Shown: positions 1 through 41,440, counted from the stretch's first letter. The stretch: DNA of 41,440 nt from a virus (IMGVR_UViG_3300030397_000570:1-41440), one strand, 5' to 3'. The notes: a model not told the origin generated them from the sequence alone. Translations and numbers: made by a program.

Positions 1-242
1 GTCACGATCTGAAAGTATTGATTAGGATTGAGTCCCGTCACTTCCCAAGTGCCATCTGGGTTAGATATCCCGCGATAGATTATATGTCCTGTGGTTTTTT
101 GGATTATGAAAAACTTCGCCTTTGATTCAACCCCATTTCTTCTTATTATGAAAAGTGGGGAGTTTGCAGAACCTAATCTACCGTGACCACTAGCTCCGGT
201 TGTAGGTGAAAATGGTTGATAAATAAATGAACCTATAAGCAT
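1..242 (-). CDS. Partial small virion/tail-fibre-associated protein (runs off window start)
   Basis: Not in ORF track; ATG at 242, 9 nt after the stop of 252..1304; reads MLIGSFIYQPFSPTTG...YRGISNPDGTWEVTGLNPNQYFQIV, open to position 1; the S..DGTW...GL.P pattern is typical of small beta-sandwich proteins following tail-fibre genes. Confidence 0.7.
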   Translation of the reverse strand, partial: MLIGSFIYQPFSPTTGASGHGRLGSANSPLFIIRRNGVESKAKFFIIQKTTGHIIYRGISNPDGTWEVTGLNPNQYFQIV

Positions 243-251
243 CGCCTGACC

Positions 252-1304
252 TCACCAATTTTCCCAATCACTCGTTATGTCTATCATGTATGCAAAATTT
301 CCACCAGTGGAATTACTTGCACCAAAGTAATAATTTCCCCAAATAAGTGCAAAGTCCGCTAACTGTTTCCCGTTGTTCAACCCAGACAAAACATCAAAGT
401 TGTTGTATGGGGATATGCCCTGACGATACTCGTTGTATGTTAGAGCATTCAATGGATTAACTATTCCCGGCAAATACCCTCGCCTCTGGAATATAAGATT
501 TCCACTACTCGCTTCGGCAAAAATTTCCAATCTGGAATACGGCAAACTTCCGGTTATCAAATCGGGATCTCCGGTAGATCCTAATTCGTGTGCACCGTTG
601 TTTCTATGGGATATGCTGGTATTAGTAGAAACCGTATTAGTAGAACATATCAAATATCCACTATCACCATTGATAGTTCCGTCAAATGATTTGGCTAATG
701 CATATAACAATTGATTTCCGACTGAAAAATCTGTTTCGTTGCTAGCCCAATACCCAATGCCTGCCGCCGCTAGTCCAGAAGATACCGAATAATCGGAAAG
801 ACTTGGACATCTACCAGACGCAATCATGAAAGTTCCCGGATCGTTTGCAGAATAAGGTATAAAATCGCCAGCACAATAAGTTCTATACCCAGTTGACCGA
901 TCTACACGATCGTTCCATGTACCAAAATAAAAGAATGTATCAGTGCCAATAAAATAATACTCTCTGGGCGTATTGTCCAAGGTCGAACTTTTTGCCCATG
1001 CGCGTTCTTGTAATGTCGGAAATTCTCTAGTACCAACTCCTAGTGCAGACATGGTTTCAAATCCTCTCACCCGAGCAAATCTAGCGTCCCTAGAATGATC
1101 TGCTGAATTGTCATCTATTTGCAGATAGTATCCGCTTCCAGTTAGTGGGTTGTTTCTGAAAGCAATAGTGTCTACTCCATTATCAAATTCTATTGTCCAC
1201 CCCAATTGTGGAAGTGCCCACTTTACGACATTATATAAACTGCCGTCTGTTCCGTTCAGAACCGGCGCACCGGGATCTGTTTCTCTTAATATGACTGGAA
1301 CCAT
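252..1304 (-). CDS. Putative tail fibre/tail-associated structural protein
   Basis: 350 aa; N-terminal TDPGAPVLNG..GSL..V motif recalled from phage tail-associated proteins; TATAAATA late promoter at 1338-1345. Confidence 0.6.
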   Translation of the reverse strand: MVPVILRETDPGAPVLNGTDGSLYNVVKWALPQLGWTIEFDNGVDTIAFRNNPLTGSGYYLQIDDNSADHSRDARFARVRGFETMSALGVGTREFPTLQERAWAKSSTLDNTPREYYFIGTDTFFYFGTWNDRVDRSTGYRTYCAGDFIPYSANDPGTFMIASGRCPSLSDYSVSSGLAAAGIGYWASNETDFSVGNQLLYALAKSFDGTINGDSGYLICSTNTVSTNTSISHRNNGAHELGSTGDPDLITGSLPYSRLEIFAEASSGNLIFQRRGYLPGIVNPLNALTYNEYRQGISPYNNFDVLSGLNNGKQLADFALIWGNYYFGASNSTGGNFAYMIDITSDWENW

Positions 1305-1337
1305 ACTCTTTGTGTCTCTTTATAAATTAACCGTAGT

Positions 1338-1345
1338 TATTTATA
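1338..1345 (-). promoter_or_regulatory. T4-type late promoter TATAAATA
   Basis: TATTTATA on + strand, 33 nt upstream of the 1304 start. Confidence 0.75.
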
Positions 1346-1425
1346 GTAGTAGGACGCCTCTGTTGTTCTTTCAGCCGCGCTTTATGTTTTGTTAAATAGT
1401 GTTTATATAGTAGAAGAGAGATAAA

Positions 1426-3195
1426 ATGAAACTACTAAAAGGAAAACTATTTTTAGATAGCGCCACGGGGAAGTTGGAGTTCCATTATCATGGAGAAAAC
1501 GGTGAGCAAACGCTCATGATCAACACAGTTAAAACGGACGAGCTACCTGAATTTGGGCGCTCAATTGAGGCGTTGATAACTGAACCAGAAAATGACATCA
1601 TTGATTGGCAATATCAATTAACCGATATTCCCACACACTCTACTAGAGATATTGTTATCTCAGTTGGATGGGGTCATACCGATACAGAAGAGATTTCACA
1701 CGAACAAGCTGACGAGTGGGCAAACATACTAGCCTCCGAAGCCAGAAGAATTGGGCGCGAGAAATGGAATGTACTAGCTTATGGTGCCGGGTATAGAGAT
1801 TCTGGGTATTCTGGGTTAATGAAAGTCAAGTGGCAAGATTTGGCTAGCGCTGTTAATGAAAGATACCCAGACAGACCTGATAACACTCATTCGACTACCA
1901 TACTTCCCGGCGCTTCAGTATCATTATGCGGGCAGGCTATATTAGGCGGCACGATCAGTTTTAGCCGGAGAGAGTGTGCGACGTTTGGAATGAAGACTCC
2001 TATCCACGAGGCATTAGGACATTCTATAATGGGACTTGAACATGCTGCCAAAGGTAGTTCAGAGTATGGAGAAAGTGACACGTGGATGGGAAGCTCTTCC
2101 AGTTCTAATAGAGAGTTTAGTACTCCACATTTATATCAGGCTGGATTGGTGGAACACAATAATGTTCTAACATTAGTTGCTGGCGAGTCTGTAGAAACGT
2201 GGCTAGTTCAGGGTCACACACAGGCTCAGGCCATGAGATTAGGTGAAAACAAAGCAGTGATTTGTCATGTGGCATCAACTGGCGTTACACGTAGAATTAT
2301 GGTCAGCTATTATAAAAATACCATAAGAATCCACAGGCCGGGATTCGGGGCAACAACTAATTGGGTTAGGACTGATTTGCTGGCCAAATTAAGAAGGGCT
2401 GGAGAAACTTTTGAAACCAACGGGGTGACTGTTGAAGTATTAGAATTGTCCCTGTCCGGAGGCAAGGTGCGAGTGTATAATCAGACGACCTCCCTTCCTA
2501 GACAAGCGCCCAATCCAGTATGGGCCGAACCGGGTCAAGACAGTCCAGTAATCGGAGATTGGGCGCGTGGACAGTGGGGGCACCCTGAGTGGGCCACGGT
2601 CCAAGGAATTCATTTTGGTATGACTTCTACAGGGAAACCGGTTCTGCACTGGCTGACGTGGAACGACCGTATTGCCGGAACACATGAATGGTATTGGGCC
2701 GTATGCGACTTGCAAAATAATGGGCGGCTGGTTACTGGAGACCTTTTAACAGCCGACCACTATGGCCGAGTATCAACTGTGGGAACTGTGAGAGGTTATT
2801 GGTATAACAACAGCGAGGGCATCATTAGAGTGGAATTCGCTAACGGTGACCGGGCTACATGTCCAATTCGTCGAGTATTTCAGGCTCACCCAGATAGTAG
2901 GGCAGGGTATTACGGGATTGGAAATGCTCAAGGCTTAACCTTGAGTCTTAACCAGAGTGGCCACGGGTTGGCCTACTGGTTGTCTCACGAAAATTCTCGC
3001 CAGATATGGAGAATGTGTATTGGAAGCCTAGACAGTATGATCGTATATGAAGTGGAAGGAGGTCAACGGTCAGTTAAAGCCCCATTCAAAATTCGGCCAA
3101 CCGGAACCGCGACGATTAGTAATAATGCCGATACCTTTACCATAAACTTAGATGGTAAAACAAGTGATCAGCGTACTATGAGAAAGCTGGCCTAA
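1426..3195 (+). CDS. Zinc metallopeptidase (M11 gametolysin-like) with duplicated C-terminal beta domain
   Basis: 589 aa; HEALGHSIMGLEH followed by EYGESDTWMG; C-terminal half has two related units (GQWGHP..QGI..HWLTW / GYYG..QGL..YWLSH); TAAATA at 1393-1398. Confidence 0.6.
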   Translation: MKLLKGKLFLDSATGKLEFHYHGENGEQTLMINTVKTDELPEFGRSIEALITEPENDIIDWQYQLTDIPTHSTRDIVISVGWGHTDTEEISHEQADEWANILASEARRIGREKWNVLAYGAGYRDSGYSGLMKVKWQDLASAVNERYPDRPDNTHSTTILPGASVSLCGQAILGGTISFSRRECATFGMKTPIHEALGHSIMGLEHAAKGSSEYGESDTWMGSSSSSNREFSTPHLYQAGLVEHNNVLTLVAGESVETWLVQGHTQAQAMRLGENKAVICHVASTGVTRRIMVSYYKNTIRIHRPGFGATTNWVRTDLLAKLRRAGETFETNGVTVEVLELSLSGGKVRVYNQTTSLPRQAPNPVWAEPGQDSPVIGDWARGQWGHPEWATVQGIHFGMTSTGKPVLHWLTWNDRIAGTHEWYWAVCDLQNNGRLVTGDLLTADHYGRVSTVGTVRGYWYNNSEGIIRVEFANGDRATCPIRRVFQAHPDSRAGYYGIGNAQGLTLSLNQSGHGLAYWLSHENSRQIWRMCIGSLDSMIVYEVEGGQRSVKAPFKIRPTGTATISNNADTFTINLDGKTSDQRTMRKLA

Positions 3196-3206
3196 AAACG
3201 GCTGTC

Positions 3207-3833
3207 TCATGTTTTGATCTTTGATATGTTGTGGCCCATTCCTATCCCCGGCCTTCCGGGGTATCCCTTAATTCCAATAACTCCGTGACTGAAAGGATAT
3301 ATCTTTTTGCTCCCACATTTTTGGTAACGCCATAAATTTATGTCGATAGCGTTTTGGTACTTGCTTAAAATTTTTTTGAACGTATGGAGTGCTGACCCTT
3401 TCATCGCAGTAGAACATAGGCTAGCGTGGTCTCTATTATTCATCATCTTTTCTGTACCATCCAAGTGTCTATACAAACTAGGGGCCTCCCCCACGAGGTC
3501 ATGGGTTTCCAACCACCCAACACATCTACTGATCCACCACGAGGCATAGCAATCGTCATCTTCTACAATAACCACCTTATCATTGTCGAAATCTACCATT
3601 TTTAAGCCTTCCAACAGATTTCTGGCTTGAGTATTTTGGCCCGGTTTCCAAAATGGCTCTGGCCTAATCACTGAAATCTTCCAGTTTTCAACTTCAGGAA
3701 CGGCTGAAGGCGTTCTTCCATCATCAACGATGATCCATTTAACTGGACCTTTGTAATCTTGTTTCTTCATATACTTGATACAATTCGCCCAAGCTTCTGG
3801 ACGCTCTCCGGTAGGCGTGATCACGACTATCAT
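3207..3833 (-). CDS. GT2/GT-A fold glycosyltransferase
   Basis: VITPTGERP, WIIVDDG and VEDDD motifs; start placed at ATG 3833, overlapping the upstream stop (ATGA). Confidence 0.8.
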   Translation of the reverse strand: MIVVITPTGERPEAWANCIKYMKKQDYKGPVKWIIVDDGRTPSAVPEVENWKISVIRPEPFWKPGQNTQARNLLEGLKMVDFDNDKVVIVEDDDCYASWWISRCVGWLETHDLVGEAPSLYRHLDGTEKMMNNRDHASLCSTAMKGSALHTFKKILSKYQNAIDINLWRYQKCGSKKIYPFSHGVIGIKGYPGRPGIGMGHNISKIKT

Positions 3834-4519
3834 CTGATAGCTTTCCACCAATTAATAGAATTGAAAATCTGGGTCTGCACGTTGCTCCTGTTACGATACT
3901 TTGAATATAAAGTGGACTTTTCATCTTGAGGGAGAGGTTTAAGATAGTTCTCTCCATGCTCTATAACAATTCTTTTTTTACCTTGTTGGTGAGCTTGCCA
4001 AGAGACATATATGTCGTCCATAAAATAGTATTTGAACTTTGTGAGATCGATTCTGATTTTGTCGGTGTTCCAACAGCTTACTCCATTTCCTATAACCTCT
4101 ACTTCGGTGTCTCCGACCTTTTTTTCTTTGAAATGGTAATATTCTCTATAGTCTAAAAAATAATTTTTGACTTTCTTGTTTGGAGTGAATAATCTTCCAT
4201 GATGCGACACGATGACATCATTCGAATATTGATCAAGTTTGTCTAACGTGTATCGAACGTAATCTGCCGGATATAATATATCGTCGTCAACGCAAAAATA
4301 GTATTCCCCTCTTCTCATTGCCCAGAACAGTTTTCCTGAAGACTGTAAGTCTTTTCCTAAGACGGTTTTAATTTTTTTATCTAATAATTCCTTTGGAACT
4401 GTGCTATATTTGTTTAGATAAATTCTTATTTCATCCACCTGATCATACAGGGAGTCTACAACCTGTAAACAGGTGTCTAATCTAGTAGGAAAAGTTGCCA
4501 TGTTTGCGGTTATTTTCAT
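3830..4519 (-). CDS. GT-A fold glycosyltransferase
   Basis: MATFPTR..SL.DQVD, FCVDDDILYPADY and MDDIYVS motifs. Confidence 0.8.
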   Translation of the reverse strand: MKITANMATFPTRLDTCLQVVDSLYDQVDEIRIYLNKYSTVPKELLDKKIKTVLGKDLQSSGKLFWAMRRGEYYFCVDDDILYPADYVRYTLDKLDQYSNDVIVSHHGRLFTPNKKVKNYFLDYREYYHFKEKKVGDTEVEVIGNGVSCWNTDKIRIDLTKFKYYFMDDIYVSWQAHQQGKKRIVIEHGENYLKPLPQDEKSTLYSKYRNRSNVQTQIFNSINWWKAIR

Positions 4520-6000
4520 TTTTTGTTGACTTTTTGGAATAGTTTAAATTCAGAAAAACTGGTCGAGCTTTGGTCTTTACCCGGCGAATACCTATAAGGA
4601 TTGGTCCATCGAGAAACCAGAGTAAAATCTGGAGCATTCTTTTGTATCCAATCGCTGTATTTTCTATGTTTAACATGTGGAGATAGTTTTTCTCCCGGCT
4701 CCGGGTCTCTGTCAGAAGAATAGATTAGCACAAATTTTTCAGAACAATTAAGCAGATTTTGCATATATGTATCAAAAACTTCGTCCTCTATAAGGTGAAA
4801 TATTACGTCCAATGACAATGTGAGCGAGGATGAAACATTATTTAAAAGCTCGGTCGGCTGTAACGTATGGAAGTTCCAACCACGATGTTTATATTTGTTA
4901 TTACAGTACTGGACCATCTTTTCCGAAACGTCAAATCCAATATAACTTTCAACGTTGAACAAACTGCATTGATATCCGTCACCGGAACCGAACTCTATCA
5001 TTTTATCAATATGATACTTTTTTATGATCTCATTAACAACACTCGCTTTGTAGTATGCTAACTTCCCTCTAGATCCTTGCCCGGAATGGCCTCCAGTCTC
5101 ATAGCGTGATATCCAATATGAAGTGCTATTAAAATCATCGAGAGTTCGACTGGTCTCTTCCTGTTCGACCTGCGGACTCGTATTATCGTCTGTGTCTTCT
5201 TCGCCCAAAATCAACTGACATTCCACCGGCCTTATTTCAACCGGTCTAACCGTTTTATAGTACCCCGTTTCATTTCTGCGATCTATAGTTTTCGCGATTT
5301 CCCTTCTCTTCTCGGACTGTGGATTTGTTTCAGGGTGTTGTGTTAACGAATTACCATGTATTCTTCGATAAAACATTGGCGTGTTTACATGGTGTATTTT
5401 GAAATGTCGCTCTGAACGAAAACAAAAGTCGCTGTCTGCCCCACACAACCATTCCTCATACCCTCCTAACACCTCATGAACTCTTCTTTTATGACATCCA
5501 ACTCCATCACTGACTTTAGGCTTTGCGACTGGCGGACTTCCTTTTTTGACATTCATGTATTTTATTTTGCATATGTCATATCCACCTTTCATTGCTCTAT
5601 CTACTACATCTAACAGTCCGGGCTTCATGTAATCATCAGAGTCAAAAAAGAAAAGAAAATCTGCCTCTGCTTTCGATATCAGGGTATTTCTGACAATGTA
5701 TGGTCCTCGACGCTCCTTGAAAAAGTAAACTTTGAGCTTTGGGTATTTTGAAGACACCGATATCAACTTGTTCAGGGTATCTTCGCATGAATCCACGCCT
5801 ATCAAAACCTCTTGTAGTAGTGACGGGCTTCTTTTGAAAAGAGATTGCCCGTAGATAGAGTCTAGGCATTCTTCTATAAATTGAGCAGATTTATATGCTG
5901 GGATAATAAAGCTATAAGAGCTTTCAGTTGAATGGTTGGTAGGTTTTAATGGGCTTTTCGTCACGCTTTTTGTTGTTCTGATCCTGTCGGATATCTTCAT
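4516..6000 (-). CDS. GT2 glycosyltransferase fused to class I SAM-dependent methyltransferase
   Basis: N-half IIPAYKS..IEECLDS, FFDSDD, GADSDF; C-half YW..RY..GG.SG.GS, EFGSGDG, IGFDVS, SLDVIFHL. Confidence 0.8.
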   Translation of the reverse strand: MKISDRIRTTKSVTKSPLKPTNHSTESSYSFIIPAYKSAQFIEECLDSIYGQSLFKRSPSLLQEVLIGVDSCEDTLNKLISVSSKYPKLKVYFFKERRGPYIVRNTLISKAEADFLFFFDSDDYMKPGLLDVVDRAMKGGYDICKIKYMNVKKGSPPVAKPKVSDGVGCHKRRVHEVLGGYEEWLCGADSDFCFRSERHFKIHHVNTPMFYRRIHGNSLTQHPETNPQSEKRREIAKTIDRRNETGYYKTVRPVEIRPVECQLILGEEDTDDNTSPQVEQEETSRTLDDFNSTSYWISRYETGGHSGQGSRGKLAYYKASVVNEIIKKYHIDKMIEFGSGDGYQCSLFNVESYIGFDVSEKMVQYCNNKYKHRGWNFHTLQPTELLNNVSSSLTLSLDVIFHLIEDEVFDTYMQNLLNCSEKFVLIYSSDRDPEPGEKLSPHVKHRKYSDWIQKNAPDFTLVSRWTNPYRYSPGKDQSSTSFSEFKLFQKVNKK

Positions 6001-6024
6001 ATAGCTTAAAACATGTCATGCGTT

Positions 6025-6711
6025 TTATTTATGTGATGACAAGCTAAAATATTCTTGAAAGGGTCTCCGTTGTGGAGGATTTGCACTTTTTATCAAGACA
6101 TTTATTTTTTCTTTGAATTCATCCAAACAATAGTTGAAAGACAACTGATCTCTTTTACTAGGTAAAGAAGTGTAGGTAGAATACCAAAAGTCTAAAAACG
6201 GGATCGCTTTAGTTATATTGTTAATCACAATTACCCCTGTTTCACACAGTCCGTTCTTTTTAGGATAGCCCATGTTCTCAAGAATTTTAATGTGCTCTTT
6301 GACCGCCAGCTTTTCATCTTTTTTTAATCGAATGATTTCTTCGGCCTCTCTGTATATACAATCCCGGTCCGGGTGCTTGCCCACAATCATATCGAAACCA
6401 CGATCTATTTGGATGGAAGGAAAGCGTGAAGTGATTTTGTAGCTACCATCCAATAAAATATAACTATCATATTTTAGATCGATATACCTGTAAAATTGCA
6501 TTGAAAGATAGCACGCTCGCCTTTTAGGGCATGTAATGTCCATCGATTCGGGAACCTTAACAGTTGTCCATATAGAATTGGTTGATTGAGTCAGATGTCC
6601 GTCTGTCAAACAGATATAGTCCCAGCCTTCGGCCATCTTTACAGGTTCTTTAAGTGTATCGTAATTTCCTGTTATATACGTTATTACGCAAGATCGAGAC
6701 GTTTGACTCAT
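6025..6711 (-). CDS. DUF616 (TOD1/MUCI70-like) glycosyltransferase-like protein
   Basis: TYITGNYDTL.EP, DYICLTD, HPDRDCIY.EA and RDQLSFNY motifs; start placed at ATG 6711 because the track's extension to 6828 crosses an insertion junction. Confidence 0.8.
   Translation of the reverse strand: MSQTSRSCVITYITGNYDTLKEPVKMAEGWDYICLTDGHLTQSTNSIWTTVKVPESMDITCPKRRACYLSMQFYRYIDLKYDSYILLDGSYKITSRFPSIQIDRGFDMIVGKHPDRDCIYREAEEIIRLKKDEKLAVKEHIKILENMGYPKKNGLCETGVIVINNITKAIPFLDFWYSTYTSLPSKRDQLSFNYCLDEFKEKINVLIKSANPPQRRPFQEYFSLSSHK
6026..6032 (-). promoter_or_regulatory. Late-promoter-like ATAAATA upstream of the GT2-MTase operon
   Basis: TATTTAT overlapping the stop of the upstream gene, 25 nt before the 6000 start. 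Confidence 0.55.
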
Positions 6712-6759
6712 CCTAATATCACGCGGCGGAGACCCCGGCTTCAGCCGGGGGTGGTTGAC
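6712..6759 (-). mobile_element. Collapsed IS200/IS605 (IscB-type) end element: 5' end, hairpin and 3'-end-like tail
   Basis: Minus strand GTCAACCACCCCCGGCTGAAGCCGGGGTCTCCGCCGCGTGATATTAGG|ATGA; hairpin CCCCGGC-TGAA-GCCGGGG; GTCAACYACCCC resembles the recalled 5' end of IscB/HEARO elements. Confidence 0.65.
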
Positions 6760-7222
6760 TATCGATAATCCCCAAAAACACATCAAACTCGATGATACAA
6801 GCATCCCTGTAGACAATATGAGAGACATCCATGTTCTCGATCAATGATCGTGCAAGTGCTATATAGGTTCCCTTCCGATTGACTTTCATCACCAACATCG
6901 GGTGCTTGTCGGCGAACTCGGCATCACTCTTTGCCTGTTCCCACCATTCATCGAAGAGTATCGAAGACCCCGAAAGAAAGTGATGGAACTTGGGTTCGTC
7001 GTTATGGAACTTGCACTCGATGGAGAACGGGAACCAAGAAGGGGTGATGAGATCACCGCTCAGAATGTCTTTTGCGTCTTCTCTGATGTCATGATGCTTG
7101 ACTCTGTTCTTGCCCCCGACGAATGCGCCCGATGTTGGAACTCTTTCGTCGAAAAACTCACTCAATCGCTTTGCCATCTCAAGCTCGAAGCGATTGCCCT
7201 TCTTCTTGCTGTTGACTGTCAT
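6719..7222 (-). CDS. Hjc-like Holliday junction resolvase (PD-(D/E)xK); C-terminus derived from the repeat
   Basis: NSKKKGNRFE, RVPTSGAFVGG, GDL..P and SIECK motifs; last residues SQPPPAEAGVSAA are encoded by the hairpin element. Confidence 0.85.
   Translation of the reverse strand: MTVNSKKKGNRFELEMAKRLSEFFDERVPTSGAFVGGKNRVKHHDIREDAKDILSGDLITPSWFPFSIECKFHNDEPKFHHFLSGSSILFDEWWEQAKSDAEFADKHPMLVMKVNRKGTYIALARSLIENMDVSHIVYRDACIIEFDVFLGIIDSQPPPAEAGVSAA
6742..6760. repeat. 19-nt direct repeat, copy 1 (CAGCCGGGGGTGGTTGACT)
   Basis: Identical to 8969-8987. Confidence 0.95.
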
Positions 7223-7253
7223 GAAGGCATTCCCGTGTTAAGTTGACACATGG

Positions 7254-7278
7254 TTATTTAGAGTCATTATTATAAATA
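7254..7278. promoter_or_regulatory. Divergent late promoters (TAAATAA on -, TATAAATA on +)
   Basis: TTATTTA at 7254-7260 and TATAAATA at 7271-7278, between divergent genes. Confidence 0.7.
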
Positions 7279-7283
7279 GAAGC

Positions 7284-8228
7284 ATGAAAATTCAAAAGAT
7301 CATGGAACTCTTGGAAGAGGCGAAATTCCGCAAACCCGTCATCATGTATCACGGTACGTCTTCGGCGTTTCTGCGTGAAATCCTGAAGAAAGGCATTATT
7401 CCGAACTCAAGGAATGCCGTGTTCGACCATGACGAAGAAGCAACTCCCGATGCCCCTTCCAACAGAACGGTCGGAGGGACTTACTGGACCAAAAACCTTT
7501 TGACCGCATCGAAACATGCTTCTCTTGCCAGACAAAAGTTCTGGGGCGACAAGTTGTATGTTATAGCACAGATCGCCGAACTTTCTGCATTCTCGGACGA
7601 GGACGATGTGGTGTTCAAGATCAACCGTGCCTTCTCGAAGACCATCAAGGAAGTCTTCGGGGTGATAAAGGATGCCTATCATGTCTATATCCCGATTCTG
7701 TTCGATGACAAGAATGTGTACAGGAAGGCACTGAACACCTTCATCGAGTCAGTTCATGAAATTCTCGGTACGGAGAACCAACCCGTTCCTCGCAATCTCC
7801 TGATCGAACTGTTCGAGGCGCACATCGAACGCATCTATGCCTATGTGGGCAATGAGGACACCCGGTTTTATGACATGAGACTGGGAGAGAGGATGAGAGA
7901 GATCGAGAATCCACCGGAACCGATGGACATGGGCGATGCCGAACGTCGCTATTCAATCGTTCTGGACAAACTCACAAGGCATTACACCAAGTTCGCCAGA
8001 CAATCGGATTCCGAGATTGGTCATTCGGTCAGGGTGACGGAACCCGTGACCTATCGTGGGTCAAACAGGATCATTGCTATCATTACGGAAACCGACAAGG
8101 GACAACTTCTTCTGAACTATGGCGATGTCCCGATGAAGTTCATCGAGGACTACAAACGCCACATCAATCACAACTTCCCCGGTATCGTCGATGCGGAGAC
8201 TGGCGAGTACGTCGTAGACCCCGAATAA
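7284..8228 (+). CDS. Putative ADP-ribosyltransferase-fold protein, possibly virion-packaged
   Basis: MYHGTS...ILKKGIIP, GTYWTKNL..A..HA ART-like strands; MKI..IMELLEE leader; late promoter 5 nt upstream. Confidence 0.5.
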   Translation: MKIQKIMELLEEAKFRKPVIMYHGTSSAFLREILKKGIIPNSRNAVFDHDEEATPDAPSNRTVGGTYWTKNLLTASKHASLARQKFWGDKLYVIAQIAELSAFSDEDDVVFKINRAFSKTIKEVFGVIKDAYHVYIPILFDDKNVYRKALNTFIESVHEILGTENQPVPRNLLIELFEAHIERIYAYVGNEDTRFYDMRLGERMREIENPPEPMDMGDAERRYSIVLDKLTRHYTKFARQSDSEIGHSVRVTEPVTYRGSNRIIAIITETDKGQLLLNYGDVPMKFIEDYKRHINHNFPGIVDAETGEYVVDPE

Positions 8229-8258
8229 AAGAAGGGCGAGGTTCTCCCCCGCCCTTCT
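8227..8258. terminator. Intrinsic terminator between convergent genes
   Basis: AGAAGGGCG...CGCCCTTCT stem with flanking A-run. Confidence 0.75.
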
Positions 8259-8279
8259 CGCATCAACAACGAATGAACA

Positions 8280-8570
8280 TTACTCGTCGTCTTCGGCCTG
8301 AACAAGACCAAGGATTTCGAGGAATGCAACGATATCCTCGATCTTGCTCACCTCCTCCGAGGCATTCTGCTTGTAACAGATCGATACCATCTTGTTGAAG
8401 ACTGCCGGTTTGATTTCGGCGATCTCCTTGACATGTTTGGCGATCTCCTTGAGGTGATCCCGTTCGGCATCGATCCGATAGAGGCTGTTGATCGACTCCT
8501 TGATGGCATTGGTGATCTGTTCACGAACATCCGGGGGGATTTGTGTGAACATCGAATCCGAAACACTCAT
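8280..8570 (-). CDS. T4 DsbA-like double-stranded DNA-binding protein
   Basis: 96 aa helical; AIKE...RIDAERD.LKEI...FNKM....YKQN pattern of the phage DsbA family; GGAG RBS. Confidence 0.75.
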   Translation of the reverse strand: MSVSDSMFTQIPPDVREQITNAIKESINSLYRIDAERDHLKEIAKHVKEIAEIKPAVFNKMVSICYKQNASEEVSKIEDIVAFLEILGLVQAEDDE

Positions 8571-8591
8571 CTTGCTTTCTCCTTTCGAGTT

Positions 8592-8968
8592 TTATGACAA
8601 AGGTTGTACATCCCGTACCATGTCTTCCAGTTCCTTTACGATTGCTCGTGCCTTGACAAACTGTTCGTGGTCCCGAGTCTCGTCCGCGATCTTCAAGGCC
8701 CTCAACAACGTCTTCACGAGTTCTTCCGCAGCGACGATGTGATGACGATCTCCGTCCGCCTTGTACATCTTCAAGGAATTCCGAAGATGACGCTTGATAT
8801 CGTCTTCGACGGATATGATAACACCCGGATGAAAGAGTGCAAGCTCATCACGTTCCTGAACTATAACATCGTACAGATACTCTTTCTCGACAAGGACAGA
8901 GAGAACAAACGCTGCCTGATCGTCTGTCGCATCAAAGTGTCTGTGACCATGATAGATGAAGTCTTCCA
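8592..8968 (-). pseudogene. Hypothetical gene, probably 5'-truncated at the repeat junction
   Basis: The frame is open into the repeat and the tRNA; the track's N-terminus is encoded by tRNA and repeat sequence; no RBS-linked native start seen. Confidence 0.55.
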
Positions 8969-8987
8969 CAGCCGGGGGTGGTTGACT
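8969..8987. repeat. 19-nt direct repeat, copy 2 (hairpin truncated in its loop)
   Basis: Identical to 6742-6760; lies 15 nt beyond the tRNA CCA end. Confidence 0.95.
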
Positions 8988-9002
8988 GTGGGCAGGCAAT
9001 AT

Positions 9003-9077
9003 TGGAGCGACCAGTGGGACTCGAACCCACATCATCGGCTTGGAAGGCCGAGGTAATAGCCTTTATACGATGGTCGC
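9003..9077 (-). tRNA. tRNA-Gly(TCC)
   Basis: GCGACCA...TGGTCGC acceptor stem, CTTCCAA anticodon loop, GTTCGAGTC T-loop, encoded CCA; 75 nt. Confidence 0.95.
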
Positions 9078-9209
9078 AATGTAGGCTTTTATATTTATCA
9101 AGATGTCTTTTGTTTTGTCTTTAATCCAGTTAAAATAGAAACCGAAATTAAAAATGAGATCATATATTGATGCAAGTAAGACTAACTCTGCCGCGCAAAA
9201 ATGAATCAT
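9063..9209 (-). CDS. Small hydrophobic protein (48 aa)
   Basis: Below track cutoff; GGAGG RBS 5 nt before an ATG that directly follows the upstream TGA; MIHFCAAELVLLASIYDLIFNFGFYFNWIKDKTKDILINIKAYIATIV. Confidence 0.55.
   Translation of the reverse strand: MIHFCAAELVLLASIYDLIFNFGFYFNWIKDKTKDILINIKAYIATIV
9092..9098 (-). promoter_or_regulatory. Late-promoter-like ATAAATA upstream of tRNA-Gly
   Basis: TATTTAT 14 nt upstream of the tRNA 5' end. Confidence 0.55.
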
Positions 9210-10028
9210 TCAGACCTCCATATATTTTTTGAATTCATCTTTCAATATTCTATCAGCTTCAGGAATAATTTGCTCTACTCCGGCGGCATACCACCCAGAA
9301 CAACTAAAGCTATTTATCTCAAGAATTTTTATTTTTTTGTCCTCTGTCATTGCCATATCCAATGTCCATAACCTGTCCGGCGTCCACTTAACAGCTTCTA
9401 AAATGTTATTCACCTTTGTATGAACTTCTGAAGGAATGTTTCTGTCTTCAACGATCTCTTGACCGACCATGTATCTTGATGCGCCTATGATCTTTTTGTC
9501 CCCTATAACGAAGCGGTATTCTTCTAATATATTTTGAGCCTTAGATATTAACACCATTGTCGAAGGATCGATGTTTTTAAGCTGCTTAAGGCAATCTATT
9601 TCATATTCTACAGTGTCAATAGTCCAAACACTCCCGGTGAAAGGCTTAGCTCCGCTATCCGGTCTGAAAAATAAAGAATTTTCCCCCATAAGCCTAAAAT
9701 AGTATTCCGGGTTTCCTTCTATATCATCGATAGTTGAATAAACGTGAGTTCCATTTAAAAATTCATTTCGATCAAGGCCCATCAATGACATGTATACACT
9801 GCATTTAAATTTTAATTCGTCGTAAAAGCATCCCGTATAGTGTCTAAGACGTGGTATACAGTTTAATGGGACATAGACCATAACAGGGTCTTTGTTCTCC
9901 AATGGCAGATCAATTTTCCCCATCATCAGTCCGACATAATCGACAGTATCGTATTCTATACCATATTTTTCAAATACCTCTTTAGGTATTTTCGATTCCG
10001 GGAACATTACTTTATCTATTAGCCACAT
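9210..10028 (-). CDS. ATP-grasp domain protein (R2K clade / DUF4343-like)
   Basis: FFRPDSGAKPFTG, EYRFVI, TLDMA and ILEINSFSCSGWY motifs. Confidence 0.8.
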   Translation of the reverse strand: MWLIDKVMFPESKIPKEVFEKYGIEYDTVDYVGLMMGKIDLPLENKDPVMVYVPLNCIPRLRHYTGCFYDELKFKCSVYMSLMGLDRNEFLNGTHVYSTIDDIEGNPEYYFRLMGENSLFFRPDSGAKPFTGSVWTIDTVEYEIDCLKQLKNIDPSTMVLISKAQNILEEYRFVIGDKKIIGASRYMVGQEIVEDRNIPSEVHTKVNNILEAVKWTPDRLWTLDMAMTEDKKIKILEINSFSCSGWYAAGVEQIIPEADRILKDEFKKYMEV

Positions 10029-10561
10029 GCTTTTTTATTCTCCAGATATGATAACATTACTTCGGCCTTAGAATTTTTGATGGTATCTATGAATTCTACG
10101 TTGGTCCTAGTAGTTTTTATAGGTAACAGTAACTGTTCTTTGAACATGGCCTCTACATAGCCGTTATCTATAATCGCGCTATACCTCCAAGACCTCATTC
10201 CCATTCCACAGAACCTGTTATCAAACATCATTCCCATACCAGAAGTAAAGTCGCCATTCCCGTCACAAATCATCTCCAAGTTGTCGATCTCCAAATGATC
10301 AAACCATGCTGACATCACGTTGGGATCGTTTACGGAAACACAGTAAACTTCATCTACGTCGTTGAAACAGATATCATAATATGATTCATCATACTCGACG
10401 ACTTGGGCGTCGGTCTCCTTCGACGCAAAGGCTCCCGGAACAGCGATTATTGCTACTCTTTTCGATTCAAATAAGTCCAGAACCGAGGTCAAAATGAAAT
10501 CACCCTCGTCGTTTCTGGTGAACACTGTCGCCCAAAAGGGGACAGAAATTATGTTGTTCAT
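10019..10561 (-). CDS. Peroxiredoxin (Prx5/redoxin)-like protein lacking the peroxidatic Cys
   Basis: PGAF, YCVSVND..VM.AW, DGNGDFT and GMRSWRYS motifs; PGAFASKE replaces PGAFTPTC. Confidence 0.8.
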   Translation of the reverse strand: MNNIISVPFWATVFTRNDEGDFILTSVLDLFESKRVAIIAVPGAFASKETDAQVVEYDESYYDICFNDVDEVYCVSVNDPNVMSAWFDHLEIDNLEMICDGNGDFTSGMGMMFDNRFCGMGMRSWRYSAIIDNGYVEAMFKEQLLLPIKTTRTNVEFIDTIKNSKAEVMLSYLENKKACG

Positions 10562-10842
10562 GAAACCTCCTTTCTTGTTAAAAAGTCATACACAGTGCAG
10601 ACTCGCAATTCTTCATTAGGGTCTTGTGTCTCACAACTATTAGAATTTTCTTGAGAGTCTGAACCCACTGCATCTAAAACATTTAAAAACGATCTATATT
10701 CACTGACAAACGCTTCCGTTTCCTGATCATTTAGACCTTCTTGTATTGCTACAAAGTACGGTTCAAGATCAATATAAATCTTAGTAACTTGATCTTTTGT
10801 GAGTTCTACGGTTTCTCCGTTAATGTCAATAATGTATTTCAT
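10558..10842 (-). CDS. Hypothetical protein
   Basis: 94 aa; AGGA RBS; ATGA overlap with the next gene. Confidence 0.7.
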   Translation of the reverse strand: MKYIIDINGETVELTKDQVTKIYIDLEPYFVAIQEGLNDQETEAFVSEYRSFLNVLDAVGSDSQENSNSCETQDPNEELRVCTVYDFLTRKEVS

Positions 10843-10902
10843 GTGTATTTTCCTTTTTTAAGATTTAATGAAGGTTGTTGTAAAATAGTATAGGATATTG
10901 TA

Positions 10903-11403
10903 TCAAATTTTGTCAACAGCTTCTGATAGATTTTTCCAAAAGTCTTTACTAGACTGGCTTTTGTATATGTATTTTCCATTGCGGTCTCTTACCCAAAAAG
11001 CTCTAGCTGGTCTGGCCCCTATATCTAGATGGATCATTGGTTGGGGTTGAATTCTGTTGATGTTTGTATCTAAATACAACCCTATTCCTGTCCATGAAGG
11101 TATTTCTACCGCGCAAAGCCAAAAGTCTAATACGTTTTTAGAAGGGAATACATCTACGGCTTGTCCCATACTTCCGTCACCTATGTAATGTCTACTAGTT
11201 TTCGATCCACTTCTTCGTACTAGGCCATCTGGATTTTGGCTAGGGTAGACTGGATGCCCGAACCGTTTTCTAGTAATATCCAGTAATTGAATTACTTCGC
11301 TCTTGACGAATTTAAGATCTTCCGGACGGGGCCATTCATCAACCGAAAACGAAGATGTCTCGGCATTTTGAATAAGATACTCGTATGCGTTACTATATTT
11401 CAT
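10903..11403 (-). CDS. Peptidase M15 family protein (possible endolysin)
   Basis: R....S.H......AVD, GIGLY and IHLD zinc-peptidase motifs. Confidence 0.75.
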   Translation of the reverse strand: MKYSNAYEYLIQNAETSSFSVDEWPRPEDLKFVKSEVIQLLDITRKRFGHPVYPSQNPDGLVRRSGSKTSRHYIGDGSMGQAVDVFPSKNVLDFWLCAVEIPSWTGIGLYLDTNINRIQPQPMIHLDIGARPARAFWVRDRNGKYIYKSQSSKDFWKNLSEAVDKI

Positions 11404-11415
11404 TTTATCCTAACC

Positions 11416-12534
11416 TCATAGCTTAAAAGAAGAAAGGTCGTAAGACTCTACAGTTTTGTCAATCTCTCCCACCAAGTATTTGGTGTTTTCTGTTTCTTGC
11501 GGGGCGGCCTGCCTCCCTTTCCCTTTGATCCATTCTTCGGTCCAAGGCAGTGGGTTCCCTCTAGGGACACTGTAAGGGCTCGGCAGGCCCAATTTAAGAA
11601 TGCGCTTATTAGCTATCCATTCGACATACTGTTTTAATAAGTCTGCTGTTAATCCTAACATTGACCCACTTTTAAACAGATATTCCGCCCATTCTTTTTC
11701 TTGATCTACACAATCGATAAGCATTTGTACACACTCATCTGAAGTTTCTTCTTTTATTTTAACGTAGTCTGGGTCTTCTTTTGGTAACATGTTCAAAACA
11801 TACTGTGTGAATCCCTGATGCAGGTTTTCATCCCGACAGATGAATTGTATAACTTTGGCGTTCCCTTCCATTTTGCCTTGCCCGGTAGCGAACGCCCATG
11901 AACAGGCAAAACTCACGTAAAAGCGTATTCCTTCAAGCATGTTAACAGCCATCAGCGCCAACCACAGAGCTTTTTTATGTCCGTACTTTGTGTATTTCTC
12001 GTCATATCCGTGTAGGTTGACGTAATTATTGTAATGTATCAAACTGTCGTAATATTTGCTGATATCTTTGGCACATTCCAATATTTCATCTATCTCGTTT
12101 ATCTCGTCAAAAACGGTTGAAGGGTTTGGAATACTGTTTTGAATTATGTAGGTATACGAGTGATTGTGTATGGTTTCAAAAAAAGACCATGCCTCAATAA
12201 ACGTTTCAACCTCTGGCAGCGTTGCTATCGGAAGAAATGCTAAATTGGGTGAGCGGCCCTGAACGGAATCCAACAATATTTGGCGTTTCAAGTTGGACAG
12301 AAATATATGCTTTTCCGGTTCTGACAAAGCTCTAAATTCAGCAGGGTCTCTCATAAGATCCACTTCTTCTGGCCTCCAGAAAAAGCTCATTTGTTTTTCT
12401 TGCATCTTCAATATGACAGGATATTTTACGTCATCATATCTGGCAATAGATACAGATTCATTATCATCGTCCAAAAACATTCTACATTTTTTATGTGATT
12501 TTTTGGTATTATTTGGGTCATACACGCTTTTCAT
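11416..12534 (-). CDS. nrdB: Ribonucleotide reductase class Ia beta subunit
   Basis: FFWRPEEVD, QILLDSVQGRSP, ETIH..SY, LEGIRFYVSFACS, RDENLH and APQETE. Confidence 0.97.
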   Translation of the reverse strand: MKSVYDPNNTKKSHKKCRMFLDDDNESVSIARYDDVKYPVILKMQEKQMSFFWRPEEVDLMRDPAEFRALSEPEKHIFLSNLKRQILLDSVQGRSPNLAFLPIATLPEVETFIEAWSFFETIHNHSYTYIIQNSIPNPSTVFDEINEIDEILECAKDISKYYDSLIHYNNYVNLHGYDEKYTKYGHKKALWLALMAVNMLEGIRFYVSFACSWAFATGQGKMEGNAKVIQFICRDENLHQGFTQYVLNMLPKEDPDYVKIKEETSDECVQMLIDCVDQEKEWAEYLFKSGSMLGLTADLLKQYVEWIANKRILKLGLPSPYSVPRGNPLPWTEEWIKGKGRQAAPQETENTKYLVGEIDKTVESYDLSSFKL

Positions 12535-12554
12535 TTTCTCTCCTTATTGTCTGA

Positions 12555-14858
12555 TTATAGAACGCATGAATCACATTCTTCCTGACCATTTGATGCATCT
12601 GACTCGTGGATGCTCGTCGAGCCAACTATTTCGTCGTCGTTCGCATCGTCATTTGTGTTGTGATAGTACAGCAATTTTCCACCGTATTTGTAGTATTCCA
12701 ACAACTGCTTAAGCAAGGTTGTCAAAGGTATTTTCCCATTCGGATAATGTTGCGGATTGATCGAAACGTTAGTAGATATGGCTTGATCAATGTACTTTTG
12801 CAGTACGTTGGTTATCCTTAAATATCCATCAGGTGGGTGGTCCCACACCAACTGATATTTGTTTTTAAGTCGATATATTTCCGGGACAACCTGCTTGAAT
12901 ACTCCACTTTTTGAAACTTTTTCACTAACCAGCGCCCTAGGAGGTTCTATCCCGTTAGTCGCGCTAATTACTTGTGATGAGGTTTCACTTGGCATTAACG
13001 CCATTAGAGTAGAGTTCCTGATGCCGTGCGTTAGCATTTCTTCTCTAAGCTCGTCCCATTGCAACCGAGGCCGGTGTTTCACTAATTCATCTATATCCTT
13101 TTTACGGTTCTCCCAAGGGAAAGTGCCTTGTCCGTATTTTGTCTCTTTCCAAAGCTTACAAGGGCCTTTTTCTTTTGCTAACAAAACAGAAGCTTTTATG
13201 AGATAAAAAGACATTGCCTCCATATATTCGTCAACCCGCTCAAACGCAGATTCGTCATACCCTAATCCATTTTTGGCAAGCCAATAAGCAAAATTAACTA
13301 TACCGATGCCTAGTGGCCGGAATTCTTCGGTAGAAAGTTTCGCCTGAATCATTGGATAATCCTGATAATCGAGTAAAGCGTCTAACGCTCTTACTGCCAA
13401 CTCGCAAGGCTTTTCAAAATCTTCTGGCTTTTTTATGTCCCCCCAATTTATTGCAGATAGAGTACAAAGAGCGATACGCCCATTTTCGTCACCCATCGAA
13501 TTAAACGGTCGAGTTGGTAGTGTTATTTCACAGCACAGATTAGACTGTTCGATAGGATGTTTTTCTTCAACAAAAGAGCTTTGTTTGTTGCAATTGTCTA
13601 TGTTTTGGATGTATATTCTTCCAGTTGAAACCCTCTCGTCCATGATAATGGAAAACATCTCTTTGGCTGGCATAGTGTACTTCATTTTTATCTTTTTGCT
13701 TTTTTCATATTTTTTATACAGCGCTTCAAACTCTTCACTGTTTTTATAAAAAGCCTCAACGAGGTCAGGGACTTCATGTGGGGAGAAGAAGGTGATATCT
13801 TCACCGTTGATAAGTCGTTCATACGCCAGCCGGTTTAGCTGAACACCGTAGTCCATGTGTCTAACCCTGTTTTCCTCCACTCCCTTATTGTTTTTTAACA
13901 CAATTAAGTTTTCAAACTCATGATGCCAGAAGGGATAGTAGGCTGTAGCTGCGCCGCCCCGCACACCTCCCTGACTACATGATTTTAATGCGGCTTGGAA
14001 ATACTTCAAAAATGGGACCATTCCGGTATGGTAGATTTCCCCACCTCTAACTTCAGACCCGAGAGCCCTGATACGGCCAACGTTTATTCCGATCCCAGCC
14101 TTTCTGGATACATAATTGACTATGGCCGAAGCTGTCGCGTTAATAGAATCTAGAGAATCGTCGCAGTTGATCAATACGCAAGACGAAAACTGTTTGGTTG
14201 GCGTTCTAACACCGGCAAAAACGGGGGTTGGTATAGTAACCGTTCCAGTGCTTAGCAGATCATAGTACTCTTTTATATACTTCATTCTGACATCTTTATC
14301 GTAAGAATGAAATAAAGTCGCAGCGATTAGCAGATAAGCTACCTGTGGCGTTTCATAGTATTCATTGGTCACCCTATTTTGAACCAAATATTTTGACAGG
14401 ATTTGCTTCATCCCTACATATGCTATGTTAAAGTCCCTATCATGTTTTATGATTTTCTCCATTTTTCGCCATTCTTTATCATCGTACCATTCTAACAACT
14501 CTTTAGTGTAATGACCGGTCGCCACATTTTTTTCTACTAGTTTTTTTACAGGCCACGGGGTGATTGACCCATATACCTCCTTTCGCAAGTTGAAGTTCAG
14601 TAGCTTGCCAGCGACATGTTGGTAGTTCGGAGTTTCTTCAGAAATCAGATCGGCTGCGGTCTTTGTCAAGGTTGCGTGAATTTCCGTCGTTTTTATACCG
14701 TCAAAAAGCTGTAATTGGCTCTTCACCTCGATGTCAGATACAGACACTCCGGTAACCCCTTCGCAGGCCCATGTCAATATTTTATGAATTTTTTCTAAAT
14801 CCAAAGGTTCTGTCGAGCCATCTCTTTTTTCTACCATAATTTCCTTGTCTGACACCAT
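12555..14858 (-). CDS. nrdA: Ribonucleotide reductase class Ia alpha subunit
   Basis: ATP cone (VEKRDG), QFSSCVL, SQGGVRGG, QSNLCCE, MPSETSS and C-terminal CDSC. Confidence 0.97.
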   Translation of the reverse strand: MVSDKEIMVEKRDGSTEPLDLEKIHKILTWACEGVTGVSVSDIEVKSQLQLFDGIKTTEIHATLTKTAADLISEETPNYQHVAGKLLNFNLRKEVYGSITPWPVKKLVEKNVATGHYTKELLEWYDDKEWRKMEKIIKHDRDFNIAYVGMKQILSKYLVQNRVTNEYYETPQVAYLLIAATLFHSYDKDVRMKYIKEYYDLLSTGTVTIPTPVFAGVRTPTKQFSSCVLINCDDSLDSINATASAIVNYVSRKAGIGINVGRIRALGSEVRGGEIYHTGMVPFLKYFQAALKSCSQGGVRGGAATAYYPFWHHEFENLIVLKNNKGVEENRVRHMDYGVQLNRLAYERLINGEDITFFSPHEVPDLVEAFYKNSEEFEALYKKYEKSKKIKMKYTMPAKEMFSIIMDERVSTGRIYIQNIDNCNKQSSFVEEKHPIEQSNLCCEITLPTRPFNSMGDENGRIALCTLSAINWGDIKKPEDFEKPCELAVRALDALLDYQDYPMIQAKLSTEEFRPLGIGIVNFAYWLAKNGLGYDESAFERVDEYMEAMSFYLIKASVLLAKEKGPCKLWKETKYGQGTFPWENRKKDIDELVKHRPRLQWDELREEMLTHGIRNSTLMALMPSETSSQVISATNGIEPPRALVSEKVSKSGVFKQVVPEIYRLKNKYQLVWDHPPDGYLRITNVLQKYIDQAISTNVSINPQHYPNGKIPLTTLLKQLLEYYKYGGKLLYYHNTNDDANDDEIVGSTSIHESDASNGQEECDSCVL

Positions 14859-14886
14859 GTAATTCTTCTCCTTATAATCTCTTTAG

Positions 14887-14903
14887 GGTAAATATTATTT
14901 ACC
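14887..14903. promoter_or_regulatory. Palindromic TAAATA pair upstream of nrdA
   Basis: GGTAAATA-T-TATTTACC. Confidence 0.55.
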
Positions 14904-14953
14904 AGACGGAACGCCTGTCGAATTTAATGTTTTCATATCATACTGTTATGTGT

Positions 14954-15517
14954 TCAGTTTTGCAACAATCTGGTTAAGGTATAGTATGATGGATATTTTT
15001 TAACCGAAACAGCGTAATAGTAAGGCATGTTGTAAAAGATGACCTCTTTACTTGTTTTTAGGGCTTCTTTCAATTTTATATCAAATTTGGAATAGGTATA
15101 ACTCATTGAATCTATCACAAGTTGTACCGCACTCTCACGAGTTATGGTTTTTGATTCTAACAAAGCCTTAAGAGTTTTTTGATATTGTTCAAACGTGTCA
15201 ACCCTATTGTTATATAGATATCTAAAACCGTTTATTGGAAAGATATAGTAAAGTTCACTTGCGTCATTCTTCGACAGTGCTTCCTTTATATCTGGTCCGT
15301 TAACGGACACACACCTCATGTGTATGTTGCGAGCCTCGTGCTCCATAGCTTTACCTAACAGTCTAATAACGCCAGTCGGATTCTTTTTATGGCGGACTTT
15401 TACTTTCCGGTGATAACTTGCTTCATCTCCAGATAGTCTTTTTATAGAAGGATATGGTCCAGCCATCGAAAGATACTCACCACACTCATCTCGTATTCTT
15501 TGTATGATTCTATTCAT
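14954..15517 (-). CDS. Hypothetical phage protein
   Basis: 187 aa ORF filling the gap; ATAAATA at 15550-15556 upstream. Confidence 0.7.
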   Translation of the reverse strand: MNRIIQRIRDECGEYLSMAGPYPSIKRLSGDEASYHRKVKVRHKKNPTGVIRLLGKAMEHEARNIHMRCVSVNGPDIKEALSKNDASELYYIFPINGFRYLYNNRVDTFEQYQKTLKALLESKTITRESAVQLVIDSMSYTYSKFDIKLKEALKTSKEVIFYNMPYYYAVSVKKYPSYYTLTRLLQN

Positions 15518-15524
15518 TTGGTCT

Positions 15525-15556
15525 TATAAATAATAGTTAACAATATTGTTATTTAT
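15525..15556. promoter_or_regulatory. Face-to-face late promoters
   Basis: TATAAATA (+) at 15525-15532 and TATTTAT at 15550-15556, between divergent genes. Confidence 0.7.
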
Positions 15557-15591
15557 TGCCACATTTTAAGGCTTAAGAGTATTCTACCATC

Positions 15592-16776
15592 ATGAATAAA
15601 ACATTTAAGTGTGATACCTGTAATCTCACCACGGCAGACCCGCCATCTATAGGCGGCCTGAACATAAACTTTTGTAATATAACGCAAGGATGTACGGGCA
15701 AGCTTTATTTAATATCGGATCGAGGCGACTCTGACGAAGACAATGATCTGACACAATATAGAAAATTACTATACGTACATAAACAGCAGATAAAATCTGA
15801 CAAATGGATTGTTGACCATAATTTGAATGCTCATCCAGTTGTTGACGTTTTTATTGAAACTGACGATGGTGGAATTACTAGACTGACAAAAGAAAACTTT
15901 TCAGTTTTTTACAATTCAAATAATAGGATAGAAATTTCATTTTCGTCTCCATATTCCGGGAGGGCCGACTTAATATCTAGAAACGTAACTACGGGCTCTA
16001 TCGATACCTTAAAACCTACAGACAGTCTAATACCTGTGTCCTACAACGGGACTCTTGCGTTCGCTGTTCCATCTATATATTTCGACACGTCCACGAATCC
16101 GGAAACAGTGATATACACTAATGGGACCATACAAATAGATATTGTGATAGAAGAGCCAACAGAAGAGCCGATTTTTTGCACTGAGATATTAGAAAATACC
16201 GACGCTGGACAATCGCCGTGGAACGACTATCAGGCTATACTTTTCCGGAAAAGAAGAAACTTTAACATCAAAACAAAAAAATTGCTTGATTTTAAGGTTA
16301 TAAAAGATAGATATTCTTCACTAAGAGACATACCTGAACTTACAAAGTTCAAAATACAGAAAATAAATTTCTATTCTCCGGACTCTGAAGGAGTTTTTGT
16401 CGATATCAAATCTAAACAACTGCTGCTATTATTAGCAAGAAGTCCATTCGATAAGGTAGACAAAGATTTAAACAATGTAATTGATATCGGGGAAGTCAAT
16501 GATGGTGAAATACCATATTTCGTGTTTGTTAATGGGGTCTTACACTCAGACAAATCTAACATTGAAAGGGTTTACCCGAAAATAGAAAAGGCGTTAAGAG
16601 TGGTAGAAGAGCCGATTCCTGTCACCCCGCCGGACCCCACTCCGACACCTACGCCGGACCCCACTCCGACGCCGACACCCACGCCGACACCTACGCCTAG
16701 CCCAAGTCCTAACCCACAGCCATCTCTAATATGGGTCGATACAACGTTCGATTGGAATGCTGGACCTATTGGATAA
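15592..16776 (+). CDS. Putative virion structural protein with N-terminal Cys motif and C-terminal Pro/Thr repeat
   Basis: CDTC...C....C; H.Q...S.KW.V.HNL..HP.V.V module common in phage structural proteins; PT repeat; late promoter. Confidence 0.65.
   Translation: MNKTFKCDTCNLTTADPPSIGGLNINFCNITQGCTGKLYLISDRGDSDEDNDLTQYRKLLYVHKQQIKSDKWIVDHNLNAHPVVDVFIETDDGGITRLTKENFSVFYNSNNRIEISFSSPYSGRADLISRNVTTGSIDTLKPTDSLIPVSYNGTLAFAVPSIYFDTSTNPETVIYTNGTIQIDIVIEEPTEEPIFCTEILENTDAGQSPWNDYQAILFRKRRNFNIKTKKLLDFKVIKDRYSSLRDIPELTKFKIQKINFYSPDSEGVFVDIKSKQLLLLLARSPFDKVDKDLNNVIDIGEVNDGEIPYFVFVNGVLHSDKSNIERVYPKIEKALRVVEEPIPVTPPDPTPTPTPDPTPTPTPTPTPTPSPSPNPQPSLIWVDTTFDWNAGPIG
16624..16722 (+). repeat. Low-complexity (PT)n/(PS)n coding repeat
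   Basis: TPPDPTPTPTPDPTPTPTPTPTPTPSPSPNPQP; GCCGGACCCCACTCCGAC occurs twice with 24-nt period. Confidence 0.9.
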
Positions 16777-16804
16777 ATAAAATCAACTGGTAGAGGTTAT
16801 TGGA

Positions 16805-17164
16805 GTGATATTTTTTAATGGCTATTGCTTTGAAATAAGCGGAGATACGTTTCTATCGGAGGGAATCCAGTATCAAGGCCCGGATATTGGGCCTGTTCAT
16901 GGTATCCGAATGAATTTTACATTAACCGGTGGCGCGCCATCAGTTTCGGCAGATTTAAGTATCTCAATTGCTGGACAATTCATTACTGACACATTGAACT
17001 TGACTAATGGAACAACCTTCTTCTATGAATTGGATGAAAACAGCGGATTCTTCGATGGAACTCAAAACCTAACATTCTCTGATTATATAACACTAATACC
17101 TTACGGTGATGGATATGATACTGTCATATTGTGCCAGATTGAAGTTCTTGTTCCTCAAACATGA
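16805..17164 (+). CDS. Hypothetical beta-rich protein
   Basis: 119 aa, GTG start; ATGA overlap with the next gene. Confidence 0.6.
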   Translation: MIFFNGYCFEISGDTFLSEGIQYQGPDIGPVHGIRMNFTLTGGAPSVSADLSISIAGQFITDTLNLTNGTTFFYELDENSGFFDGTQNLTFSDYITLIPYGDGYDTVILCQIEVLVPQT

Positions 17165-17826
17165 GCGATCTTCCAAACATATACGATTTAGAAAAACAAG
17201 TTAGGGATCAAACAATATATGTTGTCGGGGGAGGGAAATCATTTAGTCCCACAGCCCCATACTTTAAAAAAATACCAAGAGAAAGAACATTATGTTTAAA
17301 TTCGGCACTAGAAGACTTCGACAAGTGTTTAGCATGTATGTATATGGACTCTAGCTGGGAAGGCAAAAACCGAAAGCTCCTAAAACAGGCTCGTCAAAAA
17401 TATACGCTTAGGGTAAACAACGGGAAGAGGGTCTTAAAGCCATATCGAGGGGAAAACATAATTTATATCCGAAATATTTCTATATCGAAATGCTCTTTTG
17501 AGGCCGCCTATCGCTTAGAACCTTATGATGTTTGTGGAAACAACGTTGGAGTTTGCGCCATAGATCTACTGGAGCAAATGGGTGCTAGACAAATCGTACT
17601 ACTTGGATTTGACTGCAATTCTGAAGATGGAAAGTCTCATTATCATGAAAGATATGATTTAACCGTGAAACAATCTACCTACGACAATAAAATTATACCG
17701 TGCTTTGAATCTCTTGCCGAACATCTGAAAAAACGAGGCACATTCCACAAAGTTATTAACCTATCTCCGGGATCAAAATTAAAATGTCTACAAAGCAAAG
17801 ACATCAATAAGTTCGATTTTCGGTGA
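17161..17826 (+). CDS. DUF115/MptE-like (Maf-type) putative glycosyltransferase-related protein
   Basis: YVVGGGKS, CLNSA, GNNVG..AI.L...MGA.QIVLLGFD, SHYH and VINLSP motifs. Confidence 0.6.
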   Translation: MSDLPNIYDLEKQVRDQTIYVVGGGKSFSPTAPYFKKIPRERTLCLNSALEDFDKCLACMYMDSSWEGKNRKLLKQARQKYTLRVNNGKRVLKPYRGENIIYIRNISISKCSFEAAYRLEPYDVCGNNVGVCAIDLLEQMGARQIVLLGFDCNSEDGKSHYHERYDLTVKQSTYDNKIIPCFESLAEHLKKRGTFHKVINLSPGSKLKCLQSKDINKFDFR

Positions 17827-17832
17827 TGACAA

Positions 17833-18843
17833 TCACGCGCTAAAAGGAAACTTTATTTGTGCATCAGGGTTGTAGTTATAAACCTTAAATGATTTTTTAG
17901 TTGCCCTAGCACAAAAGTCTTCTAAATCTTTAAACTTCGGAACTTCTATTTTTGGAGATTCTTTCGGTATTCTAGACATTTGTTCTTTGAATAGATCCAA
18001 CTGGTTTTCATACACATGGATGTTATGCATGACATGGGTCAGCTTTCCGGGCTTCAGGTCGCCCATACCGGCTATTATTCTCAAAAGCAAGGCGTAACTC
18101 GCGATGTTATATGGAACGCCTAGAGGATAGTCACAAGACCTCTGAACCATAGTCATGTGTATATATCCGTCTAGTATCATAAACATATACATCATATGGC
18201 AAGGTGGAAGGGCCATTTGGTCCAATTCGCCGGGGTTCCAATGAGTAACTATTAATCTACGGTCATCTATACCTTGTTGAATTTTCTTGACGCATTCGTC
18301 TAGTTGATCAACAGTGCCCCCATCCGGTCTTCTCCATCTTCTGGCTTGAACTCCGTATATTCTTCCCAAATCATCCTCACCCTTTCTGTTTGGATTGTTC
18401 AGCCAATGTTCACTTTCGTTCGCATTAGCATCCCATATCTTACAGCCCTCTTCCCTGAAGAGCTTGGCACTGTCGTATCCTTTTATGAACCCTATTAATT
18501 CAGCCGCGATCGGCTCAATGTTCATTTTTTTGGTTGTTAATAGAGGAAAATAATCAGAATCAGACATGTCGTAAACCGCTGTCTCTGCTGGTATAACTAA
18601 ACAGTTTGTTCTAGTTCTGTCATTATACACCCACACTCCGTTTTCCAAAATCTTTTTCCCGATTCTAATATATTCTTCATCATATTTTCTAACTGCCATT
18701 CGCTCTTCCTCTTTTTGTTTGAGTATATTCGATATTTCTTCAATGCACTCTTTTCCTACAAGATAATAGTCCATCTGAGACAAACATTTTGGATCTAGTC
18801 CCGGACACTTTTCAGCTAGCAGCTTTTTACACTTTTCATTCAT
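17833..18843 (-). CDS. thyA: Thymidylate synthase (start at 18843 or 18699)
   Basis: FPLLTTKK, LGRIYGVQ.R, WNPGELDQMALPPCH, QRSCD..LGVPYN and HVYENQ. Confidence 0.95.
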   Translation of the reverse strand: MNEKCKKLLAEKCPGLDPKCLSQMDYYLVGKECIEEISNILKQKEEERMAVRKYDEEYIRIGKKILENGVWVYNDRTRTNCLVIPAETAVYDMSDSDYFPLLTTKKMNIEPIAAELIGFIKGYDSAKLFREEGCKIWDANANESEHWLNNPNRKGEDDLGRIYGVQARRWRRPDGGTVDQLDECVKKIQQGIDDRRLIVTHWNPGELDQMALPPCHMMYMFMILDGYIHMTMVQRSCDYPLGVPYNIASYALLLRIIAGMGDLKPGKLTHVMHNIHVYENQLDLFKEQMSRIPKESPKIEVPKFKDLEDFCARATKKSFKVYNYNPDAQIKFPFSA

Positions 18844-18931
18844 TTTATTATATCTTGTCCTTTCCCATATTATATAGTCAAATTGAAGGGCCGTCAAATC
18901 TTCTAGAACAAAAAACAGCGATTTGGTTCTG

Positions 18932-18939
18932 TATAAATA
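18932..18939 (+). promoter_or_regulatory. Late promoter TATAAATA
   Basis: Exact consensus, 27 nt upstream of 18967. Confidence 0.8.
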
Positions 18940-18966
18940 AGACTAGACTGTCTTAAGAAATTTTCA

Positions 18967-20214
18967 ATGAGCATGAAAGAATCCATGAAGGTCGAGTTCT
19001 CGACTCAAGTTATCATCAATGAAATTGATCCTAGGTCTGGGTCAAAGGTTAAACTTTTGGATAAATCAAATGCGATTCATTCTCAGAATATGGCTAGGGC
19101 TATTGCTAGAGGTTTGGCACATGAGCCGCACTCATTCATACACCGCATTGCTTTCGGAAACGGTGGAAGTTTTACTGATGCTGGGGAAGTGACTGTTATA
19201 AATCCCCCTAACGACGGAACACGCGGAGACGGATGGGAATCTAGGCTTTATAACGAAACGTACTCTGAAATTATAGACGAAGGCAGTTGGCAAATAACAG
19301 GAACTGATTATCAATTTTTCTCAAACTCGGCTTTTGGAACAGATCCCGGCTCATACGGTCCCAACTCCGCCAGACCCGGAGGCGGGTCTGTCCCCTCAGA
19401 CGATCCTGCTGGTGGAGGAGTAACGTCTGTGGAGGTCGGAAGAAAGTCCAATATAATTGCGAAGATGTATATCAACGAGAATGAGCCAGTCACCCAGCTT
19501 GCCGCGACAGGATCGGCGGTCACAGAAAGTGAAAAGACTTTTGAATTTGACGAGCTTGGTTTTTACACTATGGGCAGACCGGCTAGTCCTACACCGGCTG
19601 AAGCTTTTGTAAACGTGGGAATTAAGACGGCTTCTGATCCTATACCAGCTTCAATGTGGGGGAACATTTATCAAATAGACTACACACTACAAGGGGTTCC
19701 TAGATCGGCCCAGATTTCTATACCCGGAACAGGATCGGGACCGAGCGGAGAAGTTACGTATGGGGATCTTTGTGAAGGTATTAACACTGGAACATGGGTC
19801 ACAGGCGGCGACCCAATAGAAACAGACATGAGGGCAGTCATTACGTCAAGAGATGGTGGGACAGTGTACCCGTCTATCTCTGGCGAAGAAACTTTTGGCA
19901 AACTAGTATTTCGCACTATTTTACAAGGATCATCAGTGTCTCTCTCTTTGCAATGTTCGTCGGTGTCAGGCAATGACCTACTTTTCGCGTTAACCGGAGA
20001 TTGTGCAAAAGTGGATACAGGAAATAAAGTTGGAGTAGATGCTGGTGTTCAAAATGACCCAGCTAATCCGGAAAACGAGAGAGAACGGTTATTGACTCAT
20101 ATAACATTCTCTCCTATCCTTAAAAAAGCTTATAGAATAATAGAAATTGAGTATATATTAACGGTAAGCGTCTCTCAAACACAACCAACATCAGTCGCCG
20201 TTGTTAATGGATGA
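18967..20214 (+). CDS. Putative virion (baseplate/tail) structural protein
   Basis: NAIH, IAFGNGG, LYNETYS, FEFDELG and LLTHITFSPI.K motifs recalled from large-myovirus structural proteins; late promoter. Confidence 0.6.
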   Translation: MSMKESMKVEFSTQVIINEIDPRSGSKVKLLDKSNAIHSQNMARAIARGLAHEPHSFIHRIAFGNGGSFTDAGEVTVINPPNDGTRGDGWESRLYNETYSEIIDEGSWQITGTDYQFFSNSAFGTDPGSYGPNSARPGGGSVPSDDPAGGGVTSVEVGRKSNIIAKMYINENEPVTQLAATGSAVTESEKTFEFDELGFYTMGRPASPTPAEAFVNVGIKTASDPIPASMWGNIYQIDYTLQGVPRSAQISIPGTGSGPSGEVTYGDLCEGINTGTWVTGGDPIETDMRAVITSRDGGTVYPSISGEETFGKLVFRTILQGSSVSLSLQCSSVSGNDLLFALTGDCAKVDTGNKVGVDAGVQNDPANPENERERLLTHITFSPILKKAYRIIEIEYILTVSVSQTQPTSVAVVNG

Positions 20215-21822
20215 TCAAGACTCTTTTCTAAGCCCTTTAGAATAATGAAAGCATCTATCATGGATTATGGGGCTTACCAATAGGCAACCGGCTTTAATCT
20301 TTTTTTCCCGCAAAAGTTTTTGGACATTTGCCATAAGAGCACCTTCGTTCGACAAACTGTTTTCTATAAAAACCTTTCTGTTTCCTTGCTTAGAGAACAA
20401 TATAGGCCAATTACAATAAAAAAACTCCCCTACAAGATACGAAAGGCCCTGAAAGCTCCCTCCATGATGTATCTTGGTAAGCTTGCCCGACTCTAAAACT
20501 TCCGAGTTTAAATATTTCTCTCTCAAATTTGCATTAAAATGGTGCCATGACCAATTTTTAAAATTGTCTCCGTAAAATTCTGTAAAACTGAGCTTTAAAT
20601 AATCTAGGCTTTCTGCCTCAAGTATGGATAAAGCTTTAGAGAATAGGTCTTCATCTTTCATGGGCAGCCCATTTCTGCATCGCCCATCCTTGTCGGTCAG
20701 TATCATATCATCTTCAAAAAAGATCATATAGGAATGAGACGACTGGTCAAAATGCTTTGCCGCGAATCTTCTTCCTCCAGATATTCCTAAATTATCGAAC
20801 TTGAATTCTGTTATATTATGCTGGGAACATATCTCTTTATACTCATCCTCAAAAGAATCATCTGTAGAGTTATTGATCAAATACTTTGTGGATGTCTGGA
20901 AAAACTGCTTGTGCGCAGTTAGAAAGGCGTCGATTTGTTTCTTAAGTTGGTCAGGTGAGTTAAATGTTAAAAAGTATATTGCAATTTCATTTTCGTTATA
21001 TGATTCATTCTTCAACTTTTCAAAAAATGGACCTATAAGGCCATTGGAATCTACCATTTCAATTTTAGTATATTCAGGATACAGATAAGATATTATAGTA
21101 AAAAGACTTTCTTCTGTCCCCATATATCCATGCTTAAGAGTGTCCACCATTAGATCATAATATATCTCATTTATTTTTCTTATAGCAGATTTATGACCTC
21201 CAAAAAATCCTCCTCTACATACCCGCGTGACTGTATGGGCTGCATAACGGTCAATAGCCTGCTTGTGAAATCCATGTATTTCAGTGTTTGTGTGATAGGG
21301 GAAGCCGATATAAATCATTTTCCCACATCTGGCCTTTTTAGCTAATTTAAGATCGAAGATCGGATCGTATAAGATGCTTACATCAACGGTTGAAGATATG
21401 CCCGCGTCTATCCAAAAAAAGTATTCTGTATTAAAATGGTTCCATATAGAGGCGTCGTGCAGCATGAACTGTTTACTCATGACCAGACAGTTATAGTGTT
21501 CTAGCCTTGCTTGAGGACTTTCTTTCAACCACGCGGTCTGATTGAACCACGTTGGGTCAGAGCGGATCTTTTCTATCTCTTCCTTAAATTGAGCATCGAC
21601 GGACCTGTTAACAATAACAGTCTTAGACATGTCTTTTCTTATAGACTTAACAAAATCTATGACCTTTTTTTGATTACAGAACACGACCAAATTGATATCG
21701 GCTCGTAGCAGTTTTTCGAAATTTAGAAAATATTCGTTTAATGTGCGTTTAAACTGCCCGTTTAAAGAAGACCGTTCTATGTCGTATAACGCGGTAACAT
21801 ACGTTATATTAGATTGGCTCAT
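20215..21822 (-). CDS. HtrL/YibB-like glycosyltransferase fused to a GT-A domain
   Basis: TYVTALYDI.R, Y..LVMSK, FFWIDAG, GGFFGG and GTEE motifs; second domain with IFFEDD. Confidence 0.75.
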   Translation of the reverse strand: MSQSNITYVTALYDIERSSLNGQFKRTLNEYFLNFEKLLRADINLVVFCNQKKVIDFVKSIRKDMSKTVIVNRSVDAQFKEEIEKIRSDPTWFNQTAWLKESPQARLEHYNCLVMSKQFMLHDASIWNHFNTEYFFWIDAGISSTVDVSILYDPIFDLKLAKKARCGKMIYIGFPYHTNTEIHGFHKQAIDRYAAHTVTRVCRGGFFGGHKSAIRKINEIYYDLMVDTLKHGYMGTEESLFTIISYLYPEYTKIEMVDSNGLIGPFFEKLKNESYNENEIAIYFLTFNSPDQLKKQIDAFLTAHKQFFQTSTKYLINNSTDDSFEDEYKEICSQHNITEFKFDNLGISGGRRFAAKHFDQSSHSYMIFFEDDMILTDKDGRCRNGLPMKDEDLFSKALSILEAESLDYLKLSFTEFYGDNFKNWSWHHFNANLREKYLNSEVLESGKLTKIHHGGSFQGLSYLVGEFFYCNWPILFSKQGNRKVFIENSLSNEGALMANVQKLLREKKIKAGCLLVSPIIHDRCFHYSKGLRKES

Positions 21823-23225
21823 TTGTCTTTAATAACTACTTCGACTCTATCTAGCCATCCTAAAGTCTCACTATGAGGCCACAGGACATAAGAATGGGGC
21901 TTTCCTTTGTGCGTAAAGGCGATATTGTAATGTATAAAGCCGTGGGGAGATCTCATATGTTCTTCAAATTGAGATTTCGTGAGGTCTCTTCTAAACAACT
22001 CTTTACCATCTTTGTCATGTACCCCAACGGCACAAAAATCGATATCATCAATTAGCTTCCCTCCGTCTTCGAAGCATTTTGGAAATTCGCTTTTATGAAC
22101 ACATATTATTACGTCATGAGACCCTATAAAGGAATTTTTCCATTCTTCTTCTGTGGCGTATTTAAAATTCACTGGAGGCATCTTTCGGTCCAAAGTTTCT
22201 TGCTGAGCCCCTCTATACTCAAAGCTTATACCGGCATATTCTTCATACTCTCTTAATGTTCTTACATTTCCGAATCCATATTTTCCAAAATCTATTTCAA
22301 CATTTGGGTCTTTCTCCATCCCGAAAAGAATCCGGTTTCTGCGCAGAGAGGAAAGGTTTCGCTCGGTCCAGTCACTATCCACTAACCCTTTCTTTTTGTT
22401 TTCGGGAGTGTGCTCGTCCCACATTTTAACCCTACCAGATCTAGTATATTCATGCCACGCTACTAGACGGTGAGGTGAATAAATGTCGTAACCATGTGTA
22501 AAAGCCCTAACCGAGATCGATATTTCCTCGCCGTGGAAATAATAGTTCGGGTCGTGTTGCACCTCTATAGAAAATTTCCCGTCCGTGAACGCAAAATGAC
22601 CGGAATAAAATCTAGCACGAGGCGGGGTATCGATGTCTTTCCATTCGTCCAAATATCTAGGCATGAAAAACACAACTCCTTCTGGTGTGAATCTGTCGAA
22701 TTCTGTGTAGCAAGGTATCTGTCCCCTATTATCTGGATCGTTTTTTGGGTCATATGCCGGAAGATAGCTTGTTATAATAGGCTTTTCTGATTTCACCTTA
22801 CACTGTTCATACATTTTTTTCAGTAAAGTGTCCCAGCCCTTCACAAATCGATGATGTGAGTCTAAGTGGAGGGTAAATTTTTCTCCATCATACGTTTGCT
22901 GAATCATGTTTCTAGCCCAACAGGCACCTTTAGATTTCCTATAATCAACGTCTATGAACTCTACAACTGCCCCATCTTTTTCAAGCACCAAAACTTCATA
23001 TTCTTTTATGCCTTCTTCGTGGTCCGCGTGTCTGAACGTCTTCGTGTCGATGACTTCTAGCTCGGCGTCAAGGATATCATCAACAGTCTGTTCCTCTCCG
23101 TGCTGCCAACACACAACAATCCGTAAGTTATTTGGCTCATCTGAATTTCCGATAAGGTCAAGAATCGTTGGGAATAACTCAGGATCTTTATACGATGCGA
23201 TCTGTACGAATATGTCTTCTTTCAT
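21819..23225 (-). CDS. GT60-like GlcNAc transferase (Skp1 hydroxyproline GlcNAc-transferase family)
   Basis: IFVQIASYKDPEL..T, GACWAR, LDSHHRF..GWD, SGHFAF, FHGEEI...RAFTHGYD and RTL.EYE. Confidence 0.85.
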   Translation of the reverse strand: MKEDIFVQIASYKDPELFPTILDLIGNSDEPNNLRIVVCWQHGEEQTVDDILDAELEVIDTKTFRHADHEEGIKEYEVLVLEKDGAVVEFIDVDYRKSKGACWARNMIQQTYDGEKFTLHLDSHHRFVKGWDTLLKKMYEQCKVKSEKPIITSYLPAYDPKNDPDNRGQIPCYTEFDRFTPEGVVFFMPRYLDEWKDIDTPPRARFYSGHFAFTDGKFSIEVQHDPNYYFHGEEISISVRAFTHGYDIYSPHRLVAWHEYTRSGRVKMWDEHTPENKKKGLVDSDWTERNLSSLRRNRILFGMEKDPNVEIDFGKYGFGNVRTLREYEEYAGISFEYRGAQQETLDRKMPPVNFKYATEEEWKNSFIGSHDVIICVHKSEFPKCFEDGGKLIDDIDFCAVGVHDKDGKELFRRDLTKSQFEEHMRSPHGFIHYNIAFTHKGKPHSYVLWPHSETLGWLDRVEVVIKDK

Positions 23226-23255
23226 AAACTTTGTATGGAGTATTCAATTCTTTTT

Positions 23256-23263
23256 TATTTATA
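23256..23263 (-). promoter_or_regulatory. Late promoter TATAAATA for the GT60-HtrL operon
   Basis: TATTTATA 30 nt upstream of 23225, just past a terminator. Confidence 0.8.
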
Positions 23264-23268
23264 GACAT

Positions 23269-23300
23269 AAAAAGAGAGAGGGCAAGCCCTCTCTACTTTT
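23269..23300. terminator. Intrinsic terminator
   Basis: AGAGAGGGC-AA-GCCCTCTCT with A and T runs. Confidence 0.8.
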
Positions 23301-23316
23301 ATGTCTCCATCAGCCT

Positions 23317-23781
23317 TTATACCTTTTTCTTCGGCCTTCCGCGACGCTTTTGTGTTGTCTGCTTGGGTGGAGCTTGGACGTTATCATGATCCGGTGAAGG
23401 GTTTTTGTTTTCAGCCGCATCCCTTCTTAAAGTGACTTCTTCAACGGGTCTGTTAATTGTTGGTCTTAACCCATGTCTGGTTGCCGAAGGCTTAACTATT
23501 TTTCCTGTGGCGGTCCTGACCTGTACCAACTGGTGGAAGTACTCTAACGCATTCATGCCGTTTTTTAGTGTGGTTTCTGCGAGTAGCTCCCACAATGGGT
23601 ATTGGTTGGCGTTCCGCTTTCTAAGTATTTGGGCTATTCTTCTCTGGTCAACAATGTCCAAATCTTCTTCTTTGATAAAATACAAATCCCCGGTAACCTC
23701 ATCTTCTTTGACAATTAGGATGTTCCTAGCGATTGAGTCGCCGTAGATGTCTGCTGATACATAATGACGATATGTTGGCAT
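23317..23781 (-). CDS. Hypothetical protein with C-terminal AT-hook-like motif
   Basis: 154 aa; AGGAG RBS; ends KRRGRPKKKV. Confidence 0.75.
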   Translation of the reverse strand: MPTYRHYVSADIYGDSIARNILIVKEDEVTGDLYFIKEEDLDIVDQRRIAQILRKRNANQYPLWELLAETTLKNGMNALEYFHQLVQVRTATGKIVKPSATRHGLRPTINRPVEEVTLRRDAAENKNPSPDHDNVQAPPKQTTQKRRGRPKKKV

Positions 23782-23816
23782 AATTTTTCTCCTTTTTAAT
23801 ATGCTAACTTCGAGTG

Positions 23817-23824
23817 TATTTATA
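23817..23824 (-). promoter_or_regulatory. Late promoter TATAAATA
   Basis: TATTTATA upstream of 23781. Confidence 0.75.
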
Positions 23825-23826
23825 CC

Positions 23827-23855
23827 TTGAAAATTGATGTGAAAAAGTGTATACT
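23827..23855 (+). promoter_or_regulatory. Sigma70-like promoter
   Basis: TTGAAA-N17-TATACT, upstream of the GGAGG RBS of the Nudix gene. Confidence 0.65.
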
Positions 23856-23881
23856 ACTTATCTTATCTACGGAGGTATTTT

Positions 23882-24331
23882 ATGAAAGAAAAAATATATA
23901 GAGCCGGTATGATCCCTTTTTACGTTTCAGAAGACGGGACCATTTTAATGAAATTTATGGTTCCAAGTGATCAAACTTATGGGGGCAGCGCACCACAGTT
24001 CGCGAAAGGCAGAATAGAAAATGGAGAGATTCCGGAAGAAGCTGCAATCAGAGAAGCTTCTGAGGAACTTGGGCTCAGGGAAGAAAATGTATTGTGGTAT
24101 AACTATCTAGGCATTTTCCTTGGAAGAACTCATATGTATATTTGTGAAGTTGAGAAGCAACACGATTTTGATGAACCACATTATGAGACTGAAAGCACTC
24201 ATTGGATGACTTTAGAAGAATTTGAAAAGTCTGGGAGGGAATTACATAGACCGGTCATTAGGGCGGCACATGCTGCTTTCATTCAAATCAAAGAAGATGA
24301 CGAAGAATATGAAAATGTTGAACTATCTTAA
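23882..24331 (+). CDS. Nudix hydrolase
   Basis: Nudix box GRIENGEIPEEAAIREASEELG. Confidence 0.92.
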   Translation: MKEKIYRAGMIPFYVSEDGTILMKFMVPSDQTYGGSAPQFAKGRIENGEIPEEAAIREASEELGLREENVLWYNYLGIFLGRTHMYICEVEKQHDFDEPHYETESTHWMTLEEFEKSGRELHRPVIRAAHAAFIQIKEDDEEYENVELS

Positions 24332-25107
24332 TCGTCGGGTAGAAGCTCTTGTACGTTTGTTTCAGTCAACAAAAAAGATATTTCTGATATAAAATTTCCG
24401 ACGTTATGTAATATTCTCTCGTTTTCTCTATTCCTATCCAAAAAAGGCTTGCTATGCTTTTCAACGAACTGGACCCAATCAAAATCTGGGTCCAGTTCGT
24501 ATAGTTTCACGAGTCTAATCTCTTCGTCTTTTATCAAGTTATAGGGAGACGTAGTAACTCCTATCGAAAAAACGTCTATCCTACTATCATTTGGTAATCG
24601 GCCTACATAAAGGTATTTCTGCTTTTGAAGCTCTTTCAGTTTATGAGATATTTTTGTTCCTAGAAAATCAGACCATGTTATCCAATCTCCGGCTTTTCTA
24701 TAGTGAACATCTGGTCTGGCAGGTATATCGTCAGGCTTCTTTCCACTTTTAGCGTATGCATGCCATTCCGTTACAGAACGGAATCTCAATTTATGAGCAA
24801 AAGCTTTTGCATCCTCGTATGGTCTAAACCGTTTTACCGGGTATCTGGGAACAGGCTCATTCCAATTTCCCAGATAATAGCCCCATCCCTTCCACTCTTT
24901 ATGATAGGCCCTATCTGGACGCTTAGGTAGTCTGGCAGGGGCATGGAAAGTCCACCACAATTGATAGTCTCTAAAAGACTGTATATTTTCTGCCCTTACA
25001 ATCTTAACCGCCTCCTCGAACGGCATACACACTTTCGGTCTCCCCGGACCTCGTTTAATCTTTTGTTTACGTGGCCTGCCCCTCGGCTTCTTTGGTTTTT
25101 TAGGCAT
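24328..25107 (-). CDS. AT-hook plus phage-integrase-repeat (INT_rpt/VPA1269-like) DNA-binding protein
   Basis: PRGRPRK and GPGRPK; two repeats of (F/Y)E.A...S...(L/I)P.RPD..Y...W..W...LG. Confidence 0.7.
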   Translation of the reverse strand: MPKKPKKPRGRPRKQKIKRGPGRPKVCMPFEEAVKIVRAENIQSFRDYQLWWTFHAPARLPKRPDRAYHKEWKGWGYYLGNWNEPVPRYPVKRFRPYEDAKAFAHKLRFRSVTEWHAYAKSGKKPDDIPARPDVHYRKAGDWITWSDFLGTKISHKLKELQKQKYLYVGRLPNDSRIDVFSIGVTTSPYNLIKDEEIRLVKLYELDPDFDWVQFVEKHSKPFLDRNRENERILHNVGNFISEISFLLTETNVQELLPDD

Positions 25108-25111
25108 GATT

Positions 25112-25119
25112 TATAAATA
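25112..25119 (+). promoter_or_regulatory. Late promoter TATAAATA
   Basis: Exact consensus, 24 nt upstream of 25144. Confidence 0.75.
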
Positions 25120-25143
25120 CTCTCGTACAATAAGTATATATTT

Positions 25144-25557
25144 GTGAAAAAGTTAACTGAATTTGTTATAGACTTCGCACGAGCCTTCGACGCACTGCGA
25201 GTTATTCCACGCTTTCTGCTGTTTGCATACGGTTATCTTGTATATGACATGTATACGTGGTACAAATCTATCCCTCTGGTAGAAAAGATGTCCTGTGACA
25301 AAGATATGATAAAAATCTTATTAGACAGTGGAGTAAGCCCGGAAATGGCTGCTAGTCTATCTTGCACTGTGATAGATATGGTAGGTGGGCCTAGCACAGC
25401 ACAAGCGAGTTTTGTCACCATCATCATTGGTCTTTCTACTGCCATTATTGGACTCTATTTAAATTCTGGACCTAAATGGGATTTTTCTAGAGGTTCATCA
25501 GATTTTTACGTATTCAACGATCCTCCCAAAAGCCAACGCCCACGCGGCTCAGAATAG
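25144..25557 (+). CDS. Two-TM membrane protein, putative holin
   Basis: Hydrophobic segments RVIPRFLLFAYGYLVY and PSTAQASFVTIIIGLSTAIIGLY; late promoter. Confidence 0.55.
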   Translation: MKKLTEFVIDFARAFDALRVIPRFLLFAYGYLVYDMYTWYKSIPLVEKMSCDKDMIKILLDSGVSPEMAASLSCTVIDMVGGPSTAQASFVTIIIGLSTAIIGLYLNSGPKWDFSRGSSDFYVFNDPPKSQRPRGSE

Positions 25558-25567
25558 TACTGTAAGA

Positions 25568-26542
25568 TTATGTTTTGTTTTCAAAAAGAGGTTTTAGTTT
25601 GTTGATAGATTTTACTAGATTGTTTAATTGGTGTTTTCCAAAATAGCGTATTAGATAAGCCAGATTAAGCCGCTTTTCTCTAAACAGTTCTTCTCTTATC
25701 TCTCTATATATTTGTTCTTTTATTTCTTCAGGCTGGCAATTTAAATCCAATAGCATTTTGTTTTCTTCAAACAGTTCTCTGACTTTATGTTTTATCGTTA
25801 TATATTCCCCCGAGTTCTCATCAAATACAACCTCCTCAAATTCATGTTGCATGAGGTTTTCCATTTTATACGGGTCGTAAAAAGCCTCTACGAGCTTTTT
25901 TCTAGTCAGACGAGGATAGCTCGATCGAACGTTGTCTTTTGGGTCGCCTCTGATACACTTCTCAAAGACAAACAAGTCTGCATCGTTGTTATATGCGCTC
26001 AAGTCCCTCTTAATGTTAGACTTTAAAGGGTTCATTATGTTAACGTTTGGATATCTAAGCAGTTGGATGTAGTCCTTGTCACTCGACACAATCGTTATTT
26101 CTGTGTTCGGATCATTTCCATAAACATGACATATGCCAGCTATGAAGTCATCCCCTTCGATTTCTTCAGCCTGTAAGATGTCAAGCTTCGTATACTTTTT
26201 AAGAGTCGAAGAAAGCTCAGATATCCTTGTGTCTAAAAGTTGCTTAGTTTTTCTCTCTGAAGGGCTCAATTTCTTTTTTCTGTTGGCTTTATAAATTCGA
26301 TGACCTACACTATCTTCACTTTTCGTGAAACGTAACCGCCAGTTCAGCCCGGCACTGTCAAAACACAAAATCATTCTAGCGTCCGGGTTAGATGTTTTTA
26401 GATAGCTCAGTCTGATGATGAATTGTGCCAGAGCCATGTCTATAGCGTCTTCACCTTTTGAAAACCCGCCATTAGTGTGGAATTCAATGTGAATAAGGTT
26501 GTTACAATCAAGTGCAAATATTTTTTGCATCGGAACGCTCAA
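25568..26542 (-). CDS. rnh: RNase H / 5'-3' exonuclease (T4 Rnh-like, PIN fold)
   Basis: LDCNN, CFDS..NWR, YKANR, EGDD.IA, SSDKDYIQL and IRGD.KDNV. Confidence 0.9.
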   Translation of the reverse strand: MSVPMQKIFALDCNNLIHIEFHTNGGFSKGEDAIDMALAQFIIRLSYLKTSNPDARMILCFDSAGLNWRLRFTKSEDSVGHRIYKANRKKKLSPSERKTKQLLDTRISELSSTLKKYTKLDILQAEEIEGDDFIAGICHVYGNDPNTEITIVSSDKDYIQLLRYPNVNIMNPLKSNIKRDLSAYNNDADLFVFEKCIRGDPKDNVRSSYPRLTRKKLVEAFYDPYKMENLMQHEFEEVVFDENSGEYITIKHKVRELFEENKMLLDLNCQPEEIKEQIYREIREELFREKRLNLAYLIRYFGKHQLNNLVKSINKLKPLFENKT

Positions 26543-26916
26543 TCCACAAAATCGTTTGACGTTATATCACCGCGATCAGCCATCAGAGTTGAAAAGAACG
26601 CTGAAATGATATCTTCTTCTTTATTCCCATTGAAGCCCTGTCGTCTCAGAGCTTCGATCATGGCTTTATTCCAATCGAAAGTTATCTTTACCCTGCCATC
26701 TGAATCAGGTAAACTTGCCATAAAATCAGCCCAAGGTTCATCAGATTCTTTCATAAATGCTTTGTTTTCTTGGTAGGCTTTGAATTCTTCTATGGAATCC
26801 TCTACAACACTCAAAAGCTCCTGCAATTTCTTCAAGTTTTCTTGAATCTCAGATACTTCTTTTTTCAGTTCTTTCAGTTCTTTTTCAATTTTTCTCTCTT
26901 TTCCAAATCCAAACAT
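26539..26916 (-). CDS. Hypothetical protein with N-terminal coiled coil
   Basis: 125 aa; EPW...FDWN...L...G motif; located in the replication operon. Confidence 0.75.
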   Translation of the reverse strand: MFGFGKERKIEKELKELKKEVSEIQENLKKLQELLSVVEDSIEEFKAYQENKAFMKESDEPWADFMASLPDSDGRVKITFDWNKAMIEALRRQGFNGNKEEDIISAFFSTLMADRGDITSNDFVD

Positions 26917-26934
26917 TTTATTTTTCCTCGCTCT

Positions 26935-27675
26935 TTAAACTTTTGCGGTTGGGAACACATAAACTCCTATTCCCGACACCTTTAGACACATTACGCCCAT
27001 CTTGGATATCTTTATATCAGAGTTTTCCGATGCGCATTGGCTTAGTAAGGGCATCGCAGTTTTAAACGCATAAGAAAACCCAAACACTTTTTCAGCACTA
27101 TCAGATAATGCCTCCATCGGCGAACTTAGTTCGTTCGATAACACGTCTCCTTCAACATCCGTGATTTTTATTTTCACAGTGTTTCCGTCTTCAGAATATA
27201 CTTCAAACGTATCAGCGCCCATAGCGCTAATACCTCTCTTTATAATTGAAAGTTCCTCTGGATCGATGTTAAGCTTATAGAAAATTTCATCATTAAACTT
27301 CTTAGGCCATCTACCATTGACCACAATATCCGGATTACCGCACCTGATTTCAACCTGTGTATTTCCGCCTTTGATAACAGATCTGGCTGCATATGTCTCT
27401 CCATCAGACTCTTTGACATCAACAAGAATATCATAATCGATTTTTGAAGACTCAAACATTTTTAGCCTTTTTGTGAAAGCATCGACTCGGTTGATAAAAA
27501 TTTTATCAAACTCCAAAAAATCGAAGTCGTTAGGTTCGATTACATATACTGCGGATTCTTCGTTTTTTGCTCTAATTCCAGACTTGTCTATCAGAACCGA
27601 TTCAATTTTGATTAAGCTACAATACTTTGTAGCCGCCGCTATAATTTCTTTAGTCTGTTGACACACTTTAATCAT
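26935..27675 (-). CDS. Probable DNA polymerase sliding clamp (gp45/PCNA-like)
   Basis: 246 aa acidic alpha/beta protein directly downstream of the polymerase; C-terminal I.ISKMGVM.L...G..VYV strands. Confidence 0.55.
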   Translation of the reverse strand: MIKVCQQTKEIIAAATKYCSLIKIESVLIDKSGIRAKNEESAVYVIEPNDFDFLEFDKIFINRVDAFTKRLKMFESSKIDYDILVDVKESDGETYAARSVIKGGNTQVEIRCGNPDIVVNGRWPKKFNDEIFYKLNIDPEELSIIKRGISAMGADTFEVYSEDGNTVKIKITDVEGDVLSNELSSPMEALSDSAEKVFGFSYAFKTAMPLLSQCASENSDIKISKMGVMCLKVSGIGVYVFPTAKV

Positions 27676-27730
27676 TTTTTAGTATATCCTACCTTTGTTA
27701 AGACGTACACGCATTCTATACTCTTCAAAA

Positions 27731-30349
27731 TCAAAACACAATCAACTGTTCGGCCAAAACGTTCATCTCACTCGGCACGGCCTCCCCCAAAACATCCAGA
27801 ATGTTCTTTATCGGGTTGTCCACAAGAGACTTTATTTGCCTTTCTCTGTCTATATAAGGCTCGAATTCTTTAAACCATTTTGGTAGTGAAGTCATATCAA
27901 CAGGCACAGCTATAGCATTAAAGCTACCATACTTTTTAGCCGTGTAAAAATAATACTTTTTGACCTTATCCCCAGATCTTATTTTGTAAGACTCTTTGTC
28001 ATTAAAAACATTTAAGCATTCATTATAAAATATAGAAGCTTTTGCCATGTGATAGATGTTAGCATTCGGGTCTTCTCGATATATCTGAGTAAGCTCTTCT
28101 ACGTTAGACACGCCAGAGGGTATACCGATATTCAGTAGATCCCCTTCCTTCAACTCTTGTTTGAACGCAACAATATCTTTCTTGATAGAAGACCAACTTT
28201 CCCCTTTTAGGTATCTTTCGAAAAATTTAGTTAGGGCCTTTCTTATCTGCTTCGGGATGTTTGTCTTTTTAATTTGCAGTCCCATTACCTTCATTTTATC
28301 AACAGGTTCACCATCTTTTTGAACCAGATGCAAGATATAATGCTTTTTAGCGACGAAAATGCCTCTATCAGATATAACCTCCTTTTCTGCCTGAATGTAC
28401 TTTTCCCTGCCCCCAGAACAGCCAAAAGTGGTTTTCATAAACTCGGGGAAGGACTCATTTACTTTTTGGCATACCAAATCCGATACTCTGGCAACCTGTT
28501 CGAATTCCGCCGAATCCTCTCCAAACGAGGCATTGAAATACACTGAATCAGTGTCCCCGTAAAGAACGGATCTGGAAGGGTATTTGTATTTACCGTCCAG
28601 TATTTCTGCGATTTTTTTAGCCATGTGTAATAGCACTACACGACCGGTCTTTGTTGTAGACATCGCTAGACGTTCATCATAGAACCGAAAATACTTGTTT
28701 CCAAATACCCCGTAGAGTGAATTCAACTGGAGTTTTTTGGTCTTTTGAATATTGTCATAAAGATCTGCTAGCTTTTTATATTTCTCATCCTTGGTTTCTT
28801 CATACTTTTTAAGAGCTTCAGATTTTTTCTTTTGAAATTTTATTCGGTCCTCGAACCAACTGGTCAAAATAGATGGTATAATGCCGTTATAATTCTGATC
28901 AAAAATGGTTCCATTCCCGCTAACCACCCAATTTTGTTCTCTTATCGTGTCATACCACTCCCGGGCCGTCTTTGTCACTGATTCACCGTTTTCAAAAACG
29001 GCTTCTATGAGGTCATTTGACCTTTCTAACATTTTTTCAAAGTCGATTTCGTTGTTGGAGAATTGGGCTATAATAGTTTCGGGAGAAATGTTGATAGAAC
29101 GCATGCTAGATGGATATAGCGACTTGATATCAACAGACGCTATCCAATGATGCAGGCCAGTTTGAGGCTCTAGCACGAATGCCCCGGCAAATTTTTCACC
29201 ATTTTCATCAACGTCGATAGGGCCGTCTGGCAGCACTATTCTTTTTTCTTGTTCGTGCTTACAATAGTTTAATATGGCGCTATCAGAGGTGCTAACCGTT
29301 CCAAGTACAGAATGAATGTTGTTAGCAACCGTATGAGAGAACTCAATAATCAGATCAAAATACTTAAACTTTTCGTCTAATTTGCGGAGAATCTGTGTGT
29401 CTCGAATATTATAAAATATGAACTGATCAAAGTCTTCGTGGTACAGTTCATACAATGATTTACCAAACTCCAACTTTTCAAAATCTTTCAATTCTTCTTC
29501 TGCAATCGATTCCAGAGTGTAAGAATCTCGTTTCATTGGATCAAACTTTTTAACGATGGCCATAAGGTCAACCCATACTCGTCCAATGGGCTTAACAACT
29601 AGTTCCATATCCCCATATTTTTCTCTTTTGTCAACCTTTACATCAACATCAACGTCTGGGAAATTCATTTTTTTGGTGTATTCTTTACCTAAGACTTTCA
29701 AAGTTCTAGCGTAAATATAAGGATCATCGAAAAATTCGGAGTTCCAACCGGACACGATGTCACTGTCTTCGATTTCTTCAAAAAATCGCTTCAACAGTTC
29801 TTTCTCACTACTAAGAAGCTCTATCTTACAATCATGTTTAAGTAGTTCTTCAGGTAGGTCAGTCAATTTAGCATTGGCCCATTTACCCGTTTTTGGCCGC
29901 AACGCCAAGACTATCGACTCGTTTTTATGTTTGTGGTATAAGGCTATTGAGCTAATTCGGGCATATGGGTTCTCGGGCCGGGAGAATCCGATCTTAGGAT
30001 CATAGTCAACCTCGATGTCATACACCGTGACGTTTAACTCTGCATCTACCGGCTGCTTGTAGTAGTAGTCGCTGAGAATCTTTAACTCACAAGATATATC
30101 AGACTCATAGAGTTTAATACCTTCTTCCCGTAACTGTTTTCTTACTTCATAAAAATCGAACGGATTATCAAACTCAATCTTTTCCAATCTTTTCCCATTT
30201 ACGGAAAAGAATTCTTGCTCTGACTCTTCGTTCTCAATGAAGAATTCGTATGGGGCGTCATACTGGACCGCCTTCCGGGTTCCGCCTTTAGACTTTTCCC
30301 AGACAACTACTGTTTTTTTATCTTCTGTTAGATAGGTTGAAATATACAT
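27731..30349 (-). CDS. Family B DNA polymerase (gp43-like)
   Basis: Exonuclease motifs DIE, GWNSEFFD and YNIRD; polymerase motifs DIKSLYPS, K..LNSLYG, YGDTDS and KKHY. Confidence 0.97.
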   Translation of the reverse strand: MYISTYLTEDKKTVVVWEKSKGGTRKAVQYDAPYEFFIENEESEQEFFSVNGKRLEKIEFDNPFDFYEVRKQLREEGIKLYESDISCELKILSDYYYKQPVDAELNVTVYDIEVDYDPKIGFSRPENPYARISSIALYHKHKNESIVLALRPKTGKWANAKLTDLPEELLKHDCKIELLSSEKELLKRFFEEIEDSDIVSGWNSEFFDDPYIYARTLKVLGKEYTKKMNFPDVDVDVKVDKREKYGDMELVVKPIGRVWVDLMAIVKKFDPMKRDSYTLESIAEEELKDFEKLEFGKSLYELYHEDFDQFIFYNIRDTQILRKLDEKFKYFDLIIEFSHTVANNIHSVLGTVSTSDSAILNYCKHEQEKRIVLPDGPIDVDENGEKFAGAFVLEPQTGLHHWIASVDIKSLYPSSMRSINISPETIIAQFSNNEIDFEKMLERSNDLIEAVFENGESVTKTAREWYDTIREQNWVVSGNGTIFDQNYNGIIPSILTSWFEDRIKFQKKKSEALKKYEETKDEKYKKLADLYDNIQKTKKLQLNSLYGVFGNKYFRFYDERLAMSTTKTGRVVLLHMAKKIAEILDGKYKYPSRSVLYGDTDSVYFNASFGEDSAEFEQVARVSDLVCQKVNESFPEFMKTTFGCSGGREKYIQAEKEVISDRGIFVAKKHYILHLVQKDGEPVDKMKVMGLQIKKTNIPKQIRKALTKFFERYLKGESWSSIKKDIVAFKQELKEGDLLNIGIPSGVSNVEELTQIYREDPNANIYHMAKASIFYNECLNVFNDKESYKIRSGDKVKKYYFYTAKKYGSFNAIAVPVDMTSLPKWFKEFEPYIDRERQIKSLVDNPIKNILDVLGEAVPSEMNVLAEQLIVF

Positions 30350-30408
30350 TGAAGATGAAACTTTCCAATCTCATTTAGAGCATATTAAATAGGCTTGGGG
30401 AACTTACG

Positions 30409-31032
30409 TCAAATTCCCCATTTGGTCGGATCTGTTTCGTAGTCTTCCGGGCGAAACTGAAAGCCTCCTTCGCTTCTAATTTGTAAATGGACCTGTACCA
30501 AGTTGCCTTCGTGGACAGGCCCAACACAGTAGACGAAGTTTGGGGTCGATGGGAAAATAACCATAGTCCCTCTTTGCGGTTTAAAATTTATGTCAAAATT
30601 CGGAAAGTTAAGGTTCCCGCCATATGTTTCAAAAGATGGCTCAAAATCTCCTTGGTCGTTATATGTTGTAAGCCAAAGAATACCTGTAAAATCTATCCTG
30701 TTTGAGAGCTTCCACCCTTCTTTTTTGTCATACAAATGGGAGTCAACTACAAGTTTTTTGTGATTGTATTTCCTAGGATACCATTCAAACATTAACTTAT
30801 GTGTTCCCAAATAAGTTGTTTCATAATGGGCTTCTAAATTATCTACCACCGGGTCAAACACTTGCATAATTCTTAAAGTGTTGAGTTGATTGTGAAACAC
30901 CATTTCTCTGGGAGTTCCATCTTGGCCCGTCAGCGGTCTCATTCTACCAATAGGCAGATCATCTAAAATCCTTTCACATGCCATCGGAGGCAGAAATTCT
31001 GGAATAACTAAAAAAGGAGATTTTTTATTCAT
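30409..31032 (-). CDS. 2OG-Fe(II) oxygenase-fold protein with degenerate metal ligands
   Basis: FTGILWL, YGGNLNF and KPQRGTMVIFPS motifs; expected HxD and distal His not evident. Confidence 0.7.
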   Translation of the reverse strand: MNKKSPFLVIPEFLPPMACERILDDLPIGRMRPLTGQDGTPREMVFHNQLNTLRIMQVFDPVVDNLEAHYETTYLGTHKLMFEWYPRKYNHKKLVVDSHLYDKKEGWKLSNRIDFTGILWLTTYNDQGDFEPSFETYGGNLNFPNFDINFKPQRGTMVIFPSTPNFVYCVGPVHEGNLVQVHLQIRSEGGFQFRPEDYETDPTKWGI

Positions 31033-31061
31033 ATGGTGTTAGCTGTTCAAGACGTTTTTAT

Positions 31062-31922
31062 TTATGTCTGATTTTCTTTAATGATTATACACTCTTCCGG
31101 ATAAATTTCACTTTTCTTGACCACCTTAAAAGTTTCGCAAATATACTGGCCTCCTTTTTTGTAATAAAGATCGGTTTTTACATTGCCGTCCTCGTCCTTA
31201 CATATGCCAGAATATATTGACCTATTTTTAAAAACTATATTTCCCATCGAGCAAGCAGCACCCTCTGTTTTGATTTCATCAAAATTTTCTACAACTATAA
31301 TGTTCTCTTCCCCGGATTTTATTTTTTGAAGCTGATCAAATATTTCTATAGTTTGGCTTTCATCTATTGTCTCTTGGTTATTTTCTTTTTCGATTTCTTC
31401 TGATTTTTCTTCACAACAGCGGCTTCCGCCAGAATCGACGCTTGTTAGTATTTCCGCCACAGAGTTAAACAGTTCTTCTTTTGAGTGAACTAATGGAATG
31501 TCTTTAAGATAGCATAAAACTTCTATATTTCCAACTAGCTTATGCTTTTCTGAGCAGTATACTAGTACTTGTTCGGGATTTTTAGATCCGCTTGCCATTC
31601 CAAGTTCGAGTAAGCTAATTGGTCCAGTCCGGTCTTCTGGAAGAAACACTATACATAGGTCACTACTTTCAATATGTTTGTGCTCCCAGCACACTTGAGA
31701 GAAGAACCTAGAATCAGATAGTCTAGTTACCCAACTATCATCCCATTTTTCATTGACAGGATCAATGATTATTACTTCTGTCCCCTCGTTGTCGTCCAAT
31801 GCTTTCAGGTGGTTTATTAGCTCACTTCTCCATTCAGTAACAGGGCCTGCTAAAAAAACTGAAAACGTGTTTATCTTGTTAAAAGTTTTTCGTTCAGGGG
31901 CTTTGAGTATTCTAATTTTCAT
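31062..31922 (-). CDS. Nucleoside 2-deoxyribosyltransferase-like domain fused to an unknown C-terminal domain
   Basis: VFLAG...W, P....WD, QV.WE and PISLLELG motifs. Confidence 0.75.
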   Translation of the reverse strand: MKIRILKAPERKTFNKINTFSVFLAGPVTEWRSELINHLKALDDNEGTEVIIIDPVNEKWDDSWVTRLSDSRFFSQVCWEHKHIESSDLCIVFLPEDRTGPISLLELGMASGSKNPEQVLVYCSEKHKLVGNIEVLCYLKDIPLVHSKEELFNSVAEILTSVDSGGSRCCEEKSEEIEKENNQETIDESQTIEIFDQLQKIKSGEENIIVVENFDEIKTEGAACSMGNIVFKNRSIYSGICKDEDGNVKTDLYYKKGGQYICETFKVVKKSEIYPEECIIIKENQT

Positions 31923-32275
31923 TAAAACTCTCCTCTAAGGCGTTTATTCAAAAATTGGACCATTCTGGAAGGTGCCCGTCTCTTGGCGAGTTTAGTTTTT
32001 CTGACTCTCTCCCCTTTGCGTATTCGAGACGATTTTTTACCCGCTCGAACCTGTTTAGGATCTTTTCTCATCCCACATTTTTGTGGGTTTTTGACCAGCC
32101 TACCTTTTCTGGGGCCAGTCATGCAACGATATTGGCGATCAAACTTGGTGCCGTACCGTTTAAACTGCCGAGCAACAGACCTTTTCGTCCTCCTAACAGG
32201 AATTTTTGGTACAAGAGATCCAACAGTGCTTTCAGCTAGAGTTTCAACCATTTCTAAAACTTCAACTATTCTCAT
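31922..32275 (-). CDS. Conserved basic phage protein
   Basis: Arg/Lys-rich; YRCMTGPRKGRLV..P..C motif recalled from large myoviruses. Confidence 0.75.
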   Translation of the reverse strand: MRIVEVLEMVETLAESTVGSLVPKIPVRRTKRSVARQFKRYGTKFDRQYRCMTGPRKGRLVKNPQKCGMRKDPKQVRAGKKSSRIRKGERVRKTKLAKRRAPSRMVQFLNKRLRGEF

Positions 32276-33552
32276 TTTTCTTCCCCTGCCTGATCTTTGT
32301 TTTTTCCAAAAATGCTGTTCGCTTTTTTCTTTTCTTCTTCTTTTTTCAGCTTTTCTTGTTGCTGTTTCTCTCTTTGGCGGTGAGTGACGATTCTGCGCTC
32401 GGATGCTAAAGCCTGAAGCCTGTATCTCCTCTCCACTGGATCTTCGATCTGCTGTATAGCTCTACGTTTCATCCTAAGCGTCATTTCATTGTCTAGGTCA
32501 TCCAATTCTAACAATTTGCCGTATATTGATTTTCCTTCGGCGACGCTTCTTAACTTGTATCTTGCCAGATCCGCTAACTTTTTAGCCTCCCTTTCTTTCG
32601 CCTTCTGTTCTTCTAACTCTTTTTCCAATCTGGCCAATTCAGTTTGTTTTGCCATTTCTTCTTTTGCAGCTATAGCTGAATACTCGGCCTGCAACGCTCT
32701 AGACTTTTCTGCCTCAGCTTCAGCTTTGGCAATTTCTGCTTCCGCCTGTTTAATCATCATCTGAAGAAGACTTTTTAACATTGTTTTCTCGTCTTCTTCA
32801 TCTTCTTCGGCCTCGTCCATGTCAACCCCTATATCTTCTTCAGGTTCTTCTTCAGGCTTTTCTTCATCGCCTTCAGGTTCCTTAGAGGGATTTTCTTCTT
32901 TGCCGTTTTGAGGAAACTCATCTTCACTGTCGTCGTCCTCGAAGTTGCTAGAAAAGTCCGTTTTTTCTTCGTCATCTTCGTTGTCTGCTTCTTCGATTCT
33001 GGCTTGTGGTATTACATAAATTTTGTTCTCTGGAATTCGTGGAAATTGGACATCTATTATGTCAAATTGCTGTTTCAGATCATACAATATTTCTGCTATA
33101 CTTTTAGCATATCCTCTACCAGTCATTTTATATTCTTCAACATCGGCCATATGTTCAGACAGTGCCGCTTCAAATTTTTCGGCTTGATCCTTTCTAACCG
33201 TTATTTTCATCAGATTACCATCATCGTCTTCAACTGCATAAGATACCGAATTTGTTCCTACTCGGTTCTGGTTTCTTATACCTGTGAGTTTGGAATGTAC
33301 TTGGCTAAGGTTAAAAGTGTTTTCTTCCTTGAGATAGCTTTTACGTTTTTTCTTTTTGTCTTTGCCTTTAGGCTTTTTGACTTTTTTTCCACCGTCTTCT
33401 TTTTTGTTTAGATAGTCTCCAACGAAGTCTAGAAAAGATATTTCTCGTCTCTGCATAGGTATTCCAGTTGGAGAATCCATTCGGACAGCTATTCCGTGTG
33501 CTCCAATGGCCCCAGCCGGTGCAGTTTCAGTTAGTTCTTTATTTTTTTTCAT
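32272..33552 (-). CDS. Acidic coiled-coil protein, possible internal head/scaffold-type protein
   Basis: 426 aa; D/E-rich centre, coiled-coil C-terminus; ATAAATA at 33582-33588. Confidence 0.6.
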   Translation of the reverse strand: MKKNKELTETAPAGAIGAHGIAVRMDSPTGIPMQRREISFLDFVGDYLNKKEDGGKKVKKPKGKDKKKKRKSYLKEENTFNLSQVHSKLTGIRNQNRVGTNSVSYAVEDDDGNLMKITVRKDQAEKFEAALSEHMADVEEYKMTGRGYAKSIAEILYDLKQQFDIIDVQFPRIPENKIYVIPQARIEEADNEDDEEKTDFSSNFEDDDSEDEFPQNGKEENPSKEPEGDEEKPEEEPEEDIGVDMDEAEEDEEDEKTMLKSLLQMMIKQAEAEIAKAEAEAEKSRALQAEYSAIAAKEEMAKQTELARLEKELEEQKAKEREAKKLADLARYKLRSVAEGKSIYGKLLELDDLDNEMTLRMKRRAIQQIEDPVERRYRLQALASERRIVTHRQREKQQQEKLKKEEEKKKANSIFGKNKDQAGEEK

Positions 33553-33603
33553 GGAAGCGTAATATATTCTTGGTCTTTATGTATTTATTGAAAATAGAAA
33601 AAG

Positions 33604-34071
33604 TCAAACAAATTGTTCGTCTTCTGTCAATATTCTAAATCGGATATTCCTTTCTTTACACCACCTCTCCGCTGCTTCCCACTTTAGCTTGTTGACAAAG
33701 TAGGTGTAGTCTTCTTGGATTCTTCTTTGTGGTTTTCTAGCTCTAGATCTGCGAGTTTGTTTTTTGGGCTTAATTTCTATTAGCTCTCGGCGTATATTGT
33801 TGTTACTGTCAACAACCACGACAAATAAATCCGGTATATATATCGAATTTCTAACTGTTCCAGTTCTTGGACAAGGTTTTTGGTATGGTATAGCAATTTC
33901 TTCAGACGCCCAATATAACACATGCGGGTTAAGGTCACAAAATCTGAATGCCTGTTCCTCCCAAGATGACCTAAATACGATATCATTCGGGTTACCTAAA
34001 TATTTTTCTGGATGTTTGGGGGTATATTTCCCAGAAACCCATCCTCTAGAGGACGGTTTATGTTTTGTCAT
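33604..34071 (-). CDS. Head completion nuclease (T4 gp4 / TnsA-N-like)
   Basis: P.HPEKYLG, FRSSWE, WASE...IPY, YIPD, IEIKP.KQ, KWEAA and F.ILTE. Confidence 0.92.
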   Translation of the reverse strand: MTKHKPSSRGWVSGKYTPKHPEKYLGNPNDIVFRSSWEEQAFRFCDLNPHVLYWASEEIAIPYQKPCPRTGTVRNSIYIPDLFVVVVDSNNNIRRELIEIKPKKQTRRSRARKPQRRIQEDYTYFVNKLKWEAAERWCKERNIRFRILTEDEQFV

Positions 34072-34348
34072 CTTCCTTGATTATTCCGAGTACGTCGGAA
34101 AACTTTAACATGATAAGTTTTCGATCATCATGGTCTATCAAAAGACCTGTTCCGTTAGGGAAAAATACTTTATCTCCTTCTTTTAATGGAATCTCTTCCC
34201 GTACTCCCTTGTGGTTAATCCACCCACTTCCAACGCTCCTAACCGTACCTACTTTTCCGCTAGACTTCGATCCTATGACGATCAGACCGTGACGGTTTGA
34301 TTCTTCTTCTACTTCGACGAACACTTCATCTCTTAAAGCTTTTAACAT
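34058..34348 (-). CDS. groES: GroES-like co-chaperonin
   Basis: L.D.V.V, G.V.SVG.G, LKEGDKV.F and SDVLGI. Confidence 0.9.
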   Translation of the reverse strand: MLKALRDEVFVEVEEESNRHGLIVIGSKSSGKVGTVRSVGSGWINHKGVREEIPLKEGDKVFFPNGTGLLIDHDDRKLIMLKFSDVLGIIKEDDKT

Positions 34349-34380
34349 ATCTTATTCTCCTTTGTACTAAAGCGCCTAGC

Positions 34381-34388
34381 TATTTATA
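34381..34388 (-). promoter_or_regulatory. Late promoter TATAAATA
   Basis: TATTTATA upstream of groES. Confidence 0.8.
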
Positions 34389-34397
34389 GGCTAAAAA

Positions 34398-35030
34398 TCA
34401 AACGTGATCTACCCTATAACCATCGTATACAAAAGTTATATTTAAGAAAGCTGGATCAGATGCCGCCATGTCTAATTCATCGGCAATGATGTTTGTTATC
34501 TTTGGATTGAAAAACTGGTACTGCGTCTTTTTCTTTCCTCCTTGAGCAACATGCAGTAGTGTCATTTTTTTGATTATACCAAGTTCACTGCCTTCCTCCA
34601 ATGCTTGTACTGTAGTTAATTCTCTAACTAGGTCGGCGTCGGGCGCATCTGCCAATGGAGAAACTGCCTTCATATATGCGTCTACAACACTGTGACTTCG
34701 TTGGCTGGAATCGTCATATAAAGTAAGGTTGAATGTGGTAAAATCGGTCCGTGTAGCAACCTTTGTCCTAAACCCGTAATAATTGACATCATAATAGTTT
34801 ATTACTGGCGAAATTCTGCCAGCCGACTTCACTGCTAGATAGTTGGTTTCTAGGCTTAGTCCACCCAACGACTCCCTTTGGGGAGAATTTGACCTGAACT
34901 CGAACTTAACAAAAAAGTTAAATTTGAGCTTAGGCGATTCTGAAGAAGCAAACCGGTCTTTTATATCTGGAACAATTTTAGTCCCATGATATAATACTGT
35001 ACCCAAACCAGTCCCTTTTTTGGAGTCCAT
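34398..35030 (-). CDS. Tail tube-fold protein (gp19/gp54-like)
   Basis: PKLKFNF.V.F, VKS..R, VN.Y, LT.YDD and ITF.YD motifs; adjacent to the tube gene; ATAAATA at 35057-35063. Confidence 0.75.
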   Translation of the reverse strand: MDSKKGTGLGTVLYHGTKIVPDIKDRFASSESPKLKFNFFVKFEFRSNSPQRESLGGLSLETNYLAVKSAGRISPVINYYDVNYYGFRTKVATRTDFTTFNLTLYDDSSQRSHSVVDAYMKAVSPLADAPDADLVRELTTVQALEEGSELGIIKKMTLLHVAQGGKKKTQYQFFNPKITNIIADELDMAASDPAFLNITFVYDGYRVDHV

Positions 35031-35082
35031 ATACTAACCTCTCTAGTTGCAATAGATATTTATGAATTTGAACATTAAACAG

Positions 35083-35108
35083 AAAAGGCCCATATAAATA
35101 TGGGCCTT
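35083..35108 (-). terminator. Intrinsic terminator after the tail tube gene
   Basis: AAGGCCCATAT-AA-ATATGGGCCTT, followed by a T-run on the minus strand. Confidence 0.75.
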
Positions 35109-35139
35109 CGTTTCTATTGTCACATTACATAAAGCGGAC

Positions 35140-35748
35140 TTAGAATCCTGCGGACGTACCACCAGTGGCTTTCTTGTCAACTCCTGTAACAGACATGTAT
35201 GCGTGATCATAGCGCATTGTGATAACAGTCTTAACAGTTTCTGAATTCTGATAGTCTAGATCACCAAAATCTATGTTGTTGATAGCACAGCCTTCTAAGA
35301 CCCAAGTTTCCAACACCAGAGTTCCTCCGGAGTTAGGATGGGAACCGTTTAATAACTCCAAAGTCGTTAAAAATTTGTAGTCCTCACCGGCCATTGCCTG
35401 TCCCAAAAATGGTCCCGGCCCCGGTCCTATCAATTTTTGCTGAACTTCTAACTGCTGTAGTAGAGCCCTATGGACTCTTCCACCAATATCTGGTTCCAAT
35501 GTTATTGTTATAGGCTGAAACGTGTATTTTCCTTGTATGTATGCGCGAGAATTGTACCTATCTAACGTGATTTCATCATACTCAACCTTGGGGCGATCTG
35601 CTGTCACCGCCATTGAAGTTACTGCTCTAATGCCCCCGCTTGAAGCTTCACGCAGGTTCATCTGAATTCTCCAGCGGTTTTTATACGCAGGTTGTAGTAT
35701 TCCTCCGGTAACGCCACCGGGTATGCCCATGTCGGTAACTGTTGCCAT
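35140..35748 (-). CDS. Tail tube protein (gp19-like)
   Basis: ILQP.YKNRWR, RP.V...I.L..YNS, W.LEGC and MRYDHA motifs; near the sheath gene; ATAAATA at 35775-35781. Confidence 0.85.
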   Translation of the reverse strand: MATVTDMGIPGGVTGGILQPAYKNRWRIQMNLREASSGGIRAVTSMAVTADRPKVEYDEITLDRYNSRAYIQGKYTFQPITITLEPDIGGRVHRALLQQLEVQQKLIGPGPGPFLGQAMAGEDYKFLTTLELLNGSHPNSGGTLVLETWVLEGCAINNIDFGDLDYQNSETVKTVITMRYDHAYMSVTGVDKKATGGTSAGF

Positions 35749-35838
35749 ATATTTTTACTCCTAATCCACTATTGTATTTATCTCAATGTGCTTTTGTTTT
35801 TCCCAAATGAAAAACATCTCTATATCTGAAACGCAAAT

Positions 35839-35856
35839 TGATAAATATATTTATCA
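35839..35856. promoter_or_regulatory. Perfect 18-bp palindrome with late-promoter cores on both strands
   Basis: TGATAAATATATTTATCA between divergent genes. Confidence 0.65.
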
Positions 35857-35878
35857 GAGAACACGGTAGACAGTTTTT

Positions 35879-36616
35879 ATGTCAAACGAAAATTTAAATA
35901 GAGCCTCATTGGCCTTATATGCCTTCATCGACAACATAGAAGAATCTCATTATGAGATGGACAATGACAGAATTGAATACAATTTAGGGCTAACCATAAG
36001 AGATAGCACTTTTAGTCATGTGGACATTGTAATTAAGAGGGGAGATTCACTATCGGTTAAAGCTGCCACAAGAAAAGACTATCCAGAGAAGAGGTATGCC
36101 CTAGTTATAACAACACCACAGCTTCCTAATCCCACAGAGGTTGGAAAATTCATCGAAAGCAGAGAGGTTGCCATCGACGCGATCAATGAGCTAGCAAAGA
36201 TATATGACTCTATAAAACTTCACGTAGACCAGCCCGAAAATGACTCATTGAGTGAATATGAACTGAAAAAACGTTATAATGATCCGATATTCTTCGAGGA
36301 CGTTTACATAAGAGCCGTTAAAGAAGTAAAAAAATATTTGAACCGTCTTAAAACTCAAATATCTAACCTTCGAGAACGCGCCGACTCTGTTGGTATACCA
36401 GCCAGAAAATCGATATACCTTATGGCTATCAAGGATTTGATTGATGAGTCTCTTGGAGATTATAAAAAGTTCTCGACTATATTTTTCGACAAACTAAATT
36501 CTATGTATCCCGATTTTATGAAATACATAGATTCCGATAAAAAGAAAGTATTAGAAGATCGAGTAAAGCAATTTTATAAAGTGACTTTAGATAAGATGCC
36601 GGTTGCACACGAATAA
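35879..36616 (+). CDS. Hypothetical protein
   Basis: 245 aa; has its own promoter core and terminator. Confidence 0.75.
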   Translation: MSNENLNRASLALYAFIDNIEESHYEMDNDRIEYNLGLTIRDSTFSHVDIVIKRGDSLSVKAATRKDYPEKRYALVITTPQLPNPTEVGKFIESREVAIDAINELAKIYDSIKLHVDQPENDSLSEYELKKRYNDPIFFEDVYIRAVKEVKKYLNRLKTQISNLRERADSVGIPARKSIYLMAIKDLIDESLGDYKKFSTIFFDKLNSMYPDFMKYIDSDKKKVLEDRVKQFYKVTLDKMPVAHE

Positions 36617-36641
36617 AAAAGCCCCCTTTCGGGGGCTTTTT
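36615..36641. terminator. Bidirectional intrinsic terminator
   Basis: AAAAAAGCCCCC-TTTC-GGGGGCTTTTT between convergent genes. Confidence 0.92.
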
Positions 36642-36642
36642 C

Positions 36643-38778
36643 TTATGTGTTGCTCACGATGCTTCCAGCCGATCCGATATCTGCTGCAAAGTCCACCACC
36701 CGTATCGGGACATAGATGAACTCGACCGCTGTAATCGGTTTTAAGGCGACATCGATCCACAGTTCTTTTCGCTGCACTCTGTCAGGAGTATTGTTGCTCT
36801 CATCACAGATAGTCGCAAAGTCGAACAAGGCCCTGTCGTTTATTAGGCTTGCCAAGAAATTGTCTACCGTAGTTTTAACCTGATCACGTGTAATCTGGTC
36901 ATTTGGCTCAAACAGATAAGGGAACACTCCTCTACGGATTTCGCGCTTAATGAACCTTAACAAGCGTTCTATGTTCACGGATTCTCTCGGAGAAGTCGCA
37001 GGATTGACGGTTTTTTGCCCTAAAATTAATATTCCTCTACCAGCTATTCGGGTGATAGGGTTTATGTTTTTCGGGAATTCGTACAAAGAGTCTCTCTTTC
37101 CTACGTCCAAATCATCTTCCACGAACTCTGTTGGCCCGCCAAGAACTCCTGAAACGTATCCAGTTTTTGTCAAGTGAGGACACAATCCTCGCTCCACCCC
37201 AGCGGGAGCATACCACAACGCTTCTTCTCGGTCGTTGAACGCATAAGCTCTTAGTGCTGTTGCTGCGGATGTGGTCAAAATGTTTCTACCATCAATATTG
37301 CTGGATATTCCATGACCGAAATAGTACGCAGCACCCGGGTAGGTTGTGCGTTCAGATGACAGTGCCCAAGTTGAAATACCATTAAAACCTGTTGGAGGCT
37401 TATCAAATGGGGTTTCACCTATCACAAAGACTTCATCTAACATCTCGGTTGCCATACGGTTGAGTTCATCAACTAGCTCATGATAGCCCGGAGCAACCAA
37501 CAAGTTGAACGAATAGGCGTCAGGGTTTCTTAGGCCGAGTGTCGGATCGTTGATAGCTTTCTGTAACTGAACAACAATCTCTGCCCTTCTTTCAGCGTCG
37601 TTTTCTCCGAGGCTTGTGTGGTTTCTAAACTCCCTCGTCAGTTCGTATTCAGAAGCCGCAGTTGTAAGAATACTAACAACACTGTCGCATGTGTATGTAA
37701 CACTGTCGCTTATCGCGTTGAATAGGCCATTGAAGCTTCCTGTAGCCGCGTTTTCGTAACCGTCGGCAAATATCAGGAGAGGGTTAGGTCCAGTCCCCTG
37801 AACAGGGTCTGCAATAAATTGGAACAGATTCAATGAACTGAACAAGCCGGTTGACCCTGAAACGTTTTCATCTATTGATATGGATGAAGTGACACCAGCA
37901 AATAGCGAACTAACTCGAAGCCTTCCGGCCAAAAACTCTATAGTTGCCGAACCTGAAAGGGCAGTGTTAATTTCGTCGATTAGCTCACCAAAGGTTTGCG
38001 CATCTTGTCCTTGAACCGTTACGACCTGTGCGGCACCGCCGTCAACTTCTATACTGAAGGAATAAAGTGTTGTGTCGTTGTTCAAGCCAGTAACGTCGTT
38101 TGTAGTTAGAAATCCGCCACTGGTGTCAAACACAATTTCTTGATAGCCCGGTCTCGCAACCGAATGGTCATCTAAAAAGTCATCCTTGAACAGGTTGTTA
38201 TTTCCAGTTCTTCCTTTTGACGAGAACGAATAGCATTCAAAAACATCAATCAATGCTTCTTCTAATAGTATCTTGACATCACTGCCTTGGATTTCATTGA
38301 CTGCGGCAGGTCCAAACAAGCCGTTTTCTTCGTTGTATTCTTCTAGATAGTCATCAAACAACTCACATAGATAATCTGATGCAGACGATATTTTAGATTG
38401 CCACAGCTTTCTCAATCCGGCAATGCTGTCATCAAGGTTAACATTTGCTCTAACCACATACGCCCGATTTCCGACTTCCAAGAATTTAACCAAGGCGTCA
38501 AGCCCGTATTCATTTCTGGCATCCCCGTGAAACGGTTGTCCATCCGCACTTTCCAAATATCTAGGAATGCCATAAAGCTCGATTGCTTGGCGAATGGAGG
38601 TGACCTCACGAAACACTCCATACTCATACGTACCTAACGCCGGAGTTACTCCGTCAGGTTGCGTCTTTTGGTCAGCCGTTGCTATGAATATTACAGGTAT
38701 TGTTCCTGCTCGACCGGGAATAAAGAACGCCTGATCGTCTATTGTTACACTTACACCGGGACTAATTAAGCTTGCCAT
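36643..38778 (-). CDS. Tail sheath protein (gp18-like)
   Basis: LISPGVSV, WYAPAG..RG, INPI, GQKT, NIERL, FEPND, DESNNTP and KP..AVEFIY. Confidence 0.95.
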   Translation of the reverse strand: MASLISPGVSVTIDDQAFFIPGRAGTIPVIFIATADQKTQPDGVTPALGTYEYGVFREVTSIRQAIELYGIPRYLESADGQPFHGDARNEYGLDALVKFLEVGNRAYVVRANVNLDDSIAGLRKLWQSKISSASDYLCELFDDYLEEYNEENGLFGPAAVNEIQGSDVKILLEEALIDVFECYSFSSKGRTGNNNLFKDDFLDDHSVARPGYQEIVFDTSGGFLTTNDVTGLNNDTTLYSFSIEVDGGAAQVVTVQGQDAQTFGELIDEINTALSGSATIEFLAGRLRVSSLFAGVTSSISIDENVSGSTGLFSSLNLFQFIADPVQGTGPNPLLIFADGYENAATGSFNGLFNAISDSVTYTCDSVVSILTTAASEYELTREFRNHTSLGENDAERRAEIVVQLQKAINDPTLGLRNPDAYSFNLLVAPGYHELVDELNRMATEMLDEVFVIGETPFDKPPTGFNGISTWALSSERTTYPGAAYYFGHGISSNIDGRNILTTSAATALRAYAFNDREEALWYAPAGVERGLCPHLTKTGYVSGVLGGPTEFVEDDLDVGKRDSLYEFPKNINPITRIAGRGILILGQKTVNPATSPRESVNIERLLRFIKREIRRGVFPYLFEPNDQITRDQVKTTVDNFLASLINDRALFDFATICDESNNTPDRVQRKELWIDVALKPITAVEFIYVPIRVVDFAADIGSAGSIVSNT

Positions 38779-38820
38779 ATTATTTCTCCCAATAGTTATT
38801 TTGCTATTGTCTCTTTGATG

Positions 38821-38827
38821 TATTTAT
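38821..38827 (-). promoter_or_regulatory. Late-promoter core ATAAATA for the sheath gene
   Basis: TATTTAT upstream of 38778. Confidence 0.65.
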
Positions 38828-38858
38828 TTATTTGTACTACAATAATTACAAAAAATAG

Positions 38859-39647
38859 TTAGCTCTTAGGAGGGTCCAACTCATCTATGTCAAACAGGGT
38901 TTCATACTCGTCCGTTATGCCACGAGACGCCGCTACTTCTTTGACTTCTTTTAGGGTGGTAGATTCCCCGATGTTTTGTATTCTCACCTTGATTTTTGCT
39001 ATCAAATCTTCTTTAACTTCGACTGGTGCAGAAATCCATGCGTCTATCTGAAAAGAGAAGCTTATAGAAAGTATTCTTCTTTCTTGGCCCGCAGGGTAGT
39101 TTTCCTCATTATCAACAGACAAAAGACTCACTCTATTAATAGAAGTATGGTCATGGGGGTCGTCTGACGTGTAGATTATTAGGTCCGGGTCAAATATAAG
39201 AGCGATTTGTTCGAGTATTTCATACTGGTGGTGTAGGTTTGATGTAAGGACATTCACTTCGCCTTTTATTCTCCAAGGGATAGGTTTTAGTCTATGCACC
39301 GTTTTCAGGTCATCTGGAAAAACTCCTCCACGAGGAAATGCCACTGTCGCATCAACCGTCCTCATTCCTGCCATTCTGTCCACAGCCAGCTCCATATCCG
39401 TAAACCGGACACTAAGCAGCGGTAGTTTTACTGGAACATTAGGCGAGTTCCTAGCCAAAATGTGCGCAACTACCCGATCTTTCGACCCGTGAACAACAGG
39501 TACTCGAATGAGGTTGCTTTGAGAGTTAAAATCGTTTTTCCCGACAGAGACCTGCAATCCAGAAAATATCGACATAAACTGAATGAGATATTTTTTTATC
39601 TGGTTCTGGCTGTAATAATTAGACAGTATGTTGTTTTCTTGTACCAT
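38859..39647 (-). CDS. Tail terminator / sheath stabiliser (gp15-like)
   Basis: YY..QI.KY..QF..IFS, VPV.HG, P.P and ILEQI...F.P motifs; TATTTATA at 39676-39683. Confidence 0.85.
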   Translation of the reverse strand: MVQENNILSNYYSQNQIKKYLIQFMSIFSGLQVSVGKNDFNSQSNLIRVPVVHGSKDRVVAHILARNSPNVPVKLPLLSVRFTDMELAVDRMAGMRTVDATVAFPRGGVFPDDLKTVHRLKPIPWRIKGEVNVLTSNLHHQYEILEQIALIFDPDLIIYTSDDPHDHTSINRVSLLSVDNEENYPAGQERRILSISFSFQIDAWISAPVEVKEDLIAKIKVRIQNIGESTTLKEVKEVAASRGITDEYETLFDIDELDPPKS

Positions 39648-39678
39648 TAATAAAGCTTATCATCGACATTTAACTTAT

Positions 39679-41440
39679 TTATACCGGGCAAGAGTCACTT
39701 GTTGAAGCCTCAACACTTTCTATTTCTATTATATCTCCCTCTAGCAAAGGCTCTCCGTTTGAAACGTTTACAGCTATCCAAGAAGTTTTGAAAATATCTG
39801 GGTGTCTTTTTCTAGCCGCTACAGACCTTTCTAACACTTCAAAGAATATACCATTAACCTCTTTTGCGGTAAAATTGTTGTATATAGCGCGAAGCATTTC
39901 TACATATCCTTCGGGCGTGGACAAATCATAAGATTCATAGAATTCTTCGATATCATTAACGGACCATTCTTTATTAGGATCAAACAGTATCTCCTCTAGC
40001 AGTGGTCTAAGCTCCGAAGTATCTAAGAGAACCTGACCATCCCCCAGCCCTATTCTCGTAGCCGCTTTTTCTACCAGTGTGTCATACCTAACTCTTTCGT
40101 TAGATGGCAGAGGATGGTTTTTATCAATATTAAAGTCTTCGTCTATGGACAAGAAACCCGTCGCACTTTCCACTAATTTTTTCCATAAAACAAAATCTAT
40201 TTTTGAGGGCTGTTTCCTTCTAATGAGTTTCCAGTCTTCATGTTTATTGCTCTTGGAAAGATTTTTTCCTATCTCATCTCTTAAAGTAAAGTCTTTTCTT
40301 AGTCTCAAAACATAATCCGAGTTATTTTTAACAGTGCTTGCAAGCCCTTTGACTATAAGCTGTGAAAACCGCATTGGAAGATTATTGTCGTCTGGGTCAT
40401 ATGTCGCCCCGAATAATACCCCATAGCCTTCCCCCTCGGTCCTGAAGCCGTCTATGATAGCATATGGTCCATTAATGGTTTCCAATTCCCTAGTGGCATC
40501 CAACAGCGTCAATGAAGTACCGTTCAGTAGTTTATGGCTTCTGTCTGAACTAACCCAGAAATAATATTTGTATTTTTTCTGTCCGCTCAATCGTTCAATA
40601 TGTTCAACCTTCACGTGTGGATAAATCTTAGTATATGTTCCAGATTTTAGTTCTTCTTCTGTTGGGTCAACGGCACGTCGGATAACTGTTATCATCGAAT
40701 TAGGCCCAATTTGGGACAGGCTCAGAAACGCTATAAAATTCTGATACGCACTAGACGCCCCTATGGTTTTATATTCCGTGGTTGACAAAAATTTTCCATT
40801 GACATAAACTTCCAACAGATCCCCCTCACTAAAATTAACCATATCTGTCTGGGATATTCCTGCTATTGGGAACGTTGAAGAATAAGTCTTCTCTTCTTTC
40901 CAAGACCCGTTTTCGTTTTTGTAGACAACCGCCCTTGGCACACCCGTCAGAGCTTCTTCCAAAGGTTTATTGTCTTTCAGGTCTCTCTCGGACTGTAATA
41001 TATACTCTTCCGGTGAAAGCTCACTTTCGGTCCATCTATATAATTCGATTTTTCCATATTCGGCAAGCCTTCCCCATATTGCACTTCTCTCATCCTGAGT
41101 GTTATAGATGTGTTTGTCGTAGTATGGGAGATACCCCTTTAAGGTAGTATCCAACCACACTTTTCCTACTTGCTTTTCGTCCCAATGCTTTTTGGAAATC
41201 CTGTCGGGGTTCAGGTCATCAGTATACTTAGCAGGATCGTTATCAACTTTCCAGTCTATGGGATAGTTTCCGATAGGGTTTTCTTGTCCTAGTGCTGGAT
41301 TCCAAATCGGAATGTTAGTGACAACCGATTCTTTTTTGTCGATTAATTTGAACACATTGGTAGAATCATAGGAGTATGTTATCCCAGCCACTTGTACGTT
41401 TTGCCAGTTATCCACATCTTGAGTCAAAAACTCTATAGTG
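39679..41440 (-). CDS. Partial large structural (baseplate-like) protein, C-terminal part
   Basis: The frame stays open to the window end; DPAKY, W...QVGKVWLD, YRWTES..P and YYFWV motifs recalled from large-myovirus baseplate proteins. Confidence 0.7.
   Translation of the reverse strand, partial: TIEFLTQDVDNWQNVQVAGITYSYDSTNVFKLIDKKESVVTNIPIWNPALGQENPIGNYPIDWKVDNDPAKYTDDLNPDRISKKHWDEKQVGKVWLDTTLKGYLPYYDKHIYNTQDERSAIWGRLAEYGKIELYRWTESELSPEEYILQSERDLKDNKPLEEALTGVPRAVVYKNENGSWKEEKTYSSTFPIAGISQTDMVNFSEGDLLEVYVNGKFLSTTEYKTIGASSAYQNFIAFLSLSQIGPNSMITVIRRAVDPTEEELKSGTYTKIYPHVKVEHIERLSGQKKYKYYFWVSSDRSHKLLNGTSLTLLDATRELETINGPYAIIDGFRTEGEGYGVLFGATYDPDDNNLPMRFSQLIVKGLASTVKNNSDYVLRLRKDFTLRDEIGKNLSKSNKHEDWKLIRRKQPSKIDFVLWKKLVESATGFLSIDEDFNIDKNHPLPSNERVRYDTLVEKAATRIGLGDGQVLLDTSELRPLLEEILFDPNKEWSVNDIEEFYESYDLSTPEGYVEMLRAIYNNFTAKEVNGIFFEVLERSVAARKRHPDIFKTSWIAVNVSNGEPLLEGDIIEIESVEASTSDSCPV

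Follow-up and report, generated by a model that had tools for sequence, protein, structure and literature searches.

A foreign gene block with IsrB-type ISC ends at both joints beside a tRNA-Gly gene of a large myophage, and its likely origin by recombination at a transposon hairpin

The window analysed here, i.e., the whole stretch of DNA, is an entire virus record of 41,440 bases that is about 12% complete. Genes of a large myophage are encoded in it (tail sheath, tail tubes, head-closure nuclease, DNA polymerase, and thymidylate synthase), and a glycosyltransferase cluster is also present. Between a resident glycosyltransferase-like gene and the tRNA-Gly gene lies a block of foreign DNA with an insertion sequence end at each of its two joints (Table 1). 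All nine inspected homologues of the glycosyltransferase-like gene have their N-terminus within a few residues of its Met. The tRNA-Gly gene is neither interrupted nor duplicated, and the direct repeat found at the joints lies outside of it. An integrase-type tRNA island was considered and rejected, because no PF00589 match was obtained (the positive control matched 14/14) and no att repeat duplicates the tRNA 3' end. Matches to Y1_Tnp, RRXRR, and integrase domains were lacking in this record of only about 12% completeness (the RRXRR search had no positive control), in agreement with the first-pass annotation, which had noted no integrase, TnpA, or IscB in the window.

Table 1. Features of the locus; positions are counted from the first base of the window.
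Feature	Position	Strand	Basis or description
Resident glycosyltransferase-like gene	6025..6711	-	PF04765; the element targets ATGA at its start codon
Target motif TCAT (ATGA on the minus strand)	6708..6711	+	Outside the element
48-bp terminal-only PATE	6712..6759	+	Left-end tail, single hairpin, right-end tail
PD-(D/E)XK resolvase-like nuclease	6719..7222	-	PDDEXK_15, PF24608, phrog_244; E 5e-30
Left-end guide GAGA, at the hairpin foot	6729..6732	+	Sequence
Hairpin, 7-bp stem, 4-base loop	6733..6750	+	Sequence
Right-end cleavage motif TGAC, first copy	6756..6759	+	Sequence
Foreign block, 2209 bp	6760..8968		Phage-like donor with T4-type late promoter and DsbA
Sigma-70-like match, 10/12	7243-7270	+	Consensus match only
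TATAAATA, T4-type late-promoter motif	7271-7278	+	Consensus match; 5 bases before the ATG of the ART-like gene
ADP-ribosyltransferase-fold-like (ART-like) protein, 314 aa	7284..8228	+	Weak assignment
Stem-loop (9-bp stem) separating convergent ART-like and dsbA genes	8230..8258		Read from sequence
DsbA, T4-type dsDNA-binding protein	8280..8570	-	Phage_DsbA E 7e-13; strong ribosome site
ORF of no known family	8592..8968	-	Open as far as the joint; inside codon style
18-bp truncated right end	8969..8986	+	Half loop, one hairpin arm, TGAC; no partner arm, no guide
Resident tRNA-Gly(TCC)	9003..9077	-	Sole tRNA of the window; 16 bases from the joint

The cargo consists of three whole genes and one piece of an ORF. 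In the resolvase-like gene, the conserved nuclease core is whole and the final 13 residues are read from the element, which meets the gene with its right end at codon 154; of seven homologues, three stop just a few residues past the joint. The ART-like call is weak (PTS_2-RNA, 18 bits, below the cut-off of 26); by features the protein is placed in a DarT-like cluster with 0.91, and its TM value is 0.45. The stem-loop between the two convergent genes is a probable terminator, missed by the hairpin scan because its loop is longer than 8. The last ORF appears to be 5'-truncated at the joint, since it stays open up to that point, keeps the codon style of the block, and is without relatives. The TATAAATA motif occurs once inside the block and nine times in resident DNA, bearing out the shared promoter motif that had been pointed out at first pass, and expression of the three whole genes could be driven by promoters of their own. 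No second copies of the four cargo ORFs were found in the window, which is a fragment, and copies may lie elsewhere. Among the genes called initially, the resolvase-like nuclease and DsbA stand, the ART-like protein holds only weakly, and the truncation of the ORF is deduced.

The block is foreign in codon and dinucleotide style. Its GC content is 48.4%, compared with 38.6% and 38.0% in the adjacent 2.2 kb on either side and 40.0% in the rest of the window; GC alone is not decisive, because 500-bp windows at 2251-3000 likewise reach 50-52%. The four inside ORFs have GC3 values of 0.53-0.67 and 1-4% NTA codons, against 0.26-0.50 and 4.2-12.4% in the 40 other ORFs. The trinucleotide jump amounts to 0.43 and 0.53 at the two joints, exceeding the background (mean 0.24 and maximum 0.40 over 75 points). 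Under a Markov model trained on 7100-8600, and therefore circular for the central part, composition change points fell at 6778 and 9053, the right one blurred by the tRNA, and the held-out stretches 6801-7100 and 8601-8900 scored inside-like. The first-pass annotation had proposed a different, phage-like donor, which the composition and the gene calls support. Its inside GC of about 50% is close to the value found, but the flanks are at 38-39% rather than 30-35%. The CTAG contrast that it described is present as a count, with 0 inside and 112 outside, but CTAG avoidance was rejected as a separate signal, because the Markov expectation inside is just 1.4 and the absence is explained by general TA depletion.

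The exact 19-nt direct repeat reported previously is present at 6742-6760 and 8969-8987 and occurs twice only in the window; chance would not be expected to produce it, as just 2 of 100 Markov-simulated versions of the window contained any exact repeat of 18 nt or longer. The element accounts for only 18 of the 19 bases, other copies being preceded by different ones. On an otherwise unrelated contig (L011), a copy of the 48-mer (47/48 identical) stands before ATGA. Since this copy matches the 48-mer between unrelated flanks, the element is bounded at 6712-6759 and the 19th repeat base is flank. L011 is binned in an archaeal MAG, yet it encodes a baseplate-J protein, and the archaeal bin therefore gives no host assignment. 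The 48-bp element is short and non-coding, with a near-terminal palindrome, no terminal inverted repeats, and no target duplication, and it thus belongs to a described kind, the terminal-only PATEs; its copies are found at unrelated sites without flanking duplication. The fold z-scores of the ends (0.12, -1.35, and -1.02) are not significant against shuffles, so that the case for the hairpin rests on conservation. The exact left-end motif was found in no genome contig and at one viral locus, and the PATE had no match in annotated phages.

The 27-mer at 6733-6759 matches three viral loci. In L003, it opens a 477-bp element that contains a HEARO-like region (29.5 bits, under the cut-off of 83), a short ORF remnant, and an opposite end, which matches 6707-6750 of the window and is followed by ATGA. 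The two halves of the PATE match both ends of this 477-bp element and meet in a shared 7-bp arm; judged from these matches, the 48-bp PATE is two IsrB-type ISC ends fused within that hairpin arm. Over 151 nt, the ORF remnant of L003 shares 98.7% identity with an L088 ORF that carries an RRXRR domain, with no HNH match at E 0.1 and an IscB match that is only partial and sub-threshold. The parent family is thus putatively IsrB-like (ISC1) rather than IscB, according to the definition in PMC13565253. Neither an omegaRNA nor an IscB/IsrB ORF is present in the window, while the relatives L003, L038, and L088 have a HEARO-like region (under the Rfam cut-off) and an RRXRR protein with no HNH match. 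As the omegaRNA side counts as the right end in the naming of bioRxiv 2023.03.14.532601, the + strand of the window is taken as the active strand. The tail spacings of the window PATE are 21 and 9 bases, against 19 and 10 in IS608 (PMC3201880). ISC elements are described as having N|ATGA targets (PMC4810608). The IS200/IS605-type ends and the ATGA target named by the first-pass annotation are upheld by TCAT before the element and by the L003 and L011 matches.

The long-element right ends examined carry CAAG at the hairpin foot in seven of seven cases, three of them from one family. CAAG fits TGAC under the IS608 pairing pattern. This pattern agrees with the AAAG/TTAC pair given in PMC3201880, where recognition of the IS608 cleavage sites is ascribed to four-base guides, located at each hairpin's 5' foot, and TnpA requires both hairpin and guide (PMC3201880; bioRxiv 2023.03.14.532601). 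The window hairpin carries GAGA, the left-end guide only; CAAG is absent at both right ends, and the distal half hairpin is preceded by TCCA where CAAG is expected. When 6712-8986 was tested as a cargo unit, the hairpin, the guide, and the adjacent target motif were all there at the left end, and the outer right end had only half a hairpin, with TCCA for CAAG. Because the right-end guides are missing and the distal hairpin is only a half, the unit is probably not mobile by TnpA as it stands. The missing right-end guide may not be fatal to mobility: terminal-only PATEs may be mobile, as suggested by six strain-specific insertions, all of 52 bp (PMC3119063), and GstTnpA shows a flexible choice of ends, cutting at a more distant end motif (bioRxiv 2023.03.14.532601).

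In viral and metagenome contigs, a degenerate PATE pattern matched 75 times, at 64 distinct sites, with PATE lengths commonly of 45-59 bp. ATGA or GTGA follows 56 of the 64 sites, compared with a background of 15%. Target and hairpin-foot base vary together, A being paired with TCAT in 34/34 and G with TCAC in 13/14 cases, in a count that excludes 16/64 sites without a clear target and includes related sites that are not independent; by distinct tails, the figures are 27/0 and 1/12. An upstream partial end like that of the window was found at 0/64 sites; the screen covered 140 kb, and for 32 sites the upstream stretch was 2.3 kb or longer. The first-pass view of the full 2.25 kb as a non-autonomous cargo element is not supported, given this absence, the distal half hairpin without a guide, and the intact hairpin with the left-end guide only; the 48-bp piece is an element in its own right, as in L011. 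PATEs as general mosaic joints were rejected, since no composition jump was seen across 25 sites (0.26 vs 0.27, p 0.73); a lone composition outlier, L007, has no lasting shift and no second end. Same-family ends lie 0.7-3.2 kb from the PATE at 6/64 sites (L008, L030, L033, L038, L046, and L067). Truncated right-end relics occur in the family, of 75 nt in L001, 158 nt in L002, and 28 nt in L088, the last before a second end. Identical minis are found at unrelated sites (L016/L050 and L056/L073), which fits either mobility or repeated deletion.

In the searches for a donor, no close relative of any cargo protein was found. The best matches of the resolvase-like protein reach 50% (eight proteins), with one locus at 31% in viral contigs; the ART-like protein has no locus in viral contigs, and the foreign block has no blastn match in 50,697 phage records. 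The ORF fragment retrieved only itself and two weak repeat-like matches among 1.84 billion proteins, with no relative among longer proteins and no Atlas match. In the search for the empty site, the ATP-grasp gene had no relative in viral contigs, the glycosyltransferase homologues were at most 42% identical, and the five of five flank-protein clusters found have one member each. The empty site predicted earlier, with 8987 beside 6711, was not found, nor was an allele with the element alone at the window site. No other copy of the unit 6712-8986, or a relative of it, was found either; the ATGA flanks met at the left end in two assemblies (X2 and X3, see below) are not assignable.

The block was likely copied from a co-infecting phage (probability of roughly 0.55), with homology at a shared IS end behind one joint and illegitimate joining at the hairpin tip behind the other. 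The event was likely a one-off recombination at a transposon hairpin, and not carriage as transposon cargo; this route, already named as an option at first pass, is supported by the half hairpin and by the foreign edges at the two ends. As donor, empty site, and element-alone allele were not found, the order of events is a reconstruction. An IsrB-type ISC element, or its PATE, would have entered at ATGA, where the glycosyltransferase gene starts, just behind tRNA-Gly. The donor would have had an element of the same family at the 3' end of its resolvase-like gene, because the right end abuts codon 154 of that gene. The resident element may then have been broken at or near its hairpin, for which phage or host hairpin-cutting recombination nucleases are candidates. 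Its left-end side would have paired with the right-end hairpin of the donor and copied 2.2 kb of donor flank, and the copy would have been joined, inside a donor ORF, to the leftover half of the resident right end. The foreign block does start mid-ORF. Alternatively, the crossover could have taken place between two PATEs. The same left-right hairpin crossover inside one element would give the common PATEs, and here it would have occurred between molecules; core deletion between terminal palindromes has been described (PMC3119063). This, the simplest history, would need one element per phage and one repair event with two joints, and its product would be stuck in place.

The main rival is composite transposition from the donor followed by deletion, which would leave the same final sequence, so that sequence alone cannot separate the two; we hold it to be an unlikely course of events, if one to be taken seriously. 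The unit is bordered exactly by a target motif on one side and an end motif on the other, close pairs of same-family ends are not rare (the 6/64 sites above), and truncated right-end relics are known in the family (L001, L002, and L088). Known chemistry would suffice, considering the flexible end choice of GstTnpA. However, more steps would be required, namely two donor insertions, a core deletion, the transposition, and a second deletion at the loop centre, and both the right-end guide and the second hairpin are absent today. Moreover, the 64 sites provide no second example, and no TnpA is found in the record (about 12% complete). With no greater likelihood, composite or end-slippage IsrB-type transposition could have moved core genes (resolvase, DsbA, and an ART-like effector) from one large lytic phage into another as single-stranded cargo. 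That the cargo genes are native, with two IS relics merely flanking them, is very improbable: although the window holds no second copy of the four ORFs and the late-promoter motif is the same, in codon and dinucleotide use they fall beyond anything spanned by the 40 other ORFs, the edges of this shift coincide with the two ends, an ORF is cut at the joint, and resident copies may lie beyond this fragment.

Whether the joints are real was assessed with contigs from three separately assembled runs (X1, X2, and X3), which come from one study, possibly the source data, and are not independent. The tRNA-side joint lies within single contigs in all three (X1 7088-11000, X2 8882-9489, and X3 7376-9111), as does the PATE-cargo joint (X1 6710-7117, X2 6710-7057, and X3 6708-7405). 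A chimera of two phages in the sample, formed in assembly or amplification, could be suspected from the random-amplification primer ends in the library, the very uneven depth, and the common study of the three runs. It is nevertheless highly improbable for the block as a whole, because the 18-19 bases shared at the tRNA-side joint are shorter than the 31-letter words and cannot have caused the join, the contigs are unbroken there in 3/3 runs, and no branch to a donor continuation or to an uninterrupted flank is seen among the pieces listed.

The glycosyltransferase-side joint at 6711 is only probable and is the least secure part of the assembly: it is a branch point not spanned at 31-letter words, and in each of the three runs the contigs are interrupted at 6708-6739. 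A mis-join of the assembly through a shared left end of 30-32 bp could accompany a genuine insertion beside the tRNA; the PATE would then continue into another ATGA flank, and the glycosyltransferase cluster would follow a long copy. In line with this, other ATGA-starting 3' flanks enter before 6708 in X2 and X3, and a long-element interior with the same letters as L003 branches off behind 6739 in X1 and X2. In X1, the only listed flank of the long element is the glycosyltransferase side, yet no allele links it to the tRNA side. On the other hand, among the pieces listed, the glycosyltransferase side is the sole flank entering in X1 and the PATE with cargo the sole interior in X3 (6708-7405 unbroken). 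The X2 depth also fits the assembled pairing (remainder 82,330 vs 133,858 for the swap), although depth says little in libraries amplified at random and the calculation presupposes hidden records. Parts of both flanks occur together in X4, from another study, at 96-100% identity; its seven low-depth contigs are all flanks, none lies in 6683-9085, and none joins across, so that they are not evidence on the joint itself. A mis-join at 6711 is regarded as unlikely, and the insertion beside the tRNA would stand even if it had occurred.

Recombination at a transposon hairpin, the preferred reading, can be compared with several known systems. Terminal-only PATEs of IS605-type transposons were described in Haloquadratum (HqIRS46 and ISHwa23; PMC3119063). 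Like these, the window element is about 50 bp long with one palindrome, no inverted ends, and no target duplication, and arises by deletion between two similar terminal palindromes; that palindromes are also struck by other insertions is a further shared trait. Unlike in Haloquadratum, the parent here is of the IsrB-type ISC kind, the host is a phage, and 2.2 kb of a foreign genome and half an end follow. The ISC1/IsrB group shares with the window a 5' GTCAA end on the omegaRNA side, subterminal hairpins, and an ATGA target (PMC4810608; PMC13565253), but compared with ISC transposons as described there, the window has only the ends, without omegaRNA, nuclease, or transposase. In flank capture by the ISGst2 TnpA (bioRxiv 10.1101/2023.03.14.532601), extra DNA is likewise bounded by an outer end motif. 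There, an intact right-end hairpin and a guide direct the cut; both are missing in the window, whose outer copy is 18 bases long and 2.2 kb away.

Stem-loop recombination is already known as a route of phage gene exchange from the PeSLs, which mediate shuffling in the T4-type phages RB49/phi1 (PMC2839356). In both cases, a short stem-loop repeat common to phage loci is the crossover point for gene exchange. PeSLs are described as promoter-terminator cassettes that are present in multiple copies and lie between non-essential genes of closely related phages (PMC2839356), whereas the repeat in the window has two copies only and no promoter match, is an IS end with one illegitimate joint and a cut gene, and connects phages that differ strongly in composition. 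An inter-phage transfer bounded by ISC/IS605 ends was not encountered in titles and abstract openings, subscription papers and preprint supplements aside.

Taken together, the horizontal transfer is real and recent-looking, has an IS end at both joints, and was most likely a one-off. When large lytic phages have diverged too far for ordinary recombination, gene exchange between them usually has to be read from mosaics with eroded joints. In the present locus, the two joints are preserved to the base, and an IS end coincides with each. This suggests that IS200/IS605 ends, shared by way of a common host, can provide portable homology for transfers of this sort. The locus is the only such case, and the unit is probably not mobile. 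The set of 64 sites can be used to test the question raised in PMC3119063, i.e., whether single-hairpin PATEs are moved by TnpA, because these PATEs keep the left-end guide and lose the right-end guide. If the single-stranded cargo reading were true, the locus would represent a natural, HUH-driven route of gene capture between unrelated phages, in which 48-bp single-hairpin PATEs would act as mobile ends.

The single-hairpin PATEs of IscB/IsrB type, which are 45–59 bp in length, were detected at 64 distinct sites on viral and metagenome contigs (L006–L010 and L012–L081). Across this set, the base at the hairpin foot predicted almost perfectly whether the target was ATGA or GTGA, and the right-end guide has been lost. 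The 7-bp arms were mismatched at 40 of the 64 sites, as would be expected if the arms come from two different hairpins. Two near-identical PATEs lie in direct orientation, 3168 bases apart, on contig L008, and likewise on L009, L013, and L069; such a pair may possibly serve as a composite substrate. In addition, a 55-nt upstream flank is common to the contigs L023, L055, and L068, and the downstream flank differs in L023, which may reflect either flank exchange at the PATE or an assembly join.

Truncated right ends of the window's element family were also identified on other contigs. In L088, one such end, 28 nt long, immediately precedes the intact right end that a related IsrB-like element carries, and no cargo separates the two. 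The right-end relics in L001 and L002 are cut after 75 and 158 bases, respectively, and the left end was not found elsewhere in either of these records.

Positions of ATGA targets, right-end remnants, and other features in the window and other contigs
Feature	Record	Position
ATGA target (start codon)	Window	6711
ATGA target (start codon)	L003	about 2550
ATGA target (start codon)	L011	1705
Truncated plus intact right end	L088	1056–1120
Right-end relic	L001	2953–3027
Right-end relic	L002	2870–3027
Glycosyltransferase-like genes	Window	3207–6711; 20215–23225
tRNA variant (run X3)	Window	9001–9033
Pro-Thr-type tandem repeats	Window	16604–16709, inside ORF 15592–16776
TATAAATA motif in GC-stem loop	Window	near 35093 (35087–35105)
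Perfect 18-bp palindrome	Window	35839–35856, before ORF 35879
Exact 15-nt repeat	Window	37930–37944 (tail sheath gene); 41425–41439 (contig's last bases)

Among the other repeats and motifs in the window, the 15-nt repeat may be attributed either to chance or to a contig-end artefact. Assembly loose ends from run X3, one of three sequencing runs of a single study, revealed in the sample the 3′ part of a related tRNA with a different trailer. The window carries several glycosyltransferase-like genes, one of which is fused to a methyltransferase domain, and most of these genes have no obvious ribosome site.

In all three copies of the window's element family (window, L003, and L011), the ATGA target is itself the start codon of a gene, and the element therefore replaces that gene's 5′ leader.
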